Assembly: GCA_964512695.1 (NCBI GenBank)
Contig: CAZEJU010000005.1
Location: 5,668-69,667, forward strand
Length of the DNA: 64,000 nucleotides
Direction of reading: 5' to 3'
Source: an uncultured Gammaproteobacteria bacterium
GTDB taxonomy: Bacteria > Patescibacteriota > Microgenomatia > Levybacterales > UBA12049
This document shows, one piece after another, positions 1 through 64,000 of this stretch. The position numbers and the translations under genes were made by a program. Under the pieces are notes generated by a model. It saw nothing but the letters and a program-made list of their open reading frames with translations. It was not told where the DNA came from and ran no database searches. Numbering within the stretch: position 1 is the first letter of the stretch; each line of letters begins with the position of its first letter.

Positions 1-130
1 CGGAACAAACAGATTGAACTATAGTGCCCCCAGTGGCTTGCTGACGAAGATCTTGTTGCTGACGAAGTAATAAGATAGTAACAACCATCCCTAATACAAG
101 GATAATGCCAAAAAGCACTTTTCGTGACAT
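1..130 (-). CDS. 5'-partial (runs off window start) secreted/anchored protein; N-terminus MSRKVLFGIILVLGMVVTILLLRQQQDLRQQAT is paralogous to the N-terminus of the 205..1086 protein
   Basis: Hand translation of rc(1..130): ATG at 130..128, hydrophobic helix, then the QQQDLRQQA motif shared with the ORFs at 1086 and 47517. No stop before the window edge. Confidence 0.35.
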   Translation of the reverse strand, partial: MSRKVLFGIILVLGMVVTILLLRQQQDLRQQATGGTIVQSVCS

Positions 131-204
131 GGTAAACATATTCTTTTGATTCTCTGACTGTTGCGTATTAGTTTTATTATTCCGTAATGCTTCTTCCATA
201 GGAT

Positions 205-1086
205 TTATTCACAGAATGGACACTCTACTTTTACATTTAATACTCTTTCTGGAACTGGACAACTTGATATGCTTGGTGTCGGAAATACTCTCGTCGGCTC
301 TGGCGTCTCAGTTGGTCTCGGCGTCGGAGTGTTCGTCGGCTCTGGCGTCATAGTGGGTGTCGCAGATGGACCTCTGGTCGGTGTTAATGTCGGACGAGGT
401 GTTAAAGTTGCTGTAGGTCGCGGGGTAAGAGTACTAGTCGGCCGTGGTGTCGGCGTGTTTGTCAGTCGAGGTGTCGGTGTATTCGAGGGTCTTGGGGTGG
501 GAGTGGGAGTTGGACCACTGCCTATCGGTAATGATGGAGTTGGAGTGCGTGTCGGTATTAAGGTCGGTGTGCTAGTCGGCCTCGGAGTAGGGGTAACAGT
601 TGGTCTGGGTGTGGGTGTATTTGTAGGAAATACCCGTGGAGGTTCTTCGGGTATTGGTGTAGCGGTAGGAAAAGGTTCTACTTTGGGAGTGGCGTAATTA
701 CAAGAGCGTGTCGAACCATCATAACAATTATTGGCAGGAAATATGAATCCAGGTTCACCCATACATTTCGGACATGGTTTATTATGCATTGTTAAACCAA
801 GACACTCCATCCCATAACCATAAAATCCCCTTGATGGATCCGGTGTTCCAAAGACCCTATCTATATCTTCTTTTGTTATATCTGTATATCCGGCAGAAGA
901 TTTTATTTGAGGCTTTGCATTGTCACATACCCAATCTGATGGAACATTAGAGGCACTCTGACGTAAATCTTGGTTTTGTTTTACCAGAAGTAATGTAATA
1001 GGAATACCGACAAGGAGTACTACGATTATTCCAAGTAATGAAGGATTTTGTCTGAGGTGAATAAGAAACGCTTTCAATTTTTCCAT
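205..1086 (-). CDS. Secreted/membrane-anchored protein with an N-terminal signal anchor, a Cys-containing domain and a long Pro/Thr-rich (TPTPRPT)n repeat linker
   Basis: 293-aa ORF. N-terminal hydrophobic segment followed by VKQNQDLRQSAS, then tandem TPTPRPT-type repeats over ~140 aa, and a Cys-rich C-terminus (CPVPERVLNVKVECPFCE). Confidence 0.6.
   Translation of the reverse strand: MEKLKAFLIHLRQNPSLLGIIVVLLVGIPITLLLVKQNQDLRQSASNVPSDWVCDNAKPQIKSSAGYTDITKEDIDRVFGTPDPSRGFYGYGMECLGLTMHNKPCPKCMGEPGFIFPANNCYDGSTRSCNYATPKVEPFPTATPIPEEPPRVFPTNTPTPRPTVTPTPRPTSTPTLIPTRTPTPSLPIGSGPTPTPTPRPSNTPTPRLTNTPTPRPTSTLTPRPTATLTPRPTLTPTRGPSATPTMTPEPTNTPTPRPTETPEPTRVFPTPSISSCPVPERVLNVKVECPFCE
269..700. repeat. 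Tandem nucleotide repeats encoding the Pro-Thr-rich linker (PTPRPT-type) of the 205..1086 protein
   Basis: Repetitive ggtgtcgg/ggcgtcgg-like units seen on the + strand. The protein shows (T)PTPRPT repeated more than 12 times. Confidence 0.6.
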
Positions 1087-1148
1087 AGAAAAAACTAGCT
1101 ATTTCTACTATAGATGTATTTTTCACAAAAATGCAAGAGCAGTTTGCA

Positions 1149-1454
1149 CTATAGTTTCGAGGGAGATTCGTTTCTAAGTTTTAGCTGGGAAAAAAATAAT
1201 GCAGGAATAATTGCTAATAAGGCAAAACAGGCAGAAACATAAAAAGCCACCATTACGCTAAAAGTATCTGAAATTACCCCTAATAGAATTGGTGAAACGG
1301 TTGTAGCGATATTGGTAAAAAAAGAATGTACGCCAAATGCTTTCTCATGGTTATCTTCATTCTCAAGAGACTGTGATACTAGAGTTTGAGCTACAGGGAT
1401 AGTACCCTTAGTGAGTACTCCTAATACAGTTGAAACTACTATAATTACAGGCAT
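1149..1454 (-). pseudogene. C-terminal remnant of an MFS-type transporter (about 3 TM helices), apparently 5'-truncated
   Basis: 101-aa ORF of hydrophobic helices (SFFTNIATTVSPILLGVISD...). Only 40 bp separate it from the upstream prfB stop, so there is no room for the N-terminal 9 or more TM helices. Confidence 0.35.
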
Positions 1455-1494
1455 TGCTGAAACAAAATATTAAGAAGTAAAAGATTAGCCTTCA

Positions 1495-2502
1495 TTATGA
1501 TAATTGTCGAAGTTCTTCTTCGATAAACATATCAAGCTCCCCATCTAAAATAGAATCCGGATTTGAAGATTCGACATCAGTTCGTAAGTCCTTGACCATT
1601 TTATAAGGATGGAGAACATATGATCGAATTTGGTTACCCCAACCAGGAGTTTTATAACCCCCTTTTAGTGCAGCTTCCTGTTTTTTCCTTTCTTCCTCTT
1701 TTAAAGCCCATAATTTCGCTCTCAACATTTTCATCGCATACTCTCGATTTTGAATCTGGTAACGTTGGGTTTGGGCCGTAACGACGATACCTGTAGGCTT
1801 ATGTTTTAATCTAACTGCTGTGGAAACTTTATTAACATTTTGTCCACCATGGCCACCTGAGCGAAACGCTTCAAACTCGATATCATCATCTTTTAGTTCT
1901 ATATCTGCGTTTCCTTCTATTTGGGGCATAACTTCAACTAATGCAAATGATGTTTGACGAAGCTTATCTGCATTAAAAGGTGACTGACGAACAAGTCTGT
2001 GAACACCAGCTTCATGTTTTAAATATCCATATGCGTATATCCCATTTACTGAAAGTGTAATACTTTTTATACCAGCCTCATCTCCAGGAGTTTCATCCAA
2101 AACATCAAATCCCCAACCTTTCTTCTCAAAATACCGCGTATACATTCTATACAACATTTCAGTCCAATCCATTGCTTCTGTTCCACCCTGTCCCGCGTGA
2201 ATTGCTAAAAGAGCATTTGCCTTATCATGGCTACCTGAAAAAAATAATAAAAGTTCTAATTTTCTAACAAGCTGTTCTGCTTCAGACAGCTCTCCTTCGT
2301 CTAACCATAACTGTAACAATTCTACCTCTTCAACTTCTTTTTGCAGCTGGGACATATCTTTCATATATTCTGCTGCACGTCTATGATCAGACCAGAAGTC
2401 AGGTTTCATACTCTCAGCTTCGATCTCACGAATCTTTTTCTTTTTTTCGTCAACTTGAACTTTTTCAAATACTTTTTGTGCTCTTATTCTTAACTCTTCC
2501 AT
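1495..2502 (-). CDS. prfB: Peptide chain release factor 2
   Basis: GGQ motif ([18 protein letters not shown]) and the RF2-specific SPF tripeptide ([15 protein letters not shown]). It is a continuous 335-aa ORF with no programmed +1 frameshift site. Confidence 0.9.
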
Positions 2503-2503
2503 A

Positions 2504-2911
2504 CTATCTTTCTAATAGTGAATTTATCTCACTAATTACATACTCTTTTATACCATTTACATCTTTTGCGATTTTAGCTGTCCTACTAAATCCATAAACG
2601 ACATCACCAATTTTAATATCTGATATTTTTTCTTTTGCTTGTAATGCATAATGGTGGATATCTTTTTTTATTTCTTTTTCGAAATTTGTTTGCGCACCTG
2701 CTACCGCTTTTTTTGATGTAAAAAACTGTGAGGCAATAACAGACCTAATAACATCCGCATATTGTACCACGAAGTATATGAGTGCAAAAAAAATAACAAG
2801 CAAGAATACCCGACATATAAAAAAAAACTTTTCCATGTAGTATAAAGATAACAAATTAAAAAGAGTGAGTAAACGCAGAACTAATTTCTGCCTTAAACGG
2901 CTAGGGTACAA
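2504..2911 (-). CDS. Hypothetical small membrane protein, co-directional and adjacent to prfB
   Basis: 135-aa ORF with one strongly hydrophobic N-terminal helix. Its start codon lies 1 nt from the prfB stop. Confidence 0.45.
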
Positions 2912-2938
2912 AACCCAAAAATAAAAAAGCGTATATTA

Positions 2939-3937
2939 TTACACCGTATTTATTGGAGAGTTTTGAAGAAAGTTAGTGATATTTTCTGCCGTGACTTTAA
3001 GAATAGTCTGCAGTGCTTCTTCACTGTTAAAAGCATTGTGAGGTGTAACGAGTACATTCTCTTTCTGGAGTAAAACGTGATTAAATAATTGTGTTCGAAG
3101 ATCACACTCTTGTATAAAAGATCCAGATAGTAATTGTCGTTCCTCTTTTATACCACACTCTTCTTCGAGAACATCTAGCCCTACAGCTTTTAATAGTCCT
3201 TTCTCTAAACTTATTAAAATAGCTTCTGTCTCTATTAGACCTCCACGCGCTGTGTTAATTAGTACACTTCCTTTTTTAAATTTATTAATATTCTTTTTAT
3301 TAATTAAATGATGGGTTTCTTTTGAATAGGGGACATGCAAACTCACAACATCGGAGATAGAAAGTAATTCGGGAAGATTGAGGAACGTTATACCGAGCCT
3401 TTTCGCCAGTTCTTCATCAGGATGACGAGTATAGGAAACTACTCGCATACCAAATCCTTTAGCAATTTTTATAACTTCTTTTCCTATGTGGCCTATCCCT
3501 ATAACGCCCATTGTCTTTCCATGTAAATCAAATCCCCGTAATCCCTCCAACTCAAAATTTCCTCTTCTAGTCCTTTCTATAGAGAATATAAGTTTACGGG
3601 ACAAAGCCAGAAGTAACGCGAACGTATGTTCTGCTACCGTGTTTGCTCCATATGTCGGAATATTGCAAACTGTTATTCCTTTTCTCTTACAATATTCAAT
3701 ATCGATATGATCATAACCAGTCGATCTCGTAACTATTAATTTTAGCTGAGGCATTTTTTCGATAATTGCTGCAGGAAGAGGTGAGTAAATAAACACTGAG
3801 AGAACATCAACATCATGTAGATTCTGAATGTCTTTTTCTTCAATGTGTGCTTTCATAAACACAACAGTATGTTCTGAAAAAGTTTTTTGTAAAAAAGGAA
3901 TTTCCCACTCCTCTATTTCGAAGAAAGCGATCTTCAT
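2939..3937 (-). CDS. D-isomer-specific 2-hydroxyacid dehydrogenase (D-lactate/glycerate dehydrogenase family), NAD-binding
   Basis: Rossmann GxGxxG (GVIGIGHIGKEV), the catalytic-domain pattern TRSTGYDHIDIEYCKRKGITVCNIP, and 332 aa in length. Confidence 0.85.
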   Translation of the reverse strand: MKIAFFEIEEWEIPFLQKTFSEHTVVFMKAHIEEKDIQNLHDVDVLSVFIYSPLPAAIIEKMPQLKLIVTRSTGYDHIDIEYCKRKGITVCNIPTYGANTVAEHTFALLLALSRKLIFSIERTRRGNFELEGLRGFDLHGKTMGVIGIGHIGKEVIKIAKGFGMRVVSYTRHPDEELAKRLGITFLNLPELLSISDVVSLHVPYSKETHHLINKKNINKFKKGSVLINTARGGLIETEAILISLEKGLLKAVGLDVLEEECGIKEERQLLSGSFIQECDLRTQLFNHVLLQKENVLVTPHNAFNSEEALQTILKVTAENITNFLQNSPINTV

Positions 3938-4047
3938 AACATATTATGTATGATATTACACCTATATTTGTCAATGATTGGAATAACTATTCTAGCAGAT
4001 ACATTTGTTTCTTTTAATAATTTTATATACAATATGCTTCGTATTCT

Positions 4048-4971
4048 ATGAAGAAACGAGCAAAAGTAGCGATGTTTGGTTGTGGAAGAGTAGGTATAAG
4101 CGCAGCGTATACCATGTATCTTAAAAATATTGCAGGAGAGATTATGCTTTACAGCAGAAACCCTGAAAAGTTAATTGGAGAGCAACTAGATTTTCAGCAC
4201 AGTTTGTCTTTTGTAGGCAATACCGCAGTCACAGTCGCAGAAGATATTGCTGACCTAAAAAATAGTGACATTATCGTATACTCAGCAGGAGTTGCACAGG
4301 AATCAGGAGAAACTCGACTGAATTTAACTACGAAAAACACAGAATTAGTAGAAGCCACTATTCCTGAAATTGTAAAACATGCACCAAACGCGATCATCAT
4401 CATGGTGACTAATCCAGTCGATATTTTAACGTATAAAGCATTTCAAATTGCAGGCATACCTTCTGGGAGACTTTTCGGCAGCGGAACAACACTCGATACT
4501 GCACGTTTTCGATTTCACTTATCGGGAATGCTTCATGTAAACTCGAGAAGTATCCACGCATATATTTTAGGAGAACATGGCGACAGTTCTTTTCCGGCAA
4601 TCTCTAGTGCAAATGTCGGGGGTCAGCCTATTATAACCTTTCCTCATTTCTCAAAAGAAAAAATTTTAGAAGCATATGAGGAAGCAAGAAATGCCGCATA
4701 TAAAATAATTGAAGCAAAAGGCGCCACTTATTATGCTATCGGTGTAGTGATATCTGAGTTAGTATATACCATTCTGCATGATGCTAAAAGAGTCTATCCT
4801 CTATCGATTCCGTTAGAAGGCAAATATGGTTATCACGATGTGGCACTAAGTGTGCCGTGTATTCTTGGAAAAAATGGTGTCGAAAGAATTCTTGAAGTAC
4901 CTTTGTCAGAGGAAGAAAAGAAACAATTTGATCATTCAGTAAAAACGCTGAAACAATACCTCGCAGAATAG
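4048..4971 (+). CDS. ldh: L-lactate dehydrogenase (LDH/MDH superfamily)
   Basis: N-terminal NAD fold (KVAMFGCGRVGISAAY), the substrate-loop/active-site region (GSGTTLDTARFR) and GEHGDS (catalytic His). Confidence 0.8.
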   Translation: MKKRAKVAMFGCGRVGISAAYTMYLKNIAGEIMLYSRNPEKLIGEQLDFQHSLSFVGNTAVTVAEDIADLKNSDIIVYSAGVAQESGETRLNLTTKNTELVEATIPEIVKHAPNAIIIMVTNPVDILTYKAFQIAGIPSGRLFGSGTTLDTARFRFHLSGMLHVNSRSIHAYILGEHGDSSFPAISSANVGGQPIITFPHFSKEKILEAYEEARNAAYKIIEAKGATYYAIGVVISELVYTILHDAKRVYPLSIPLEGKYGYHDVALSVPCILGKNGVERILEVPLSEEEKKQFDHSVKTLKQYLAE

Positions 4972-5613
4972 TTACTTAAGCTCTAAACTTTTCCACAAAT
5001 AACGAGAGGCGATAGATCGATAGGGTTTCCACTTTCCTGCAATAGTATCTATATCAGATTTCGTCGGTTCTGAAGAAAAATTGTACAACTTTTGAATAGC
5101 ACGTTTTAATCCTAAATCTCCATAGGAAAAAATATCAGGTCTACCCATTGTAAAAAGCAGAAACATTTCAGCTGTCCACCTTCCTACTCCCTTTATTTTA
5201 GTTAATTCAGTAATAATCTCTTCATCATTCATCAATGGAAATTTCTCAAAAACTTTGCCGCTTATTAAAGCATACTCAGCAATATTTTTAACATATGAGA
5301 CCTTTGACCATGACAAACCCGCGTCTCTCATTTTTTGAGAATCCATCCTAATGATTGTTTCAGCTGTTAACTCTTCATCCGACGTAAGTGCCTTTAATCG
5401 ACCAAAAATAGTATCAGCAGCCTTTACAGAGAGCTGTTGAGAAACGATTGATTCAACAAGTTCTACAAGATAGTTTTTAGAAAAATGCCATTCTGGTTCT
5501 GGGATTATATTAATGATTTTCCCAAGGACCGGATCAACATTTTTAATATGGTGAATAGCATGTTTTTGCATATCACGACTGATCACATTCATTCTTGCAT
5601 TATACCAGCTCAT
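4972..5613 (-). CDS. HhH-GPD superfamily DNA glycosylase (3-methyladenine glycosylase II / AlkA-like)
   Basis: Helix-hairpin-helix/GPD signature LTKIKGVGRWTAEMFLLFTMGRPDIFSYGDLGLKRAI with the catalytic Asp. Confidence 0.75.
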   Translation of the reverse strand: MSWYNARMNVISRDMQKHAIHHIKNVDPVLGKIINIIPEPEWHFSKNYLVELVESIVSQQLSVKAADTIFGRLKALTSDEELTAETIIRMDSQKMRDAGLSWSKVSYVKNIAEYALISGKVFEKFPLMNDEEIITELTKIKGVGRWTAEMFLLFTMGRPDIFSYGDLGLKRAIQKLYNFSSEPTKSDIDTIAGKWKPYRSIASRYLWKSLELK

Positions 5614-5654
5614 GCATATGGAATCTCAAAGAATGGTACAATAATTTAGCTGCC

Positions 5655-6851
5655 ATGAAAAACCGTGTACCGATAACTAAAACATTAGTTTATAGAATAC
5701 TTTTTCTTTTTTCCTTTGCAATCATCATTAGTGTGATTTTTGTTCAATATCGATCTCTAGAACAAAAGAAGTTCCAAATTTTTTCTTTATCACAAAACGA
5801 GTTAGCTTTAGAGAGACAGATTGCATCAATCAGCGCAGATTTAAAAACAGTTACATCAGAAGATCAATATGTAAAAAACAAAAAACAGGAAGAAGAAATA
5901 AAATTAATTAGTTTAACATATAAAAAGACAGTAAAGGTATATGAAGATTTATTAAAACTGAAAGAAGCAGGAGGAGAAACAGAGAAACTCGATGGGTTAA
6001 TTTCACAGTCTCTTACATATCTCTCTGATAAAAATTATGCATCCGCGGAAGCTGTCTTAACGACACTCGCAAATGATATAAAAAAAGAACAAGATGCTTT
6101 AGCACAAAAAGCTGCATCTTTCACAATTCCTGCAAATATAGTAACTAATAATACCCCTCCAGGAAGTGGATACAGTAGACAAAAAGTCCAAACAGAAATA
6201 GGAGATTTTCTTGTGGATATAATCTCTGCAGATCTAAACTCGACAAAAGTTATTATTGATACTGCTTCTGACGGTACGTGCGCGAATGACTGTCCTGTTC
6301 TATCACTTGCTGACTATGTTAGTCGTTCTGGAGCGTATGCTGGTATTAATGGATCTTATTTCTGTCCAGCAAGTTATCCTAGTTGTGCAGGCAAAACAAA
6401 TTCCTTTGATACCTTACTCATGAATAAAAATAAAATTTATTTTAATTCAGATAATAACGTATACAGCACTGTTCCTGTTGCTGTTTTCGGTAATGGCTGG
6501 GCTCGGTTTATCGGACGATCTTCTGACTGGGGACGAGATACGAGTGTAGATGGGGTTATAGCGAATCAACCACTTCTTTTATCTGGTGGGAATATCGTTT
6601 TCGGCGGTGATGGTGATCCGAAAAAAGGAAGTAAAGGTGCTAGATCATTCGTGGGAAATAAAGGAAGTACTGTTTATATAGGTGTTACGCATAATGCAAC
6701 AGTTGCTGAAAACGCGTATGTTTTAAAAGCTCTAGGGTTAGAAAACGCATTAAATCTTGATAGCGGTGGCTCTACTGCATTGTGGTCAGGTGGATATAAA
6801 GTAGGTCCTGGACGAACTATCCCAAATGCTGTTCTCTTTGTACGAAAATAG
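5655..6851 (+). CDS. Membrane-anchored protein with a coiled-coil region and a C-terminal phosphodiester-glycosidase-like (DUF2233/NAGPA-like) domain (putative)
   Basis: Start chosen at the internal Met (MKNRVPITK), which avoids overlap with the divergent glycosylase gene. There is a TM helix, and the C-terminal motif LNLDSGGSTALWSGGYKVGPGRTIPNAVLF resembles the DGGGSS motif of phosphodiester glycosidases. Confidence 0.45.
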   Translation: MKNRVPITKTLVYRILFLFSFAIIISVIFVQYRSLEQKKFQIFSLSQNELALERQIASISADLKTVTSEDQYVKNKKQEEEIKLISLTYKKTVKVYEDLLKLKEAGGETEKLDGLISQSLTYLSDKNYASAEAVLTTLANDIKKEQDALAQKAASFTIPANIVTNNTPPGSGYSRQKVQTEIGDFLVDIISADLNSTKVIIDTASDGTCANDCPVLSLADYVSRSGAYAGINGSYFCPASYPSCAGKTNSFDTLLMNKNKIYFNSDNNVYSTVPVAVFGNGWARFIGRSSDWGRDTSVDGVIANQPLLLSGGNIVFGGDGDPKKGSKGARSFVGNKGSTVYIGVTHNATVAENAYVLKALGLENALNLDSGGSTALWSGGYKVGPGRTIPNAVLFVRK

Positions 6852-6952
6852 TTATTCCCCAACTGTAACAACCGACACTTAACTATTCTAAAATTGGGTC
6901 AGACAAACACCCTTATAATGAGGGATTGGTTCTGTGTTTGTAAAACATACTT

Positions 6953-8347
6953 ATGTATAATACGAAAAAGATGACGAAGAAAATCGTAGGTACATTTATT
7001 CCACTTTCAGCACTTCCCAAAAATGGCACTATAGAAGACGGTATACAATTTCTTGATTGGCTTGAGAAGATGAAACAAAATGCATGGCAAGTATTACCAC
7101 TACATGAAACTCACTTAGAAAAAGGTTCAAAAACTAAACATGTTCCTTCTCCCTATAAAAGTTATGGAATTGGATTAGATCCTAAATATGGATATAAAAC
7201 TAAATCCCAAATACTTGAGATAAATGATGAATTTATACATTTTGAGAAGGATAATGCATTCTGGTTGTCAGACTATGCATTATTTTGTTCTTTAAGAGAT
7301 TATTTCGGTACTGATTTATGGACACAGTGGGATAAAAGTGCAAAATTCCGAGAACCCAACGCACTGTATAAATGGGAGAAGAAACTTATAACGCAGATAC
7401 AATCTTATAAAGTAACTCAATGGCAGCTACATAAAGAATTTAGTGTTTTACGAACACAAGCGGAAAAGAAAAATATTGCTCTGATCGGTGATTTACCGTT
7501 CTACTTACCATTACAAAGCCCACTTGTATGGGCAAACCAAAATTTATTTGATATTAATCCAGATGGTTCTCTATCAGTAATCTCAGGCGTTGTAAGACGA
7601 GCAGATAGTCCCTATGGACGTCAAATTTGGGGACATCCACTTTATAACTGGCAGGATCTGATCATAACACAGGCTATAACAAAGTTATTTATAAAAAGAA
7701 TAAAATATCTCGCAGGATTATTTGATGTTATTCGTCTAGATGCTATTAATTATCTTTTCAGATATTGTCGTATAAATATTGCAAATGAACACAAAGATAC
7801 CGTACTAAATGGTCCTGGAGAAACTATATTAAAAATAATATTACAAACAGCTAAAGAAAGTAATCTCTCTGTTTTTGCAGAGGATGCCGGAGCAGAACTT
7901 ACGAAGTTACAAAAAGCTCTAAAGGATACAGATATCCCCGGAATAAAAATTTTTCGCTATGCATACAACAATGTACTAGACGCATTTATTGACACATATA
8001 CCAATATTACTGAATATCCGGAAAATAGTTTCGCATATACCACAACACACGATACTGAACCTTTAGTTGTTTGGTTAGCTACCATACCGCACGAGAGGAA
8101 AGTTGAACTTGCAAAGAGAATAGGTGTTCCTTATGAGAAAGAAGACTCTAGACTAGCCAAGCATATACGTAAAGCAATCATACAATCTCCTTCAAAAATA
8201 ACAATCATTCCAATGCAGGATTGGTTGTTAACAAAAGAACGAATTAACATACCTGGAACAGAAAAAGAAGTTAACGATCCAAATTGGCGTTATAAATTAG
8301 CGACACCTATTAGTGAGTTACCAATAATTAATGTTTCTGAAGAGTAG
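6953..8347 (+). CDS. malQ: 4-alpha-glucanotransferase (amylomaltase, GH77)
   Basis: N-terminal GH77 pattern (GTFIPLSALP...FLDWLEKMKQNAWQVLPLHET...PYKSYGIGLDP), IGDLPFYL, catalytic-region RLDAINY, and AEDAGAE. Confidence 0.8.
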   Translation: MYNTKKMTKKIVGTFIPLSALPKNGTIEDGIQFLDWLEKMKQNAWQVLPLHETHLEKGSKTKHVPSPYKSYGIGLDPKYGYKTKSQILEINDEFIHFEKDNAFWLSDYALFCSLRDYFGTDLWTQWDKSAKFREPNALYKWEKKLITQIQSYKVTQWQLHKEFSVLRTQAEKKNIALIGDLPFYLPLQSPLVWANQNLFDINPDGSLSVISGVVRRADSPYGRQIWGHPLYNWQDLIITQAITKLFIKRIKYLAGLFDVIRLDAINYLFRYCRINIANEHKDTVLNGPGETILKIILQTAKESNLSVFAEDAGAELTKLQKALKDTDIPGIKIFRYAYNNVLDAFIDTYTNITEYPENSFAYTTTHDTEPLVVWLATIPHERKVELAKRIGVPYEKEDSRLAKHIRKAIIQSPSKITIIPMQDWLLTKERINIPGTEKEVNDPNWRYKLATPISELPIINVSEE

Positions 8348-10058
8348 TAAGCGTAGGCAGATACATGGTTTCGAAATATTCATATAACATCCGCGTAGTA
8401 CTATATCGTTCTATTACTAATTTTCTTGCATTTACCATGTTCTCAATCCAATCTTCAGATATTCCTGTAACATTTTTACCATAATACAACGGAATAATAT
8501 GTTGCTGAAGTGTTGTAAGTAAACTCTCAGTAATGTCATTGCTATCTATTTGCCATCCTATTTTATAAAGATCGATCTCGTCAACCCATCCATCTCTCGT
8601 ACTCAATGGCAAGACACCGTTTAAACATGCTTTCATACCACTTGTCCCGCATGCTTCAAAACCGACAACTGGTGTATTGAGCCATACATCACATCCTGAA
8701 GTTAAATATTTAGCCTCTTTTAAGCTATAGTTTGGTAAATATACAACATATCCATCAAACCTCGTTACTATCATACGCTGTAATTCCTCAAGCATTTGTG
8801 CCCCTTCTAGATCACTTTCATGTGCAGATCCGGCAATAACAATACGAAGAGGAGCTTTTTTATTCGTAAGTAGTTGGAGTAATCGATCTTGATCTTGAAA
8901 AATAGCTAAAGGACGCTTATAAGCTACCATTCGCCTTGCCCAACCGACAAGTAGATCGTTTTTATCCCATACTTGACCGGTTTTTTTCTGAATTAGATCC
9001 AATAATTCCTTCTTATTCTGCTGATGCTTTCTCCAAAAATTCTCTTTATCTGCTCCACTCAATTCTCCATTTTCAATTCTCAATTTTCCGATCTTATCCC
9101 AATTATGAATATGAATTCCGTTCGTTACTGCTTTCATAGGATACTCTTTCCAGATTTCTTTTGCTTTTTCTGCATGAAGTTTACTAACGGCGTTTGTATG
9201 AGAAGACATGCGGAGAGCTAGTGTCGTCATAGAGAAAATACTTGATTCTTGAATAGTTCCGAATGCAATTATTTCATGAAGAGGTACTTGAACCTCTTTA
9301 GCATAATCTGAAAGTAATGCAGCTACCATATCTGTATTAAACATATCATTCCCCGCTGCGACCAGTGTATGGTTGGTAAAGACGATATGCTGTTTTGCAC
9401 GTTCAATTTCATGAAGAAATGCTGTCTTATACTCACGCATTTCATGATATGCGATCTCTAACGTCAGCAGAGCAGAATGTCCCTCATTCAAATGATATAT
9501 ACTAGGATGGATTTTTAGAGCTTCTAAAAAACGTAACCCCCCAATACCTAATACCATTTCTTGCTTAAATCTTGTTTCTTTATCAACTATATAAAGTCTG
9601 TTCGTTATCTGGCGGTCTTCTGGCGTATTTTCTTCGATATTCGTATCGAGTAAAAGAAAACGTACAGTTTTACCTATTTGTTTTTCCCATGCAGATACTG
9701 TTATATTTCTACCTTGCATCGGAACATGAATAAGAATTGGTTTATTCTCAGTATTTACCACTTTATGGTAACCTATTTCTTCTGGATGTCTTCTCATCGG
9801 GAATTTTAGCATTGTTCCTTCTGAATATAACTCATGACGAAGATATCCTTCATGATAGTATAAACCGACCGCAACAAATGGTATTTCCTGATCAGCTGCT
9901 TCTTTTATAGTATCTCCAGCTAGTATACCTAACCCACCAGCATAAGTAGGTGAGGCATCATCCAGAGCAAACTCAGCACAAAAATATGCAATAGGCCGTT
10001 CCGTTAAACTTTGATAATCTACTGATGATCGGAATTTTTCAAACCAATTTTTAAACAT
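8328..10058 (-). CDS. glgP: Alpha-glucan (glycogen/maltodextrin) phosphorylase, short GT35 type
   Basis: N-terminal IAYFCAEFALDDASPTYAGGLGILAGD and the pyridoxal-phosphate Lys motif EACGTSGMKACLNGV. Confidence 0.85.
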   Translation of the reverse strand: MFKNWFEKFRSSVDYQSLTERPIAYFCAEFALDDASPTYAGGLGILAGDTIKEAADQEIPFVAVGLYYHEGYLRHELYSEGTMLKFPMRRHPEEIGYHKVVNTENKPILIHVPMQGRNITVSAWEKQIGKTVRFLLLDTNIEENTPEDRQITNRLYIVDKETRFKQEMVLGIGGLRFLEALKIHPSIYHLNEGHSALLTLEIAYHEMREYKTAFLHEIERAKQHIVFTNHTLVAAGNDMFNTDMVAALLSDYAKEVQVPLHEIIAFGTIQESSIFSMTTLALRMSSHTNAVSKLHAEKAKEIWKEYPMKAVTNGIHIHNWDKIGKLRIENGELSGADKENFWRKHQQNKKELLDLIQKKTGQVWDKNDLLVGWARRMVAYKRPLAIFQDQDRLLQLLTNKKAPLRIVIAGSAHESDLEGAQMLEELQRMIVTRFDGYVVYLPNYSLKEAKYLTSGCDVWLNTPVVGFEACGTSGMKACLNGVLPLSTRDGWVDEIDLYKIGWQIDSNDITESLLTTLQQHIIPLYYGKNVTGISEDWIENMVNARKLVIERYSTTRMLYEYFETMYLPTLTTLQKH

Positions 10059-10183
10059 GAAAATTATTATAAAGGCTGTAACAGAATACTTCCAGTACCA
10101 TTACTAGTATTTCCTGACCGCCCTGACTAAGCAAGTTATCAATCATAGAGTATACGAAATAAAACTACAGTACTTTTATCTAT

Positions 10184-11764
10184 TTAACCTTCTGATACTA
10201 TTTTATACGCAGGATGGGAAAGTGGACGGGCAGCACGCTTACGCTCTTCTATCACATGTTTATACCAAAGATCGTATTCTTTCGCTGCTTTTTCCCACGA
10301 GAAGTTAGACTGAAGACAATTTAGAACGAGTTTTCTCCATAATTTTTGCTGTTTATATGTTGTTAACGCCTCGATCATACTTCCATACAGAGCCCATGCG
10401 TCTTTCTGAAAAAACGAAAACCCATTCCCCTTTAGCCTTACTGGATTAAAATCCTCGATAATATCATGTAACCCCCCTGTCCTTCTAACTATAGGAACTG
10501 CACCGTATCGTAGTGCCTCAAATGCAACAATACCTCCTGGCTCGTATAAACTCGGTATTAAAATGAAATCTGCGCCTGCAAATATCTTCCGTGGTAACCG
10601 GAAGTCCGGTTGTAAATGAATCCCTAACTGTGTAGGATATTCTTTTTGTAAGGTAAGCAGTCTATTTCTATACCGATCATCCCCTCCACCCAAAATAATA
10701 ACTTGCACCTCAGGCCTACCAGTTAAAAGGTGAGATAAAGCTTCTATCAGGATATCTAAACCTTTCTGCTGCTGCAAACGTCCAGAGAAAGCAAAAAGCG
10801 GTCGACTTACATCAACAGGTAATAAAAAAACTTTTTGTAAATCGGCTTTATTTATCTTCCGTAATTTAAAATAATTTTTTTCATTAAAAGTTTGTTTAAT
10901 GATCGGATCAGTTGATGAGTTAAATTCCTCTGTATCTAAACCGTTTAAAATACCCGTTAATTTTCCTTTTATCTTTTGAAGAGTTTCATCAAGTCCTTCA
11001 GCATATTCAGGAGTTAGGACTTCTACTGCATGTGTGGGACTTACAGTACTCACAGCATCCGCATAGAGAAGTGCGCGTTTCAGAGGATTTTGTTTTTGTA
11101 GTTTAGGTGAAAGTAGAGCAGATAGCTCACTTTTACCATCATCGAAATCTTCTTTCGCGGCAAATCGATAATCATAGTTTCCTTGATAAGCGAAGTTATG
11201 AACAGTAAAAATGACTGCTGTTTTCGTAAAAAGTTTTTTATATCGTTTATCACGTCGTGCTAGCTCTACCGCATATGCAGTATGCCAATCATTACAGTGA
11301 ATAACATCTGGCCACCAGTCATCCTTCTGTAAAGTTTTACTACGCTGATAGAGCCATTCTAAGCAACCCTTAGATAATAATGCGAAGCGCACATGATCAT
11401 CCCTATATCCGAACACATTAGCTCTGAGTTCATAATATTCTCTATTCTCTAAAAAATATGTCGTAGTTTTTTTCTTCTTTTGATATTTTTTAATATTGCA
11501 AATAAGGTAATCTTTTTTATCTTGTTTTAATTGTTCATCTGTTGCGTTTTGCATAAGAGGTACATGAAGGTCTTTATAAACTATACTCATTCTCCATCCT
11601 TTACTTTCTAATGAAGTGTTTTCCATAGTTCCATATTTTGGTGTAAAGATTCGAACATCATGTCCGAGTTTAGTAAGGGCACGAGGAAGAAAGTACATTA
11701 CTTGGGATAAACCACCGACTGAAACGAAGGGTGCTACCTCAGCACAAACAAATAGAATATTCAC
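10184..11764 (-). CDS. glgA: Glycogen (starch) synthase, GT5
   Basis: Characteristic start MNILFVCAEVAPFVSVGGLSQV (the K/V-T-GGL-ADV region) and a GT-B C-terminal domain. Confidence 0.85.
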   Translation of the reverse strand: MNILFVCAEVAPFVSVGGLSQVMYFLPRALTKLGHDVRIFTPKYGTMENTSLESKGWRMSIVYKDLHVPLMQNATDEQLKQDKKDYLICNIKKYQKKKKTTTYFLENREYYELRANVFGYRDDHVRFALLSKGCLEWLYQRSKTLQKDDWWPDVIHCNDWHTAYAVELARRDKRYKKLFTKTAVIFTVHNFAYQGNYDYRFAAKEDFDDGKSELSALLSPKLQKQNPLKRALLYADAVSTVSPTHAVEVLTPEYAEGLDETLQKIKGKLTGILNGLDTEEFNSSTDPIIKQTFNEKNYFKLRKINKADLQKVFLLPVDVSRPLFAFSGRLQQQKGLDILIEALSHLLTGRPEVQVIILGGGDDRYRNRLLTLQKEYPTQLGIHLQPDFRLPRKIFAGADFILIPSLYEPGGIVAFEALRYGAVPIVRRTGGLHDIIEDFNPVRLKGNGFSFFQKDAWALYGSMIEALTTYKQQKLWRKLVLNCLQSNFSWEKAAKEYDLWYKHVIEERKRAARPLSHPAYKIVSEG

Positions 11765-11832
11765 GAAGCTATTGTATCACAGCATTAGAATCGAAGGAAT
11801 AACAAAAAAACGTCCTTGTTTCATATACGTTC

Positions 11833-12903
11833 ATGTCATACTATAAATATATGCTAGAGAATCAAGAAAAAAATAAGTTCTTAAAATATTTTATTCTTAT
11901 AATACTTGTCGCAGGTTTCATAACCACTTTTATCAGTGGATATATCTTAGGCAGGGTAACAATTGTTGAAAAAAAAATATATTCACAAATAACACCTACT
12001 CAAAAACCAATACCAACAATAGACAACATACAGGTAAATACTCTACCGTTTCTACCAGGAAAATTTTATTTCGACGACACAATAATAGCAATCACAAAAA
12101 CGAAACCTTTAAAAGCTGTTGCAGTAAGCGCGCGACGACTAGAGAACGAAAATGGCTATCTTCATAATACTGGCTTAAGTTTTTTTAATGGTGAAAATTG
12201 GAGTAGGGAAACCGAATCTGCTCAGACATCAGATACAGCTATTCCTCAAGGTAAACTTATTAATTCATGGGATACACAGCTCGATCCTTCACGTGTTCTG
12301 AAGCAGGCTATAACTACAAATCTCAGTATTAATGAAACTTTATTATCAATTGAAACAGGAACGTTGTCTAACGAAATAAGCCTGCGAAGTCTTCCAGGTT
12401 ATACAAAATTCATGTCTGCAGGTAATGGAAAACTAACAATAAACGAAATAAAATATGAAGTGTATATTCTGTATACACAAATTTATTCATTTAATTCATC
12501 AGATATTGCTTTTTATAACCAACCTCTTGATTTAACAACAGACTGGGTAGGATTTTGGGATGAAGAAAGAAACTTTTATCATATCGACATAACCAGAGTA
12601 AAGAAACCTATCCCCACATACCAAACACACACAATTGGAGTCATGAAAGATATGAAAGGTAACGTTTTAAAAACATTTACTGTCAATGTCCAACGAAATT
12701 CTGAAGAGAATCCAGAGAAATATTCAATATTTTTAAATAGCCCTATTAATACGACACTTCAATTCTCACGTATGAATACGCTTGATAAAGCGGTAAATAA
12801 TAATCATATTTGGTTAATGGGGATAATTGAAGGATCAATAATATCTTCAACAGGAAGAAATATAAATGGTATAGGACTAGTAGAATATATTCACGAAAAG
12901 TAA
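11833..12903 (+). CDS. Hypothetical N-terminally membrane-anchored exported protein
   Basis: 356-aa ORF with a single N-terminal TM helix and no recognisable motifs. Confidence 0.45.
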   Translation: MSYYKYMLENQEKNKFLKYFILIILVAGFITTFISGYILGRVTIVEKKIYSQITPTQKPIPTIDNIQVNTLPFLPGKFYFDDTIIAITKTKPLKAVAVSARRLENENGYLHNTGLSFFNGENWSRETESAQTSDTAIPQGKLINSWDTQLDPSRVLKQAITTNLSINETLLSIETGTLSNEISLRSLPGYTKFMSAGNGKLTINEIKYEVYILYTQIYSFNSSDIAFYNQPLDLTTDWVGFWDEERNFYHIDITRVKKPIPTYQTHTIGVMKDMKGNVLKTFTVNVQRNSEENPEKYSIFLNSPINTTLQFSRMNTLDKAVNNNHIWLMGIIEGSIISSTGRNINGIGLVEYIHEK

Positions 12904-12907
12904 AAAT

Positions 12908-13195
12908 TTAAAACCAGGGTCTTTCCGGACTTTGCATCTTTAAAAATAGGCTTAGTAGAACTGCCATGGCGAAAAGAAGAAATAATCCAAGTACCAGGTT
13001 TTTTTTTAACGATGTCCCTGTCAGTTTACTCCAAAATGTTCCTATACCTAAAACAGGTAAAGAAAATCCAGCGATAAGTATCGCTACTAATTTCGCTATG
13101 GGAATTAAAAGAACTGCAGGTAAAATAACAATTGCGTGTGCTGGAGAGACTAAAATAAAAAAAAATAATGAGATTGTAATAAATATTCCCAGCAT
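12908..13195 (-). CDS. Possible small membrane protein (2-3 TM helices)
   Basis: 95-aa hydrophobic ORF. It competes with an overlapping + strand 78-aa ORF, and in AT-rich DNA either could be spurious. Confidence 0.25.
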   Translation of the reverse strand: MLGIFITISLFFFILVSPAHAIVILPAVLLIPIAKLVAILIAGFSLPVLGIGTFWSKLTGTSLKKNLVLGLFLLFAMAVLLSLFLKMQSPERPWF

Positions 13196-13208
13196 ACAGT
13201 AATTATAT

Positions 13209-14546
13209 ATGAAAACTATTTATTATACAGGCGGTTTAGCAGAAACAGTGTCGCACCCAACACAACTTACAGCATCTTTTTTTTCATACTGGTTTACAGG
13301 GAAGGAAAGTTTAGGGAAAGCAATGAAGCTTCTTAAACTTCCATATACTTCTATTTCATTACCTGTGGTAGAGACGCATGATGATGAAATGGTCGTTAAT
13401 CTTCTTCATGAGGAAAAAACACTTTTTGGGAAGACAATTTTTCGATATAAAGATCGAAGTACTCTTCATGAAGAACCAGCATTAACAATTGCTTTAAACA
13501 AAGTATTTCACCCGCTGTATTGGTTAAATACACTCCATATACTTTTCCAACAATCTATGTGGATAGCACACAATAATCAAATTATAAAACGTGCTGAAAT
13601 GCTTATGAGCGAAATCCCAAACAGTAGTTCTGATAAAAATATCGTATCTATTGACACTCTATTAAAAGATACCGTTTGGCCACGAGTAATAGCTATTGGT
13701 CTTGTAACAGAATTTTTCCATCAGCTGTTAAAACATGAAGCAGGATCACAATGGAGCGATATCCAACAATGTATCAGTCAGAAAGTTGGAGAAAATGATT
13801 GGTTCTTTCACTCGATTACTGACCAAGCACTCGTTAAAAATAAACATCTTGATTTTGAGAAGTATATTGAACAATATGGACTGAGATCCGACAGTGATTA
13901 TGAACTAACCAGTCCACGGTGGTATGAACAAAAAGAAATCATAAAAAAAAGAATCACTAACGCTGTAGACGTACCGACACTAAAATATAAAAATATTACC
14001 TTCACTAAACATATCGAAATATTAGTAAATACTTTTGTTACACTACAAAGCTTTCGTACAGAAGCGAAAAGAAAAACACTCCTACATATAGACGCACTTC
14101 GCAGTGCAATTTTACCTTCTTTTCATAATAACTTCGACAGTATGGCTTTACATACACGAGATGAATTATTGTCTGGAAATATTTATATAAAAAAAACCTC
14201 GAAAAAAGTAATGGCAAAGAAAGTACTTTCTAAAGTTTCGAGACAAGGAAAAGGTGTTGCTGTATCAGCAGGTACTGTACAAGGGAAGATAACCCATGTT
14301 AAAAGTATCACACAACATATATCTGAACATAGCATAGGAGTTTTTCCAAACGCTAGCCCGGAATTCGCTTTACTCTATCCGAAATGTTCAGGAATGATTT
14401 TCTTAAAAGGAGGTCAAACATCCCACGGATCTATTGTCGCCCGAGAATTCGGCATCCCAGCACTCATAGATCCAGAAGCTATACATATACCACCAAATAC
14501 CCTCATAGAAATGAATGGGAATAAGGGGATCTGGAAAGTTCTCTAA
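13209..14546 (+). CDS. Protein with a C-terminal PEP-utilising-enzyme mobile (swivel phospho-histidine) domain and an uncharacterised N-terminal domain
   Basis: C-terminal KGGQTSHGSIVAREFGIPALI, matching the GGxTSHAAIxARExGIP phospho-His motif of PPDK/PEP synthase/rifampin-phosphotransferase swivel domains. Confidence 0.6.
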   Translation: MKTIYYTGGLAETVSHPTQLTASFFSYWFTGKESLGKAMKLLKLPYTSISLPVVETHDDEMVVNLLHEEKTLFGKTIFRYKDRSTLHEEPALTIALNKVFHPLYWLNTLHILFQQSMWIAHNNQIIKRAEMLMSEIPNSSSDKNIVSIDTLLKDTVWPRVIAIGLVTEFFHQLLKHEAGSQWSDIQQCISQKVGENDWFFHSITDQALVKNKHLDFEKYIEQYGLRSDSDYELTSPRWYEQKEIIKKRITNAVDVPTLKYKNITFTKHIEILVNTFVTLQSFRTEAKRKTLLHIDALRSAILPSFHNNFDSMALHTRDELLSGNIYIKKTSKKVMAKKVLSKVSRQGKGVAVSAGTVQGKITHVKSITQHISEHSIGVFPNASPEFALLYPKCSGMIFLKGGQTSHGSIVAREFGIPALIDPEAIHIPPNTLIEMNGNKGIWKVL

Positions 14547-14590
14547 AAAAAGATGTTTGTTACCTAAGATTCATTATATAATATGCAGAT

Positions 14591-15541
14591 ATGCATTGTT
14601 GGGAAAAGTTGCCAAGGGAATATTTAGAAAAAATTAAAAAAATTATTCTACCCGAAGAAATTGATGCAGCACTAGAATCTTATTGCAAACCAAAGAAATT
14701 AAGTATTCGCATTAATCAGCTTTTAACTTCAGTTGAGAAAGTGATAGAAGAGTTACAAAATTTTAACATACAGTTTGAAACTATTCCCTGGTACAGAAAT
14801 GCTCTTCTTCTTAAGGACATACAAAAAGAACAAATTACAAATTTAGAACTATATAAAACAGGCCAAATCTATCTTCAAAGTCTTTCAAGTATGATTCCTG
14901 CATTAATTCTTGATCCGAAAGAAAATGAAACTATTTTAGACATTACTGCTGCACCTGGAAGTAAAACTACACAGATTGCGCAAATGATGCATAACACTGG
15001 ACAAATTATAGCAAATGATATAAGTCGAGCTAGATTATATAAACTACAAGCAGTTCTTAAAGATCAACAAGTAAAAAATGTTAAAGTATTACTATCACAA
15101 GGAGAGCATATTTGGAGAAAATATCCCAATTTTTTTGATAAAACACTTGTTGATGTCCCCTGCACAATGGAAGGAAGATTCAATCCAGAAGATTCCAAAA
15201 CATTTGAAGACTGGACACCTAAAAAGTGCGAAAAACTTTCATCTCTCCAAAAAAAACTTCTTCGATCAGCATTTTTTGCGACAAAACCAGAGGGAACTAT
15301 AGTCTATGCTACCTGCACACTTTCTCCGGAAGAAAATGAAGAAGTTGTTGATTGGTTATATAATCAGGAAAATAAAAATATGCTTATAGAAACAATTTCA
15401 TTACCAAATATTTCTTTAAATGAATCTTTACCGTCGTGGAAAGGAAGAGAATTCTCAGCAGGCATAAAAAATACACGAAGGGTATACCCTTCAGAAACCA
15501 TGGAAGGATTCTATATTGCTAAAATTAAGCGCATGCTATAA
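14591..15541 (+). CDS. NOL1/NOP2/Sun (RsmB/RsmF-like) RNA cytosine-C5 methyltransferase
   Basis: SAM motif ILDITAAPGSKT and the two catalytic Cys motifs LVDVPCTMEGR (TC/PC motif) and IVYATCTLSPEENE. Confidence 0.8.
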   Translation: MHCWEKLPREYLEKIKKIILPEEIDAALESYCKPKKLSIRINQLLTSVEKVIEELQNFNIQFETIPWYRNALLLKDIQKEQITNLELYKTGQIYLQSLSSMIPALILDPKENETILDITAAPGSKTTQIAQMMHNTGQIIANDISRARLYKLQAVLKDQQVKNVKVLLSQGEHIWRKYPNFFDKTLVDVPCTMEGRFNPEDSKTFEDWTPKKCEKLSSLQKKLLRSAFFATKPEGTIVYATCTLSPEENEEVVDWLYNQENKNMLIETISLPNISLNESLPSWKGREFSAGIKNTRRVYPSETMEGFYIAKIKRML

Positions 15542-15551
15542 CGCATAAATA

Positions 15552-15917
15552 CTATTCTCCTTTTTTACAGTACCTTTCTACTTTTGCCAATAATGTTTCT
15601 ACATCAAAAGGTTTAGGGAGAAAATCTGTAGCTCCATTTATTTTAGCTATTGCTTCTGCAGAAGGATGAGCTGAAAGTACAATTGCTGGAATTGATCCCG
15701 TTTGCGGATGTTTCTTAAGCAGTATAAGAATATCTGCCCCATCCTTCCCCGATAGTAAAAGGTCAAGAAGTATAACAGAAGGTTTAAATTTTTGGGCAAG
15801 TGAAATAGTTTTATTTCCATCTGTATTTACCATTACCTCGTATCCATCATCTTCAAGAACAAGTTGTATTGCTTCTAAAATTGCAATGTCATCATCGATT
15901 ACAAGTACTTTTTTCAT
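15552..15917 (-). CDS. Single-domain response regulator (CheY-like receiver)
   Basis: MKKVLVIDDDIAILEA..., phospho-acceptor context ILLDLLLSGKDG, and a conserved Lys (PKPF). 121 aa. Confidence 0.8.
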   Translation of the reverse strand: MKKVLVIDDDIAILEAIQLVLEDDGYEVMVNTDGNKTISLAQKFKPSVILLDLLLSGKDGADILILLKKHPQTGSIPAIVLSAHPSAEAIAKINGATDFLPKPFDVETLLAKVERYCKKGE

Positions 15918-16386
15918 TTCTTATGAACATCGTCTATTATAGAGAACTTACATACTTTAATTAATGTTACGTTTTCAGACGGTAGTAACTAATTGGTGCT
16001 AAGCAGCTTTATCGAATTTGTCGATAAAGATAAATAAAACTAAAAGAAATTAGAAAAATGAAGATATTTTTTACAAAGATAAATTCCATACTTATTTCAT
16101 AGTATAGTAATTTTTCTTTGCTGTCTAGTAATAGTTTAGATTTGTAATTACCGTATCAACAAACTTACTAGATATACTGCCATCATTTCAGCACCGATAG
16201 CTAAACTTATTCCCACCATCATTAATGATGCTTTTTCAAATAAACCCAATTGTATATTAATTTTTTTTTGGGATACATCGTAAAAGTAAGAGTATTTTTA
16301 AATGAGCCTAGAAAACATATAATAGAAAAGTTACGTAATGATAAAATTGTAAGAATGTAAGAATAAAGCAAGAGCTAGAAGATTTT

Positions 16387-17151
16387 TTATTTACTATGCT
16401 TTTGGAGTAAACCTTGCAGTCCTTCCACCGCACGAAGCACTTCAATTGGTGTCACGAATACAACGGTATTAGATTGATCAGAAGAAATATCGTTAATTGA
16501 ATTTAAGGTTCTCAAATGTAAAGCACCAGGTTTATCCGCCATAAGAGCAGCTGCTTTCGCCAAATTCTCAGCAGCAATAACTTCTCCCTCTGAGTTAATA
16601 ATCGTCGCTCGACGTTCTCGTTCTGCTTCTGCCTGTTTCGCCATTGTTCTCTTCATTCCTTCGGGAAGGATAATGTCTTTTAACTCAACCGAAATTACTT
16701 CTAATCCCCATTGTGTTGTAGTTTCTTTCACAATATCTTTAATTCTGGTCGCAACTGCATCACGATTAGCAAGTAATGAATCAAGTTCTACTTCTCCAAC
16801 TACATTTCTCATCGTGGTTTGTGCAAGTTGATGAATAGCATAGTAAAAATTTTCCACTTCGAGAACTGCTTTTGAAGCGTTAATGACTTTATAATAAATA
16901 ACTGCTGATATACGCGCAGAAACATTATCCTTCGTGATAGCTTCTTGGTCAGGAACATCAACAGCTTTCGTACGAATATCTACTTTATGATATGATTGAA
17001 TAATGGGCCAAATAATTCTCCAACCAGGCTCCATCATACCAGCATACCGTCCAAAGGCGAACTTGATTCCCCGCTCATACTGATTAATTTGCTTTATTGA
17101 AATAAGAAGTAAAAATAAAAATACAATAAACGGAAGGAAAAGAATCTCCAT
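16387..17151 (-). CDS. SPFH/band-7 (stomatin/prohibitin-like) membrane protein
   Basis: N-terminal TM helix followed by a band-7 domain (GIKFAFGRYAGMMEPGWRIIWP...) and a C-terminal coiled-coil Ala/Glu-rich region. Confidence 0.8.
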   Translation of the reverse strand: MEILFLPFIVFLFLLLISIKQINQYERGIKFAFGRYAGMMEPGWRIIWPIIQSYHKVDIRTKAVDVPDQEAITKDNVSARISAVIYYKVINASKAVLEVENFYYAIHQLAQTTMRNVVGEVELDSLLANRDAVATRIKDIVKETTTQWGLEVISVELKDIILPEGMKRTMAKQAEAERERRATIINSEGEVIAAENLAKAAALMADKPGALHLRTLNSINDISSDQSNTVVFVTPIEVLRAVEGLQGLLQKHSK

Positions 17152-17212
17152 ATATAAGCTTTATACTACTGCTTCTTTTTACAGAATGCAATAGCTCTTC
17201 TATGAGCAATTG

Positions 17213-17794
17213 CTATAAAATAACCCCTGCAGCCTTTAGTGCGGCATAGTGATCGGAACTATTTCTTTTTAAATACTCAGCAACTTTTCCTCTTACCGGA
17301 ATAATTGGTAACTGGTGTTCTTGGGCAAAACGAGTTATTTTTTGAATGGCTATTTCTATATCTTTTATCGATTCGACCATTAATTCTATTTCTCCTACTG
17401 AATAACCAAAATCTAAAGTATCTAAATCAATAATAAAATCATCTTTTTTATATTTTTTTCTTGTAGTTGTTACTGTACAAAACGGCATATACCCACGTTC
17501 TCTAAGCACTTCTGTAAAATTACCTTTTTTTGGTAACGACAGAAAATCCCTGATTTCCTCTTCATTCTCTAATTCTTTATATTGGTCTATCAACCTTCGT
17601 ACATCATGCAAAGGAATTTTAAGTTCCCATTTGTTATCACGACTCCGAAGCCAAAGATCTTTAGTAGTTAATGAATACTTTTGTGTGTCATAGTAAGTAT
17701 CTGTAAATGTCTTCTCACTAAGAAATATCGAATTGGTTATAAGTCTCTCAATATCTTGCTCACGGAGGAAAAACTTTTTTTCAACTTCAATCAT
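17213..17794 (-). CDS. CYTH-domain (triphosphate tunnel metalloenzyme, CyaB/ThTPase-like) protein, putative
   Basis: N-terminal ExExK signature (MIEVEKKFFL) and 193 aa in length, typical of CYTH. Confidence 0.45.
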   Translation of the reverse strand: MIEVEKKFFLREQDIERLITNSIFLSEKTFTDTYYDTQKYSLTTKDLWLRSRDNKWELKIPLHDVRRLIDQYKELENEEEIRDFLSLPKKGNFTEVLRERGYMPFCTVTTTRKKYKKDDFIIDLDTLDFGYSVGEIELMVESIKDIEIAIQKITRFAQEHQLPIIPVRGKVAEYLKRNSSDHYAALKAAGVIL

Positions 17795-17802
17795 AAGATT
17801 GT

Positions 17803-18885
17803 TTAATGAAGATAAACTCCTACTTTTTTTGCTACTTGGTACTCTGGAGTATCCTCTGTAATTTTCTTAAGTTTTTCTACGGCTTCAGAGATAGGTACTG
17901 TTTTCATTTTACCAGCACTTAAACAAACAATTTTATTAAATTCTTTCTTATCGTATGCTTCCATGGCAGCTACACCATATCTACGTGCTAATATTCTGTC
18001 TTCAGCATCAGGAGAACCACCACGCTGTGTATGACCAAGAACAACATTTCTCATTTCAAACTCACCTGGAGCCATATCCTCTACCATATTCATGAGCTGA
18101 AAAGATACTCCACCAAGTTTTACTTCTGAACTAGAACCATATGATTGATGAACAAGTTTATCGCGTATTTTTAAACCTTCTGCAACTACTACAACTGCAG
18201 CATATTCATGATGCTTTCTTCTATTACGTAAGAATTGAATAAACTTATCGGCAGAAAAAGGAAATTCCGGGAGTAAAATCGCACTTGCACCCCCTGCTAA
18301 GCCAGCAAAGAGAGAAATCCAACCGGTATATCTTCCCATACATTCGACAAAAATAACCCTATCATGACTAAATGCAGTTGTCTGGACTTTATCAATTGCA
18401 TCCATTGCTACTCCTACGGCTGTACTAAACCCGAATGTTTGGTCTGTGCTTCCTAAGTCATTGTCAATAGTTTTTGGTACACCGATAATATTTACTCCAT
18501 ATTCAGCTAGTTGTAAACCTCCGGTCATAGTTCCATCACCACCTATGAGGATGAGACCCTCAACTCCTAACGTATCAAGATGCTGCTTTGCTTCTTCTAA
18601 TATCTCCTTAGGTATTTCCCCTTTTGAACCTTCTCCTACTTTCCCTCCAAATCTTCCTTTATTTGTCGTGCGCAATATAGTGCCTCCAAGATAACTGATA
18701 TTTTTAACAGAATCTAACGTTAACTCTCGATACATAAGAGGAGACAGAAGCCCTTCCCATCCTCTTTCGAAACCAATAAATGAATATCCAAGGGGTGTAC
18801 CACTTTTAACTACAGCTGAAATAACAGCATTAATTCCTGCACAGTCTCCACCAGCATTAACAATTCCAATTTTTTTCTTTGACAT
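17803..18885 (-). CDS. pfk: 6-phosphofructokinase (PfkA family)
   Basis: KKIGIVNAGGDCAGINAVI, GGDGT, PKTIDND, GHTQRGG. Residues equivalent to E. coli 104/124 are G/K. Confidence 0.85.
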   Translation of the reverse strand: MSKKKIGIVNAGGDCAGINAVISAVVKSGTPLGYSFIGFERGWEGLLSPLMYRELTLDSVKNISYLGGTILRTTNKGRFGGKVGEGSKGEIPKEILEEAKQHLDTLGVEGLILIGGDGTMTGGLQLAEYGVNIIGVPKTIDNDLGSTDQTFGFSTAVGVAMDAIDKVQTTAFSHDRVIFVECMGRYTGWISLFAGLAGGASAILLPEFPFSADKFIQFLRNRRKHHEYAAVVVVAEGLKIRDKLVHQSYGSSSEVKLGGVSFQLMNMVEDMAPGEFEMRNVVLGHTQRGGSPDAEDRILARRYGVAAMEAYDKKEFNKIVCLSAGKMKTVPISEAVEKLKKITEDTPEYQVAKKVGVYLH

Positions 18886-18979
18886 ACAATTTGTTCAATC
18901 CGTATTTTAACGCAAAGCAAGAGTAACTGCAATGTATCGTAACTTATACATGTATACTTTAGAGAATTCCGGTGATATC

Positions 18980-20062
18980 TTAGCGATAAAATTCTTTTAT
19001 ACGTTGAGTTACTGTTAACACTTCTTCGTCCAAAAGAAATTGATGACACGGTAAAGAAAGAATATGCTCTGCCTTATATTCGGTAATTGGAAGTGCTAGT
19101 TGATTAAACTCTGGATAACAGTCTTGTTTATGAATTGGCACCGGATAATGAATCAGCGACTGCACATTATGCTCTTTAAGATAAGTTTGTAAGGCATCAC
19201 GTTTCTCTACTTCTATAACAAAAAGATGAAACGTATGCAAGGCGTTTTCTCTTAATTTCGGTAACGTCAATCCATCAATGTTTAATAGTTCTTTTTTATA
19301 GAGTTCTGCTATCTGGTTTCTTCGTATGTTACCTTCACTAAGATAAGGAAGCTTTACACGTAAAATTCCAGCTTGAATTTCATCGAGCCGGCTATTTATA
19401 CCTTTAATTTTATGATGATACCTATCTTTTTGTCCATAATTACGAAGCATTTTACATACCTCATATAACTCTTGAGAATTTGTCGTTATCGCGCCTCCAT
19501 CTCCGTATCCTCCTAAATTTTTTGTGGGATAAAAACTAAAACATCCCAAAGTACCAAGTGCCCCAGCTTTTTTCTGAAAAAATTCAGCTCCAGCTGCCTG
19601 ACATGCATCTTCAACTACAGTAAGATTATGTTTTTTAGCAATCTCATTAATTGTATGCATATCTGCTATCTGGCCGAAAAGGTGTACTGGGAGAATTATT
19701 TTCGTTCGCGGAGTTATATACTTCTCAATACTATTTACATCCATATGAAAATACTCATCAATATCTATGAATACTGGTTTTGCACCGACATTGGTAATAG
19801 CTAGCGTAGTTGCTACAGCAGAATTTGAAACAGTGAGAACTTCATCATCCTTACCCACACCTAATGCCATAAGCGATATCTGTAAGGCCTCTAATCCATT
19901 TGCTACACCGATAGCATATTGCGTACCAATATATGAAGCGAAATCTTTTTCAAACTCTTCAACTTGTTTTCCCAAGATATACCATCCACTTTCCAATGTT
20001 TCTGTAACTGCTTTAAGAATAGAATCTTTATGAAACAGGTATTCTTTTTTAAAATCGTTCAT
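18980..20062 (-). CDS. DegT/DnrJ/EryC1/StrS-family PLP-dependent sugar aminotransferase (FdtB-like)
   Basis: The family pattern is present (ALGTLGCFSFYPTKNLGGYGDGGAITT). Start placed at the internal Met (MNDFKKEY) just downstream of the stop of the preceding cupin gene. The ORF-track start at 20155 would overlap that gene by 80 nt. Confidence 0.75.
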   Translation of the reverse strand: MNDFKKEYLFHKDSILKAVTETLESGWYILGKQVEEFEKDFASYIGTQYAIGVANGLEALQISLMALGVGKDDEVLTVSNSAVATTLAITNVGAKPVFIDIDEYFHMDVNSIEKYITPRTKIILPVHLFGQIADMHTINEIAKKHNLTVVEDACQAAGAEFFQKKAGALGTLGCFSFYPTKNLGGYGDGGAITTNSQELYEVCKMLRNYGQKDRYHHKIKGINSRLDEIQAGILRVKLPYLSEGNIRRNQIAELYKKELLNIDGLTLPKLRENALHTFHLFVIEVEKRDALQTYLKEHNVQSLIHYPVPIHKQDCYPEFNQLALPITEYKAEHILSLPCHQFLLDEEVLTVTQRIKEFYR

Positions 20063-20075
20063 TACTATCATAGTT

Positions 20076-20504
20076 TTAAATATCATGTACTGCTGCTTTA
20101 AAAGTTGCGTAATCTCTAATATAATCTGAAGGTTTATAAATGTCTGAAGCGACAACCAGAAGAACTGTATCAGGCGTGAAGTCTATCATTTCATGCCACA
20201 TCATCGTATCCAGAAATACTCCTTCATTAGAACTATGTAATCTTAGTGTTTCACGTGCTTTTCCATTATCTAGTATGAGAGTAATGCTCCCTTTTATACA
20301 GAAAAGTATTTGCTGCGTTTCTTTATGAGCATGAAAACCACGTTTCGCACCTTTAATCACATCGGAAATATAGTATATTCTCTTTATCTGAAACGGTAAA
20401 TCTGGTTCTTCTAAAAAACAGAGAAATCCTTCATCCTCGATTTTCGGAACTGTAATAATATAAGAGAGTGCTGTATGTGTAATTGTATTATTTCCTTTTT
20501 TCAT
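20076..20504 (-). CDS. WxcM/FdtA-like cupin: dTDP-4-keto-6-deoxyhexose 3,4-ketoisomerase (putative)
   Basis: 142 aa with a cupin fold and the His-containing motif GFHAHKETQQILFCIKGS typical of FdtA/WxcM-like sugar isomerases. Confidence 0.65.
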   Translation of the reverse strand: MKKGNNTITHTALSYIITVPKIEDEGFLCFLEEPDLPFQIKRIYYISDVIKGAKRGFHAHKETQQILFCIKGSITLILDNGKARETLRLHSSNEGVFLDTMMWHEMIDFTPDTVLLVVASDIYKPSDYIRDYATFKAAVHDI

Positions 20505-21597
20505 ACTCCAATACTTCCTTTATAAATGCGTCAAACATTCCTGCAACTCTATCCCACGTATATTGCTTTGCAAAAGTACGTGCTTTCACTCTCATTGTAT
20601 CATTCAATTTCTTATTAGTTGCTTTTACTAGAAGCTTACCATATTCATCTAAATCAAAGGGCTTTGCTTTTAAGTAAAAATCATCAGGCGCCCAACGACA
20701 CTCAGGTAAATCAAAGCCTACCATAGGTAATCCAGACGCTAATGCTTCAAGTGCCCATAAGGATAATTCATCATGTCGTGATGGAAAGGTTACAAAAATT
20801 GCTTCTGATAATAATGCTTCTTTTTTCTTTCCGTAAGCAGAACCTACCATATGAACTTTTTTTTCGAGTCCATAATCTTTAATTAGTTTTCTAATTTTCC
20901 CTTCATCCGGACCATGACCTGCAATAACAAGTGGATATCCTATTATAGACGATACTTTTGCGTAAGCCTCTATGAGTAAATCAATACCTTTTTGACTCAT
21001 ATCTAATCTGGAGAGAAAAAGGATGTGCTTCGGCGCGGTATGTTTAATATTAAAGAACGACTCATCAACACCTTGGGGTACAATCTTATATATAATTGAT
21101 GGATTAAGTTTCTTCATTTTAGAACTATCTACATCTGAATATGGTAAAAAATATTTATAAAATTTAGCACCATACTGTTCAATTAAATGAAATGGTAAAT
21201 GATATTTTTTTGAAAATTCCTTAGCATTGAACATGGAAGGTAATCCGATGATCGGCGTTGAGGTAAATCTGGGTGTACCGATCGTAGAAACAGGAGCAAC
21301 GAATGACTCAATAATAACATCGGCTTTTACTTTCCGAACATAAAAAGGCAGCATGAGGATATAAAAAAGATTGTTAAGACGTATAAACTTACTACCTACT
21401 GCTATATGTTTGTATGTTATACCATCTTCTACTCGATCTTGGTAACCCGGATAACGAGAACAATATACAGAAATATCATACCCAAGTTTATGTAGACGAC
21501 GACCTACTTCATATGTTGCTCTTGCCTGACCAGCCCCAAGAAGAGGATTTTTTAGATCATCAAAATCAAAATAACTCACTTTTATTTTCTGTTTCAT
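20488..21597 (-). CDS. Glycosyltransferase family 4 (GT-B, GT1-domain)
   Basis: C-terminal GT1 domain pattern (ILFLSRLDMSQKGIDLLIEAY...VHMVGS...EAIFVTFPSRHDELSLWALEALASGLPMV). Confidence 0.7.
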   Translation of the reverse strand: MKQKIKVSYFDFDDLKNPLLGAGQARATYEVGRRLHKLGYDISVYCSRYPGYQDRVEDGITYKHIAVGSKFIRLNNLFYILMLPFYVRKVKADVIIESFVAPVSTIGTPRFTSTPIIGLPSMFNAKEFSKKYHLPFHLIEQYGAKFYKYFLPYSDVDSSKMKKLNPSIIYKIVPQGVDESFFNIKHTAPKHILFLSRLDMSQKGIDLLIEAYAKVSSIIGYPLVIAGHGPDEGKIRKLIKDYGLEKKVHMVGSAYGKKKEALLSEAIFVTFPSRHDELSLWALEALASGLPMVGFDLPECRWAPDDFYLKAKPFDLDEYGKLLVKATNKKLNDTMRVKARTFAKQYTWDRVAGMFDAFIKEVLEYEKRK

Positions 21598-21610
21598 ATA
21601 GTTGTTTTCA

Positions 21611-22846
21611 TTACCAACGAAATACTTTACGTAGTATTTGTAGTACCATTGGTGTTTTTTTAGACGCGTTTAATTTATTATATATATTTACTATCCCATC
21701 TCGTAAAGTAGGCTTTATTCCTCTTCTTACTGAAATTGTAACAACTTCTGATTCAGCATTTGATAAATCTTTCTTATATGGATAAATACCGAGTGAAAAG
21801 TTATATGCCTTTATCCCTCTTTTTCTACATTCTTCCATGCACAATGTATGAAGTATATAACCGATTCTTAATCGTTTGTTATTTACCTGACCTAATTGAA
21901 GATTAAAAACATCGTTGAAACCGAGCTGATATCCATATGCCACGCCATTATCAACAAATAATGAAAGACAACCGAGCGTTCCAATTTTTTTACTTCTTAC
22001 TCGAAAAAGAATGACAGATTTATATCGTAACAATTTTGGAATGATTATTTCCTGAAACTTAGTGAATCGTTTTGAATCAAACATACTACGTTTGCCTAGT
22101 TTTTTCCATGTAGCGTTATATAATGTAATCAACTCCCTTTGAATATCTAAAGCATGCGAGGCTTTTTCTGCCCATTCAATTTGCAAATCATTATCGAGGA
22201 GCTTCATACTTCTTCGAAGTTTATAGCGGGTATCTTTCGATAAGGTTTCTAAAACAGGAGTCTTAGAAAATTTTATAAAATCATAGAAAAGCACTGGGTG
22301 TTTATCTATATGAAAAGCATAAGATTTTTCCTGTAAAACGTTAAGTACTGTATCCGATTCTTCCTGATTAAATTCATCAAAAACTATTTCCTCCCAGTCG
22401 AATGAAGACTTAATAATTTCAATTAAACCAGTATAAAACGCGGGTTTATATTTTTCAATTACAAGTACCCTATTATTAACCATACCTATACGATCTTTAA
22501 ATGCTTCTCCTGCAGTACCTATGTGGTATGCTTTCACTGGAAAAGGCAAATGTCGTTCTTTTTCTTTTGTAATTAATGTAATTCCGCAAGGAATATTATC
22601 TATCGCTGCTATTACAAACCAATAGTCAACGGTCTCTTTATAAATCTGCAGCCATGTATCCACCCATTTCCATTGGGAAGTTAAACATTGAGAAGAAACT
22701 TGCTTTTCAATTTTCTGCCAAGTATCTGCTAGTTCATGATACTTTTTATTTTCTATAAGATAGAATGAGAGTTGGTCTATTCTTTTTTCACTAAGCTTTT
22801 TGCCAGGTATAGTACTTCTATATACCTTCTGAACTTCCTTTTTCAT
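21611..22846 (-). CDS. FemAB/CelD-like GNAT-fold acyltransferase (putative), part of the sugar-modification cluster
   Basis: 411 aa with W/Y-rich features resembling Acetyltransf_6/FemAB proteins. No sharp motif could be confirmed by eye. Confidence 0.3.
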   Translation of the reverse strand: MKKEVQKVYRSTIPGKKLSEKRIDQLSFYLIENKKYHELADTWQKIEKQVSSQCLTSQWKWVDTWLQIYKETVDYWFVIAAIDNIPCGITLITKEKERHLPFPVKAYHIGTAGEAFKDRIGMVNNRVLVIEKYKPAFYTGLIEIIKSSFDWEEIVFDEFNQEESDTVLNVLQEKSYAFHIDKHPVLFYDFIKFSKTPVLETLSKDTRYKLRRSMKLLDNDLQIEWAEKASHALDIQRELITLYNATWKKLGKRSMFDSKRFTKFQEIIIPKLLRYKSVILFRVRSKKIGTLGCLSLFVDNGVAYGYQLGFNDVFNLQLGQVNNKRLRIGYILHTLCMEECRKRGIKAYNFSLGIYPYKKDLSNAESEVVTISVRRGIKPTLRDGIVNIYNKLNASKKTPMVLQILRKVFRW

Positions 22847-22930
22847 AGCTGACTATTATACTAAATATAGGTCTAAATATACAGTGCTTTTATATCCTAT
22901 AAGAAAATGGTATAATCATAGGAAATTACT

Positions 22931-24283
22931 ATGGTTAGGAAAGAAAAGATTACCATTGTAGGAGCAGGGCCAGTAGGATGTTTCATGGCTATTTTGCTGG
23001 CAAAACGAGGCTTTCAAGTTACTGTTTACGAAAGAAAAGCAAAAGAAGAGTTTCAGAATCCCTCCTCACATCTATCATACCACATTACATTTTATTCTCG
23101 AGGTGTAAATGCTCTTAAAAAAGCAGGTGTTTGGGATGAACTCAAAAAAAATGCCGTACCATTAGACGGGACTGTCGTACATCCTCTCTATGCACAGGCT
23201 TCATTTAGTAGGTTAAGGAAAAAAGACACTCTCTATTTTGCTGTACAACGCTGTGAGTTACTGAAGATCCTCATGAAAGAAGCTAAAAAGTATCCAAATA
23301 TACAGTTTCATTTTAATAGAAAGTTCATCAATGTTAGTCACTACGAGAGGTCTATTGTAATTCAAAATATGCATAATAATAACTATGAGACTATACCATC
23401 TGCTATAGTGATTGGTGCTGATGGAATTAACTCACGAGTCAGATCTAATATACAAATAGGACAACCTGTGGAATATACTCAAATTTATGAGACATGGGGA
23501 TATAAACATGTTCTTTTTAATAAAGATTTAGTTACATCACTTGGTCTTCGAAACCACGCAATGCATGTATGGCCAAGGAAAAATGTTATTTTAGTGGCTT
23601 TCCCTAACAGCAATGGTTCATTAACAGGAATGCTGGTTCTTCCACAAAAACAAGATGAAAGATATACGCGGTTAGATTCGAAGACGGATATTCAGTCATT
23701 TATAAAAAGTAATTTCCCGGATCTCGCACTAGCAACAGATGAGATTGTACATTCCATAAGAGATAACCCGGAGGGTACGTTATCAACAGTCTATACCGCA
23801 CCATGGTATTACAAAGATTTTTTAGTTCTCATAGGTGATGCTGCTCATGGAACCGTGCCATTTTATGGCCAAGGAACTACAGCAGGCTTTGAAGATTGTC
23901 TTGCATTTATCTCACTTGTAGACACCTACAAAACTGATTGGTCAAAAATATTTCCAGAATACCAATATAAAAGGAAAAGACATACTGATGTTCTAGCAAA
24001 TTTATCCCGAGATAATTTTAAACAGTTCCGTCGACATAAAGAAGCAGATTACAATGCTATCCACTCTCATTTAGAGATGATTTTACATAGACTCTTCCCT
24101 TCATTCTGGATATACCCACTTTATATGCTAATGGTTGCGGATAACGATAACTTTGCAGATATTCTAGAAAAACATAAAAAACAAAAAAAGAAAGCTCTTT
24201 TCACGGGTGTTTCACTTGTAGCTCTACTGCTGACAGGAGTCATAGAAGCAAAATCAAAGCTCAGATTTCTAAAGAATAAATAA
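22931..24283 (+). CDS. Class A FAD-dependent monooxygenase, kynurenine-3-monooxygenase-like, with a C-terminal membrane anchor
   Basis: FAD Rossmann motif KITIVGAGPVGCFMAILLAKRGFQVTVYER, the DG motif region (GADGINSRVR), GDAAHGTVPFYGQGTTAGFEDC (a KMO-type active-site motif), and a C-terminal hydrophobic segment (ALFTGVSLVALLLTGVIEA). Confidence 0.65.
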   Translation: MVRKEKITIVGAGPVGCFMAILLAKRGFQVTVYERKAKEEFQNPSSHLSYHITFYSRGVNALKKAGVWDELKKNAVPLDGTVVHPLYAQASFSRLRKKDTLYFAVQRCELLKILMKEAKKYPNIQFHFNRKFINVSHYERSIVIQNMHNNNYETIPSAIVIGADGINSRVRSNIQIGQPVEYTQIYETWGYKHVLFNKDLVTSLGLRNHAMHVWPRKNVILVAFPNSNGSLTGMLVLPQKQDERYTRLDSKTDIQSFIKSNFPDLALATDEIVHSIRDNPEGTLSTVYTAPWYYKDFLVLIGDAAHGTVPFYGQGTTAGFEDCLAFISLVDTYKTDWSKIFPEYQYKRKRHTDVLANLSRDNFKQFRRHKEADYNAIHSHLEMILHRLFPSFWIYPLYMLMVADNDNFADILEKHKKQKKKALFTGVSLVALLLTGVIEAKSKLRFLKNK

Positions 24284-25258
24284 TCAGGAAAGATACTTTT
24301 TCTTCATTGTAAATGCATAATATCCAACACCTATTAAGGAAATGCCCGCAACCATTAATGAGAGTGGCCAACCTAGTGTTCCGCTGAAATATTCTCCTGT
24401 TATTTTTAAAATATAGAGCATAAGAAAAATTGTCCCCCAAGTTAAGAAAGCTTTACTCTTCAACTTCACACTTAACAATAAAATAGAAAAAACGATTAGG
24501 GGGAATGCCAGCTCCCAAAAAATATTTTGCGAAGGTTGCCATCCGCCTAAAACTAAAGCCGCACCAAGGAAGAAAAGAGTTCCGAAGCTATAAAGCGGCT
24601 CTGTAAGCGCTTTTTGCTCTGTAAAGGAAAAATAATATCCTAAAAATAAGTAAGATAAACCAACAAAAAGAAATCGGTATTCATGAAATTTCATATTTGT
24701 GAAATAAGGATTCGGACCAATAAGAAAGTTGGTAAAGTTAAAAAAGAACCATGTAGCATACATGATGCTAAATAAGGTAAAAATAGTTTTTTTAAATACA
24801 AAAAATGAAATAAGATACATAATAAAAACTATACCCGTAATAAGACTCTGCATGAAAGGATACCCTGGATCAAAACCCGCTTGGTCAAACGCAATATTTA
24901 AGCCAAGAGGAATAACAAGCGCGGCAATGAGATGAAATGCTAATCCGACTGCTCCATATTTTTCTTCTTTATTAAAAAGTACCCCTACTATGTATGAGGC
25001 AATGCCAAATCCTAAGGTCACAAGTATTTTCGTAAAAGCGTTTAATGAATTCCAATTCTGAAATACAAGTATCGCTATCCCTATAAAAACGATAAATCCT
25101 CCTATAAAATACAATACTTCTGAAATACCTACTTCTCGAGTTAATGATCCTACTTTTTTATCTTTTCCTCTTTCGTATGCCGAAACCACTTCATCTTTCG
25201 TTAGAAGATTTTGTGAAGACATTGTTGTAATTGTTGATAAAATTGATTCTTTATCCAT
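24284..25258 (-). CDS. Hypothetical polytopic membrane protein (about 8 TM helices) with a short soluble N-terminal region
   Basis: 324-aa ORF dominated by hydrophobic helices. Confidence 0.5.
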   Translation of the reverse strand: MDKESILSTITTMSSQNLLTKDEVVSAYERGKDKKVGSLTREVGISEVLYFIGGFIVFIGIAILVFQNWNSLNAFTKILVTLGFGIASYIVGVLFNKEEKYGAVGLAFHLIAALVIPLGLNIAFDQAGFDPGYPFMQSLITGIVFIMYLISFFVFKKTIFTLFSIMYATWFFFNFTNFLIGPNPYFTNMKFHEYRFLFVGLSYLFLGYYFSFTEQKALTEPLYSFGTLFFLGAALVLGGWQPSQNIFWELAFPLIVFSILLLSVKLKSKAFLTWGTIFLMLYILKITGEYFSGTLGWPLSLMVAGISLIGVGYYAFTMKKKYLS

Positions 25259-25259
25259 A

Positions 25260-25766
25260 TTAGTCTACTACCCACCCTAAAAATGAAAAACCGTTTGAAT
25301 AAGTTGACCCATCGTTCTCTAAATCTACTTTTTTACTACTATACTTTCCAACAAGGTACTTACTATCATAGTTATTATCATACCAAAAAAAAGGAAAGAA
25401 ACCTCTGTGTACACTCCCATTTTCTATAGTATATCCGTCAGGAGACTTCCTATTATTATTTAATACGAGTCGTGAAGCATCTTCATAAGAGATAGCCATA
25501 CTATTATTTGTTTTTACATTATAGATATATAGTTGAGGTTCGGTATACGTTTCATATGGATAGTATGTCTCAGTATAATCTCGTTGATACTTTTGCAAAC
25601 GATTATTTCTTACTAAGTAAAAATACTCACGTCCCGAACTGTAAAGAAAATTATAACGAGGTTTATGAAAAAAGTTTGGAATATATATCGCAATAACTAT
25701 AAAAAGGATCATAAATAGAGGTATCGAGAAACCAAAAATAAGAGGAAGATTTTTTTTATTAAACAT
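25260..25766 (-). CDS. Hypothetical N-terminally anchored Tyr/Asn-rich protein
   Basis: 168-aa ORF with an N-terminal TM helix. It is adjacent to and co-directional with the 24284..25258 ORF. Confidence 0.4.
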   Translation of the reverse strand: MFNKKNLPLIFGFSIPLFMILFIVIAIYIPNFFHKPRYNFLYSSGREYFYLVRNNRLQKYQRDYTETYYPYETYTEPQLYIYNVKTNNSMAISYEDASRLVLNNNRKSPDGYTIENGSVHRGFFPFFWYDNNYDSKYLVGKYSSKKVDLENDGSTYSNGFSFLGWVVD

Positions 25767-25878
25767 ATATTTAATCGTTAGTAAGTAATGTACTTTATCC
25801 TATATCTAAAAATTAATCAGCAAATTATCTATCATTGTGCTATCAAATAGATAGCCATATAAACTTAATGTTTATATA

Positions 25879-26967
25879 TCAGTCTTTTCCTATGGTAATA
25901 ACGATATCAAACTCAGCTGACTGAGTGGCTTCCTCTACTATTATAAGTGGAAAGTCACTTCTTAGCACATTCTGAATATCCTTAACTAATTCAGAAGAAA
26001 ACTGTTCGGAGTATGTGAGGGTTGTTTGATTTTCTAAAGCTCGTGCGTTGCCAATCGATATATTTTTATAACCACTAGCATTTAGAATTAAACCCATTTC
26101 TCCCGCCTGACCTTTAATACCAGAACCATTAAGTATCTGAATTTTAATCGCAGACTTATCGGGGGATTTTATGGTAGGACTTAGCAGAACAGTGGGTGAA
26201 AGTGTAAGAGTCACGTCAGATGTGGTTAAAGAAAGTTGTGGAGCATGATCTTGATCTTTAGCGAATGGATTCGTGACTAAATTACGCTGTATCAATGCGT
26301 AAATGGAAACTGCGACTAGTATTACCAAACCAATGACCAATGTAACATACTGATATTTTAAATTAGGCTTTGGAGTCTGTATGTTTAACTCTGATTCAAT
26401 ACCATCTGCTTCTTCTTTTGAAATCTTTTCAGCTTTTAAAAGATTGTATTTGTTTAGTACACTGCCGTTCTTCAGAATTCCTTTCGCATCAGTTACAGAA
26501 ATGCTTGAAACTTCTCTATTTGTTATTATGCTTAATGGTACAACTGCGCTAACACCAATATTTTTCACTTTCAAAGTTTCTATAACTACTTTGTAAAGAT
26601 CGCTATTTGCGGCTAAAAGTTCAATTTTTTTACCTTTTTTTACCGTTAATTTTGCTATTTTTGCTCTATTTATAGGAATGTATTGGTAAAAGCGTTTCTC
26701 ATTTTCTCCTTTTTTTTCAGAATCCTCTATCTCTTCTGAAAAAACAAACTGGTTGGAAAGAACAATAACAGCTTTTCCTTTAAGCTGGCTATTACTTATT
26801 ACCTCATTCAAACCCTGAGTAAAAAGTTTTTCATCTGAAAGTTCTCCATAGGTAACAGCGCCAGGAGGAAAAGTATACACGATAGTTTTCCCGGAAGGAG
26901 GTATAATCTGAAGAAGAGTCGTACTGATAAACACCAGGAATTTACCCTCTGGAAGGACCATATACAC
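25879..26967 (-). CDS. Bitopic membrane protein with a C-terminal LytR_C-like domain; architecture is cytoplasmic N-domain, then TM, then extracytoplasmic LytR_C
   Basis: TM helix (YVTLVIGLVILVAVSIYALI). C-terminal KIQILNGSGIKGQAGEMGLILNASGYKNISIGNA...TTLTYSEQF resembles the LytR cell-envelope-related C-terminal domain. Confidence 0.45.
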   Translation of the reverse strand: MYMVLPEGKFLVFISTTLLQIIPPSGKTIVYTFPPGAVTYGELSDEKLFTQGLNEVISNSQLKGKAVIVLSNQFVFSEEIEDSEKKGENEKRFYQYIPINRAKIAKLTVKKGKKIELLAANSDLYKVVIETLKVKNIGVSAVVPLSIITNREVSSISVTDAKGILKNGSVLNKYNLLKAEKISKEEADGIESELNIQTPKPNLKYQYVTLVIGLVILVAVSIYALIQRNLVTNPFAKDQDHAPQLSLTTSDVTLTLSPTVLLSPTIKSPDKSAIKIQILNGSGIKGQAGEMGLILNASGYKNISIGNARALENQTTLTYSEQFSSELVKDIQNVLRSDFPLIIVEEATQSAEFDIVITIGKD

Positions 26968-27000
26968 TAGTGTAGCAAATTTGAAAAATCATCGCGAGAT

Positions 27001-27504
27001 TTATCTTGAAGCAGATATTGTAGTTGAGCCTTCAGCTCTGCAAGCCGTTACAGTTACTATATTATTTGCATCAACAACAATCCCGTATCCTGTTGAGGTC
27101 GAACTCGACGACAGGCTTGGGTCGACAGGAATTGTTTTTAAGTATTTAACGAGCGGAGTCGCAAGATTTGTGCAGCTTGAAGCTGTGACACTGCATCCTC
27201 CTGTTGAAATTGCACATCCCGATGAAGCTGATCCAAGCTGGACTTGTGACATTCCGGTAGAAAGCCCCGACGGAAGAGAACCACCGTTATCTACTATATA
27301 AGCATGGACCGCAGTAAGGATCGTATTTACATCTGAGGTGCGTCGTGCGTTTCTCGCGTCTTGAAATCTTTGCGCTGGATTAAGTGCTACGAATACTACT
27401 ACGGCCAAAGTTGCTATAATAACTATTACGATTAAAAGTTCAATAAGAGTAAAACCTTCTTTGGAATTTTGGAGTTTGAATTTAAAATTTAAATATTTCT
27501 TCAT
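27001..27504 (-). CDS. Type IV pilin (class III signal peptide, probable major pilin)
   Basis: MKKYLNFKFKLQNSKEG|FTLIELLIVIVIIATLAVV is a prepilin cleavage/methylation motif (G-F-T-L-I-E). Start moved to the internal Met so the leader is 17 aa. The C-terminal region is Cys-containing. Confidence 0.75.
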   Translation of the reverse strand: MKKYLNFKFKLQNSKEGFTLIELLIVIVIIATLAVVVFVALNPAQRFQDARNARRTSDVNTILTAVHAYIVDNGGSLPSGLSTGMSQVQLGSASSGCAISTGGCSVTASSCTNLATPLVKYLKTIPVDPSLSSSSTSTGYGIVVDANNIVTVTACRAEGSTTISASR

Positions 27505-27560
27505 AGGCAGAATATTATATAAAGTTATCGTATCGTGTAGTGCATAAAAAATCAAGTAAT

Positions 27561-27944
27561 TTATATCTCTTTCCAACTTGAGATCGTCAAATAAGATCCT
27601 CCTCTGTTTACTACAGCCTGGACTGTTCTTCTGTAATCTGTCGCGGTAGTTGTGGTAGTAACTGTGTAATTAGATCCTGCTTGAGACACGGTTATGGTAC
27701 ATATTCCTTCAGGTCGAGATATTGTTCCACCTGCATAAGACGCGCTATTTCTAAGCTTTAAAAGCGCGTCTTCCATACACCCTTCTATAAAAACCAAAGC
27801 ACCTTCGCCTTTCGTAATCGCTAGTGAAACTTGTCCTTCACCTACACCAAGCTGAGCAACGGTTATCATAACACCCGAAATGACGACAGTTAATATGAGG
27901 ATAATTGATATCGCTACATATCCTTGTTCAGATTTTTTTTTCAT
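27561..27944 (-). CDS. PilX-like minor pilin (hydrophobic N-terminus without the canonical GFxxxE)
   Basis: 127 aa starting MKKKSEQGYVAISIILILTVVISGVMITVA, lying inside the prepilin gene cluster. Confidence 0.45.
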   Translation of the reverse strand: MKKKSEQGYVAISIILILTVVISGVMITVAQLGVGEGQVSLAITKGEGALVFIEGCMEDALLKLRNSASYAGGTISRPEGICTITVSQAGSNYTVTTTTTATDYRRTVQAVVNRGGSYLTISSWKEI

Positions 27945-27945
27945 A

Positions 27946-28494
27946 TTAATTACCCCTTAATTCAGCACTACTCTCAATAACCACTGAATCCTGATACTCC
28001 TGACGTGCAGCCACAAAAGAGGCTGCTACTGTCATTACAAACTGTATGTGTTTCGATTTATTGTCAACTGAGCTATAGTTTGTAAATGTTAGAAGTGTAA
28101 TAACAGTATTACTAGAGTTAATAGCTACTGCACTACCGACACCTTGTTTAATTCTTATATTCCCTCCTGATAAATCAATTACAGTCGGATTCGTCCCAGG
28201 CGTTGAAGTTGCAAGGGAAAGAGATGTTGCAGAAACAGAATTTATACCCGTAGCATTCCTAATCTCATATTTGATTCGTTCAGTAATATACCGTGCGTTC
28301 GCATTTACCTCTTGAGCAGTCGCACTTTTTACGCCTAATTCAACACTGTTCCAGGCAAAAGGAACAAGTGCAGATAAAATAATTGTTATTAAAGCAATGT
28401 ACAGAATAAGCTCGATTAAGGTAAAACCACGTTCATGTGAACTGAATGTGATAAAACCATTATTATTTTGTGAAATTATATGTAGACTTCGCAT
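27946..28494 (-). CDS. Prepilin-type minor pilin (PilW/pseudopilin-like)
   Basis: ERGFTLIELILYIALITIILSAL N-terminal methylation motif. Confidence 0.7.
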   Translation of the reverse strand: MRSLHIISQNNNGFITFSSHERGFTLIELILYIALITIILSALVPFAWNSVELGVKSATAQEVNANARYITERIKYEIRNATGINSVSATSLSLATSTPGTNPTVIDLSGGNIRIKQGVGSAVAINSSNTVITLLTFTNYSSVDNKSKHIQFVMTVAASFVAARQEYQDSVVIESSAELRGN

Positions 28495-28495
28495 A

Positions 28496-30004
28496 TTATT
28501 GTGGCTTAAGTATTAAAAACTCGGACGAACTATTTGTATCAGCGATAAATATACGATCATTGCTCGTATCATATACAACTTCTTTTGGAAAATTTACAAT
28601 ATTTAGTGATCCCAATGCCGGCAAACCTGGTAATGAATCTAGATTACTGCCATTGATAACTAAAAAATCATTTGTTGCCGAATTAGTTCCTAGAAAAAGT
28701 AGATTATTCCCAAAACTTATAGAGTTTACATCTGCTCCAATTTCAACAGTTGATTTAAGCAAAAGACTTGTTGGTGTGGAAACATCAATTGAGTAAAGTT
28801 CTGGCGCTCCGCTGGAAACTCTTCCCACCAAAATTCTATTCCCTCCGGCATTATAAATCGCAATCGCGTTTGCAGGATTGTTTCCGCTATCAAGATTAAA
28901 AATAGCATCACGCGCAAGCGTTGTAAGATTTATTACTTGTACTTCAGCAGCATTATCATCAGATGTAACAAACGCATAACTTCCTACAATAACTACCCCA
29001 GTAGGAGTTCCCGTTATTCCAGAACCAGTCCCGGTAATTGTGGGAGAAGCCGGATTTGAAATATTAAACTTAATAAACTCATTACCTCCATTCCTTACCA
29101 TATATAAAAAGTTTCCGGAAATCGCCAGAGCAATAGCATCAGCGTTATCATTACCACTGTTAACGACCGTTAAATTTACGGAATTCAACGTTGCAGTTGA
29201 AAGGCTTGTTGGAGAGCTAATATCTATAATCTGCAACTCCTGAGAGTTATTAGTTGATGCAATATATGCGTAATTACCATTAATAACAATATCATTTACG
29301 TCACCTCCAAGTTCGCGTTGGCAGTTTACACACATAGAGGGAACAGTAGTATTTGATACATCAATTGAAAAAAATTCAGTACCAACTGAACTAGCACGAC
29401 CTAAAAAAATATAGTTACCAGATCTTACAAGAGATATTCCATTAGCAGCATTTGCACCGCTATTTGCTAGTGTTAAATCGAAGCTCGAATCAAGAGATGG
29501 ACTTGCCCAATTTCCCACAATTGCCTTTCTCCAATCCGATAAATAACTTGAGAGGACAACAGAATTAGATCTTGTAGATGTAAAGTTCCAAGAAACTGTT
29601 GATGTAATTTTCTTAGTCAGAGGGTCAACAGTACCCCCACTTGTCACAATATTTCCGTTTCCATCCCTTGAAACATCAGATACTGTTATGACTCTCGTAT
29701 ACTTACTACTTAGAATATTATTGCTTCCTGAAAAACTCCAGACATTTCCCACTCTGGAAATACCTGTCCCAGGACTGTTTACCAAACTCGCAAAATTCTG
29801 GTTTTTAATTGAACGGGTTGCCTCAATACCTTCAGATGCATACTGTGTAGCTATGGTTTGCTCTTCTCCAAGCCTATTTGAGTCTAATCCTTGCAGCATA
29901 ACCATGACTGCACCAGATGCTAATATCATAAACAAAGCAGTAGCTATAATAACTTCAATAACCGAAAATCCCTTTTGGTGACACTCTTCAAAATATAATT
30001 TCAT
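28496..30004 (-). CDS. Large prepilin-headed protein with about 6 beta-propeller-type (LVIVD-like) repeats; candidate pilus tip adhesin (PilV/PilY1-like function)
   Basis: QKGFSVIEVIIATALFMILASGAVMV prepilin N-terminus, then repeated ~45-aa units (..ASTNNSQELQIIDIS.., ..RASSVGTEFFSIDVS.., ..RVSSGAPELYSIDVS.., ..TNSATNDFLVINGS.., ..DTNSSSEFLILKP). Confidence 0.6.
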   Translation of the reverse strand: MKLYFEECHQKGFSVIEVIIATALFMILASGAVMVMLQGLDSNRLGEEQTIATQYASEGIEATRSIKNQNFASLVNSPGTGISRVGNVWSFSGSNNILSSKYTRVITVSDVSRDGNGNIVTSGGTVDPLTKKITSTVSWNFTSTRSNSVVLSSYLSDWRKAIVGNWASPSLDSSFDLTLANSGANAANGISLVRSGNYIFLGRASSVGTEFFSIDVSNTTVPSMCVNCQRELGGDVNDIVINGNYAYIASTNNSQELQIIDISSPTSLSTATLNSVNLTVVNSGNDNADAIALAISGNFLYMVRNGGNEFIKFNISNPASPTITGTGSGITGTPTGVVIVGSYAFVTSDDNAAEVQVINLTTLARDAIFNLDSGNNPANAIAIYNAGGNRILVGRVSSGAPELYSIDVSTPTSLLLKSTVEIGADVNSISFGNNLLFLGTNSATNDFLVINGSNLDSLPGLPALGSLNIVNFPKEVVYDTSNDRIFIADTNSSSEFLILKPQ

Positions 30005-30438
30005 CTGCTAACTACTCCTTGAGAATTAATCACAAATTGTTTTGAGGTATCGTTACTAGTAATAGAGTATGTGCCTGTAGTGCTGGGTAAACCAGTAACT
30101 TTTGTAAAAACAACTTCAGTAAAGCCTGCAATAGATATATTGGAGTTGACCCTGAATGTTTCATCAAAAGCTGCATTGCGTGTAGCATACGAATTTCCTT
30201 GAAAAAGAGTTAAGGTATTTGATCCAAAACGCACTCCCCAATTACCGTTTTGCCTACCCATCATCGCATAGATTTGAGCTTTTCTCGCTTCTCCTAAGAA
30301 TTGATCCTGTACATTGGCTACAGCGTTTTGCGTCAAGAAACGGGAAAAGAAAACTACTGAGAATGTGCCAATAGAAATTATTATCGCGATAACTAAGAGT
30401 AATTCAATAATGGTAAAACCAGCAGCTTTTCTGTACAT
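30001..30438 (-). CDS. Prepilin-type minor pilin (GspH/FimT-like)
   Basis: MYRKAAGFTIIELLLVIAIIISIG motif. Start moved to the internal Met to remove the 68-nt overlap with pilC. Confidence 0.65.
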   Translation of the reverse strand: MYRKAAGFTIIELLLVIAIIISIGTFSVVFFSRFLTQNAVANVQDQFLGEARKAQIYAMMGRQNGNWGVRFGSNTLTLFQGNSYATRNAAFDETFRVNSNISIAGFTEVVFTKVTGLPSTTGTYSITSNDTSKQFVINSQGVVSR

Positions 30439-30448
30439 ATCATGACAC

Positions 30449-31534
30449 TTAGCGCTTGATACTACTACTAAACTGATAAATCGGTCCAATAATGGAAACT
30501 GCAATAAAGGCAACAATCAACCCTACTATTATTAATATTACTGGCTCAAGAATTGTTGAAAGATTCTTGGAAGTACTATCAACTTCATCTTCAAAATAAT
30601 CCCCTAAGTAACTGAATGTCTCGTCAAGTTTACCCGTTTTTTCTCCAACGCCCAGCATCCTGACTGCAATAAGCGGAAAAAAATTAAATTTTGAATGATC
30701 AAAAATGCTCTCAAGTGTTTTGCCTCTCTCTACCCCTTTTTGAATCCTGTCTATATATTCCCTGAAGATCATATTTTGCGTGGATTCTTTTTGAATTTCC
30801 AGTGCGCGTGTAATTGGGATTGAACTTTGAAGCAAAGTACCCATATTCCTGCAGATTGACGCAAGCTGTACATTTTGTATAAACGAACCAATTACAGGAA
30901 GGCTTAGCAAAAATCTATGCCATAAAGGTTTTGCAAATTTTTGGGAGATAGTTACTTTAAACGCGATCACACAAATACCTAAAAATGCGAAGATATAAAT
31001 CCCATAATTGTTCATTACGTTTGCAAACCAAAGAAGAATTCTTGTTGTTATCGGAAGCTCTACATCCAGGGAATTAAATAGGTCAACTAACTTTGGTAAA
31101 ACAAAAATACTCAAACCAATTGCGGCTGTAAACGCGACTAAAAGCACAATAGTTGGATAGAGTAATGCGCTCTTAATTTTTTGCGAGAACTCATGGGTCT
31201 TTCTTAAATGTGTTGCAAGGTAATCCAGATTCTTCTCAAGGTTTCCTGATTGTTCCCCGACTTTTATAAGCTGCACATAAAATGGATCAAAAAATTTTGG
31301 ATAAAAAGATAATGCCTTATCAAACTCTTGCCCATTTACAACTTCTTCGCGGATTTTATGCAAAACCTTTCTGAAATATACATTATTGTTCTGCCTAGAA
31401 ACTATTTCGATTGATTCAGCCAGGGGTATTCCACTTTTAAGCATAATGGAAAGGTGCTTCGTAAACGTCAGTCTTTCAACCGCACTGACACCTCCAAAGA
31501 TTACTATGTTATCAGACATCTTAGGCAGTTTCAT
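30449..31534 (-). CDS. pilC: Type IV pilus inner-membrane platform protein PilC (GspF family)
   Basis: Two T2SS_F repeats, 3 TM helices and the typical length of 361 aa. Adjacent to pilB. Confidence 0.85.
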   Translation of the reverse strand: MKLPKMSDNIVIFGGVSAVERLTFTKHLSIMLKSGIPLAESIEIVSRQNNNVYFRKVLHKIREEVVNGQEFDKALSFYPKFFDPFYVQLIKVGEQSGNLEKNLDYLATHLRKTHEFSQKIKSALLYPTIVLLVAFTAAIGLSIFVLPKLVDLFNSLDVELPITTRILLWFANVMNNYGIYIFAFLGICVIAFKVTISQKFAKPLWHRFLLSLPVIGSFIQNVQLASICRNMGTLLQSSIPITRALEIQKESTQNMIFREYIDRIQKGVERGKTLESIFDHSKFNFFPLIAVRMLGVGEKTGKLDETFSYLGDYFEDEVDSTSKNLSTILEPVILIIVGLIVAFIAVSIIGPIYQFSSSIKR

Positions 31535-31605
31535 ATTTGAATTTAAAATTTGGACTGTTGAATACAGAATTTAATTATTAAAATCTATACTTCAGATTCT
31601 AGAGT

Positions 31606-33300
31606 CTACTCGCGCGTTGCACGTAATACTTCTTCAATAGTTGTTATTCCTTCAGCTATTTTTTCCAGACCGTCTTCGGCCATTTTTCTCATTCCTTCTT
31701 TTATCGCCATCTGTTCAATTGTGTCAGAATCTGCTTTTTGGACAATTAAAGCTCTGATTGCCTCATTCATTTCTAGAACTTCAAAGATACCTATTCTTCC
31801 CATGTACCCACTCATGTGGCAAACAGAACATCCTTTTCCTTTATATATCCTTATTGATGATTTACTTCCGTAAATTTTTCTGATCAAGTCACGGCTAAAA
31901 TCTTTTAGAAGTTCCGACAGCTCGATGTCTAGAGAATATTTACACTTCTCACAAATTTTACGAACCAAACGTTGCGCGATTACAACATTTATTGTCGATG
32001 CGACTAAAAACGGTTCTACTCCCATGTCAATAAACCTTGGAACCGCTGTCGCCGCGTCATTTGTATGCAGTGTAGAAAGGACAATATGTCCTGTTAAAGC
32101 AGAATTAATTGCAATGTCCGCAGTCTCATCATCTCTGATTTCACCAATATATATGATATTCGGGTCTTGCCTCAAAATTGAGCGCAATCCTTCCGCAAAT
32201 GTTAAATTAGTTTTTGCATTAACTTGAATCTGGTTTATACCCTCCACGTCATACTCAACGGGATCTTCAATTGTCGCGATATTTTTGTCAGGTGTGTTTA
32301 AAATTTTAAGAATTGCATACATAGTAGTTGTTTTACCGCTTCCAGTTGGCCCCGTGGACAATATCATACCGTACGGTTTATTCATGGCGTTAACCACTTT
32401 CTCATGGTCTTCTTTGCTCATTCCCAGATTAGATAAACTAAACTGCCTGAAATGTGAAGCTAAAAGCCTTAAAACAGCTTTCTCCCCATGAACTACCGGC
32501 ACCATTGAGACACGGATATCCAAATCTTCTTCAGGAAGTTGAACCTGTATCTTTCCATCCTGTGCTGAGGCATGCTCATCAGTTTGTAATGAAGCTAAAA
32601 CCTTAATCCTTAGAACCACCTGCTTATATACCTCCAAAGATAAGGTCAAAACTTCGTGCATAATCCCGTCAATCCTAAACCTTACCTGCGCGTTATCTTT
32701 TGCAGGCTCTATATGAATGTCAGACGCGTTATTCCTATATGCGTATTCGATAAGTAAATCCACTATTTTTATAATCGGTGCTTCATAGATTTTACCGTCT
32801 CCTAAAATATCAACTTGTTCAGCTAAAAGCGCATCGAATTTTTTTTGCAGATCTTTTTTATAGATTTTTAGCGATTGCTCAATATCACGCCGTATAGCAA
32901 AATATGGAATTACTTTTTTATTCACTTTGCGTTGGATAAATTCAAGCAATTTGAGGTTCGAGGTGTTCGCAAGTGCAATTTTAACATTATCTGGATTGTC
33001 TTGAAAAACGATAGCACTAAACTCTTTCGCGAGTTGCTCGGGTATTATATACGAGGCGCTATCAGGAATAGAAACAGTCTGAAGATTAATATACGGAACA
33101 TTAATCATATCTGCAATGATTCTGCCAAGCCCAACAGAATCTATTAAATCATGGTCGATAAGTGCTTCAGCAAACGATACATTTTCCTTCTCACATTCTG
33201 TAAATGTTTTGATCAGTTCTTTTTCTTCAATAACTTTCAGTTCTTTTAAAGAGTTCAATAAATCCTTGGCGAATGGTTCCATACTTTTTAATCGTATCAA
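31606..33300 (-). CDS. pilB: Type IV pilus assembly ATPase PilB (GspE family)
   Basis: N-terminal GSPII_E_N-like region, Walker A LSTGPTGSGKTTT, Asp box and His box, and a tetracysteine motif CEKCK...CSVCH. Confidence 0.9.
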   Translation of the reverse strand: MIRLKSMEPFAKDLLNSLKELKVIEEKELIKTFTECEKENVSFAEALIDHDLIDSVGLGRIIADMINVPYINLQTVSIPDSASYIIPEQLAKEFSAIVFQDNPDNVKIALANTSNLKLLEFIQRKVNKKVIPYFAIRRDIEQSLKIYKKDLQKKFDALLAEQVDILGDGKIYEAPIIKIVDLLIEYAYRNNASDIHIEPAKDNAQVRFRIDGIMHEVLTLSLEVYKQVVLRIKVLASLQTDEHASAQDGKIQVQLPEEDLDIRVSMVPVVHGEKAVLRLLASHFRQFSLSNLGMSKEDHEKVVNAMNKPYGMILSTGPTGSGKTTTMYAILKILNTPDKNIATIEDPVEYDVEGINQIQVNAKTNLTFAEGLRSILRQDPNIIYIGEIRDDETADIAINSALTGHIVLSTLHTNDAATAVPRFIDMGVEPFLVASTINVVIAQRLVRKICEKCKYSLDIELSELLKDFSRDLIRKIYGSKSSIRIYKGKGCSVCHMSGYMGRIGIFEVLEMNEAIRALIVQKADSDTIEQMAIKEGMRKMAEDGLEKIAEGITTIEEVLRATRE

Positions 33301-33407
33301 AACATAAATCCTCAGACAAGAAAGACATAGTAAGTGTCTCTAGATCAATATTCATTTTTGCGGTGCTATAAGAAAGTTTGCAGCTGAATTTTTCTAGTAA
33401 AGGAGAA

Positions 33408-33716
33408 TTAAGTACCAATCACGGTATTAATCTTTGTAATTACATCATTGATTGATAGGTCTGATTTTATTATATAATCACGCGCTCCTAATTTCATTCC
33501 ACGATCAATATCTTCTTTTTGCCCTAAATTTGAAGCAATAATAACAGGAATCCTTTTCCAGTCCGGATTATTTTGAATTTCTTCTAAAACCGTAAACCCG
33601 TCTTTTTTAGGCATCATAAGATCCAGTAACATAACATCTGGGACAAATGTTTTGAGCGTATCAATTGCCTCCTGGCCGTCTGCTACTAATGTAACATCAA
33701 ACCCTTCCTTTGCCAT
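33408..33716 (-). CDS. CheY-like receiver domain protein lacking a canonical AUG-initiated N-terminus (see findings)
   Basis: Receiver motifs are present (VMLLDLMMPKKDG; conserved K in ASNLG). In-frame codons upstream of the ATG encode PIIKNITAEDDKFLANAYRVK, i.e. the missing beta1-DD segment, with no ATG/GTG/TTG before the upstream stop. Confidence 0.6.
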   Translation of the reverse strand: MAKEGFDVTLVADGQEAIDTLKTFVPDVMLLDLMMPKKDGFTVLEEIQNNPDWKRIPVIIASNLGQKEDIDRGMKLGARDYIIKSDLSINDVITKINTVIGT

Positions 33717-33927
33717 TTTTACGCGATATGCATTAGCGAGGAATTTATCATCTTCAGCTGTTATATTTTTTATAATTGGCTAAAAGCTTTATCGGATGAT
33801 GCAATTTTTACTTCCTAAACCTGATGTACTTCTTATGGAAAATATAGACATCGGTTTTCTATCAGCTTTTTTCGCATTTCCATAAATTTATTCTTTCAAG
33901 TTTTACAGTCCTAACACTCTTAAAGTG

Positions 33928-34308
33928 TTATAAGTAGCTTTTAACCTCTTCTGCTATTGCTGACAAACTTGCATCTGATTTGACCAGAAAATCTATGGCT
34001 CCCATTTCTTTCGCCATTTTTTTATCTTCTTCTTGCGATAAATTCGAAGTGATAATTACTTTTGTGTTTATCCCTTTTTCACGAATAACTGATAGTACCT
34101 CCCAACCATCAATACCAGGCATCATGATATCTAAAAGGACTAAGGAATAAGTCCCTGATTGCAATTCCTTTAATCCTTCCTCACCGCTGAAGACCACGTG
34201 AGCAGTAATGCCCCCTTTTTGAAGCTTTATCTCCATCGCTTTTCCCATTGCTTTTTCGTCCTCAATAATAAGAACTTTTTTTGTATTGTTACTATTTACA
34301 CTTTCCAA
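33928..34308 (-). CDS. Single-domain response regulator (CheY-like receiver)
   Basis: KKVLIIEDEKAMGKA..., LVLLDIMMPGIDGWEV, conserved K (SNLSQ..K). 126 aa. Confidence 0.8.
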   Translation of the reverse strand: MESVNSNNTKKVLIIEDEKAMGKAMEIKLQKGGITAHVVFSGEEGLKELQSGTYSLVLLDIMMPGIDGWEVLSVIREKGINTKVIITSNLSQEEDKKMAKEMGAIDFLVKSDASLSAIAEEVKSYL

Positions 34309-34359
34309 ACTGTAATATTCACCCTCTTTCTTTTTATATTTTCTCTTCTGTTTGAGAAT

Positions 34360-34782
34360 TTAATAGAGCTGCACTTCTTTATCTTGCAAATCAAAAATCC
34401 CATTTAATTTTTCAACTATTTCTTCTAGGGAATTTTCTGATTTAACAAGATAATAAGACGGCTGGTCGGTTACTACATGAGTTAACCTTTCGTCATTTGT
34501 ATCAAAATTCGTAAGAATAACCACTGAAGCATATTTACCCCATTTATTCTCACGTAACTTATGTAACATAGTCAGACCATCCATTTTGGGCATTTCAATA
34601 TCCAGTAAAATTGCGTTCGGATGATTTTTTAATGCAGCATCCAGCCCAGTTGCTCCGTCCCCAGCTTCTAAAACTAAAAACCCTAAGCTTTCTAGTTTCA
34701 CGGCAATTGCTTGCCTAAGAGAGGCATCATCTTCAATGATAAGAATGGACTTACTCGTTTCCAAATTATTTTGATTTGCCAT
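34360..34782 (-). CDS. Single-domain response regulator (CheY-like receiver)
   Basis: KSILIIEDDASLRQA..., ILLDIEMPKMDGLTML. 140 aa. Confidence 0.8.
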   Translation of the reverse strand: MANQNNLETSKSILIIEDDASLRQAIAVKLESLGFLVLEAGDGATGLDAALKNHPNAILLDIEMPKMDGLTMLHKLRENKWGKYASVVILTNFDTNDERLTHVVTDQPSYYLVKSENSLEEIVEKLNGIFDLQDKEVQLY

Positions 34783-35170
34783 ATAAGCATTCTTTTAGAG
34801 CCTCAACTATTTGATCTAAGCGAAAATTCGCCTTAACAAAGTACTTATTCACCCCCAGCTGCATATACATTCTCACTTTTTCTTCGCTTGCCGTATTACT
34901 TACAACAAAAATTGGAATATGTTTCCATTTTGAATCAGAACTTTTGATTTTTGTAACCAAATCTAATCCGTCATCTTTACCTAACAAATAGTGGTCTAAC
35001 CAAATTCCATCCACCTGACTAAGTTCTTCCAAATAAGACATGGCTTGTTGTACACTTCTTGCGGTAGCCACATTAATATTGTTATTCTCAAGCTTTATCT
35101 TAATCACTTCTAACAATGGAATTTCATCCTCAATAACTAAAATCGTTTTTGTCTCCATAAAGATAGTCAC
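34766..35170 (-). CDS. Single-domain response regulator (CheY-like receiver)
   Basis: KTILVIEDEIPLLEV..., IWLDHYLLGKDDGLDLV. 134 aa, overlapping the next receiver gene by 17 nt. Confidence 0.75.
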   Translation of the reverse strand: MTIFMETKTILVIEDEIPLLEVIKIKLENNNINVATARSVQQAMSYLEELSQVDGIWLDHYLLGKDDGLDLVTKIKSSDSKWKHIPIFVVSNTASEEKVRMYMQLGVNKYFVKANFRLDQIVEALKECLYGKSK

Positions 35171-35179
35171 CTCCTTCCT

Positions 35180-37381
35180 TCATTTTAATCTTCTATTACC
35201 GTCTTTCTTCACCATTCCAGAAAGAGGCAATAACACAAAAAACGTTGTACCTTTATTTTCTTCCGAATAAAACCATATTTTACCTCGGCAATGATCTATC
35301 AATGATTTTACAAGATACAATCCTAACCCAGTTCCATCAGTATTTTGTACTCTGACATTATCTGCCCTAAAAAGTTTTTCGAAAACTTTTCCTTGTTGCA
35401 TGGTGGTTATTCCGATACCATTATCCTCAACTTCTATAAGAAGACTATTCTCTTCTGCTTTTACCCCACCAACTGCTTCTTCCTGCTGGATAGTTTTTAA
35501 AGAGATTTTTATTTCTCCGTTTTCATTGGTGTATTTGATTGAATTTGTAAGCAAGTTCTGGAGTATGATTGTAGTTAAGTTAGGATCAAGCATGATTTGG
35601 GGCATATCATCTTTCTCGAGGACTACTCTTAATTTTTTCTCATCTATCATAGGCTTTGACTCATCCAGGATAGAACGGGTTAATCTCACAATATCAACCA
35701 TTTCAGGTTCAATCATGTAATTGCCTGTTTCAATTCTCGACACATTCAGTAGTGCATTTACCAGCTTTGACAGGCGCTGACTTCCTTGATAGGCTTCCTG
35801 GATAAACTTTTTTTGCTCATCTGTTACATTACCTGCATCTCCAGATAAAAGAAGTTCACAATACCAATTGATAGTTGAGAGAGGCGTACGCAGCTGATGA
35901 GATGCTAAAGAGATAAATTCTGACTTAGCCCTGTCTATTTGCTTTTCTCTCGTAACATCATGCAGAACAGTAACCGTGCCCAATAGTTTATTCCTCAGTA
36001 GAATGGGAGTAATCGTAACTAATACCGCAATCTTTTCTCCATTTTTTTTGGTATAGATCACTGCACTGCTGATCTTCTCTTTACGGGATAGCACTTTATT
36101 TATAATTCTTTCCGCAGGAGGTATGACTCTTCCATTTTCATCTTCCGCCTTAATAGCTTCAATTAATTTTCTCTCTACCAGATCCTGTGGGGTATATCCT
36201 AATAACTCTTCTATTGCTTGATTTATCCTCACAATTTGTCCCTTCTCATCTGTGACGATCAGTCCGTCCCCAATACTTGATATAAGAACTTCATCATATA
36301 TGCGTTCTTCCTCAAGATGGGTTATATCCTCTTCTGTCCCTATAAAGCCAATTATCCTATCTTCCTTTTTTATGGGTGAAATATGGGTAATCACGGTGTA
36401 ATATTCACCATTTTTTCGTCTATTCTGTAGCTCCCCATCAAATCCTTCACCTGCTCGTATTGTTTGCCATAGTTTTTGGTACAAGTCTTGAGTCATAATA
36501 CCACCCCATAAGCGAGGCGTATTATTTTTCATCTCCTCAAAACTAAAACCTGTCATTTGCTGAGCTTTTTTATTTGCAAAAACAACAAACCCGTTTACAT
36601 CAGTTATCACAACGTGATTGCGGGAGTCTTGAATTGCTTGCAACATAATATTCTTCTCTGTTTGTTCATTATTAAAATCAGATTCTGTTAAAATAGTATC
36701 ATTTATTCTTGGATAGTGTTCCTCAAAACGCATGTTCTGAAAAGGAGTATTTCTGCGGGCTAGAAGCACATATGTCTCATCAATAAACCCCTGCGGACCA
36801 CAAATAAAGAAAAGATCCTCCGCAAAATTGATTCCTGATGGAAAAAGTTCATTTGATATTTTTCCAATATGGTTTACAAATACGATATTTTGCTGTGCAG
36901 TTATCCTGGAAAGCTCTTCTGAGAAAGCGCTTTTTTCAGAAGCTGAGTTAACATACATAAGTGTTAAATTTGGATTCATCTCTTCCTGGAGAGAGTTAAT
37001 AATTGAAAGAAATGGTGCAATCCCGACTCCGCCTGCGATCATAACTATATTTTGTTTTTGATTTTTAAGTGAATAGGAACTCCCAAATGGACCGAGTATT
37101 TTTACCCTACTTTGAAGTGGAAGTTCTAAAAGCGTTTTTATATATCCTGAATCTGAATTGCGAAAAAGAATAGAGCAGGATTTTTTATTCAAAGAACTGG
37201 AGATAATAGAGAAAGCTCTTCTCCCTCCTTTTAGATCCGGGTATAAAAGCTCGGACACAATTACCCAGACATATTGACCGGGAGAAAAACTAAAATCTTG
37301 TTCAAAGAAGAAGGTAATGACTGTCGTGTCTTTTGCAACTGTTTTCTTTTCCTGAATTGTCGCCCACATTTCATTACTCAT
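35180..37381 (-). CDS. Hybrid sensor histidine kinase: N-terminal ferredoxin-NADP-reductase-like FAD/NAD(P)-binding oxidoreductase module, then 2 PAS domains, HisKA and HATPase_c
   Basis: FNR-family motifs RRAFSIISS (RxYS FAD site), MIAGGVGIAPFLSII (GGxGxxP NAD site) and FFICGPQGF. Two PAS-like segments. H-box ASHQLRTPLSTI, N-box LLTNSIKYT, G1 VEDNGIGI, G2 GTGLGLYLVKSL. Confidence 0.8.
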   Translation of the reverse strand: MSNEMWATIQEKKTVAKDTTVITFFFEQDFSFSPGQYVWVIVSELLYPDLKGGRRAFSIISSSLNKKSCSILFRNSDSGYIKTLLELPLQSRVKILGPFGSSYSLKNQKQNIVMIAGGVGIAPFLSIINSLQEEMNPNLTLMYVNSASEKSAFSEELSRITAQQNIVFVNHIGKISNELFPSGINFAEDLFFICGPQGFIDETYVLLARRNTPFQNMRFEEHYPRINDTILTESDFNNEQTEKNIMLQAIQDSRNHVVITDVNGFVVFANKKAQQMTGFSFEEMKNNTPRLWGGIMTQDLYQKLWQTIRAGEGFDGELQNRRKNGEYYTVITHISPIKKEDRIIGFIGTEEDITHLEEERIYDEVLISSIGDGLIVTDEKGQIVRINQAIEELLGYTPQDLVERKLIEAIKAEDENGRVIPPAERIINKVLSRKEKISSAVIYTKKNGEKIAVLVTITPILLRNKLLGTVTVLHDVTREKQIDRAKSEFISLASHQLRTPLSTINWYCELLLSGDAGNVTDEQKKFIQEAYQGSQRLSKLVNALLNVSRIETGNYMIEPEMVDIVRLTRSILDESKPMIDEKKLRVVLEKDDMPQIMLDPNLTTIILQNLLTNSIKYTNENGEIKISLKTIQQEEAVGGVKAEENSLLIEVEDNGIGITTMQQGKVFEKLFRADNVRVQNTDGTGLGLYLVKSLIDHCRGKIWFYSEENKGTTFFVLLPLSGMVKKDGNRRLK

Positions 37382-37436
37382 AAGAAATAACGTGGACTTC
37401 AGGAGTCTCTTATAATAGTAGTATATACTAATTCAA

Positions 37437-37967
37437 TTACTTTGTTACATGATTTTCTGATACTTCATCGAGTGTTTCCATACCAATAAAAAATTCTACT
37501 TCTCCTTTAACATCAAGTATGGGAGAAATCCTGAGTAGAACAGGATAAAGCCGTCCATTTTTGTGTTTGTTGGTTACTTTTACCATGATAGCTTTCTTTT
37601 GCACTGCAATTTGATCCCACATCTCTTGATAGAATTCTCTTGTCATTTGGTTACCCCACAAGGCTGGAGTCTTCCCGAGTATCTCATGTGAAGAGTAACC
37701 GGTCGCAGCAACTACCTGTTCGTTTACATATAAAATAACACCATTTTTATCAGTTATAATAACTTGTCGTTCAATATCTTTTGAAATTGAGTTTATAAGT
37801 CCACAGCGCTCGCATTTTATATCAAATAACTGGAGCATGATCTGTTCTATGACAAGCAATTTGTTACATTTTGTACATCTATGTTTCTTCAGTAACTGTG
37901 TCTTAGCAACTTCAAGAGGAAATGAAACTGGTAAAAGACCTTGAGTACTACCTCGGTTATTGTTCAT
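37437..37967 (-). CDS. Zinc-ribbon (CxxC-x17-CxxC) + PAS domain protein
   Basis: CTKCNKLLV...CERCG followed by a PAS fold (ITDKNGVILYVNEQVVAATGYSSHEILGK...). 176 aa, immediately upstream of and co-directional with the sensor kinase. Confidence 0.55.
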   Translation of the reverse strand: MNNNRGSTQGLLPVSFPLEVAKTQLLKKHRCTKCNKLLVIEQIMLQLFDIKCERCGLINSISKDIERQVIITDKNGVILYVNEQVVAATGYSSHEILGKTPALWGNQMTREFYQEMWDQIAVQKKAIMVKVTNKHKNGRLYPVLLRISPILDVKGEVEFFIGMETLDEVSENHVTK

Positions 37968-38145
37968 ATTGTACTTAAAGGTATTCTACCAAAAAACTCG
38001 TAGGTATTGCAGCGTTTGCCTTAGAGTTACTGAATCCATCTCTTCTATATTTTTGAGCTTTGCCTATATACCTTCTTTTCACGATAGTTGATCAATTAGT
38101 AACAAGTATTATTCAATTCCCAAAAAAAGAGTTTAAATTATTATA

Positions 38146-40896
38146 TCAACCCAGATCACTATTGAGATGACATTTTTTATATTTCTTCCCTGACCCACAC
38201 CAGCAGGGATCATTCCTGCCTGGTTTTTTAGGTTTAGAGCTAGATACGTTTGCAGCATTACCTCCTGCAGTACCTGAATGTGCGAGATTAGTTCTATTTT
38301 GCGTACCTGGTTTTTTCTGAGAATCTCCACTAACTTCACTCACGGGAGTATTCGTATGTATGTGCTGATGAAACTCCGGCGAAACCTGGACTTGTACTTT
38401 AAATATTCTGTGAACAATCTCGTCATCGACAGAGAACATTAATTGCTCAAACATACGAAAAGCTTCATTTTTATATTCTACCAATGGATCTTTCTGAGCA
38501 TAACCGCGTAATCCTATTCCTTGCCTCAAATCATCAATTGCATCGAGATGATCCATCCATAAACGATCAATTGATGCTAAAAATACATATCTTTCAATCT
38601 GTTTTGTTGTTTCTTTCCCTACTTGTTTCTCTTTCTTATCGTAAAGATCTTTTGCTAAATTTTGTAAAAATTCAATCTTCTCTTCTGGCATATGTACTTG
38701 CTGTAACTGTTTCATAAGTTGTTTTTGCGAAGATTCATCAAATGGTATAATGCTTTGAAAACTACTTACTATTCCTTCGTTTCCTGAGTCCACACTATCA
38801 GCTGACTCTGATGAGGCAAGAGAAATATGCACAATTGTTTCAATAGCTTTATCCACTCTCTGTAATATTTCTTTTTTCGCAAACTCGTCATCTGAATCAG
38901 TTTTTAATAAAATATCTCGTCGTAATGCATAAATAACTTCACGTTGTTTATTTAATACATCATCATATTCCACCAAATGCTTTCTAATATCGAAATTAAA
39001 TCCTTCTACTTTAACTTGTGCATGCTCTATGGAGCGTGAAACAAGTGGATGCTCGAGAGGAACATCCTCAGGCATATTAAATCTCGTCATTAATCCTGAA
39101 ATTCTATCTCCTCCGAAAAGCCGCATTATATCGTCATCTAATGATACATAAAAACGCGATTTTCCCGGGTCTCCCTGTCTTCCAGATCGTCCACGAAGTT
39201 GGTTATCAATACGTCGAGATTCATGTCGCTCCGTACCAATAACATATAATCCGCCTAACTCTAAGACTTCTTTATGCCCCTTTTCCCACTGTTTCCACTC
39301 TGTCGTTCCAAGCATGGGACGACCATCAGTATGTTTGGGACTCTCTCCACCAAGAATAATATCAACTCCCCGACCTGCCATGTTTGTTGCTACAGTCACT
39401 GCGCCTTTTTTCCCAGCTTGGGCAATAATTTGTGCTTCCCGAGCATGGTTTTTAGCGTTAAGTACTTCATGCTTTATACCTCTACGGCGCAATAGCTGTG
39501 ATAAGATTTCATTTTTTTCTATAGACGTTGTACCCACGAGAACTGGTTGACCTTCAGCATGCGCTTTTTCAATGTCATCAACAACAGCAGTTAATTTCGC
39601 ACGGGTGGTTTTATAGACAGCATCTGACTGATCCAAACGAGCCAAAGGATTATTTGTAGGAATAACAACAACGTCCAATTTATAGATCTTCTGGAATTCT
39701 TCAGCTTCTGTCACTGCTGTACCAGTCATACCAGCAAGTTTTTCATACATACGGAAATAATTCTGCAGTGATACTGTAGCAAGAGTTTTAGACTCTCTCT
39801 GAATAGGGACATTTTCTTTTGCTTCAATTGCTTGATGAATACCTTCTGATAATCTTCGTCCTTCCATAAGTCGTCCAGTAAATTCATCCACAAGGATAAC
39901 TTGATTATCACGTACAATGTATTCTTTCTCTTTATGAAACAATGTCCGGGCTTTTAAGGCTGCTTCTAAATGATAAACTGTATCAAAATCTTTTTCATAG
40001 ATATCCGCTATTCCGTACATTTTTTCAATTTTTGCGATACCATGATCTGTTAAATGCGCAGTTCGAAGTTTTTCATCAATTTTATAGTCGATTTCTGGAG
40101 TCAAACGCTGTACTACTTTTGCATATTCATAATATTTTTCGGATGGTGCTTCATCTGGAGCAGAAATAATATGCGGTGTTCTCGCTTCATCTATTAATAC
40201 CGAATCCACTTCATCAACAACTGCATAATAGTAATCTCGCTGAACTATATCTTTACTATCTTGTGCCATATTATCGCGGAGATAGTCAAAACCAAATTCA
40301 GAATTAATGCCATACGTTATATCTGTTTGATATGCTTCTTTGCGTGTGATAGGCCGGAGATGTGATAATCGATAGTCAATAGCGTTTTCATCCGTGTACT
40401 CTGGATCAAAAAGAAAAGAAGCATCATTTATAATTGAGGACACAGATATACCCAGAAGGTGAAATACTTGTCCCATCCAGCCCGCATCACGACGGGCAAG
40501 ATAATCGTTTACAGTCACTAGATGGACATTCTTACCTGTAAGACTATGAAGGTATAATGCAAAAATCGCTGTGAGTGTTTTTCCTTCTCCTGTTTTCTGT
40601 TCTGCAATCTTTCCACGTGATAAGGCAATTGCAGCCATTAGCTGTACATCATATGCGTGTATACTTAGTTTCCTTTTTGTGGCTTCACGTACGAGTGCAA
40701 AAGCCTCTGGTAGTAAACTATCAAGGGATTCCCCAGAAGTAAACCGTTCTTTAAATTCCGCAGTTTTTTTGGGAAAATCTTTCTCCTTAAGAGATGAAAG
40801 TGTATCTTCTAACGCATTAATTTGGTCAACAATAGAGCGAAGTCTTTTTACTTCTTTTTCATTCGAGTCAAATAGACTACTCAGGAATCGTACCAT
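38146..40896 (-). CDS. secA: Preprotein translocase ATPase SecA
   Basis: DEAD-like motor motifs, 916 aa, and a C-terminal zinc-binding tail CWCGSGKKYKKCH. Confidence 0.95.
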   Translation of the reverse strand: MVRFLSSLFDSNEKEVKRLRSIVDQINALEDTLSSLKEKDFPKKTAEFKERFTSGESLDSLLPEAFALVREATKRKLSIHAYDVQLMAAIALSRGKIAEQKTGEGKTLTAIFALYLHSLTGKNVHLVTVNDYLARRDAGWMGQVFHLLGISVSSIINDASFLFDPEYTDENAIDYRLSHLRPITRKEAYQTDITYGINSEFGFDYLRDNMAQDSKDIVQRDYYYAVVDEVDSVLIDEARTPHIISAPDEAPSEKYYEYAKVVQRLTPEIDYKIDEKLRTAHLTDHGIAKIEKMYGIADIYEKDFDTVYHLEAALKARTLFHKEKEYIVRDNQVILVDEFTGRLMEGRRLSEGIHQAIEAKENVPIQRESKTLATVSLQNYFRMYEKLAGMTGTAVTEAEEFQKIYKLDVVVIPTNNPLARLDQSDAVYKTTRAKLTAVVDDIEKAHAEGQPVLVGTTSIEKNEILSQLLRRRGIKHEVLNAKNHAREAQIIAQAGKKGAVTVATNMAGRGVDIILGGESPKHTDGRPMLGTTEWKQWEKGHKEVLELGGLYVIGTERHESRRIDNQLRGRSGRQGDPGKSRFYVSLDDDIMRLFGGDRISGLMTRFNMPEDVPLEHPLVSRSIEHAQVKVEGFNFDIRKHLVEYDDVLNKQREVIYALRRDILLKTDSDDEFAKKEILQRVDKAIETIVHISLASSESADSVDSGNEGIVSSFQSIIPFDESSQKQLMKQLQQVHMPEEKIEFLQNLAKDLYDKKEKQVGKETTKQIERYVFLASIDRLWMDHLDAIDDLRQGIGLRGYAQKDPLVEYKNEAFRMFEQLMFSVDDEIVHRIFKVQVQVSPEFHQHIHTNTPVSEVSGDSQKKPGTQNRTNLAHSGTAGGNAANVSSSKPKKPGRNDPCWCGSGKKYKKCHLNSDLG

Positions 40897-41039
40897 AGCA
40901 CTTCATTTTAACATAGTGTAGGCTCAAATAAAAGTTAACCAAGTTTATTCGTATAAACTCATATCGAAATCATATATTAGAAAAAACAGTAAATGGTTAA
41001 TCGCTGGGAATCATATTTCCTAAAAAAATCCCCTACCGA

Positions 41040-41075
41040 AAAGGGCAGGGGATTTACCAATCGATCAATTGGTAT
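41040..41075 (-). terminator. Rho-independent terminator (minus strand): 8-bp GC-rich stem (AAAUCCCC/GGGGAUUU) with an internal loop, followed by a U7 run
   Basis: Minus-strand RNA reads 5'-AAAUCCCCUGCCCUUUUCGGUAGGGGAUUUUUUUA-3'. It sits about 25 nt downstream of the micro-ORF stop. Confidence 0.55.
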
Positions 41076-41098
41076 TGATCAAAAAACGTAAAGAAAAG

Positions 41099-41158
41099 TT
41101 ACTTTCTTTTCTTTGTTGCTTTTTTCTTTACGACTTTCTTTGTTTTCTTTGCTGCCAT
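41099..41158 (-). CDS. 19-aa Lys-rich micro-ORF (MAAKKTKKVVKKKATKKRK) with a strong SD (GAAGGGGGG 8 nt upstream); speculative
   Basis: Hand translation. It is preceded by a GC-rich hairpin-forming leader and followed by a palindrome and the terminator above. It is below the ORF-track size threshold. Confidence 0.2.
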   Translation of the reverse strand: MAAKKTKKVVKKKATKKRK

Positions 41159-41512
41159 GGTATAATCACCCCCCTTCGCCCTCCATTATTTTAGCGATGG
41201 AGGGTTTCCGCACCTTTGTTATTTATTAATCCGTTTCCTAATGTAGTATCAGGCTTCGGCGGGGCAGGCCCCCTTCCCGTATATCTTTCCCAAACTGAAA
41301 GAGCAGGTTATATTTATAGTTCACTATTTCGAGGCTGTTTGTCAAGAAAAAACGCAGCTTCAAAACTGATCATTTAGGTTGATAAACCAATAAAAATTAA
41401 TGAAGCTAAATATTTTTTTTTAAAAAATAAAACGAAGCTAAATGAGAGGAATTTTAAATTTACAATATTAAAAAATTGATTATAAATTTCAAATTATAAA
41501 GTAAAAATTATC

Positions 41513-42775
41513 TCAGTATGACTTTATAACATCTTTACCTATATATTTTCTTAAGACCTCAGGAACAACTACTGTTCCGTCTTCTTGCTGATAGTTTTCC
41601 ACTATAGCAATAAGTGTCCTACCTATAGCGAAAGCTGTTCCATTGAGAACATACGCAAACTCTGTACTATTTCCATCACGATAACGAATTTTCAATCTTC
41701 TCGACTGGAAATCTGTCACTGTCGATACCGATGTTACTTCGCGGTATTTATTCTGAGCTGGCATCCATGCTTCTATATCATACTTACGAGCTGCTGGAAA
41801 TCCAAGATCCCCTGTACACATTTTTACCACTTGATAAGGAATATCTAATGATTGAAAAAATCTCTCTTCAAGCGACAAAAGATATTCATGCTCTTCATCA
41901 TCTTTACCTTTTTCTACATACGAAACCATCTCCACTTTATGAAATTGATGAACTCTTAGAATTCCTCTCGTATCTTTTCCATAAGAACCAGCTTCCCGGC
42001 GAAATGCGCTTCCAAAACCAACATATCTTTTTGGTAAATCTTTCTTATCCAAAATTTCTTCACGATGCATGGGAACTAATGCATGCTCTGCCGTACCCAC
42101 AAGTACAAGATCATCAGATGGAATCATAAACATATCTTCATCTCCTCCATTTTCCATATAACCAAGTCCTTGCATTGTTTCTTTTTTAATGAGATCTGGA
42201 GTCATTACGGGTGTGAATCCTTCCTTAGTTAAGGTTTCCATAGCGAACTGTACAAGCGCCAACTCCAGTAAAACAGCATCTCCTTTAAGATACGCAAATC
42301 GCGCACCAGAAACCTTAGATGCCCGCTCAATATCTATAATTCCCAATTTTTCACCCAATTCTAGATGGTCTTTTGGAGTAAATGAAAACTTTGTTGGCTC
42401 TTTGTAAGTACGAATAACTTCATTTTCTTTATCATCTTTTCCTATTTTTACATCAGATTTTGCCGGGTTTGGTATGGATATAAGTAATGGATGAAGTTCT
42501 TCATGTGAAGTTTTCAATAGTTCTTCTTTCTCATCAAGTTTTTGTTTTAAAACCTTTCCCTCTTGAATTATTTTTTGTCTTTCACCATTTGCTGCCTGCG
42601 AAACTTCTTTTGCGAATTTATTTCTTTCTTCACGCAGTTTTTGGACTTCTAAAAGGAGTGTCTTATGTGTCTCAACCTTTTCGAGAATAGCATCAATATC
42701 CACGCTGATTCCTTTATGCGAAGCAGCATCTTTAATCTTTTGTGGGCTCTCGAGGATAACATTTATATCTAACAT
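41513..42775 (-). CDS. serS: Seryl-tRNA synthetase
   Basis: N-terminal coiled-coil arm and class II core motifs (e.g. FRREAGS, GTAFAIGRTLIAIVENYQ). 420 aa. Confidence 0.9.
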   Translation of the reverse strand: MLDINVILESPQKIKDAASHKGISVDIDAILEKVETHKTLLLEVQKLREERNKFAKEVSQAANGERQKIIQEGKVLKQKLDEKEELLKTSHEELHPLLISIPNPAKSDVKIGKDDKENEVIRTYKEPTKFSFTPKDHLELGEKLGIIDIERASKVSGARFAYLKGDAVLLELALVQFAMETLTKEGFTPVMTPDLIKKETMQGLGYMENGGDEDMFMIPSDDLVLVGTAEHALVPMHREEILDKKDLPKRYVGFGSAFRREAGSYGKDTRGILRVHQFHKVEMVSYVEKGKDDEEHEYLLSLEERFFQSLDIPYQVVKMCTGDLGFPAARKYDIEAWMPAQNKYREVTSVSTVTDFQSRRLKIRYRDGNSTEFAYVLNGTAFAIGRTLIAIVENYQQEDGTVVVPEVLRKYIGKDVIKSY

Positions 42776-42786
42776 ATAAATACCTT

Positions 42787-43113
42787 CTATTTCTTAGAGG
42801 ATGTCTTCTTTTCCGCTTTTTTAACACCTGGCTTTTTCGAAGCTGTTTTTGTAGGAGTTTTTGACTTCACTGTAGGAGTAACATCTACAGACTTTGCTAA
42901 AGAAGCTTTCAGACGTGCAGCTTTATTTTTATGAATAATATGCTTTTTTGCAGCTTTATCAATACTTGAATAAGCTTCGCTAAGCATTTCCTTTGTGGGA
43001 TTGGCTTTCGCTTTTTTTACCAGCTTTTTAAAAGTCTCTTTTATTTTGAGATTATCTGCTGTTCGTTTTTTATCTTGTCGTAACTTTTTCTTTGCGTGTT
43101 TTAGTACTGGCAT
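42787..43113 (-). CDS. rpsT: 30S ribosomal protein S20 with a Lys/Ala/Thr-rich C-terminal extension
   Basis: MPVLKHAKKKLRQ...IIHKNKAARLKASLAK matches the S20 signature (IHKNKAAR.KA.L). There is an extra tail TPTVKSKTPTKTASKKPGVKKAEKKTSSKK of about 30 aa. Confidence 0.8.
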   Translation of the reverse strand: MPVLKHAKKKLRQDKKRTADNLKIKETFKKLVKKAKANPTKEMLSEAYSSIDKAAKKHIIHKNKAARLKASLAKSVDVTPTVKSKTPTKTASKKPGVKKAEKKTSSKK

Positions 43114-43269
43114 TCCGCTATTTTAGCATGCTATACTTAAAAACACAACAATCCGCCCTTTGGGCGAATGTACAATTTGTCATTTTCTATTGTCCATTTT
43201 TAGCAATAAATTTCCTCGTCTATCAATGCAAATGGAAAATGGCATCTGGAAAATGGAAAATATAGATAT

Positions 43270-45009
43270 ATGGCCCAAAACCTTCTACAAAAAAGTCTTA
43301 ACCTTCTCCTAAAACGACAAACGAACATTCTTTCCGCAGCTTTTATTATCATGTTAACAGTTATACTCTCTCAGATATTAGGGCTTGTGCGCCAACGTTT
43401 GTTAGTATCGATCTTCGGCGCATCAAGTACTCTAGGTATTTATAACTTCGCGACATTACTACCAGATACTATTTTCCAGCTAACAATTGCTGCTGCATTA
43501 TCTAGTGCATTTATTCCAGTTTTCTCTGATTTTCTTCATAAAGGAAAAAAAGAAGAAGCACATACTTTCACATCTACCCTTTTAGTACTTGGCCTAACTA
43601 CATTTTTTCTTTTATCAATACTTCTTTCACTCTTTGCTCCCTTTCTTTTACAACTTTTTAATGGGAGGGGACAGTTTACTACTCATGAAATGGACCTCAT
43701 GGCAAACTTGATGCGCATTGTTGTCTTCGGTCAGTTGTTATTTATTATAGGTACATTTCTTACTGCCATTCTACAATCGTATAATCATTTTTTTATACCG
43801 GGAATTGCAGCCGCCTTATATAATTTAGGCATTATTATCGGAGTTTTTTTTCTATCTGGATCGATCGGTATATATTCTGCCCCAGTAGGCATTATAATCG
43901 GCTCTACAATTTTTATTCTTGTTCAGTTACCGCTTGTATATAAAATTGGGTTTCATTTCAGACCAAAATTGCATTATCTTCGTTCAGAAGGTGTTAAACG
44001 AATAATTCATCTTATGTTACCCCGTACTATATCTATTATTGTCTTCCAGATAGGAACATTAGCTATAGCCTCACTTATTTCATTTCTTATAGATCCCGGC
44101 CGAATGCTGGTTATTTACGATTTCGCGAAAACGCTTGCTTTTGCTCCAGTAGTGCTTTTTGGCCAATCAATTGCCCAAGCAGCATTTCCAGTACTATCTC
44201 GAGAAAAAGATAACCTCCGGGTTTTTAAACAAACCTTTCTAAGCAGCTTTAACCAAATGTTATATCTCATTCTTCCTATTTCGGCATTAATTCTTGTATT
44301 AAGGATACCTATAGTTCGCCTTGTTTTTGGAGCTGATATGTTCGACTGGGATGCTACTGTTTTAACAGGACGGACCTTAGCGTTCTTCGCGCTATCCATC
44401 TTCGCATCTGCTCTGATATCACTCATTTATCGTGCTTTTTATGCTCTTCATGACACATTTTTACCATTTATAGTAGGTTTAATCTCTACACTTCTCATGA
44501 TCTTTCTTTCAGGACTTTTTGTGCTTATTTATAATAGTGGTTTGCAAAAACTTGTTTATCCATACTCCCTTTTCAACAGAATGATAGAAGGCGAATTAGT
44601 CGTAAGCTTCGGGGTAGAAGGATTAGCGTTTTCCTATACGATATCTACAATCGTGAGTCTTATGTTCCTGCTTATATTATTACGGCAACGTATTGGAGGT
44701 TTTCAGGATGCTGAATTTTTTACGCCACTTTTTAAAATCTTTTTCTCATCAATACTTACTACAATAGCTCTATACATCCCTTTAAAACTACTCGACCAGC
44801 TTGTCTTTGATACATCGCGAACAGTAGGTCTTCTCATTCTCACAGGGATTTCAAGTGCTATCGGACTTATGCTCTATCTTTTCCTTACATGGTTACTTGA
44901 TGTAAAAGAAGCAAAAACTTATCTATTAATGTTCAAAAAGGTTGGTAACTGGAAAGAAATCCTCGGTATATCTGAGGAAGTTATAGACGCCAACCGCGTC
45001 AACCCTTGA
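43270..45009 (+). CDS. murJ: Lipid II flippase MurJ (MviN)
   Basis: The N-terminal pattern LSAAFIIMLTVILSQILGLVRQRLLVSIFGASSTLGIYNFATLLPDTIFQL is typical of MurJ. About 14 TM helices, 579 aa. Confidence 0.8.
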   Translation: MAQNLLQKSLNLLLKRQTNILSAAFIIMLTVILSQILGLVRQRLLVSIFGASSTLGIYNFATLLPDTIFQLTIAAALSSAFIPVFSDFLHKGKKEEAHTFTSTLLVLGLTTFFLLSILLSLFAPFLLQLFNGRGQFTTHEMDLMANLMRIVVFGQLLFIIGTFLTAILQSYNHFFIPGIAAALYNLGIIIGVFFLSGSIGIYSAPVGIIIGSTIFILVQLPLVYKIGFHFRPKLHYLRSEGVKRIIHLMLPRTISIIVFQIGTLAIASLISFLIDPGRMLVIYDFAKTLAFAPVVLFGQSIAQAAFPVLSREKDNLRVFKQTFLSSFNQMLYLILPISALILVLRIPIVRLVFGADMFDWDATVLTGRTLAFFALSIFASALISLIYRAFYALHDTFLPFIVGLISTLLMIFLSGLFVLIYNSGLQKLVYPYSLFNRMIEGELVVSFGVEGLAFSYTISTIVSLMFLLILLRQRIGGFQDAEFFTPLFKIFFSSILTTIALYIPLKLLDQLVFDTSRTVGLLILTGISSAIGLMLYLFLTWLLDVKEAKTYLLMFKKVGNWKEILGISEEVIDANRVNP

Positions 45010-45123
45010 AACTTCTACAAATAAAGTAAAAAACGATACCTTTTCTTATTCTTTTAAGGCTAATCTAATAGGTGTTTCTACTATTTAGTCAATGACTAAA
45101 TTAAATAAACATACCATTCTAAG

Positions 45124-45150
45124 CAAACAAAAAATCCGCTTGCGCGGATT
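45124..45150 (-). terminator. Rho-independent terminator for groEL (7-bp stem AAUCCGC/GCGGAUU, loop UUGC on the + strand, U-run on the minus-strand transcript)
   Basis: Minus-strand RNA reads GGAAUCCGCGCAAGCGGAUUUUUUGUU. It lies about 40 nt after the groEL stop and is also convergent with the murJ end. Confidence 0.55.
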
Positions 45151-45188
45151 CCTTATAAAACTTTTCACTTTCAATTTTTAACAATTAA

Positions 45189-46862
<1,674 letters not shown>

Positions 46863-46877
46863 TTAAGTTAAAAATGA

Positions 46878-46946
46878 AAAGTCAAAAGTGTAAAGTAATT
46901 AGCAAAAAATAATTATAAATTCCTAAACTTTTAATTTTTGACTTTT
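46878..46946. repeat. 11-bp perfect inverted repeat (AAAAGTCAAAA ... TTTTGACTTTT) separated by 47 nt in the groES-groEL intergenic region
   Basis: Seen directly at 46878-46888 and 46936-46946. It is not a CIRCE element. Confidence 0.4.
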
Positions 46947-46962
46947 AAATTTTAATTTTGAA

Positions 46963-47262
46963 CTATTCAACTATTGCTAATAAATCAGACTGCTTAACAA
47001 GCTTCCATTCCTGATTTTCGACCTTTACTTCATTTCCACCCCACTTGGTATACATAACTTTCATACCAACTTTAACCACCATAGGAATTTTATTCCCTTT
47101 TTCATCGATTCCACCATCCCCAACTGCCATAACTTCCCCTATTTGTGGTTTTTCTTTTGCTGTTTCTGGAAGATAGATACCACTTTTCGTTTTTTCCTCT
47201 GCCTGAAGAGGTTTTACTAGTATATTGTCAAAGAGTGGTTTTATATTAAGTTTCGTTGCCAT
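46963..47262 (-). CDS. groS: Co-chaperonin GroES (10 kDa)
   Basis: MATKLNIKPLFDNILVKP...SGIYLPETAKEKPQIGEV..., 99 aa, upstream of groEL. Confidence 0.9.
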   Translation of the reverse strand: MATKLNIKPLFDNILVKPLQAEEKTKSGIYLPETAKEKPQIGEVMAVGDGGIDEKGNKIPMVVKVGMKVMYTKWGGNEVKVENQEWKLVKQSDLLAIVE

Positions 47263-47516
47263 AACAATAAATTCTAAAAACTATAATCACTTGGATTAAC
47301 TTACTGCTAATTTATACACTATGTTGTGAAATCTTGTCAATAACCTATAGTTTATTAAATTGGTTTCAATAAAATATTGTAAAATAAGTAAAACTTATAA
47401 AAATAATATTTTTAAAAGAAGTATTTGATACTTTTGATATGCTTTTGATACCTTTTACATTTCTTTCACTTGACATTAACATAACTTCTTCTATACGATA
47501 ATCTTAAGCCGGAATC

Positions 47517-48725
47517 TTGGCTTTTACATATATGAATGTAACTCCAAAAAAAATTGTAGTTTTTGGCTTTATTGCTGTATTACTAGTTGGAATTCCTGTA
47601 TCCTTATATCTTTTACAACAACAACAAGAAACACGATCTCAAGCTGAAAAATCAACCACATTATCATTTTTACCTGAATCCACAACAACTACTCCTATTA
47701 AAAAAGCAGTAAACGATGAAATTACACTTGATGTTCAGGTTAATCCAGGTAAAAATGTTGTGTCTTTCGTAAAGCTTGAAATTCAATACGACGAAACAAA
47801 ATTAGCAACAGCTGCAGCAGATAGTTTTCGCGTAAATGAAACAGCCTTCCCCATAACCCTTGAAGGTCCAGCTTTTTCTCCAGGTAAAATAGCTGTAACA
47901 TTATCGATAGGTTCGGATCCAACCAAAGCTATACAAACTATTACCAGAGCAGCTACAATAAAATTAAAAGCAAAGGCAAACACAGGTAGCACGCCAACGA
48001 ATGTTATATTTGGAAATAATACAGAAATACTATCTATAGGAGAAACTGATCAAGCGCAGGAAAATGTTTTATTAAATGTTAATCCTGCGGTAATAGAAAT
48101 AGGAGGAACTGCACCTATTACACCTTCTGTATCCGTAACATTAGCACCAAGTGTAACAGTAGCACCTACTACCCCACCAGTACCTACATCGCCTCCTCCA
48201 GTCACCCAACCAACTGCTGTTCCATCACCAGGACCAACAACGATTAATCAACTTCCTATCTGTAGTACTCTTACTATCGATAGAGCGACAACAGGAGCTG
48301 CACCTTATTCTGTAACTTTTACAGCAACAGGAACTGATGCTGATGGTACAATTAGCAAAGTTACATTTAATTATGGTGATGGGCCTGTAGAACCTGTTTT
48401 AAGTACTGGAGGGATAGGAACAAATAGTGTTAGCGTTCAACGTTCTCACACATATAACAATGCTGGTACGTATCAAGCATCGGCAACTCTTACCGATAGT
48501 GCAAATGGGGTAAATGACCCCAGCACATGTAAAGTAACTATCATAGTACAAGGAGTACCTACGGGGACCGGTAGCGGGGGAACAACACCAGTATCAGGCT
48601 CAACTTCAACACCAAAACCTACAGTATCTATCGATAAGCCAGGTCCTGGAGATACAATACTTGGAGCAGGCGCTATTGCATTACTTATAACAGTTATCGG
48701 AGGCTTCCTATTCTTCGCCATGTAG
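47517..48725 (+). CDS. Exported protein with an N-terminal signal anchor (the same QQQQETRSQA motif family), a PT-rich linker, a PKD domain and a C-terminal hydrophobic anchor
   Basis: PKD-domain pattern VTFTATGTDADGTISKVTFNYGDGPVE...RSHTYNNAGTYQASATLTDSANG. C-terminal KPGPGDTILGAGAIALLITVIGGFLFFAM. Confidence 0.65.
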   Translation: MAFTYMNVTPKKIVVFGFIAVLLVGIPVSLYLLQQQQETRSQAEKSTTLSFLPESTTTTPIKKAVNDEITLDVQVNPGKNVVSFVKLEIQYDETKLATAAADSFRVNETAFPITLEGPAFSPGKIAVTLSIGSDPTKAIQTITRAATIKLKAKANTGSTPTNVIFGNNTEILSIGETDQAQENVLLNVNPAVIEIGGTAPITPSVSVTLAPSVTVAPTTPPVPTSPPPVTQPTAVPSPGPTTINQLPICSTLTIDRATTGAAPYSVTFTATGTDADGTISKVTFNYGDGPVEPVLSTGGIGTNSVSVQRSHTYNNAGTYQASATLTDSANGVNDPSTCKVTIIVQGVPTGTGSGGTTPVSGSTSTPKPTVSIDKPGPGDTILGAGAIALLITVIGGFLFFAM

Positions 48726-48795
48726 ACGAGAATTAATATATTCGTTGAGTGGTAACTTTTTCTATTGAAGGATCTTAGACTTAACTTCTTAAATG

Positions 48796-50523
48796 CTATT
48801 TCTCAATCATGGAGAACAAAGCTTCTTGAGGGAGACTAACTTTACCCGTAGCTATCATGCGTTTTTTTCCTTTTTTCTGTGCTTCAAGAAGTTTATCTTT
48901 ACGAGTTCTATCTCCACCACTCATTTTTGCAAGAACATCTTTTCTAAATGGAGGAATTTCTTCACGAGCTACTATATTATTATCTACAGTTGCCTGAATA
49001 ATCTGTCTAAATTGTTGTCGTGGTAATGATTCTTTCAATTTACCTGTTTTCTCCCGTGCGATATACAAAGCTTCGTCTTTATAGACGAGTTCTGAAAGAA
49101 CATCAATTGGATTTGTATTAATTAATATTTGAAGATATGTCAGATTTGCAGGTTTATAGTCGCTTAACTCATAATCAATACTTGCATACCCTGCAGAAAC
49201 TGATTTCAGATCTGAAGATAGACCTCTGATAAACATACTGTAAGGCATTTCATATGTGAGAACAGCATATGCCTCATGATACTGCATATCGGTTAACTCA
49301 CCCTTTTTCTTTTGACACACAGCCATAACTCCGCCGACGTAATCTCGTGGTACATAAACAGATAACATCATATAAGGTTCAAGCATTGTTTCATTTTCCT
49401 CTTTTTTATAGAGTACCTGTGGCATAGTAAGCAATAATTCCAGTCCAAACTCTTGTTCTAAACGTTCTTTAACAATCTCTGCATGGAGTAGTCCAAGAAA
49501 ACCTACTCTGAAACCACTACCTAAATATGCAGAATATTCTTCAGTGTATGTAAGCGCAGTATCATTTAACACTAACTTTCCGAGTGACTCCCGAAGTTTA
49601 GGAAAGTCGTCTTGGTTTTTAGGATAGATTCCAAAAAAGACCATCGGTTTAGGAGTTGTATAACCTGGTAGTGGTTCTACCATTTCTCCCACTTTCATTA
49701 CAGTGTCCCCGACGCGACACTGTCTAATATCCTTAATACCTGTAATAATATAGCCGATTTCACCAGCTGCGAGTTCTTTAGCAGGCGTCAAAAATGGAGA
49801 GAAATATCCCACTTCCGTAACAATAGTTTTTACACCACTCTGAAATAACGTTACCTCATCACCAGTTTTAACTGAACCGTCCATAACGCGAACATACGTA
49901 ACAACCCCTCGATACTCATCATAAACAGCATCGAATATTAATGAGCGTAACTGTTTAGCTTCATTTCCGACGGGAGGAGGAATCTTTTTTATAACGTGTT
50001 GCAGTAACGTTTCGACATTTTCACCAGTTTTTGCGGAAATAGTAAGAATTTCTTCTGGCTGAAATCCAAATGATTCAATAAGCTCTTTCATAACCACTTC
50101 AGTCTGTGCATTAGGCAAATCAATTTTATTTAATACTGGAATTAACCGTAAATCTTCTTTCTTAGCGGCATAAAAATGCGCAACCGTTTGGGCTTGAATT
50201 CCTTGAGTAGCATCTACTAGAAGAACTGCGCCTTCACACGCAGCTAATGTACGAGAGACTTCATACGAAAAATCAACATGCCCTGGAGTATCTATTAAAT
50301 GTAACTCATATGTAACCCCTTCATATTCATAGCTCATGCGGACAGGTGCTAATTTTATCGTAATTCCTCTCTCCCTACTTATAGGATTTTGATCGAGAAA
50401 TTGTTCCTGCATTTTATCTTTAGAAATTGTTTTTGTAATCTCTAATAATCTGTCAGAAAGCGTAGATTTTCCATGATCTATATGTGCAATAATCGCAAAA
50501 TTTCTAATATGTTCTTGATTCAT
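48796..50523 (-). CDS. lepA: Elongation factor 4 (LepA)
   Basis: IRNFAIIAHIDHGKSTL G-domain motifs and a LepA-type C-terminal domain. 575 aa. Confidence 0.9.
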   Translation of the reverse strand: MNQEHIRNFAIIAHIDHGKSTLSDRLLEITKTISKDKMQEQFLDQNPISRERGITIKLAPVRMSYEYEGVTYELHLIDTPGHVDFSYEVSRTLAACEGAVLLVDATQGIQAQTVAHFYAAKKEDLRLIPVLNKIDLPNAQTEVVMKELIESFGFQPEEILTISAKTGENVETLLQHVIKKIPPPVGNEAKQLRSLIFDAVYDEYRGVVTYVRVMDGSVKTGDEVTLFQSGVKTIVTEVGYFSPFLTPAKELAAGEIGYIITGIKDIRQCRVGDTVMKVGEMVEPLPGYTTPKPMVFFGIYPKNQDDFPKLRESLGKLVLNDTALTYTEEYSAYLGSGFRVGFLGLLHAEIVKERLEQEFGLELLLTMPQVLYKKEENETMLEPYMMLSVYVPRDYVGGVMAVCQKKKGELTDMQYHEAYAVLTYEMPYSMFIRGLSSDLKSVSAGYASIDYELSDYKPANLTYLQILINTNPIDVLSELVYKDEALYIAREKTGKLKESLPRQQFRQIIQATVDNNIVAREEIPPFRKDVLAKMSGGDRTRKDKLLEAQKKGKKRMIATGKVSLPQEALFSMIEK

Positions 50524-50597
50524 ATGCTGTTAATTGTATACTACCAGCCTTTCGTTTTGCAAAAATGTGATATGCGAAGTTATCTAAAAAATCTGAA

Positions 50598-52442
50598 TTA
50601 CTTAGGCACACACTGAAGATTCACGAGTTGGAGAGCTTTGCTTGAACTTGATACAGAAGGCTGCCTACATTCATACGCACTGCCTACAGGACCTGGAGGA
50701 ACATTCGTAGGAACAATTGGTTGTTGGTCTTCTCCGTCATGGATACCTATGGAAAGTGTCTGCTCATTTTGGTCTTCTGTAATCTCAAAAGGATCTGATA
50801 AAGCAGCCACTTTACCGCCTATCCGGACAATAATTCTATAATGACCAGGTACAATAATTAAATAACAATATCCATCACTACTTGTCGTTGCTGTAGGGGA
50901 ATACATCCTTTTTGGAAATATAGTGAACTCGGCACCCGATACACCTTTTTCACCTGCGTCGGCTTGTCCATTTTTATTAGCATCAGAAAAAACGAAACAT
51001 CGAAACCGAACTACAAGCCGACGTGGACGTTGGGTAGGTGTAGGAGGAATCTGGGTTACCGTCGCTGTAGGCTGAGGGGTAACTGTTAGCGTCGCTGAAG
51101 GCCTTGGAGTCAATGTCGGAGTGCTACCAGGCGGAGGCGTAGTTGTAGCTGTCGGTACAGGTGTGTTAGTAACAGTCACACCTCCACAAGCAGGATCATC
51201 TAATATTTTTTTCATATTTAAACGCTTTCCGCCTAAAGAAGTATCTATAGGATCTCCATTACGCACAAGACAATCTAGAACCTGATCTGGTGTTAATGAT
51301 TTCTGTGAGAGTAATAAGGCCACAGCCCCCGCTACATGCGGAGATGCCATAGATGTTCCTTGCAGGCTTTTATATCCTCCTCCCTTATACGTAGACACTA
51401 TAGTAGTACCTGGAGCCCCGATCTCTACTTTAGATCCATAGTTAGAAAATGATGCTCTCCTGTCATTCTGATCTGTAGCACCTACAGTAATAACTCCATT
51501 ACATGAAGCAGGTGTAAATGCACCAGCATCTGTCCCATCATTCCCCGCAGCTACAACAACTACTGTCCCCTGGCTACGAGCATAATTTACAGCATTTTGA
51601 TAAACGGACGCACACGGACCCCGTCCTCCCAAACTCATGTTTATTACTTTTGCACCATTTTTTGCAGCCCACTCAATACCTCTACTAATACCCGATGAAG
51701 GACCAGAACCATTATCTCCCAATACTTGAACAGCCATTAACCTAACATCCCAATTAATACCGCTTACCCCAGTAGAATTATTTGTCAAAGCACCAACTGT
51801 ACCTGAGACATGTGTCCCATGTCCTTGTCTGTCAATAGGATCTCCGTCAGCAGATGTGAAATCCGGACCTTTTATAATGTCCCTTGGTAAATCTGGATGA
51901 TTATAATCTACTCCAGTATCTAATATTGCCGCTATAATAGCTTTTCCACCAGTAGTTTTATCCCAAGCTTCCTCTAAACCAATTTTTTTATAATGCCACT
52001 GTTGTGCATAATATTGATCATTCGGCAACTTCGTAGCCTTAACTATTACATCTACCTCGACAGATTTAATTTCTTCATAGTCTATTATTATATTTCCAAC
52101 TTTCTCTAAATCTGTTCCTTTTTTAAATTCTAAAATATAGAAATTTTTTAATTGTGCGTCATCGCCATTGAATAATTTTTTATGTCCAATAACTCCTATA
52201 TTATTAAATTTTTGTTTTATTACTTCTGGACTCTTACCTTCTACAAATTCTACAAGGAGTCTGTCAGAGACATACTCTACTCCCTCAGCGATAAAAAAAG
52301 TTTTTCTGGGTACTTTCTTTCCTGTCTGTGCCAATGAAGTTACTAATAACACTAAAATACTAAAAGCTACCAATATGAATATAATTATCCACTTTTTATT
52401 TAAAGTCTGCAGTTTAGACATATCTATTTCATTGTTACACAT
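50598..52442 (-). CDS. Subtilisin-like serine protease (peptidase S8) with an N-terminal anchor/signal, an I9 propeptide and a C-terminal PT-linker plus extension domain
   Basis: Catalytic triad motifs AILDTGVDYNHPDL (D), HGTHVSGTVGA (H) and GTSMASPHVAGAVAL (S). PT-rich linker TNTPVPTATTTPPPGSTPTLTPRPS. Confidence 0.85.
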   Translation of the reverse strand: MCNNEIDMSKLQTLNKKWIIIFILVAFSILVLLVTSLAQTGKKVPRKTFFIAEGVEYVSDRLLVEFVEGKSPEVIKQKFNNIGVIGHKKLFNGDDAQLKNFYILEFKKGTDLEKVGNIIIDYEEIKSVEVDVIVKATKLPNDQYYAQQWHYKKIGLEEAWDKTTGGKAIIAAILDTGVDYNHPDLPRDIIKGPDFTSADGDPIDRQGHGTHVSGTVGALTNNSTGVSGINWDVRLMAVQVLGDNGSGPSSGISRGIEWAAKNGAKVINMSLGGRGPCASVYQNAVNYARSQGTVVVVAAGNDGTDAGAFTPASCNGVITVGATDQNDRRASFSNYGSKVEIGAPGTTIVSTYKGGGYKSLQGTSMASPHVAGAVALLLSQKSLTPDQVLDCLVRNGDPIDTSLGGKRLNMKKILDDPACGGVTVTNTPVPTATTTPPPGSTPTLTPRPSATLTVTPQPTATVTQIPPTPTQRPRRLVVRFRCFVFSDANKNGQADAGEKGVSGAEFTIFPKRMYSPTATTSSDGYCYLIIVPGHYRIIVRIGGKVAALSDPFEITEDQNEQTLSIGIHDGEDQQPIVPTNVPPGPVGSAYECRQPSVSSSSKALQLVNLQCVPK

Positions 52443-52465
52443 GTATAAATGTTTTGTAAAGTTTG

Positions 52466-53944
52466 CTAGTTACGTGGTGTACAAATGAGATTAATCATCT
52501 GCAAAGCTTTCTTATTCGCCGTTCCTGGAGGCAAGATGCATTGATAACCAGGGTCACCCGGTAGCCCAACTACCGGTGTAAGCGTAGGAGTTGCTAAAGG
52601 AGTCGGAGTAGGAGTTGCTCTACTGACAGTACATGCGGAATCACTAACAAGTCTTTCTACGTTTAACCGTTTTCCGATTGGCTTATCTGTTGAAATAGAA
52701 TCTGCATTTCTTACTATGCAATCTTCTACTTGCTGTGGAGTAAGATACGGATTAAGAGAAAGTAATAATGCTGCTGCTCCTGTTACATGGGGAGCAGCCA
52801 TGGATGTTCCTTCCCACTCAAAATATTTTAACCCACCTAATGATCGTGATCTTGTCGAATAAGTCGAGTATATTTTTACTCCCGGTGCTGCTACGTCTAC
52901 GACAGAACCGAAATTAGAGAACGAAGCACGTTCATCAGATTGTGTACTCGCACCTACCGTTATGACATTATTACAATTAGCAGGCACCTGACCCGCTGCA
53001 TCTTCACCATCATTTCCTGCAGATACCACCACTATAACATTCTTTCGAATAGCATAATCAATCGCATCCTGAAAGAGACTTAAGCATCGTTCTTTGTACC
53101 CCAAACTTAAATTAAGTACTCGTGCGCCATTATCCACTGCATAATTCATTCCACGCGCCACTTCAAGCTTACTACCACTACCATTCCAGTAAAGGACCTG
53201 AACTGCCATCAAACGAATATTCCAATTCATTCCTGTTACTCCTTTACCATTATTTGCTACAGCACCTATGACACCTGCTAAGTGAGTACCATGACCGTTC
53301 TCGTCCATAGAGTCTCTATCCCCACTATTCCAGCTCGTATCTTCACCGTTAATTATGTCACTCGGTAGGTCTTCATGAGTATAATCTATTCCTGTATCCA
53401 GTACAGCAACTATGATATTCTTTGATCCAGTAGCTATATCCCATGCATCTTCCATTCCTATCTTTGACATATTCCATAAACGAGATCCATAAGAGGGATC
53501 GTTGGGAGATATATCTATTTTAATAACTGCATCGCCTTCTATAGTTTCTATCTCTTCCATTTTTTCAAGCTGCTTCCCAGCTTGTTCTAAAGTAACTCCT
53601 TTGGCTAAAAATAGCGCATAATAATTCTTCATAGGACCATCTATATCTTTATATACCCTCTCCTGTTTCTCGACTCCAGCATCAAGAAGCTTTTGAAGAA
53701 CACTTTTCTTTTTCGCAGTTTCCATGATATCGTCTGGACTATAACCTTCTTTAAAACGAACTAGTAGCCTATCAGGGATATATTTTGTACCCTGCTCAAG
53801 TTTCAAAAGCTTTTTATGGGAATTTTGATTTTTAGTATCAGAAGAAACAATCGTAGATACATAAATAACAAAACAAAAAATAAGAATTAAAAAAATAAAA
53901 AAGATTAACCGTTTTGATTGTAATAACTGCAATATTTGTTCCAT
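52466..53944 (-). CDS. Subtilisin-like serine protease (peptidase S8), tandem paralogue of the 50598..52442 gene
   Basis: AVLDTGIDYTHEDL, HGTHLAGVIGA, GTSMAAPHVTGAAAL. The C-terminal motif is shared with the paralogue (KALQ.(I/V)NL.C.P). Confidence 0.85.
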   Translation of the reverse strand: MEQILQLLQSKRLIFFIFLILIFCFVIYVSTIVSSDTKNQNSHKKLLKLEQGTKYIPDRLLVRFKEGYSPDDIMETAKKKSVLQKLLDAGVEKQERVYKDIDGPMKNYYALFLAKGVTLEQAGKQLEKMEEIETIEGDAVIKIDISPNDPSYGSRLWNMSKIGMEDAWDIATGSKNIIVAVLDTGIDYTHEDLPSDIINGEDTSWNSGDRDSMDENGHGTHLAGVIGAVANNGKGVTGMNWNIRLMAVQVLYWNGSGSKLEVARGMNYAVDNGARVLNLSLGYKERCLSLFQDAIDYAIRKNVIVVVSAGNDGEDAAGQVPANCNNVITVGASTQSDERASFSNFGSVVDVAAPGVKIYSTYSTRSRSLGGLKYFEWEGTSMAAPHVTGAAALLLSLNPYLTPQQVEDCIVRNADSISTDKPIGKRLNVERLVSDSACTVSRATPTPTPLATPTLTPVVGLPGDPGYQCILPPGTANKKALQMINLICTPRN

Positions 53945-53972
53945 GATATACCCATCAGCTTATTGCTTTCAA

Positions 53973-56900
53973 TTATTTAGTTGAAGTCGTTGGCACTGCC
54001 ATGGTTTGATTTTGTTGGACATTATTTTGGGAAACTGGAATCTGAACACTAGTAGAATCATTTTTTTCTATTTCTCCTAAAACAAATTTTCCAGCTTCTA
54101 ATTTAGATGTAAGATAAGCTTTTGTTTCCAAAAGACTAAACCCTCCTAAAAGAATCAAAGGTAGTACAGAAGACAATCTTTGTATTCCTGCATTTACATC
54201 ACTTTTATTTTCTGAACTTAAAAGACCGAGTATTTCATTTATTATATTTATATCTCCTAAAATCCATGTTTTTCTATCAACGCCAGTTGGAGGTTCATTT
54301 AGTTGATAATGTTCTATCCACTCTTTTTTTACAGCTTCATAATCTTCTATACTTACTTGTTGAAGCTGATTCGTCGAGGGGAGAAAGATATGCTCTGGGT
54401 TATTTATATCTTTTGTTTTTGCCATTTGTTCAGAAGCATGTAAGAGAGCATCTGCTGTCGAGTTTCCTTGGTTTTTATCCTGAATAAGTTTCTCATGTAC
54501 TTCTTTTATTTTTTCTTTTTGATTTTCTAAAACAGTCTGATCAGGTTCTGACAATGAAATAAGAATGTTTTTTAATTTTTCAAGTTCATTCTTCTCAGCA
54601 GTTTTTGATGTTACTGTTGCATAATCAAACCGTGCTATATCTCGCATTGACGGAATTGACATATTAATCATTGTTACATAGACGTTCTCAGGTGCTTTTT
54701 GAGGTTTTGAAGCAGCTAATGAATCAAGCGATGAAGATTCAATATCATCTTCTTCAGGTAAGTTTACTGCTTGTGCTTGAGCTTTTTCAGCATGTTGGGA
54801 ATTTGTGGAAGTTTTAACCGTAACTAATGTGTCTTCTTCTTCCTCCTTTACCCTTATTTCCTCAAGTACGGTTTTACCTGCTTCACTCTTTGCACGTAAA
54901 TACGCTACAATCTCATCTTTTGTGAATCCCCCGAGTAATAAGAAAGGTAAAATATTTCCAACCTGTTCCATTCCTTGTTCAATCTGTGCAGGATTATCCG
55001 AACTCAACAACGTCATAATCTCGTTAATTTGAGCAATATCTCCCTCGATCGTTTTCTTCTTGTTTAAAGAACTCTCTTCTTCCATATTCTTATAATTCTC
55101 TACCCACATCTTTTTAACTGCTTCATAATCTTCTAAACTGACTTGCTGTATTCTATTATTCTGCGGAAGTATAGTCGCTGAAGGAGTAATAATAGTTGCT
55201 TGTGCGGCAACTATTGTCAGCATATCGACAGCGAGTAAATCTCCTTTTTCCTTTGCTTCAACGAGTTTTTCTTTAATTGTTTGCATTTCTTGAGGCGTGG
55301 CTCTGTTTCCTGACACATCTAATATTCCTGAAAGTAGAAAACTAGCAAGTTGGCTTCCTTGTTTTTGAGCTTCAATTAATTTATCTTTTACCTTTGTGAA
55401 TCTGTCTTTCTCTTTAACCTCTGTTAGGATAGAAGGATTATCCAATTTCATTAAAGTCGTTTGTAAAGCACCCGTATCTACTTGAGTGATAGCCTTAGAT
55501 AAAATAGAGTTTGCAGCTTTATCGCCATTGAGACTTGCTTCTATTAATTTTTCTTTAATATCTCTTAACTGTTCACCTTTTAAGGTAGTTGTATCTTTAT
55601 TGGAAGAAAGCTCTTTTGTTGAAGAGAGAATCGTAGTCGCCAGTTCATTGCCTTGTTGACTTTCTTTTATAAGAACTTCTCTTAGTTCTTTTAATTTTTC
55701 TTTTTCTTGAGAAGACTCAACTTTTTCTGGATTAGCAATTTGTGTCAGAACATTATTAATTCCGCTATTGATCTGGTGATTCATGTTCATAATGTTAGAA
55801 TTTGAGGCTATATTAGCCGCGTGAAGAATGGAATTTGCTACATTATTACCCTGCTGACTAGTTTGAACTAATCTATCACGAATCTTCGTAATTCTCTCTC
55901 TGTCTAGGGTATTCGTAACAATTGTAGGATTTGCTACCTGGATCAAAGTCTCACGCATGCGGGTCACCTCAGATTGACTACGCGTATCGCTAGATCTACT
56001 TAATGTCTCATATTTAGCGATATCGCGAATTGTAGGAATAGAAAGGTTGGTCAAATTCAGCAGCTCATTATTTACAAAGTTTTGTCTTAACAAGTCTTGG
56101 TTTACCTGCTGAGTAGATGAATTAACATTCGCAATCGGAAGCTGCAAAGCTTGACCTGCACCTTTTGGAAGTTCAGGAATCGCATATTGTTTAAAAGGTA
56201 AACGCGCTGTTCCAGTAGGCTGAGATGGAGGACCCACAGGAGGAATTGCAGGAGGAGGTGTTACACGATTACGAACTATATTAAGTACCTGTTGCATTCC
56301 AGCTCCCTCAGTTGTGAAAAAAGACCAAGCATGATCAAGAAATATTCGTAATAATATCCATGGCACAAGAATAACCATCCATAACATTACTAATGCAACA
56401 AGATATAGAGCAAAAGTATCAGGGTTATTAATACTGTTATCGAGTGCTACTTGTTGCCCAGGCCCTCCTAGAAGAATGTTAATCGAAGTAGGGAATACGA
56501 TTCTTGATTGAGGACTATCCAGATTAAATTGCATAGGAATACGTGTTCTCCATAAAGCAACTAATCCGGCAAGGAAAATTGAAAAAAGTGGACCATATAA
56601 AAGCCACCGAAAGAATTCTCCTACCCAAATCTTCGCAGTATTACGTAATGGATAGTAGAACAATAAAAGAGGGAAAACAGGTGAAACAATAATAAAAAAC
56701 CATAAGATAACCTTTCGGATAATAAGGGTAATAACCATTGTGTAATATGTTAAAGCTGTTATTTTTACGAAAAGTAAAGACATAAAAGCAGATTCAGCAT
56801 TCATATCACCTGATTTTCGAAGACCGAAGAATGGACCATACTGCCAACCTACATACAATAAATCAGTCTGGGAAATACACGTAGGAGGACAAGAACGGTT

Positions 56901-57353
56901 AATATCACTACGAAGAAAAAATCCTTGAACAGCATCAAAACTTTGGTAAATAAATTGAACAAGACTAAAAGAAAAATATATCAATACAAAAACCCAAATA
57001 AAACGAGGTATTACCTTTTTAATCGTCAGACTTTTTCCCCGTGTAGCAATAAGGATAAACGCTGTAGCCATAACAAATAAAATCATAAGAATATAAATTA
57101 AATTTCTTATAAGTGCCCAGAAAGGAAGAATGGGATTTTGGAGTCCCGCTGTTGAAGACGCCCACTGATAATCTCGCAAGGTCCAGTCAAGTAACAAACC
57201 GGAACGAGCCGCATTTTTACCGGTAAAGGTAACTTCAGGATCTACGACCCAAGTATCATCAGGCACTGCTGGAGGTGTCTGCGCGAAAACCGTAAAAGCA
57301 GAAACTACAAAGAGAAAACATGATAAAAACAAAACAGGCAGGAACTTTCTCAT
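53973..57353 (-). CDS. Large (1126 aa) polytopic membrane protein: signal peptide, about 8 TM helices, then a long alpha-helical region built from duplicated modules of ~38-aa repeats
   Basis: N-terminal TM block of ~350 aa. Repeated (K/R)(E/D)KL(I/V)(E/Q)...QGN(E/N)(L/V)A..(I/L)L units. Two modules, each starting with (L/M)SIP..RDIA(K/R) and ending with QQVS(L/I)EDYEAVKK.W...(L/I)LLGGF. Confidence 0.6.
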   Translation of the reverse strand: MRKFLPVLFLSCFLFVVSAFTVFAQTPPAVPDDTWVVDPEVTFTGKNAARSGLLLDWTLRDYQWASSTAGLQNPILPFWALIRNLIYILMILFVMATAFILIATRGKSLTIKKVIPRFIWVFVLIYFSFSLVQFIYQSFDAVQGFFLRSDINRSCPPTCISQTDLLYVGWQYGPFFGLRKSGDMNAESAFMSLLFVKITALTYYTMVITLIIRKVILWFFIIVSPVFPLLLFYYPLRNTAKIWVGEFFRWLLYGPLFSIFLAGLVALWRTRIPMQFNLDSPQSRIVFPTSINILLGGPGQQVALDNSINNPDTFALYLVALVMLWMVILVPWILLRIFLDHAWSFFTTEGAGMQQVLNIVRNRVTPPPAIPPVGPPSQPTGTARLPFKQYAIPELPKGAGQALQLPIANVNSSTQQVNQDLLRQNFVNNELLNLTNLSIPTIRDIAKYETLSRSSDTRSQSEVTRMRETLIQVANPTIVTNTLDRERITKIRDRLVQTSQQGNNVANSILHAANIASNSNIMNMNHQINSGINNVLTQIANPEKVESSQEKEKLKELREVLIKESQQGNELATTILSSTKELSSNKDTTTLKGEQLRDIKEKLIEASLNGDKAANSILSKAITQVDTGALQTTLMKLDNPSILTEVKEKDRFTKVKDKLIEAQKQGSQLASFLLSGILDVSGNRATPQEMQTIKEKLVEAKEKGDLLAVDMLTIVAAQATIITPSATILPQNNRIQQVSLEDYEAVKKMWVENYKNMEEESSLNKKKTIEGDIAQINEIMTLLSSDNPAQIEQGMEQVGNILPFLLLGGFTKDEIVAYLRAKSEAGKTVLEEIRVKEEEEDTLVTVKTSTNSQHAEKAQAQAVNLPEEDDIESSSLDSLAASKPQKAPENVYVTMINMSIPSMRDIARFDYATVTSKTAEKNELEKLKNILISLSEPDQTVLENQKEKIKEVHEKLIQDKNQGNSTADALLHASEQMAKTKDINNPEHIFLPSTNQLQQVSIEDYEAVKKEWIEHYQLNEPPTGVDRKTWILGDINIINEILGLLSSENKSDVNAGIQRLSSVLPLILLGGFSLLETKAYLTSKLEAGKFVLGEIEKNDSTSVQIPVSQNNVQQNQTMAVPTTSTK

Positions 57354-57606
57354 AAAAAGAAGTTATATATCAATTAAAGGTGATATGAGAAGTATTGTCA
57401 AATAAATTTTGCTACACATGAGTCGCATTACTACTAATTATCGTACAGTTGATTTATAATTTAATGAATGAACAATACAGTACATATTATATCCTCTTTA
57501 GCTAAAGAAGTCGGACAATTGTTACTGCTGAAAGTAAAGCAAATGTATACCACATAATTAATTAGTATAACAAAGTTGAGGCTATAGATGTGGTATAATC
57601 ATCATT

Positions 57607-59439
57607 ATGATTTCCTCCGCAGACATAGTAAAAAAATATATCCAATTCTTTAAAGATCGAGGACATACGCAAATCCCAAACTCTCCACTCGTGCTTCAAA
57701 ATGATCCAACAACATTGTTTACAAGTTCAGGTATGCAACCTCTTGTCCCCTACCTCCTCGGTGAACCACATCCACAAGGTACGCGGTTAGTGAATGTACA
57801 AAACGCCATACGAACTCAAGATATTGAAGAAGTCGGTGATAATAGGCACACAACTTTTTTCCGTATGTTAGGGAACTGGTCATTAGGAGACTACTTCAAA
57901 AAAGAAGAAATCCCATGGTTTTGGGATTTTCTCACAAAAGAATTGCAATTGCCTAAGGATAAATTATACATTACAGTGTTCGAAGGCAGAGGTGATATTC
58001 CACAAGATGAAGAAGCAGTATCTATCTGGAAAGATATTCTTTTGAAAGAAGGACTCAATACTGAAGATAAAATTTATTATTACAGTGATAAAAGCAATTG
58101 GTGGTCACGAGCAGGTGTTCCTGAGAAAATGCCTACTGGTGAACCCGGTGGTCCTTCAAGCGAAGTATTTTATGAATTTACACAGGTAGAACATAATCCA
58201 AAATTTGGAGAAAAATGTCACCCGAATTGCGATTGTGGAAGATTTATGGAAATAGGAAATTCTGTTTTCATGCAGTATGTAAAGCAAGAAAACGGATCTT
58301 TCAAACCATTACCGAAAAATAATATTGATTTTGGAGGTGGTCTCGAAAGAATTGCAGCAGCTGTTTATGACACACCTGATGTATTTATGACCGATTTGTA
58401 TTTACCAATTATTCAAACAGTAGAAAAGAGTGCCAAAAAAACATATACAGATGAAAATAATAAAGCAATGCGTGTTATTGTTGACCATATAAAAGCAGCA
58501 ACATTTCTAATCGTTGATGATGTTCAACCATCTAACAAAGAACATGGGTATGTCCTGAGGAGATTACTTAGAAGAGCAGCTGTTAAAATGTATGAACTTA
58601 ATAACAATAAACTTTCGCCTGATTTATTCCATCCGGCAATACAAGCAGTTTTAGATATAGAAGAAAAAGTAGGAGACAATGTTTCATTAGAAAAACATGA
58701 ACAAGCAGTTCTTCAAGTTATTGATGATGAAATAAACAGATTTAGTAAAACACTCGAACGTGGTTTGAGGGAAGTAGAGAAAAACATTAATACTATTGAT
58801 GAAAAAGCGTTCGACTTATATCAATCATATGGATTTCCATTTGAACTGTTAGAAGAAATTGTTCACGAAAAAGGAAAAACTGTCGATAAGGAACGATTCC
58901 AAAAGCAATTGCAGCATCATAGAAGTCAGTCACGGACTGCCTCATCAGGTAAATTTAAAGGAGGATTAGCTGATCATCAAGAAAGAACTATCATGGGCCA
59001 TACAGCGACACACCTTATGCATCAGGCTTTAAGAGATGTTCTCGGAAATCATGTACACCAAACTGGATCCAATATTACGACAGAAAGAATTCGTTTTGAT
59101 TTTAATTACGATCAAAAACTAACAGATGAACAGATCGACAAAGTCGAGAATATTGTAAATGAAAAAATTAAAGAGAACTTGCCAGTCCATTTTGAAATGA
59201 TTCCAACAGAACAAGCCAAACAAATGGGAGCTATAGGACTTTTCGAAGACACATATACCGAAACATCAAAAATTTACTTTATAGGAGACACATCTACAAC
59301 CTACGCAAATGCTTATTCAATCGAATTTTGTGGCGGACCACACGTCGATTTTACAGGAAAGCTAAAATCGTTTAAAATTATAAAACAAGAAAGTCTTGGG
59401 AAAAACCAGAAAAGACTATATGCTGTAGTAAGTAGTTAA
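57607..59439 (+). CDS. alaS: Alanyl-tRNA synthetase, short form (catalytic + tRNA-recognition + editing domains; no C-Ala domain)
   Basis: Class II AlaRS N-terminal motifs (FFKDRGHTQIPNSPLV.NDPTLFTSSGM; RHTTFFRMLGNWSLGDYFKKE). Editing-domain Zn motifs HTATHLMH and CGGPHV. Only 610 aa. Confidence 0.85.
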   Translation: MISSADIVKKYIQFFKDRGHTQIPNSPLVLQNDPTTLFTSSGMQPLVPYLLGEPHPQGTRLVNVQNAIRTQDIEEVGDNRHTTFFRMLGNWSLGDYFKKEEIPWFWDFLTKELQLPKDKLYITVFEGRGDIPQDEEAVSIWKDILLKEGLNTEDKIYYYSDKSNWWSRAGVPEKMPTGEPGGPSSEVFYEFTQVEHNPKFGEKCHPNCDCGRFMEIGNSVFMQYVKQENGSFKPLPKNNIDFGGGLERIAAAVYDTPDVFMTDLYLPIIQTVEKSAKKTYTDENNKAMRVIVDHIKAATFLIVDDVQPSNKEHGYVLRRLLRRAAVKMYELNNNKLSPDLFHPAIQAVLDIEEKVGDNVSLEKHEQAVLQVIDDEINRFSKTLERGLREVEKNINTIDEKAFDLYQSYGFPFELLEEIVHEKGKTVDKERFQKQLQHHRSQSRTASSGKFKGGLADHQERTIMGHTATHLMHQALRDVLGNHVHQTGSNITTERIRFDFNYDQKLTDEQIDKVENIVNEKIKENLPVHFEMIPTEQAKQMGAIGLFEDTYTETSKIYFIGDTSTTYANAYSIEFCGGPHVDFTGKLKSFKIIKQESLGKNQKRLYAVVSS

Positions 59440-59523
59440 AAGTTTAACGTGCGAAGTCTAAAACTAATCTGACTGTAATAACTATAACTTTTCACAATTA
59501 ACTTTTAACTTTAAAATTTCTTT

Positions 59524-61860
59524 ATGAACCTGCCCATCAAATTACCTATTTTCGGAAAAAAAATTAAAGTCGAATATTTCCTCGCCTTACTATTACGTGA
59601 TGAAAAAGTAACAGCCATTACATTTAAACAGAGTGGAGGAGTTATTACCATCATAGGTACCGCTGACGAACAACTACAGGATTCTCTTGAACAAACAAGC
59701 ATCGATGATCTCACGAATGCATTAGATAAAGCAATTAGTCATGCTGAAGAAAAAATTCCTGAAGATATTCAGACACAAAATACCGTTTTTGGAGTTAAAG
59801 AAAGTTGGGTTGAAGAAAAAACGATTAAAAAAGATTACCTTAAAAAATTAAAGTATGTTTCTGAAAAATTGAATCTAGTTCCTATTGGCTTCATCGTTCT
59901 TTCTGAAGCGATAGCACATTTAATAAACGAAGAAGAAGGCGCTCCACTATCCGCATTACTAACTGATATAGGTACACGCACGGTTACTGTTAGTTTATTT
60001 CGAGCAGGGAAACTTATTGAAACAAAATATAAAAATATAGAAACAACAGCAATGGAAGCTGTTGATAGGGCATTAAAAGAATTTGAGCGTGTAGAAATAT
60101 TCCCATCACGAGTTATTCTCTTCCATGCAGTTCCCTCACATGAAACACATAAGAATGATGTATTAGCTCAAGAATTTATCGCTCATCAATGGAGTAAAGG
60201 ATTACCATTTCTTCATGTTCCACAGATTTCAATTTTGCCTTCAGGATTTGATGGAAAAGCTATTGTGGCAGGTGCTGCAACGCAACTTGGTTTTTCACTA
60301 TCCGGGATTACTATTGCTAATCATTCAGATATTCAGACAGTTCAACAAAGAGATTTAGAACACCATAGCCGAAAACATCACAGTCCAGACACTTCGGAAG
60401 AAAATGAAACGAAAGATATAAAACAAAGTGTAGAAGATAATGTTACCCCTGATAATTTCGGTTTTGTAATGAATAAAGATATATTAATTGATAAGATTGA
60501 AGAAACGGATAAAGCAGATCTACAAGATACTACTACACAAAACCCTCGTGAAGAATTAGAGAATAGAGAATTACACAATGAGGTTGAAGCTCATGAAGAA
60601 TTAGTTGAAGAATCAGAACATGAAACTTCTACAAGTAAGAAGAAACTTTTTTCCTTTCCAAAATTCCTTCCAAGTTTTGCATTACTAAAAAATAGACATC
60701 TTCCTTTTACAGACAAAATTTCTATAAAAAACCGTGTTTTATTTATACCTCCTTTTATTTTATTAGGGGTAATAGGATTATTGCTCCTCTATATGTTTAC
60801 AGTTAAGGCTACTGTTACACTAGGAATTGTCCCTATACAAGCTGATGAAACAACAAAGATTACATTCGTATTAGCAGAAGAAAACAACTTCGAACAAAAT
60901 AGTATAAAAGCAACACCTATAACAGCAGAACTTGAAGGGTCTGTTAGCACTGAAACTACAGGAGAAAAAGAAGTAGGAAATAAAGCAAAAGGAACCGTTA
61001 CTATATATAATAGTGGAAGTTCGAAACGAACGCTCAAAGAAGGAACCACTGTCACTTCAGATAACGGTCTCAGCTATATTACAGATAAAGAGATAAGCGT
61101 TGCATCTGCATCTGGAGATATTTTTTCGGGAATTAAGTCCGGAACAGCACAAGTAGCTATTACTGCAAAAAAAATAGGAACTGAATATAACTTACCTTCT
61201 AATACTAAATTTAGTATTGAAGGAGCAACCGACGTTGCAGCAAAAAATGATGCGGCGTTTTCAGGTGGATCAAAAAAGAAAGTAACTGTGGTTACGAAAA
61301 AAGATACCGATAAACTTCTCGCTGAATTACCAAAAAAGTTAGAAGAGAATGCGAAACAAACCCTCACTGGTAAACTAGGAAATGATGAAGTGTTAATAGG
61401 AGATTTTAGAGAAATTGAAATAACGAAGAAGACATTCGATAAGGATATTGATGAAGAAGCTAAAACTGTAAATCTTAAAGGTACAGTTATCTTTACAACG
61501 TATATGTACAACCGTAGTAATATGCAAGATTTCATCAAATCACTTTTATCGAAAAAATATTCGGATGGAAACTATAACTTTAATGAAGATTTTTCTGTAA
61601 ATATATCAGGCATTAAAAAGGTCGACGATACGGAAATAACAAGTGTAGCAGAGATAAAAACTGGACTTATTCCTAAATTAGATACAAAGGCTATAGCTAA
61701 AAATCTGGCAGGTAAATCTTTCAGTCAAGCTCAAGAGTATAGTAAGTCCCTAAAACAAGTTCAACAACTCCGTATACAACTCCATCCTGACTTACCGCTT
61801 ATTCCTAAACTACTTCCTCGTTTGGATAAAAATATAACAGTTGTTATTCAACCAAACTAA
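59524..61860 (+). CDS. Hypothetical bitopic protein (~400-aa cytoplasmic N-domain, one TM helix, ~360-aa extracytoplasmic C-domain)
   Basis: Single TM helix (VLFIPPFILLGVIGLLLLYMFTV) with an acidic low-complexity segment before it. The N-terminal sequence pattern loosely resembles that of the 25879..26967 protein. Confidence 0.45.
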   Translation: MNLPIKLPIFGKKIKVEYFLALLLRDEKVTAITFKQSGGVITIIGTADEQLQDSLEQTSIDDLTNALDKAISHAEEKIPEDIQTQNTVFGVKESWVEEKTIKKDYLKKLKYVSEKLNLVPIGFIVLSEAIAHLINEEEGAPLSALLTDIGTRTVTVSLFRAGKLIETKYKNIETTAMEAVDRALKEFERVEIFPSRVILFHAVPSHETHKNDVLAQEFIAHQWSKGLPFLHVPQISILPSGFDGKAIVAGAATQLGFSLSGITIANHSDIQTVQQRDLEHHSRKHHSPDTSEENETKDIKQSVEDNVTPDNFGFVMNKDILIDKIEETDKADLQDTTTQNPREELENRELHNEVEAHEELVEESEHETSTSKKKLFSFPKFLPSFALLKNRHLPFTDKISIKNRVLFIPPFILLGVIGLLLLYMFTVKATVTLGIVPIQADETTKITFVLAEENNFEQNSIKATPITAELEGSVSTETTGEKEVGNKAKGTVTIYNSGSSKRTLKEGTTVTSDNGLSYITDKEISVASASGDIFSGIKSGTAQVAITAKKIGTEYNLPSNTKFSIEGATDVAAKNDAAFSGGSKKKVTVVTKKDTDKLLAELPKKLEENAKQTLTGKLGNDEVLIGDFREIEITKKTFDKDIDEEAKTVNLKGTVIFTTYMYNRSNMQDFIKSLLSKKYSDGNYNFNEDFSVNISGIKKVDDTEITSVAEIKTGLIPKLDTKAIAKNLAGKSFSQAQEYSKSLKQVQQLRIQLHPDLPLIPKLLPRLDKNITVVIQPN

Positions 61861-61875
61861 GAACAATCATGAAAT

Positions 61876-62601
61876 ATGCCTTATATCTATAAAAAACATG
61901 ATAAACAAAAGACAAGAAAGAAAGTTAGATATGCTGGGTTGAGTCTTTTTGTCTTTGGTTTGATGCTACTTTTATATATCTCCTTCCCACTCATCTCATG
62001 GGCTTTCATTTTCGAGCCTGCTTTTGCATCGGGCTCAATGCAGTCCCCTATACCACGAGCAACTGTACTCCATAAAGACGCTATAAAAACACTTATAGCT
62101 TCAGCAGTAGATTCATTTAGTAAAGATTATACAGATGCACAGAACTGGTTTCCTTCATATGTTCTTCATAAAGAAAAAACTGATTCTATAATTACAACCT
62201 ATAACCTAAGTATCCCAAAAATAGGCGTCAAATATGCAAACGTTTCAACGGTAGATACAGATTTGTCAAAACACCTTGTACATTACCCGGGTACTCCTCT
62301 TCCCTCTAAAAAGGGAAACGCAGTCATCTTTGGGCATTCCACATTACCTGGGCTTTTTAATCCCACGGATTATAAAACTATTTTCGCCAAAGCACATACT
62401 CTAAAAATTGGTGATACATTTTTAATCACCATGAATGCGAAAGAGTATAACTACCAAATTGAGAATATTACTATTACAACTCCTGACGACACGTCTATAT
62501 TTTTTCAAATGACAGATGCCAGCTATCTTACACTTGTTACATGTACACCTCCTGGAACTACATGGAAGCGGCTTATCATTAAAGCGAAGCTTATACAGTA
62601 A
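61876..62601 (+). CDS. Sortase-family transpeptidase
   Basis: N-terminal TM anchor, the His motif (AVIFGHSTLPG), catalytic TLxTC (YLTLVTCTPPG) and a downstream Arg (WKR). Confidence 0.65.
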   Translation: MPYIYKKHDKQKTRKKVRYAGLSLFVFGLMLLLYISFPLISWAFIFEPAFASGSMQSPIPRATVLHKDAIKTLIASAVDSFSKDYTDAQNWFPSYVLHKEKTDSIITTYNLSIPKIGVKYANVSTVDTDLSKHLVHYPGTPLPSKKGNAVIFGHSTLPGLFNPTDYKTIFAKAHTLKIGDTFLITMNAKEYNYQIENITITTPDDTSIFFQMTDASYLTLVTCTPPGTTWKRLIIKAKLIQ

Positions 62602-62794
62602 CTGGTGACATTTTCAAGATAGTTTTGTAGAATAAGACGTATGCAACAACCAAGTAGATTTAGAATTCTTTTAAAAGATATCTGGCCAATTATCTATAAA
62701 GTTATTAATAATGTATTCTATTTCATAATTAATCTTATTAAATCAACGGTTAGAGATATATTCCGAATGATTAAGACAGGGGGAACGGGATAAG

Positions 62795-64000
62795 ATGGAT
62801 AGGAAAGCACTTGTATTAGAAGCAATACAAAAAAAACTTACAGGAAAAACTCTCACATATAAAGAAATTCTAGCAATCATGGATGAAATCGCTCATAAGC
62901 GACTTGGAGATATTCTTACTACTTACTTTGCTGCTTCTGGATATTCTAAAGGGTTTACTGACGAAGAGTTATATTACTTAACGAAAGCAATGGTAGAAAC
63001 TGGAGAACATTTAAAATTTCCAGGTATAGTGGCAGATAAACATTCTATCGGAGGTGTCCCAGGTACTAGAACAACAATGATTGTTGTACCTATTATAGCT
63101 GCTGCAGGATTTACAATACCGAAAAATTCCTCCCGTGCTATTACAACTCCAGGTGGCACTGCTGACGATATGGAAGTACTTGCGCCTGTCACGTTTGACA
63201 AAGAAGGCATTTATAAAATTGTTGAAAAAGCCAATGCTTGTATTGTGTGGGGTGGCGGCGTAGATATCGCACCTGCAGATGATGTGCTTATCAAAGTTGA
63301 AGAACCATTAATGTTTGAAAGTTTTGATAAAATCCTGGTTTCAATTATGGCAAAAAAAATTGCTTTTGGTTCTACCCATGTTGTTATAGATCTTCCATAT
63401 GGTGATCACGTAAAAGTACATAATCAACAAGACGCGGAACTTGTAAAAGAAAAATTCGAAAAATTAGCTAAACGATTTTCGATTAAAATAAGAGTTCGAA
63501 TTCATAAAACTCAAGAACCCGCTGGCCGAGGCATAGGACCCTTGTTAGAAGCTAAAGAAGCTTTAAAAGTCCTTGAACAGCATCGAGACAGGCCCTTAGA
63601 TTTAGAACAGCGTTCTATATCTCTGGCTTCTGAGTTACTTGATCTATGTTTGAATGATGCTACGCAAAGTAAGAAAGAAGAAATTCACAAGGAATTTAAT
63701 ACCCCTGACAAATGGGCACGGCACATCCTTTCTACAGGACAAGCACATAAGAAAATGCTTGAAATTATAGAAGCTCAAGGAGGCAATGCAAATATCGAAA
63801 GTACAGACTTACTTCCTGGTAAAGAATCTTATAATATTTTAGCAAAGAAAAAATGTCGTATAGAAAAACTAAACAGTAAAAATATTTCTATAATTGCAAA
63901 GATTCTGGGATGTCCAGCTGAAAAAAAAGCCGGTATATATCTACATAATAAAATTGGAGACACGGCGCAAGAAGGTGAAGTCTTATATACCTTGTATGCT
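62795..64000 (+). CDS. AMP phosphorylase / thymidine phosphorylase family protein (DeoA-like), 3'-partial (continues beyond the window)
   Basis: Hand translation from the ATG at 62795 (SD GGGGGAACGGGATAAG). Motifs HSIGGVPGTRTT and TTPGGTADDMEVLAPV correspond to the phosphate/nucleoside-binding loops of the family. No stop before 64000. Confidence 0.75.
   Translation, partial: MDRKALVLEAIQKKLTGKTLTYKEILAIMDEIAHKRLGDILTTYFAASGYSKGFTDEELYYLTKAMVETGEHLKFPGIVADKHSIGGVPGTRTTMIVVPIIAAAGFTIPKNSSRAITTPGGTADDMEVLAPVTFDKEGIYKIVEKANACIVWGGGVDIAPADDVLIKVEEPLMFESFDKILVSIMAKKIAFGSTHVVIDLPYGDHVKVHNQQDAELVKEKFEKLAKRFSIKIRVRIHKTQEPAGRGIGPLLEAKEALKVLEQHRDRPLDLEQRSISLASELLDLCLNDATQSKKEEIHKEFNTPDKWARHILSTGQAHKKMLEIIEAQGGNANIESTDLLPGKESYNILAKKKCRIEKLNSKNISIIAKILGCPAEKKAGIYLHNKIGDTAQEGEVLYTLYA

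Follow-up and report, generated by a model that had tools for sequence, protein, structure and literature searches.

Gene organization at the locus

A sensor histidine kinase gene lies near the middle of the window (the whole stretch of 64,000 nt analysed here) as one unbroken reading frame, in which an FNR module is followed by two PAS domains and a HisKA/HATPase kinase core (Table 1). The preliminary description of this DNA had proposed such an N-terminal ferredoxin-NADP-reductase-like module, and the HMMER/Pfam search that it called for recovered FAD_binding_6, NAD_binding_1, two PAS stretches, HisKA and HATPase_c. All the motifs that it had listed were found in the 733-aa ORF at mapped positions, and the two features on which its reading depended, an FNR-like fold at the N-terminus and the presence of the FAD/NAD residues, were both observed. 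A sequence scan found no transmembrane segment in the kinase. An assembly or frameshift artefact was ruled out as the source of the fusion, given the continuous ORF and the recurrence of the fusion at 14 independent genome loci and in 86 representative clusters.

The upstream gene encodes a paralogue of PAS1 joined to a Zn-ribbon; the same gene lies upstream in locus L006 (1e-75), and further Zn-ribbon+PAS relatives exist. The four single-domain REC genes downstream all retain the phospho-acceptor residues, with the acidic pocket, D59 and K113 invariant, and REC genes come after the kinase in most related loci; the four RECs are likely the phosphoryl acceptors of the kinase. Type IV pilus genes follow, and we observed the same pilus neighbourhood in L002, L005, L006, L010, L018, L025 and L039. 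By tblastx synteny, the close relative L092 lacks at this site the block in which all the signalling and pilus genes lie, and the kinase, REC and pilus genes behave together as a single 13.9 kb unit. Neither an Rfam nor a tRNA scan gave any match in the 64,000-nt window, and promoter and terminator scans gave nothing above shuffled sequence.

Table 1. Features of the kinase gene and its neighbourhood (positions in the window)
Feature	Residues	Position	Strand	Motifs	Evidence
Sensor histidine kinase, predicted soluble, FNR-PAS1-PAS2-HisKA-HATPase	733 aa	35180..37381	-		ORF, domains
FNR, flavin-binding beta-barrel half	1-102	37076..37381	-	R55-A-F57-S58; S78-G-Y-I-K-T	FAD_binding_6, model strands E4-99, conservation
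FNR, NAD(P)H-binding Rossmann half	108-224	36710..37060	-	A116-G-G-V-G-I-A-P-F124; C194-G-P; C-terminal F219-E-E-H-Y223
FNR-PAS1 linker, low model confidence	225-247	36641..36709	-		pLDDT 63-72; family median gap 23 aa
PAS1, flavin-type	248-354	36320..36640	-	T288-P-R290-L-W-G-G; W305; N320-R-R-K; E350
PAS2, kinase-proximal as in WalK/VicK/PhoR/PnpS	364-480	35942..36292	-		PAS_9 aa 372-477; PnpS/WalK NCBIfam; VicK 4i5s
HisKA dimerisation/phospho-acceptor domain	485-553	35723..35929	-	H495 in SHQLRTPL
HATPase_c catalytic domain	602-721	35219..35578	-	N, G1, G2 boxes
Upstream gene, Zn-ribbon + PAS1-type PAS protein, PAS1 paralogue	176 aa	37437..37967	-	TPALWGN...NKHKNG	Pfam, NCBIfam
Four single-domain REC genes, directly downstream		33408..35170	-		Pfam Response_reg
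REC gene		34766-35170	-
REC gene		34360-34782	-
REC gene		33928-34308	-
REC gene		33408-33716/33764	-
Type IV pilus genes, downstream of RECs		27001..33300	-		Pfam
PilB-type ATPase		31606-33300	-
PilC		30449-31534	-
Pilin-like genes, incl. LVIVD-repeat protein		28496-30004 (LVIVD-repeat protein)	-	N-terminal methylation motif
Block (~13.9 kb) with whole signalling + pilus cluster		24263..38124	.		Missing at this site in L092 (tblastx synteny)

The FNR module is intact in its key FAD and NAD(P) motifs

The order of the two N-terminal halves, a beta-barrel flavin domain and then a Rossmann-type NAD(P)H domain, is that of the FNR superfamily. FAD_binding_6 matched aa 8-102 with 23.8 bits (gathering threshold 21.1), and NAD_binding_1 matched aa 114-170 with 33.2 bits (threshold 22), the latter match being confined to model positions 1-61 of 109; the alignment with the T4moF PDB entry reached aa 221, beyond the NAD_binding_1 match. 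The stretches RRAFSIISS, MIAGGVGIAPF and FFICGPQGF were located at aa 54-62 (nt 37196-37222), aa 114-124 and aa 191-199, respectively. The first holds the R-x-Y/F-S/T flavin motif as R55-A-F57-S58, where the clade has Arg in 154/156, Phe in 145/156 and Ser in 155/156 sequences, and the second holds G-G-x-G-x-x-P as G117-G-V-G-I-A-P123, with G118 in 156/156, G120 in 148/156 and P123 in 135/156. The CGP motif, also noted before, is present in the window protein and its Gly (G195) is conserved in 153 of 154 sequences, but its Cys varies across the clade (S 55, C 33 and A 27 among 155). In place of G-K-x-S, the FNR motif at a helix N-terminus for the flavin phosphate, the clade carries S78-G-Y-K-K-T, with S78 in 149/156 and with Lys in 144/156 relatives where the window protein has I81. 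Given that S78 is conserved and that helix 79-86 begins there, the phosphate-site geometry may match that of a G-x-x-S/T motif. A C-terminal flavin-stacking aromatic is found in F219-E-E-H222-Y223, for which the clade shows E220 in 137/153, Phe or Tyr at 222 in 100/151 and Tyr at 223 in 103/151 sequences. The module contains two Cys only, and no Fe-S or haem domain was found in cis.

These data indicate that, as judged from motifs and conservation, the module is an intact flavin/NAD(P)H oxidoreductase; its main residues for FAD and NAD(P) are present, and strong purifying selection acts on them throughout the clade of 156 sequences. The variable CGP Cys, the I81 of the window protein where the clade has Lys, and a FAD_binding_6 score barely over the Pfam threshold might instead point to a degenerate, cofactor-free scaffold that serves structure or dimerisation. 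We consider such a scaffold very improbable, because the flavin and NAD(P)H contact residues form the most conserved columns in 156 diverged sequences, a pattern unexpected for a dead domain.

The kinase core is canonical and PAS1 resembles flavin-binding redox PAS domains

The two PAS domains and the canonical kinase core of the preliminary description were borne out by Pfam and structure matches. HisKA (1.4e-16) and HATPase_c (4.5e-25) were matched in Pfam and HK853 among structures (1e-37), and the protein has the features of a HisKA-class kinase, with the H-box SHQLRTPL at aa 494-501 (nt 35879-35902, in agreement with the earlier placement near nt 35898), the N-box LLTNSIKYT at aa 610-618, the G1 box EDNGIGI at aa 652-658 and the G2 box GTGLGL at aa 683-688. 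The NCBIfam PnpS and WalK models matched aa 354-720, the part that is like the core of WalK/VicK/PhoR/PnpS also by the VicK and HK853 structures, while the input end is wholly different. The scores are far under the equivalog cut-offs (PnpS 246.5 vs 400, WalK 223 vs 725, PhoR 192 vs 334), indicating that the kinase is not an orthologue of PnpS, WalK or PhoR.

In a single-sequence search with PAS1, the top matches were MmoS, Aer (two entries) and NifL; with the family profile, MmoS (3e-32) and NifL (5e-22) were recovered, and among the matches listed all seem to be flavin PAS domains. We used as comparison group the FAD-binding PAS domains (NifL/MmoS/Aer/AerC) of clusters 4, 9 and 14, for which Trp and Asn are determinants; each cluster needs just two of three residues, and these are Trp and Asn in the NifL-type cluster 4 (PMC10468136). 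W305 aligns with Aer W70 (PMC9668731), the helix F-alpha Trp that stacks on the adenine and is the primary determinant of FAD binding, N320 of the NRRKNG stretch corresponds to Aer N85, the Asn bonding flavin N3/O4, and both residues are invariant in the clade (109/109), as is R290 (109/109). Two other positions depart from the group: Pro289 (107/109) replaces the flavin-stacking His (Aer H53, MmoS H132), and Glu350 (104/108) replaces the Arg above flavin N5 (Aer R115, MmoS R195), an Arg that is not universal in the group, since NifL has His there. Without the Aer/MmoS His and Arg, the flavin chemistry of PAS1, and even its ligand, could differ. Taken together, PAS1 is assigned by its residues to the NifL/MmoS/Aer flavin-PAS group, and flavin binding is predicted.

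FAD-type PAS domains outscored LOV domains in the PAS1 profile search, but LOV domains were still among the strong matches, and R290 and N320 fall at the positions of an Arg and an Asn of LOV domains. PAS1 might then be a Cys-less LOV-like photoreceptor working through flavin photoreduction, with the FNR resetting or biasing it. We regard this as extremely improbable: the adduct Cys of LOV (N-C-R-F-L-Q) is absent from PAS1 (T-P-R-L-W-G), where Pro stands in 107/109 sequences, the Trp that marks redox PAS domains of the FAD type is invariant, and many of the hosts are groundwater organisms.

The FNR-PAS1 pairing recurs across Patescibacteria

An exhaustive profile search gave more than 1,000 representative clusters (1,045 with E≤1e-30), so that the tiny family suggested by a word-index search (26 relatives) was misleading. 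We examined a sample of 155 representative clusters at 50% identity, in which PAS1 directly follows the FNR in 126 (81%) and a kinase continuation is present in at least 86 (55%). The hosts are almost all Patescibacteria (CPR) genomes, and the family members bear generic database names only. A literature search, which reached few subscription journals, found no description of an FNR-PAS-kinase fusion. The fusion, earlier called uncommon, is so among characterised systems, but in sequence space it is a hallmark of a large Patescibacteria family. This recurrent, Patescibacteria-wide design and the identity of PAS1 as a flavin PAS are new beyond the preliminary description.

The linker between FNR and PAS1 has a median of 23 aa across the family, and 12 of 111 members carry an insert of more than 120 aa there, indicating that close covalent geometry is not needed. 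Moreover, FNR and PAS-kinase are separate adjacent, tightly spaced genes in L005, L014, L017 and L031, and an FNR-PAS1 protein lies beside a separate kinase gene in L001-4, L009, L016 and L023. In Yanofskybacteria the FNR is a separate polypeptide, a 231-aa protein found on 27 contigs, and the adjoining PAS1-kinase starts with a membrane-anchor-like segment; these two observations rule out a sequencing error of a fused gene as the cause of the split there, while such an error is possible for L005. Exclusive pairing of PAS1 with the FNR was ruled out by stand-alone PAS1-type proteins in unrelated contexts. The link is thus one-way, which fits the FNR as an accessory to a PAS sensor.

We also asked whether the FNR could be a working enzyme with a substrate of its own, such as free flavin (like Fre), iron, a quinone or O2, that the kinase regulates or accompanies; a kinase with a reductase of its own was one of the options named in the preliminary description. 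A special kinship to the flavin reductase Fre was unsupported, since Fre was an ordinary mid-rank match, no closer than many other FNR modules, and genes for a partner substrate were not found in the cluster. Further, the signal in histidine kinases normally flows from the N-terminal input to the C-terminal kinase, and the steady pairing with PAS1 (81%) indicates a signalling role. A free-standing enzymatic role is therefore improbable.

A putative two-flavin relay to the pilus

Redox-coupled signalling, suggested earlier, is consistent with all the evidence, and we infer as the best reading that the protein, a member of a family spread across Patescibacteria, would be a histidine kinase that senses redox state in the cytoplasm. 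Given that PAS1, missed as a flavin PAS in the preliminary description, falls in the NifL/MmoS/Aer group, the idea of the FNR as sensor becomes a specific two-flavin hypothesis. We propose, with a probability of roughly 0.45, that the FNR may transfer electrons from NAD(P)H to the flavin of PAS1, the redox state of which would set kinase output to the four RECs beside the pilus genes. The FNR would oxidise NAD(P)H and its own flavin would hand the electrons on to that of PAS1, within one chain in the window protein and between chains where the FNR is a separate protein. O2 or another oxidant would re-oxidise the PAS1 flavin, the redox state of which would report NAD(P)H supply versus oxidant. 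Reduction would protonate flavin N5, with Glu350 on strand I-beta, which takes the place of the switch Gln in LOV domains and of R115 in Aer, as the putative reader. The signal would travel via the helix after PAS1 and then PAS2 to switch His495 autophosphorylation, and the phosphoryl group would pass to the stand-alone RECs and, as the gene neighbourhood suggests, might alter type IV pilus activity by protein-protein contact and not by transcription.

Alternatively, the FNR itself might be the sensor, in that its flavin/NAD(P)(H) ligand or redox state changes its conformation and this change is passed allosterically via the PAS domains to the kinase; PAS1 would then be a mere transmitter or dimerisation module, or would sense a second, independent signal. 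The NAD(P)H and flavin motifs are intact and conserved, the N-terminal place is typical of input domains, and ThnY is a precedent for an FNR-family flavoprotein as a redox-dependent regulator (PMC4814904). However, a sensor of this kind leaves unexplained the tie of the FNR clade to one flavin-type PAS with an invariant pocket, as well as the separate Yanofskybacteria FNR beside a membrane-anchored PAS1-kinase, although a stable non-covalent complex could explain the latter. We consider it rather unlikely.

The AlphaFold2 model of the window protein had a pTM of 0.82, but that of P0007, an independent family member, reached 0.62 and its linker was disordered. The models did not reproduce a fixed interface between FNR and PAS1, and the interface was dropped as evidence because of the lower pTM of P0007.

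Aer, NifL and MmoS are the textbook flavin-PAS redox sensors, and their cellular flavin reductant is debated. A large natural family with an FNR fused or adjacent to a PAS of this type is a 'Rosetta stone' that makes the reductant question testable in a soluble protein. If the relay is true, it would be the first natural PAS redox sensor with its own reductase, and the fusion would reveal which kind of enzyme supplies such sensors with electrons, a question pending for Aer. Patescibacteria are uncultured, mostly fermentative and reliant on other cells, and their type IV pili are thought to serve attachment and DNA uptake. The relay would offer a first mechanistic handle on Patescibacteria signal transduction. 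More tentatively, family members might be self-contained two-flavin sensors, an FNR feeding a NifL/Aer-type PAS, that provide a principal NAD(P)H/O2-to-pilus coupling in respiration-lacking Patescibacteria. The module could also be put to use as a kinase switch that is genetically encoded and responds to NAD(P)H/O2.

Comparison with known systems

NifL PAS1 and MmoS PAS-A are FAD redox PAS domains of kinase-type sensors, but in the present family an FNR is fused or next door, Pro stands for the His of MmoS/Aer, and Glu stands for the residue near N5, which is Arg in MmoS and Aer and His in NifL. To our knowledge, neither NifL nor MmoS has a reductase domain, and both receive their electrons from other components of the cell; the NifL flavin was reportedly found by Macheroux et al. 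in 1998 to be reducible in vitro by NADH through FNR-family enzymes. ThnY of Sphingopyxis granuli is likewise an FNR-family flavoprotein turned redox switch in gene regulation (PMC4814904), but it carries [2Fe-2S], is not NAD(P)H-reduced, acts together with an activator of the LysR type and has no fused PAS or kinase domain; by Pfam, no plant-type [2Fe-2S] ferredoxin domain was found in the window protein. The Aer flavin has a potential of -290 mV, near NAD+/NADH, and its reductant is 'likely an NAD(P)H coupled system', for which Fre is discussed as a candidate (PMC9668731). Aer has a flavin PAS that reads cellular reducing power, and its output governs a motility apparatus, as is proposed for the window protein; Aer sits in the membrane and reaches CheA by way of HAMP, whereas the window protein is predicted to be soluble, with its own HisKA kinase and a candidate reductase on one polypeptide. 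Flavohaemoglobin, BenC and T4moF (benzoate/toluene oxygenase reductases), NqrF, cytochrome b5 reductase and SpNOX share the two-domain fold and the cofactor motifs of the FNR module, and in them the module delivers electrons from NAD(P)H to a redox centre that is either fused to it or part of a partner. The acceptors of such enzyme modules are haem or [2Fe-2S], whereas here the sole candidate in cis is the putative PAS-bound flavin of a signalling protein.

The FNR-like module and its predicted cofactor site

The kinase gene was found to be a single unbroken reading frame of 733 aa. The motifs named in the preliminary description all lay where it had placed them, including the H-box, put near nt 35898, and the two PAS segments and HisKA/HATPase that it had described behind the ferredoxin-NADP-reductase-like (FNR) module were borne out by a Pfam domain search. 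The kinase core resembles those of WalK, PhoR and PnpS but scores far under their equivalog cut-offs. No membrane segment was found in the 733-aa kinase, and it is therefore taken to be soluble.

Features of the kinase locus in the window and Pfam domains of the kinase
Feature	Position	Strand	Remarks
Block missing in L092	24263-38124		13.9 kb; versus L092 12742-13252
LVIVD protein gene	28496-30004	-	502 aa
Several pilin-like genes and LytR_C gene		-	
PilC	30449-31534	-	
PilB	31606-33300	-	
Four single-domain receiver (REC) genes	33408-35170	-	
Fourth REC gene	33408-33764	-	
Kinase gene	35180-37381	-	
H-box SHQLRTPL	nt 35879-35902	-	in kinase
Codon of Ile81	nt 37139-37141	-	in kinase
FAD_binding_6	aa 8-102		23.8 bits; gathering score 21.1
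NAD_binding_1	aa 114-170		33.2 bits; gathering score 22
Two PAS stretches	~aa 255-350 and 364-480		
HisKA	aa 485-553		
HATPase_c	aa 602-721		
Zn-ribbon-PAS gene	37437-37967	-	just upstream of kinase

The NAD_binding_1 match is partial, and truncation as its explanation was ruled out with phmmer: the toluene-4-monooxygenase reductase T4moF (4wqm, 3.7e-10) aligns with aa 16-221 of the kinase, the CGP strand and C-terminal F-E-x-aromatic included. An AlphaFold2 model of aa 1-365, built from a 15-sequence family alignment, had a mean pLDDT of 86, with values above 90 across most of aa 1-220. When this model was compared with the PDB by Foldseek, the top matches were FNR-family reductase modules only; among them were the flavohaemoglobin FAD/NAD module (4eh1, 9e-17), sulfhydrogenase gamma, Hmp, GcoB, T4moF, cytochrome b5 reductase, BenC, PDR and the SpNOX dehydrogenase domain (target TM 0.82). 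Pfam, the T4moF alignment and Foldseek thus agree on the FNR-like fold first proposed.

In an alignment of 156 members of the clade sharing this type of FNR module, the most conserved columns were the residues that define the superfamily cofactor sites: Q36 (156/156), R55 (154/156), F57 (145/156), S58 (155/156), P98 (153/156), G100 (155/156), G117 (146/156), G118 (156/156), G120 (148/156), P123 (135/156), G195 (153/154) and E220 (137/153), the last followed by an aromatic residue. The module at the N-terminus has the FNR fold, and its predicted cofactor site is intact, the key FAD/NAD(P) residues being present in the kinase, as claimed earlier, and conserved across the clade. The Cys of the CGP motif is present in the kinase and variable in the clade (Ser 55, Cys 33, Ala 27). 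Position 81, where in FNR-family enzymes the flavin-phosphate-binding helix begins, is Ile in the kinase, whereas 144/156 clade members carry Lys (S-G-Y-K-K-T); the neighbouring Lys82 may compensate. No Fe-S or haem partner domain for the FNR module was found by Pfam.

PAS1 as a flavin-type PAS domain

PAS1, the PAS domain that follows the FNR module, matched MmoS (9e-14), Aer (6.5e-13 and 6e-10) and NifL (8e-9) when searched alone, all ahead of LOV matches. With a 23-sequence family profile, MmoS (3e-32) and NifL (5e-22) were followed by LOV-derived flavoproteins and Aer (7e-16), and all matches listed were flavin PAS domains, judged by entry names. In Aer, FAD is contacted by N85 (N3/O4), W70 (adenine stacking), H53, R57 and R115, which lies above N5 (PMC9668731). 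A survey of PAS domains ranks the F-alpha Trp first among FAD determinants, with Asn and/or His as secondary residues, each cluster having at least two of the three (PMC10468136). Over 109 clusters, W305 and N320, aligned with Aer W70 and N85, were each invariant (109/109), as was R290 (109/109), aligned with the Arg of LOV 'NCRFLQ' and MmoS 'DHRIV', and the His position of Aer and MmoS was held by Pro289 (107/109). The Trp and Asn together correspond to the cluster-4 pattern of the survey (PMC10468136). The N5-proximal position carries Glu350 (104/108), where Aer and MmoS have Arg, NifL has His and LOV domains, by profile alignment, have their switch Gln. Judged from its sequence, PAS1 is a flavin-type PAS of the NifL/MmoS/Aer kind and a distinct subtype with an acidic residue beside the predicted N5 position; its flavin-type nature is an addition to the preliminary description. 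A LOV assignment was rejected because PAS1 lacks the adduct-forming Cys.

Size, architecture and hosts of the family

A word-indexed homology search returned 26 relatives, and an exhaustive profile search of 1.84 billion representatives gave 1,045 clusters at E≤1e-30, the best 150 of which were all below 1e-54. The fusion had been called uncommon: the FNR-PAS-kinase architecture was indeed not described in the literature searched (most subscription journals lay outside its coverage), but the family is large. Its sequences are already public under generic names ('PAS domain S-box protein', 'hypothetical protein', 'FAD-binding FR-type domain-containing protein') and each domain is well known by itself; the novelty lies in how they are combined and in the conservation of this combination throughout the family.

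Domain mapping on 155 representatives, with inspection of the best 150 profile matches, gave FNR-PAS-kinase in 52, FNR-PAS-PAS-kinase in 33, FNR-PAS-PAS-PAS-kinase in 1, FNR-PAS(-PAS) without kinase in 40 and FNR alone in 29. A PAS1-type domain directly followed FNR in 81% of the 155, and a kinase continuation was present in at least 55%, a lower bound because many representatives lie on short contigs. When one genome per species was scanned, 26 distinct clade loci were obtained, of which 14 were fully fused (L006-8, L010-13, L015, L019, L021, L024-26, L039), 4 were split into FNR and PAS1-kinase (L005, L014, L017, L031), 6 had FNR-PAS1 beside or near a separate kinase (L001-3, L004, L009, L016, L020, L023) and 2 were cut by contig ends. 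Nineteen of 23 genome-scan clade loci were deposited as Patescibacteria lineages (Woese-, Uhr-, Yanofsky-, Nomura-, Moranii-, Parcu- and Saccharibacteria, labels as deposited), and the remaining 4 bear automated labels on uncultured MAGs. The window also comes from a host of this kind: its SecA matches an NCBI entry exactly, and most named relatives of that SecA at ~70% identity belong to Levybacteria or Microgenomates. A more distant Patescibacteria subclade (L027-L036) has stand-alone FNR-like proteins of 226-230 aa without a kinase neighbour; L032, L033 and L036 also have, 1.3-3.9 kb downstream, a 502-aa ORF whose C-terminal region is FNR-like.

The linker between FNR and PAS1 had a median of 23 aa and was ≤45 aa in 98/111 representatives, and 12/111 had an insert of >120 aa without a Pfam match; in the fused proteins of L007, L011, L021 and L026 a ~200-aa insert occupies aa ~230-440. 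A fixed packing of FNR on PAS1 was not reproduced between AlphaFold2 models: the pTM was 0.82 for the window protein and 0.62 for the independent relative P0007, whose linker was disordered. In L005, a 243-aa FNR gene stops 2 nt before the PAS1-PAS-kinase gene, followed by REC, PilB and PilC in the gene order of the window. In two Yanofskybacteria loci the kinase downstream of FNR starts with a hydrophobic anchor-like segment, and the FNR, which recurs on 27 contigs, is a genuinely separate protein. The dependence of FNR on PAS1 runs one way: small proteins with a stand-alone PAS1-type domain were also found in unrelated settings, some of them bearing the Zn-ribbon of the Zn-ribbon-PAS protein. 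In relatives of ~400 aa (P0002, P0004, P0007, P0009, P0011), PAS1 is followed by a long terminal helix that carries the conserved motif …LNKLMVGRELKMIELK…, modelled in P0007 as a single 45-residue C-terminal helix; such members adjoin a separate kinase, as in L001-L003, which suggests docking to it through a coiled coil.

A proposed electron relay from FNR to PAS1

We propose that the FNR module would accept hydride from NAD(P)H and that electrons would go on, in cis or trans, to a PAS1 flavin re-oxidised by an oxidant such as O2. Glu350, on strand I-beta, would sense the redox and protonation state of the flavin, and the signal would run via the helix after PAS1 (H354-364 in the model) and PAS2 to the kinase. 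We put this reading somewhat short of even odds, at about 0.45. FNR modules usually pass electrons on to a redox centre, either fused or in a partner; the relay is proposed for this reason, and because the predicted PAS1 flavin is the only candidate centre in the kinase and the clade is tied to one PAS subtype. To our knowledge, Patescibacteria mostly lack respiratory chains and quinones, so the donors suggested for NifL and Aer would be out of their reach; a dedicated soluble reductase would then be a sensible solution. As the main rival, which we consider rather unlikely, the FNR module itself would be an allosteric NAD(P)H or redox sensor and PAS1 its transmitter; an independent enzymatic role, a dead scaffold and a light-sensing role jointly take up what remains. 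The relay is further proposed because, according to an independent study of Aer, the flavin of that receptor (-290 mV) is likely reduced by an NAD(P)H-coupled system, of unknown identity (PMC9668731).

We infer that the kinase works most like NifL, MmoS and Aer, which sense redox through a flavin-PAS domain, combining this with the electron-donor logic of flavohaemoglobin and oxygenase reductases. ThnY is an earlier example of an FNR-like regulatory protein, although it contains an Fe-S cluster, NAD(P)H does not reduce it and it forms no part of a kinase (PMC4814904).

Gene neighbourhood and the pilus cluster

The Zn-ribbon-PAS, kinase, REC, PilB, PilC, pilin-like and LytR_C genes follow one another on the minus strand with short gaps. 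The small Zn-ribbon-PAS protein joins a Com-like Zn-ribbon (CxxC...CxxC) to a PAS1-type domain (TPALWGN...NKHKNG) and might serve as a second client for the putative reductase. Its gene is kept upstream of the kinase in L006, and such proteins form their own family of ~150 aa (P0225-P0232, P0243-44), some of them in unrelated settings. The acidic pocket, phospho-acceptor Asp and conserved Lys are retained in all four RECs, provided that the fourth uses an upstream non-ATG start: no ATG, GTG or TTG covers its first beta-strand and acidic pocket, and the in-frame codons after an upstream TAG stop read P-I-I-K-N-I-T-A-E-D-D. This gene, 211 nt from REC3, is probably either read from an ATT or ATA start or in decay. 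No DNA-binding regulator was found among the genes of the kinase-REC-pilus cluster, and no tRNA genes or Rfam families at gathering score within the 64-kb window.

At most related loci, REC genes come after the kinase, and seven of these loci have PilB/PilC ≤6 kb away. From this neighbourhood, phosphorylated RECs would adjust the pilus machinery. The close relative L092 (GCA_041906785.1; SecA 85% identical) shares the gene order of either flank and has only a 147-aa PBP-family gene in place of the 13.9 kb block, which holds the Zn-ribbon-PAS, FNR-kinase, four REC, PilB, PilC, pilin-like, LytR_C and DUF2157 genes; since the whole block is missing, signalling and pilus genes are taken to come and go together, as a single unit. 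The 502-aa LVIVD protein, which has a pilin methylation motif at its N-terminus and LVIVD/beta-propeller repeats, is kept beside PilC in related loci (L001/L002/L005 equivalents); in the Patescibacteria pilus it may serve as a large minor pilin or as a tip adhesin.

Follow-up and report, generated by a model that had tools for sequence, protein, structure and literature searches.

On the minus strand of the window, by which we mean the whole 64,000-nt stretch of DNA analysed, the serS stop at 41513 and the secA ATG at 40896 are separated by 616 nt, as read directly from the sequence. The first-pass annotation had described this span as the longest non-coding gap in the window, and the description holds: when only ORFs of 150 aa or more are counted, three of the gaps between them are larger, but all three contain smaller genes (response regulators, GroES). 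The locally GC-rich segment reported for the gap is likewise present, with a GC content of 0.43-0.48 across 41150-41350; the flanking DNA has 0.13-0.31, and the window as a whole averages 0.36. A decayed longer gene was rejected as the origin of the gap, six-frame translation having yielded no other coding remnant. The gap appears to contain a single self-standing gene, about 290 nt long and on the minus strand, that is not annotated; for a 301-nt transcript, predicted folding gives z = -5.2. In the direction of transcription, the unit comprises conserved motifs ahead of the promoter, the promoter itself with its TTGACA hexamer, a hairpin at the 5' end, a structured GC-rich leader, an extended Shine-Dalgarno (SD) sequence, a 19-codon ORF, a 3' hairpin and a terminator, followed by the secA promoter:

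41373..41386, minus strand: upstream motif TTTATCAACCTAAA (alignments)
41346..41361, minus strand: GAAGCTG followed by a T-tract, adjoining the -35 hexamer on its upstream side (nine-lineage alignment)
41340..41345, minus strand: -35 hexamer TTGACA, exact consensus (alignment)
41316..41321, minus strand: -10 hexamer AACTAT, 18 nt after the -35 hexamer (alignment)
41276..41309, minus strand: 5'-terminal stem-loop AACCUGCUCUUUCAGUUUGGGAAAGAUAUACGGG (pattern search, identity, folds)
41261..41273, minus strand: leader hairpin P2, GGGGGCCUGCCCC (GGGGGCCTGCCCC in the DNA read; alignment, folds)
41231..41259, minus strand: leader hairpin P3, CCG-AAG-CCUGAU-ACUAC-AUUAGG-AAA-CGG (folds)
41179..41204, minus strand: switch region (RNAalifold, constrained folds)
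41165..41177, minus strand: extended SD GAAGGGGGGUGAU (GAAGGGGGGTGAT in the DNA read), 6 nt before the AUG (duplex energy)
41099..41158, minus strand: micro-ORF MAAKKTKKVVKKKATKKRK plus stop, 19 aa, net charge about +11 (homologous ORFs, frame and codon tests)
41055..41074, minus strand: 3'-UTR hairpin UACCAAU-UGAUCG-AUUGGUA (palindrome TACCAATTGATCGATTGGTA; comparison with relatives)
41022..41054, minus strand: intrinsic terminator with a 10-bp stem, AAAUCCCCUGCC, 6-nt loop, GGUAGGGGAUUU, U7 (sequence, fold)
40905..40913, minus strand: secA promoter, extended -10 TGTTAAAAT, 8 nt before the secA ATG (comparison with relatives)

The Lys-rich micro-ORF runs from ATG to TAA at 41158..41099, exactly where it had been proposed. 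Among lineages, the homologous peptides measure 12, 13, 19, 19, 23, 24, 24, 26, 33 and 43 aa. They are built only from K, A, T, V, R, P and S, with Lys and Arg accounting for half or more of the residues and no hydrophobic residue bigger than Val in any of them; across relatives only this composition is kept, with neither a fixed length nor conserved residues. All ten ORFs begin with ATG followed by Ala or Pro. The 182 in-frame codons of eight homologs are distributed as K93, A33, T27, V14, R9, P5 and S1, and this Lys frame contains zero stops and zero acidic residues. The other two frames are interrupted by stops in six and three of the eight homologs, respectively, one of them consisting of 33% Asp/Glu; the Lys frame is the sole frame open in every lineage. 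An open frame is partly expected here, because the purine-rich tract is poor in T. Codon choice adds to the picture: the family ORFs use 76 AAG and 42 AAA codons for Lys compared with 695 and 2330 in the flanking genes (Fisher p = 9e-21), and their longest A-runs sum to 52 compared with 93 in simulated ORFs, none of 2000 simulations being as low. Start, extended SD, frame, codon choice, promoter and terminator are conserved and support the view that the micro-ORF is coding. Of the readings initially offered, that of a small basic protein gene is the one favoured by the conservation of the ORF signals across ten lineages. The neighbouring S20 protein does carry a Lys-rich C-terminal tail, to which the peptide had been likened; their composition is alike, but the likeness goes no further.

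Another assignment, that of a type I toxin with a small hydrophobic peptide in sense or antisense, was discarded. The sense peptide is fully polar and basic, and a hydrophobic ORF on the antisense strand has no conserved start and is interrupted in several lineages; the antisense frames are rich in Phe, Leu and Cys merely as mirror images of the Lys codons.

The SD announced for the micro-ORF lies at 41177..41165. Its duplex with the anti-SD amounts to -18.6 kcal/mol, compared with a median of -2.5 kcal/mol for the genes of the window; in all ten lineages the corresponding values range from -16.3 to -21.6 kcal/mol, and the medians of neighbouring genes from -1.4 to -4.1 kcal/mol. A value of -12 kcal/mol or lower is reached by only one of the 48 other window genes, even with each of them given its best alternative start. 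SD and ATG together form the most invariant block of the entire locus, and this SD is the strongest ribosome-binding site of the neighbourhood in a genome that otherwise hardly uses SD sequences. Further strong sites precede the response-regulator gene starting at 35158 (SD AAGGAGGTGA, -17.4 kcal/mol) and another gene in the related locus L129 (-15.5 kcal/mol). Judged by these signals, the genome seems to be largely leaderless and SD-poor yet to retain an anti-SD that still works for a few of its genes; the purpose of the anti-SD would hence become testable outside Bacteroidia.

A small basic protein with an exceptional SD in a mostly SD-less genome recalls rpsU (bS21) of Flavobacteriia and other Bacteroidota, where an SD below -13 kcal/mol marks the gene (PMC9976891, PMC13000453); the values here are -16 to -22 kcal/mol. 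By analogy, the micro-ORF might encode a clade-specific, ribosome-associated micro-protein that acts at or near the 16S 3' tail and is autoregulated via its extended SD: ribosomes without the peptide would expose the anti-SD and preferentially translate the micro-ORF mRNA, and the SD together with the masking leader described below would sense such ribosomes. CPR lineages are often without bS21 (PMC9297842), which agrees with this idea. If it were true, the unit would represent an independently invented CPR counterpart of the autoregulation of bS21 in Bacteroidia, using a polylysine peptide of 12-43 residues, and such a ribosome-bound peptide might make up for the loss of rRNA segments or ribosomal proteins in CPR bacteria. 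We nevertheless consider a lineage-specific protein of this type rather improbable, and give the ribosome-sensing circuit the same low standing. Because other strong-SD genes exist, at least one of them in the window, the anti-SD is not generally occluded, and its occlusion here is assumed only by analogy. Moreover, the peptide has no sequence relation to bS21 (Pfam, NCBIfam), is far shorter and varies in length. Tiny polybasic ribosomal proteins do exist: bS22 and bL37 (Actinobacteria, Bacteroidota, Borrelia), like bTHX of Thermus and eL41, have 24-33 residues, mostly Lys and Arg, bind rRNA and were long missed by annotation. However, these proteins are fixed in length and conserved in sequence, whereas in our family sequences of 12-43 aa drift and composition alone is kept. 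Since length and sequence are too variable for a fixed binding pocket, a classical ribosomal protein is disfavoured; identity with a known small ribosomal protein (bS21, bS22, bL37, bL36 etc.) was discarded, there being no match to a Pfam or NCBIfam model of such a protein among the five peptides scanned at E <= 10, and neither fixed length nor conserved residues.

Upstream of the ORF, the alignments show the predicted promoter, TTGACA-18 nt-AACTAT, to be conserved and of the sigma-70 type. TTGACA is invariant in nine of nine aligned lineages and is also found in L132 and L133. In the -10 hexamer, no lineage departs from A2 or T6, and the A..AT columns are invariant at a fixed distance from TTGACA; a generic promoter scan overlooked AACTAT because only three of its six positions match. 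Transcription probably starts at about 41309, as judged by the -10 spacing and the point where conservation begins. In the element adjoining the -35 hexamer, the AAGC columns and the T-run are fully conserved in the nine-lineage alignment. Farther upstream, TTTATCAACCTAAA is a candidate activator or UP-type site: the version of the relatives, TTTAGCAATCTAAA, is a 5-4-5 inverted repeat located about 30 nt upstream of the -35 hexamer, and CAATCTAAA or a near variant is present in most of the nine aligned lineages.

The unit occupies the serS-secA position in ten of eleven related uncultured Patescibacteria lineages, whose SerS proteins share 70-83% identity. It is found at loci L082/83, L084, L085, L089, L128, L129, L130/131, L132 and L133, and independent assemblies concur (L082 = L083, L130 = L131, L086 = L087 = L088). 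In one lineage, L086-L088, the ORF is reduced to ATGTGA, and promoter, 5' hairpin and terminator are kept; the ORF is therefore dispensable or redundant. The family is narrow: the nearest GTDB relative, L002, lacks the unit, its serS-secA gap measuring only about 60 nt, and the surroundings of secA in a further 80 genomes, more distantly related, do not contain it either; nhmmer and blastn searches with the element against 80 GTDB secA loci recovered zero similarity. Leaders are mosaic among lineages: a GC-rich insert occurs in three of them only (window, L082, L130) and is missing from seven, and the leader of L085 is unrelated. This patchiness and the absence from L002 would be in line with an ORF that arose by chance and has no function, lying in intergenic DNA that is decaying or was inserted as a mobile piece. 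We find such an origin scarcely credible, given that position and signals are conserved in ten lineages with SerS as divergent as 70-83% identity, that the signals of selection at the codon level are strong, and that neither the window nor the fetched loci contain repeats or copies of the unit elsewhere; paralogous copies or regulon members were not found within the window either. The first-pass annotation had made its readings depend on conservation of the ORF or the hairpins, and both are kept in relatives.

The transcript would begin with the 5' stem-loop, whose stem appears in predicted folds. Its pattern, AACCTGYT..CTTTY.GTTTGGRA, matches once in the window (0 expected by chance) and, among the fetched loci, only at the homologous place (L082-84, L086-89); identity between the window and L082 and between the window and L086 is 91%. 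The pattern also matched 38 metagenomic and three viral sequences, all of them chance matches without promoter or ORF. Within the GC-rich leader, P2 is invariant in the window, L082 and L130 and is present in each independent fold. A hairpin is predicted at the site equivalent to P3 in L082 and L130 with a differing sequence; from three sequences only, structural conservation of P3 is suggestive. Leader structure was taken from independent folds, because the MAFFT alignment of the three sequences (window, L082, L130) loses register in both P3 and P4. Adjacent to the SD, the hairpin CCCTCCAT-N10-ATGGAGGG, noticed earlier, was recovered at 41204..41179. Here CCCUCCAUCGC (41204-41194) is predicted to pair either with a local decoy, AUGGAGGG (41186-41179), or with GCGAAGGGGGG, thereby masking the SD. 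The RNAalifold consensus pairs CCCUCC with the G-run of the SD in three of three sequences, and the masking helix of L130 is predicted to be a perfect 11 bp.

According to this model, the inserted leader of the window, L082 and L130 (P2, P3 and the CCCUCC element) would mask the SD in a helix of 10-11 bp, and the local decoy hairpin would free it, tuning the translation of the micro-ORF. The arrangement resembles SD-masking leaders such as RNA thermometers and the expression platforms of riboswitches, in which a C-rich element pairs with a decoy G-run or the SD, but belongs to no Rfam family. As seven lineages do without the insert, the masking element is optional. The predicted cost of forcing the SD open is 9.7 kcal/mol in the window, 5.2 kcal/mol in L082 and 10.2 kcal/mol in L130; masking of 5-10 kcal/mol seems contrary to a high rate of translation unless a ribosome or a signal opens the leader. 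A leader peptide or riboregulator had been among the readings first put forward. A structured leader does exist, but it precedes the micro-ORF and probably controls the ORF itself, not secA.

With so much structure in the transcript, one has to ask whether the RNA itself is the product, i.e. an sRNA or dual-function RNA in which the Lys ORF is secondary or a by-product of the purine tract. The initial proposal of an unrecognised sRNA finds an argument in L086-L088, where the ORF is down to ATGTGA but promoter, terminator and a 5' hairpin sharing 91% identity with that of the window persist; furthermore, both the loop sequence of this hairpin and the terminator's 5' arm are more conserved than pairing demands, and the transcript is strongly structured (z = -5.2). 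Yet L086 is equally explicable as a recent pseudogene, SD and ATG are the most invariant block at the locus, and frame, residue set, AAG bias and avoidance of A-runs are all features at the level of codons. The search with Rfam covariance models that had been suggested produced no known RNA family to explain the structure: there are zero matches at the gathering threshold in the whole window and in ten homologous loci, and at E <= 10 the window shows only sub-threshold matches driven by the terminator, e.g. Spot_42 with 24.5 bits against a threshold of 80. The families thereby covered include riboswitches, r-protein leaders, sRNAs, SRP, 6S, RNase P and tmRNA. ARAGORN predicts neither tRNA nor tmRNA. 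An RNA product is hence unlikely in our judgment, and a coding gene continues to be the reading we prefer.

The 3' end of the unit separates it from secA. The palindrome and the terminator reported for this region both exist, but their positions were wrong by about 20 nt: the former lies at 41074..41055 (not 41075..41094), the latter at 41054..41022 (not 41040..41075). The 3' hairpin is present in L082, L128, L129 and L130, the last of which has exchanged one A-U pair for U-A; L084 and L089 retain a CAAUUG/CAAUUG base stem round apical inserts of 21-40 nt, and the hairpin is absent from L085 and L133. The terminator arms read AAATCCCCTGCC and GGTAGGGGATTT plus T7 in DNA; the 5' arm AAATCCCCTGCC is conserved in seven lineages, and the 3' arm varies in a wobble-compatible manner. 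The two structures abut without overlap, and hence no antiterminator alternative is available. Next comes TGnTAnAAT, which recurs in the corresponding position ahead of secA in L082, L084, L089, L129 and L130, the distance between promoter and start codon being 6-9 nt across lineages. With the extended -10 only 8 nt before its ATG, the secA mRNA would be leaderless or nearly so. The unit is thus cut off from secA both by its strong terminator and by the conserved promoter that secA has to itself.

This anatomy bears on the idea that the ORF is a cis-acting leader peptide for secA, acting by attenuation, by SecM-like arrest or by sensing of lysyl-tRNA. The micro-ORF always lies directly upstream of secA, and a class of arrest peptides encoded ahead of genes for protein localisation has been described (PMC12992588). 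As in SecM-type and RAPP-type systems, a small ORF immediately precedes a sec gene; however, the peptides have no export signal, no hydrophobic or transmembrane segment and no conserved C-terminal motif of the arrest type, their length varies between 12 and 43 aa, and the terminator (10-bp stem, U7) and the promoter of the separately transcribed secA intervene. SecM-like or RAPP-like arrest peptides were discarded on these grounds. An attenuation leader of the trp/his type was discarded as well, there being no overlapping antiterminator and the downstream gene, secA, having its own promoter. Because this promoter is so close to secA, there is no secA leader to regulate. The anatomy of the locus largely refutes the leader-peptide reading, which we consider very improbable.

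Searches with the peptides themselves led to no known family. Five family peptides matched zero NCBIfam families at E <= 10, and under the same limit only one Pfam family, HC2 (PF07382), which scored below threshold against the 43-aa member alone (12.1 bits, E = 0.21; cut-off 40 bits). Membership among HC2 or histone H1-like nucleoproteins was discarded, since 12.1 bits lie under the 40-bit cut-off and the likeness is compositional. No PDB chain matches the family peptides, and an exact look-up of two of them in the protein collection found neither. Against 5.8 billion proteins, phmmer returned no score at E <= 10 for the 43-aa member because composition bias strips the signal; homology tools are blind to such low-complexity peptides. 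The 36 viral matches to the 17-mer ATTGGTAAATCCCCTGC were dismissed as coincidence: nearly all come from one phage-contig family, with the 17-mer inside a CDS.

Based on the signals described above, we presume, with some reservation, that the unit is strongly expressed and encodes a polycationic peptide without ordered structure, which binds nucleic acid in the ribosome or nucleoid. A nucleic-acid-binding role is suggested by the composition of the peptide and its variable length. Its mRNA would start near 41309 with the conserved stem-loop, followed by the unusually long SD, and the stem-loop and very strong 30S binding would yield a stable, heavily translated message. Gram-positive mRNA stabilisers combine a 5' stem-loop with a strong SD (cryIIIA STAB-SD, aprE and hbs leaders); the shared 5'-terminal hairpin and very strong 30S site constitute an architectural analogy only. 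The product would be plentiful and, by binding nucleic acid without specificity, would neutralise and compact rRNA, ribosomes or nucleoid; transcription of secA would then begin anew at the extended -10 promoter of that gene and give a leaderless mRNA.

Such a peptide could be regarded as the detached equivalent of tails rich in Ala and Lys that are found on CPR ribosomal proteins and some HU proteins. The family shares its residue set and KKAA, KKTV and PKK repeats with the Lys/Ala-rich, H1-like tails of HU of Mycobacterium and Deinococcus, HupS of Streptomyces and Hc2 of Chlamydia; it differs from them in that the tail has a gene to itself, complete with promoter, leader and terminator, and in staying under every family threshold. 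In CPR bacteria, uS19 and bS20 bear Ala/Lys-rich extensions (PMC9297842), and the Lys-rich tails of HU function in DNA binding or compaction, according to two reports (PMC11229371, 10.64898/2026.08.18.745388).

Genes so short and of such low complexity slip past gene callers, homology searches and trypsin-based proteomics, and yet this micro-ORF possesses the strongest translation signal nearby and has been retained throughout a clade of ultra-small bacteria that are uncultured. Provided that its abundance lives up to these signals, the peptide would be a previously uncounted polycation of the CPR cell, with a bearing on the neutralisation and packing of rRNA and DNA in tiny cells and on the completion of reduced ribosomes. 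A search signature that asks for a strong SD and for 10-60 codons free of acidic residues, with Lys and Arg together making up 45% or more, could be applied to all Patescibacteria genomes; in 1.47 Mb of fetched DNA it retrieved only this family and two unrelated Arg-rich ORFs.

The serS-secA gap measures 616 nt on the minus strand, from the serS stop at 41513 to the secA ATG at 40896. Within it lies a genuine gene for a small protein, which is conserved, has escaped annotation, and carries a structured leader. The first-pass annotation had called it the longest non-coding gap in the window, which stands, since any wider gap between long ORFs contains small response-regulator genes or GroES. 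The GC-rich segment described there is present (GC of 0.43-0.48 vs. 0.13-0.31 in the flanks), as are the hairpin-forming sequences and the Shine-Dalgarno sequence (SD) with its 19-aa ORF; the palindrome and the terminator also exist, but lie about 20 nt away from where they had been placed. A 301-nt stretch of the gap has a folding z of -5.2 relative to shuffled sequences.

Parts of the gap in the window
41273-41261, minus: hairpin sequence GGGGGCCTGCCCC
41204-41179, minus: inverted pair CCCTCCAT-N10-ATGGAGGG
41177-41165, minus: extended SD GAAGGGGGGTGAT
41158..41099, minus: micro-ORF MAAKKTKKVVKKKATKKRK, 19 aa
41074-41055, minus: palindrome, 3' hairpin
41054-41022, minus: intrinsic terminator, 10-bp GC-rich stem plus U7, 3' of the ORF

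Neither nucleotide similarity to the element nor a Lys-rich micro-ORF was found in 80 GTDB secA loci; in the closest of them (L002), serS and secA are spaced by only ~60 nt. For SecA, the GTDB species representatives that come closest are Patescibacteria (CPR)-type MAGs, at 65% identity or less. Closer relatives were reached via SerS homologs (70-83% identity) and the contigs carrying them; homologs that carry a name belong to Patescibacteria or Roizmanbacteria. All SerS-derived relatives share the gene order groES-groEL ... murJ / rpsT - serS - gap - secA, and the same unit is present in the gap of 10 of the 11 lineages, so that the conservation of ORF and hairpins, which the first-pass annotation had left to be checked, is confirmed. 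As far as can be seen, the unit is confined to one Patescibacteria clade. At least one lineage (L086-L088, three independent assemblies of identical sequence) can do without it: promoter, 5' hairpin, and terminator are kept there, and the ORF has shrunk to ATGTGA. In this ORF-less unit (L086 9376-9520, same in L087 and L088), the SD has decayed to GAGAGGTATGTGAT; a small hairpin follows ATGTGA.

Peptides of the unit in the window and in homologous loci (L-numbers)
Window: MAAKKTKKVVKKKATKKRK, 19 aa
L082/83: MAKKTVKRKVAKRKTKSRK, 19 aa
L130/131: MPKKRKKAKKKK, 12 aa
L132: MAAKKKAAKKKKK, 13 aa
L129: MAAKAKKRTTKKTATKRTTKKRK, 23 aa
L084: MPVAKKKTVKKVAAKKTTKKKTKK, 24 aa
L128: MAAKAAKKKVVKKTATKKTAKKKK, 24 aa
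L089: MAKKVAKKAAPKKAVKKTTTKKKAKK, 26 aa
L133: MPVKKAAKKAVKKTVKKTVKKTVKKAAAKKKKK, 33 aa
L085: MPVKKKKTAAKKAAPKKKTVKKAAAKKTVKKTTKRKTTAKKKK, 43 aa

The Lys-rich micro-ORF is very probably a translated gene. The in-frame codons of eight homologs, 182 in all, specify just seven residues, K (93), A (33), T (27), V (14), R (9), P (5), and S (1), without a single stop or acidic residue in the Lys frame; the alternative frames contain stops in 6/8 and 3/8 homologs, and Asp/Glu would make up 33% of one of these frames. The start codon is ATG in every ORF, with Ala or Pro as the second residue. The ratio of lysine codons AAG:AAA is 76:42 in the ORFs vs. 695:2330 in flanking genes of the same loci (Fisher p = 9e-21), and the longest A-runs add up to 52 nt, vs. 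93 expected from simulation with local codon usage (0/2000 simulations as low); the short A-runs show that slippery A-tracts are selected against at the level of codons. An antisense hydrophobic ORF was rejected: its hydrophobicity mirrors the Lys codons, and it lacks a conserved start. A scan of all 1.47 Mb fetched for the signature (SD <= -10 kcal/mol, 10-60 codons, >=45% Lys + Arg, no Asp/Glu) matched the Lys-rich family and two unrelated Arg-rich ORFs, nothing else.

Across the aligned lineages, the -35 TTGACA is invariant, and the -10 box A..AT sits 18 nt 3' of it. Conservation of the transcript starts ~7 nt past the -10 box, and its 5' end forms a conserved stem-loop, whose pattern occurs once in the window (0 expected by chance) and, among the fetched loci, at the homologous position only; the stem-loop of the window is 91% identical to those of L082 and L086. 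The duplex of the micro-ORF SD with the canonical anti-SD is computed at -18.6 kcal/mol in the window and at -16.3 to -21.6 in relatives; medians are -1.4 to -4.1 kcal/mol for the neighbouring genes in each locus and about -2.5 kcal/mol for the genes of the window. The window has 36% GC, with neither tRNA genes nor Rfam families at gathering threshold across its 64 kb. A TAnAAT box, often TRTGnTAnAAT, precedes the start codon by 6-12 nt in at least 12 of its 47 genes, which are therefore leaderless; secA (box TGTTAAAAT, then 8 nt, then ATG) and rpsT are counted among them.

Examples of TAnAAT-type boxes
40905-40913 (secA)
upstream of 43113 (rpsT)
57590-57606
22915-22930

The host genome is SD-poor and largely leaderless; the micro-ORF, which has a leader and is driven by a strong SD, is therefore a rarity there. 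In a best-alternative-start test, an SD <= -12 kcal/mol occurs in 1/48 window genes, a response regulator starting at 35158. The strong SD of this gene, AAGGAGGTGA (35158-35180, minus, -17.4 kcal/mol), shows that the anti-SD is in use; it is the sole other extended SD in the window and overlaps the stop of an upstream 733-aa ORF. Four single-domain response-regulator genes stand in tandem here (cluster 33408-35170, minus), and this SD lies before the first one.

The leaders are mosaic between lineages. Those of L084, L089, L128, L132, and L133 measure 49-60 nt, and in most of them a 5' CCUG(C/U) pairs with (G/A)CAGG immediately before the SD. The leader of L085 (6240-6330; 43-aa homolog) is structured, unrelated to the others, and has two copies of a 20-nt direct repeat (CTTTCAAATCAAGAGATTTG), the second of which folds into a perfect 10-bp hairpin directly next to the SD. 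A GC-rich insert is common to the window, L082, and L130. In independent folds of these three lineages, leader hairpin P2 (GGGGG/CCCC) is invariant, and hairpin P3 takes an equal position with different sequence. A predicted 10-11-bp helix CCCUCC(W)UCGC : GCGAAGGGGGG would mask the SD in the window, L082, and L130 (independent folds), where forcing it open is predicted to cost 9.7, 5.2, and 10.2 kcal/mol, respectively; the alternative in the window is a local decoy hairpin CCCUCCAU:AUGGAGGG. Based on three sequences and energy models, the GC-rich leader looks like a translational switch. The Rfam search proposed in the first-pass annotation gave no match in the window or in any homologous locus, so no family there accounts for the structure. 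The base stem of the 3' hairpin is kept although L084 and L089 carry apical inserts of 21-40 nt, a pattern easier to reconcile with an RNA stem than with a DNA operator.

Two of the readings offered initially can now be separated: frame, codon, and SD evidence supports a small basic protein gene, while the terminator and secA's own promoter speak against a leader peptide for secA. The secA TGnTAnAAT box is conserved directly 3' of the terminator in L082, L084, L089, L129, and L130, and lies ~110 nt beyond it in the window. Because 3' hairpin and terminator do not overlap, there is no antiterminator logic; unlike a SecM-type leader, the peptide lacks any hydrophobic segment. Leaders for secA of the SecM or attenuation type are thus rejected. 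In L084 (7690-7765), an ~80-nt insert of inverted repeats (CATTCTGG…CCAGAATCGATTCTGG…CCAGAATG) separates the -10 box of secA from the annotated start of the gene and resembles a miniature mobile element.

Searches of Pfam, NCBIfam, and PDB gave no family for the peptide, save a sub-threshold compositional match to HC2, and phmmer found nothing in 5.8 billion proteins because composition bias removes the signal. The parts of the unit belong to no described family; as kinds, they come closest to small polybasic nucleic-acid-binding peptides and to SD-masking leaders. The peptide's narrow choice of residues, its KKxx periodicity, and its freedom in length (12-43 aa among close relatives) speak for a disordered polycation under selection for charge rather than for a fixed fold, and against a ribosomal protein bound in a pocket, of the bS22, bL37, or eL41 type. 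The CPR ribosomal proteins uS19 and bS20 bear Ala/Lys-rich extensions (PMC9297842), and Lys-rich HU tails are linked to DNA binding or compaction in two reports (PMC11229371; 10.64898/2026.08.18.745388). By this likeness, we take the peptide as a free-standing tail of that kind, which might, tentatively, bind rRNA, ribosomes, or DNA; the broader reading of the unit as a gene for a nucleic-acid-binding polycation seems rather probable. Autoregulation as in rpsU (bS21) of Flavobacteriia would match the SD-poor genome, the tiny basic protein, and the exceptional SD (PMC9976891, PMC13000453), and CPR bacteria often lack bS21 (PMC9297842), but it is quite improbable given the second strong-SD gene in the window (35158) and the variable peptide length. 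The neighbouring S20 (42787-43113, minus; 102 to 140 aa among relatives) too has a Lys-rich tail, as initially noted, within a Lys/Thr/Ser/Pro-rich C-terminal extension (…KSKTPTKTASKKPGVKKAEKKTSSKK).

A 17-mer of the hairpin-terminator junction (ATTGGTAAATCCCCTGC) recurs in ~30 related phage contigs (L137-L172); since it is part of a coding sequence there (…MENALDIIGKSPADLAEIMGM…), the match is a coincidence. A chance metagenome match (L099 1300-1700) falls within an array that resembles a CRISPR, with a 31-nt repeat (CAGCCGCCTTCGGGCGGCTGTGTGTTGAAAC).

Follow-up and report, generated by a model that had tools for sequence, protein, structure and literature searches.

Patescibacteria are dependent on host cells, and to our knowledge their type IV secretion system (T4SS) is the only T4SS known to be essential for growth. 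This MPF-FATA-like T4SS was described as essential in Ca. Southlakia epibionticum. In a published survey, the two Levybacteria genomes checked contained VirB4, TrsD, VirB2 and T4CP and VirB6 was undetected; VirB6 was scarce in Microgenomatia, and the authors of the survey suspected extreme divergence. The so-called extended VirB6 proteins, which carry at least five transmembrane (TM) helices and large hydrophilic domains, have been recognised as a class of their own. A functional tie between a T4SS and a subtilisin is known from Streptococcus suis, where according to a review the 89K T4SS exports the subtilisin SspA-1.

The stretch of DNA analysed here, referred to as the window, stems from an ultrasmall bacterium of the Levybacteria type, comprises 64,000 nucleotides (64 kb) and carries three adjoining genes on the minus strand, designated BIG, S8a and S8b:

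53973-57353, minus strand: BIG gene, encoding a candidate extended VirB6-like protein of 1126 amino acids (open reading frame and homologues)
52466-53944, minus strand: S8a gene, encoding a subtilisin of 492 amino acids (open reading frame, Pfam Peptidase_S8)
50598-52442, minus strand: S8b gene, encoding a subtilisin of 614 amino acids (open reading frame, Pfam Peptidase_S8)

The three genes described in the first-pass annotation were confirmed as open reading frames, separated by 28 and 23 nt. The GC content of the operon is like that of its surroundings, which harbour the housekeeping genes for AlaRS, LepA and GroES/EL, with groES-groEL at a distance of 3.5 kb. For BIG, 642 homologues were found, many at E = 0 and mostly in metagenome-assembled genomes of Levybacteria/Patescibacteria; hence the genes of the operon are real. 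The family, carried by about 140 species, is confined to Patescibacteria of the Levybacteria type.

On profile comparison, the membrane domain of BIG is a remote and very divergent homologue of TrbL/VirB6. Alignment of the BIG family profile by hhalign with seven plasmid VirB6 reference proteins, whose Pfam TrbL matches all have E-values of 6e-33 or lower (best 1e-41), yielded a probability of 90% and an E-value of 1.6e-6 over 162 columns; it covers residues 81-259 of window BIG including the P-x-F...P-x-R...W core. Two unrelated membrane proteins used as controls, MurJ and PilC, gave 0.4%. The N-terminal domains of 36 of 72 relatives weakly matched PF04610 TrbL (E ≤ 1; best 4.4e-6), and families other than TrbL recurred in at most three of these 72. 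Window BIG itself gave no match with Pfam TrbL even at E ≤ 1 and stayed below the gathering score; the relative L063 scored 15.8 bits at a cut-off of 25.9. Weak tblastn matches in 7.3 Gb of plasmids fell on genes annotated as 'type IV secretion system protein' in 15 of 17 cases, and the seven that were inspected all lay in or near the VirB6 position. BIG furthermore shows the polytopic topology of VirB6 with at least five predicted TM helices, the N-terminus outside and a large loop between TM2 and TM3. Because BIG is by hhalign and by the matches of its relatives a remote TrbL/VirB6 member, a kind of match which the first-pass annotation had named as speaking against its proposal, it is not the unnamed scaffold described there.

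We favour, with moderate confidence, the reading that BIG is an extended VirB6 accompanied by accessory surface proteases. As VirB6/TrbL is a typical component of conjugation, the operon might instead be the remnant of an integrated conjugative element. This is very improbable, since neither relaxase, integrase, VirB4 nor VirD4 genes were found in the 64-kb window, the GC content does not depart from that of the surroundings, the BIG gene holds a fixed position inside the dnaK operon across about 80 species, and window BIG has kept all family-invariant residues. VirB3, VirB8 and pilin genes were not found in the window either, the latter also not by a pilin HMM run against its six-frame translation.

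The sequence of BIG can be divided into the following parts:

57282..57353, minus strand: putative signal peptide, residues 1-24, with a probable cleavage site between VFA and QT (hydrophobic segment 4-22; modelled helix 4-17, with low model confidence beyond it)
57132..57281, minus strand: conserved N-terminal segment, predicted extracytoplasmic, residues 25-74, WVxDPEVTFxGKNAARSG..LDWTL (invariant residues)
56310..57131, minus strand: predicted polytopic TrbL/VirB6-like membrane domain, residues 75-348 (hhalign, AlphaFold2, hydropathy)
56106..56264, minus strand: Pro-rich linker, predicted disordered, residues 364-416 (pLDDT <50 and sequence)
55179..56066, minus strand: array A of helical-hairpin repeats, residues 430-725 (repeats in sequence; pLDDT 85-93)
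54828..55178, minus strand: first copy of the C-module, residues 726-842, LPxxNRxQxVSxEDYEAVKKMW...GGF..EIVAYL+AK (invariant residues; pLDDT ~90)
54387..54686, minus strand: array B, a single repeat unit, residues 890-989 (sequence and pLDDT)
54051..54386, minus strand: second copy of the C-module, residues 990-1101 (second stretch matched by the module search; near-invariant residues)

In the N-terminal segment, D38, V41, G45, R50, Y62 and W64 are invariant in 82-120 homologues, and the first copy of the C-module contains the invariant residues Q736, V738, W750, Y754, G808, G809, F810, Y818 and K822. The units of array A read ANP..(E/K)xE+..L+E+L..ES..GN.LA..IL. The membrane domain, which has a Cys-containing outer loop at residues 138-188, consists after the signal peptide of six segments by hydropathy and of five long helices by AlphaFold2. 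The signal-peptide-like N-terminus noted earlier was confirmed; the count of about eight TM helices had to be lowered to five or six. With six TM helices, hydropathy and charge favour an outside location of the C-terminal domain, whereas the AlphaFold2 model with five helices and the sharing of its repeats with ClpB favour the inside; we consider the domain to be probably cytoplasmic. Its approximately 750 residues are predicted to be all-helical (pLDDT 85-95) and matched no Pfam or NCBIfam family, in line with the alpha-helical repeat region recognised before. Neither the C-terminal repeats nor the C-module had known relatives in our searches, and the C-module is present in only 306 clusters of 1.84e9 representatives searched. 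Pfam/NCBIfam searches of whole window BIG returned only noise, sequence-profile searches of the PDB with whole-BIG and N-domain profiles found nothing, and long homologues scanned for extra domains gave only sub-threshold matches to Tri-helical and Ldt_C.

The genomic neighbourhood was surveyed at 80 related loci within ±10 kb, with denominators varying by neighbour. Directly upstream of the BIG gene, 72 of 77 loci carry a VirB2-like pilin gene (PF18895 T4SS_pilin), whose product also matches the NCBIfam Mbov_0395 pilin-like conjugal transfer protein. Downstream, clpB lies within 2.5 kb in 66 of 67 loci, and pilin, BIG and clpB genes sit inside the hrcA-grpE-dnaK-dnaJ operon, with dnaJ following the protease gene in about 12 loci. 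In about 20 loci the C-terminal tail of ClpB is built of the same helical repeats as array A of BIG (BLAST E 9e-20). VirB4, VirB3, VirB8 and VirD4 were not recognised within ±10 kb of the 80 loci. The constant partners of the BIG family are therefore the VirB2-like pilin and ClpB, not proteases. Literature searches found no description of such a pilin-VirB6-ClpB-protease cluster. Only the window and one relative, 67% identical, lack pilin and ClpB and have S8 genes directly adjoining BIG; in both, ClpB and DnaK are not encoded next to BIG.

One alternative reading of this context is an export or quality-control module made from T4SS parts, in which the heat-shock regulon would have recruited a VirB6-like channel and a pilin, ClpB would dock on the helical repeats and thread unfolded or aggregated proteins to the outside, and anchored proteases there would degrade them. 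The placement of pilin, BIG, ClpB and protease genes among the heat-shock genes, the shared repeats and the proximity of the window operon to groES-groEL speak for it. We nevertheless regard it as unlikely, as such a mechanism is without precedent, ClpB and DnaK are not neighbours of BIG in the window or in its closest relative, hrcA-dnaK-clpB superoperons of compact genomes may receive unrelated insertions, no CIRCE/HrcA operator was found in the window with up to three mismatches allowed, and proteases are mostly missing exactly where ClpB carries BIG-type repeats. Decidedly unlikely, in our view, is a wider form of this idea for Levybacteria as a whole: a pilin and an extended VirB6-like channel in the HrcA/DnaK heat-shock operon, coupled physically by the shared repeats to the AAA+ unfoldase ClpB and with anchored proteases outside, would form a T4SS-derived, ClpB-powered machine extruding proteins for quality control or delivery to the host, and the window would hold a minimal channel-plus-protease remnant of it.

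The two proteases encoded next to BIG contain the following features:

53849-53905, minus strand: S8a TM anchor (hydropathy)
53495-53812, minus strand: S8a prodomain-like region
52700-53422, minus strand: S8a catalytic domain (Pfam Peptidase_S8)
52469-52549, minus strand: S8a C-terminal Cys motif, after the Pro/Thr-rich (PT) linker
52332-52388, minus strand: S8b TM anchor (hydropathy)
51258-51947, minus strand: S8b catalytic domain (Pfam Peptidase_S8)
50820-50996, minus strand: S8b SdrD_B Ig-like domain, after the PT linker (Pfam SdrD_B, E 1.2e-7)
50601-50681, minus strand: S8b C-terminal Cys motif

S8a and S8b match Pfam Peptidase_S8 with E-values of 5e-65 (220 bits) and 1.5e-56 (192 bits) at a cut-off of 21.8, contain the triad motifs DTG, HGTH and GTSMA and share 47% identity. 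Each has one N-terminal hydrophobic anchor and a Pro/Thr-rich linker, and the SdrD_B domain occurs in S8b only. Their earlier assignment as paralogous membrane-anchored S8 subtilisins with PT linkers was thus confirmed. The I9 propeptides assigned at the same time could not be upheld: the two proteins share a conserved region of about 100 residues that separates the anchor from the catalytic domain, Inhibitor_I9 gave no Pfam match in the pro-regions at E ≤ 1, and S8a alone showed a weak match to a Fervidolysin prodomain (Fervidolysin_NPro-like, E 0.017). The best NCBIfam match of both proteins was T7SS_mycosin (TIGR03921) with 185.2 and 172.6 bits; a classification as type VII mycosins was rejected, as these scores lie below the equivalog cut-off of 278.75 and no Ecc genes occur in the window.

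Among the related loci, a gene for a membrane-anchored protease lies downstream of BIG on the same strand within about 4.3 kb in 34 of 62 cases and upstream in none of 59. The slot is filled by three catalytic classes (S8, M4 and a third type) with the same layout of anchor and PT linker, and all but four of the roughly 34 slot proteases end in the C-terminal Cys motif. The link between the BIG family and secreted proteases is thus real and recurrent. As the remaining 28 loci (45%) lack a protease, the proteases are accessory. Window BIG belongs to a 'long' subgroup in which 20 of 25 loci are without protease, though in the window two of them directly adjoin BIG.

These counts bear on the earlier proposal that BIG is a dedicated membrane scaffold which displays or processes the two subtilisins at the cell surface. 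The genes directly adjoin one another in the window and in the 67%-identical relative, the only one to keep the order of BIG and two S8 genes, a protease is part of the cluster in 55% of loci, and mature enzymes would lose the N-terminal anchor upon prodomain cleavage, so that their retention would need something like the C-terminal Cys motif. The association underlying this proposal does recur, and the display complex itself remains a minority reading which we judge improbable, given the many loci without protease, particularly in the long subgroup, the far greater constancy of pilin and ClpB and the VirB6-like membrane domain. Disulfide docking of the proteases to BIG was rejected, as Cys residues in its outer loops do not co-vary with the presence of a protease.

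A VirB6-like gene might also have come to lie beside ordinary secreted subtilisins in a compact genome without any shared function. The S8 proteins carry their own Sec signals and hence need no special secretion system, the flanking genes are housekeeping genes and the exact arrangement occurs in only two lineage-mates. Mere neighbourhood is nonetheless quite unlikely in view of the strictly downstream position of the protease genes, the exchange of three protease classes in one slot and the return of the association, differently arranged, in the lineage of the window.

Under the favoured reading of an extended VirB6 with accessory proteases, BIG combines a VirB6-type membrane domain, a Pro-rich linker and a large, probably cytoplasmic helical-repeat domain. 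By analogy with VirB6 in characterised T4SSs, it may form a membrane channel or an assembly platform that serves VirB2-like pilin assembly or the passage of substrates. The two subtilisins, which belong to the envelope protease class recurring in the BIG gene cluster, would be exported by Sec via their N-terminal signal-anchors; their most likely place of action is outside the cell, next to the BIG apparatus, with pilin, surface proteins or the surface of the host cell as possible targets. The genomic data support the protease link itself; its mechanism is proposed here. The operon in the window would then represent a lineage-specific rearrangement in which the VirB6-like gene and the proteases stayed together and became detached from pilin, clpB and dnaK.

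The BIG family may comprise the VirB6 proteins missed by profile surveys in Microgenomatia and provides a concrete, testable candidate for the VirB6 channel subunit of this group, encoded away from virB4 and beside a pilin gene. Its C-terminal domain is unprecedented and in many species common to ClpB. The recurrent, interchangeable protease slot points to surface proteolysis tied to the BIG apparatus, which could bear on how epibionts attack or feed on their hosts.

Among known systems, the type VII (ESX) mycosin MycP resembles S8a and S8b as a membrane-anchored subtilisin whose gene accompanies that of a polytopic membrane component of a secretion system. The anchor of mycosins is C-terminal, whereas that of S8a and S8b is N-terminal and Ecc genes do not accompany them. 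The 89K system of S. suis is similar in the functional tie that it shows between a T4SS of the Gram-positive type and a subtilisin-like protease; there, however, SspA-1 is a secreted T4SS effector, whereas the signal-anchors of S8a and S8b imply export by Sec. Patescibacterial T4SS loci lie near dnaA and have virB4/trsD at their centre, unlike the BIG loci, which are without such an ATPase. Both belong to the same phylum and share VirB2-like pilins, which are unusual in a monoderm, and the window is, like these T4SSs, without a relaxase, which suggests a non-conjugative role for them. From VirB6/TrbL proteins in general, window BIG differs in being too divergent for Pfam, in the distance of its gene from any VirB4, in the embedding of its relatives in a dnaK/clpB operon and in C-terminal repeats and a C-module without known relatives. 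With VirB6/TrbL (PF04610), and with the extended VirB6 proteins especially, it nevertheless has in common a polytopic membrane domain in which TM2 is followed by a large outer loop, the conserved P-x-F...P-x-R...W core, a large hydrophilic C-terminal extension and, in its relatives, an adjoining gene for a VirB2-like pilin.

The three minus-strand genes are real and separated by 28 and 23 nt, in line with the 20-30 nt claimed by the first-pass annotation:

53973-57353 (-): 1126-aa membrane protein, termed BIG
52466-53944 (-): 492-aa subtilisin, S8a
50598-52442 (-): 614-aa subtilisin, S8b

BIG is located between a divergent AlaRS gene and LepA, 3.5 kb from groES-groEL. The window (GC content ~35%) encodes GroES/EL, LepA, SecA, a short AlaRS, a sortase and type IV pilus genes, and homologues of its genes occur almost throughout in Levybacteria/Patescibacteria MAGs. 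The HrcA operator CIRCE had no match at up to 3 mismatches in the whole window, including the region upstream of groES (47263-47516). Further features of the window are:

27001-33300 (-): type IV pilus cluster with PilB-like ATPase, PilC and several N-methyl pseudopilins, one with LVIVD repeats
33408-37381 (-): four receiver-only response regulators in tandem, adjoining a hybrid of a FAD/NAD-binding oxidoreductase module and PAS-HisKA-HATPase
59524-62601 (+): 778-aa protein with Baseplate_J-like/GlxA barrel domain (E 7e-7), directly followed by a sortase; the pair is kept in the closest relative

Homology of the BIG membrane domain to TrbL/VirB6 is well supported at the sequence level by TrbL matches in relatives, plasmid VirB6 matches and hhalign with controls. 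Precomputed PF04610 matches exist for a few BIG homologues and a PF19590 match for one. When 72 N-terminal domains were scanned singly, 36 matched TrbL, at best with E 4.4e-6; other families recurred in at most three of them, and window BIG by itself remained below the Pfam TrbL threshold. With one N-domain as query, tblastn over 7.3 Gb of plasmid sequence (E ≤ 10) gave 17 weak matches; among the 15 listed, all fell at 'type IV secretion system protein' genes except one at a record start without annotated feature. All seven matches inspected (six MPF_T-typed) lay in or near the VirB6 position, preceded by VirB5 or VirB3 and followed by VirB8/VirB9 where annotated, and all seven proteins showed strong membership of Pfam TrbL. 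Alignment of the BIG family profile with these seven by hhalign reached 90% probability (E 1.6e-6, 162 columns) over window BIG residues 81-259, which include the R/K-K-x-x-L...P-x-F...P-x-R...W core; the window MurJ and PilC as controls gave 0.4%. Hence, the outcome which the first-pass annotation had named as refuting its proposal, a match of the large protein to a known, TrbL/VirB6-like family, did occur.

The predicted signal peptide of BIG is present, and five to six membrane helices were found instead of the claimed eight or so. Structure prediction placed a Pro-rich disordered linker before ~700 residues of helix (pLDDT 85-95), and this region, described earlier as a long helical repeat region without recognisable enzymatic motif, matched nothing in Pfam or NCBIfam. 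It consists of two super-modules, each opening with a 'PTMRDIA' motif, continuing with helical-hairpin repeats 'ANP..E+E+..L+E+L..ES..GN.LA..IL' (five in the first, one in the second) and closing with a module of ~110 aa in which Q, V, W, Y and GGF are invariant. Conservation of BIG is highest over its first 350 residues (57 invariant columns in 72 sequences), and window BIG keeps every family-invariant residue.

The neighbourhood was compared across 80 related loci, each with a BIG homologue, by our own ORF calling and phmmer, with Pfam/NCBIfam on representatives. The canonical order is metS(-) / hrcA - grpE - dnaK - (dnaJ) - VirB2-like pilin (PF18895) - BIG - ClpB - [protease] - (dnaJ) - small membrane protein - second ClpB-like - nusA. 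The pilin gene immediately precedes BIG in 72/77 loci and ClpB follows within 2.5 kb in 66/67. As dnaJ follows the protease gene in ~12 loci (e.g. L035, L047, L059, L068, L070-L072, L077, L079, L080, L082), the block of pilin, BIG, ClpB and protease lies inside the heat-shock operon hrcA-grpE-dnaK...dnaJ.

An NJ tree of N-domains separated short from long BIGs. In ~20 long-group loci, from about 20 species, the adjacent ClpB carries a C-terminal tail of 350-550 aa of BIG-type helical repeats (e.g. L007:13848-18143 and L005:13722-18023); residues ~890-1260 of the L007 protein match BIG repeats with a BLAST E of 9e-20. ClpB is cytoplasmic. The common repeats, the AF2 model with five helices and the established topology of VirB6 argue that the BIG C-domain is cytoplasmic too, while hydropathy and charge bias would permit a six-helix topology and an external C-domain. 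A ClpB-coupled export or quality-control machine, suggested by the shared repeats, is an unlikely reading; ClpB is absent beside BIG in the window.

Among 62 loci with sufficient downstream DNA, 34 carry a membrane-anchored protease gene downstream of BIG (short BIGs of ~750-850 aa, 29/37; long BIGs of at least 1000 aa, 5/25), and none of 59 carries one upstream. These slot proteases comprise 19 true S8, seven M4 thermolysin-like and eight of a third type, in which an HEVLGH motif occurs but Pfam recognises no catalytic domain. The third-type proteins (L063:16309-18192 and seven similar loci; 450-aa N-domain without Pfam match, HEVLGH, SdrD_B, C-terminal Cys motif) may be unclassified metallopeptidases. 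All three classes have an N-terminal anchor and PT linker, and all but four proteins (three S8, one M4) share the C-terminal Cys motif Y.C..DP.C......IQLC.L.CTP. This ~25-aa motif, without model in Pfam or NCBIfam, could serve as a lineage-specific tag for retention or sorting. S8a and S8b (Pfam S8, E 5e-65 and 1.5e-56) are active-looking paralogues with 47% identity, carrying two-Cys variants of the motif (52469-52549 and 50601-50681). Each has a single N-terminal hydrophobic anchor, the Pro/Thr linker described earlier and a conserved pro-region of ~100 aa, for which the Pfam scan did not reproduce the I9 assignment of the first-pass annotation; S8b additionally contains an SdrD_B Ig-like domain beyond the common parts. 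Stand-alone ORFs of 150-183 aa with TM anchor and prodomain-like region precede many S8 and M4 genes (e.g. L040:15007-15528; L057:10486-11028). A secreted PT-rich protein at 205-1086 (-), without Pfam match, has another Cys motif, CPVPERVLNVKVECPFCE, at its C-terminus. The protease-display scaffold originally proposed, which the downstream slot would suit, is improbable given a slot empty in 28 loci.

Only two loci lack pilin, ClpB and dnaK beside BIG, the window and JAYRIM01, a relative with 67% identity; in both, two S8 genes directly follow BIG. Window BIG groups with the long type, but its proteases keep the cluster-type C-terminal motif; this second, independent arrangement strengthens a functional BIG-protease link, and mere neighbours without common function are quite improbable. 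On the best-supported reading, the window operon derives by rearrangement from a larger conserved module, of which it keeps a part. The 64 kb contain no pilin, VirB4 or VirD4, and a remnant of an integrated conjugative element is very improbable. We cautiously favour BIG as an extended VirB6 in a T4SS-like apparatus of Levybacteria, where it would form a channel or platform, with surface subtilisins exported by Sec as accessories. Homology, anatomy and co-occurrence counts come directly from the data; we infer channel role, side of the C-domain and protease substrates.

We found no description of a pilin-VirB6-ClpB-protease cluster in the literature. The earlier notion of an unnamed system holds for variant and context, as far as found, and not for the large protein itself, a remote member of the TrbL/VirB6 family. 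Apparently undescribed are the distance from virB4, the heat-shock operon embedding, the repeats common with ClpB and the interchangeable protease slot. A 2025 survey described Patescibacterial T4SSs as MPF-FATA-like, pilin-bearing and mostly without relaxase, and VirB6 homologues as 'scarce' in Microgenomatia, suggesting extreme divergence; for the two Levybacteria genomes checked, its supplementary table lists VirB4, TrsD, two VirB2 and T4CP (in one also VirB1), with VirB6 and VirB3 absent. In Southlakia, the T4SS is essential, with a probably non-conjugative role. 'Extended VirB6' proteins are a class defined in a 2025 review, which considers their extra domains of unknown function and reports a subtilisin exported by the S. 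suis T4SS.
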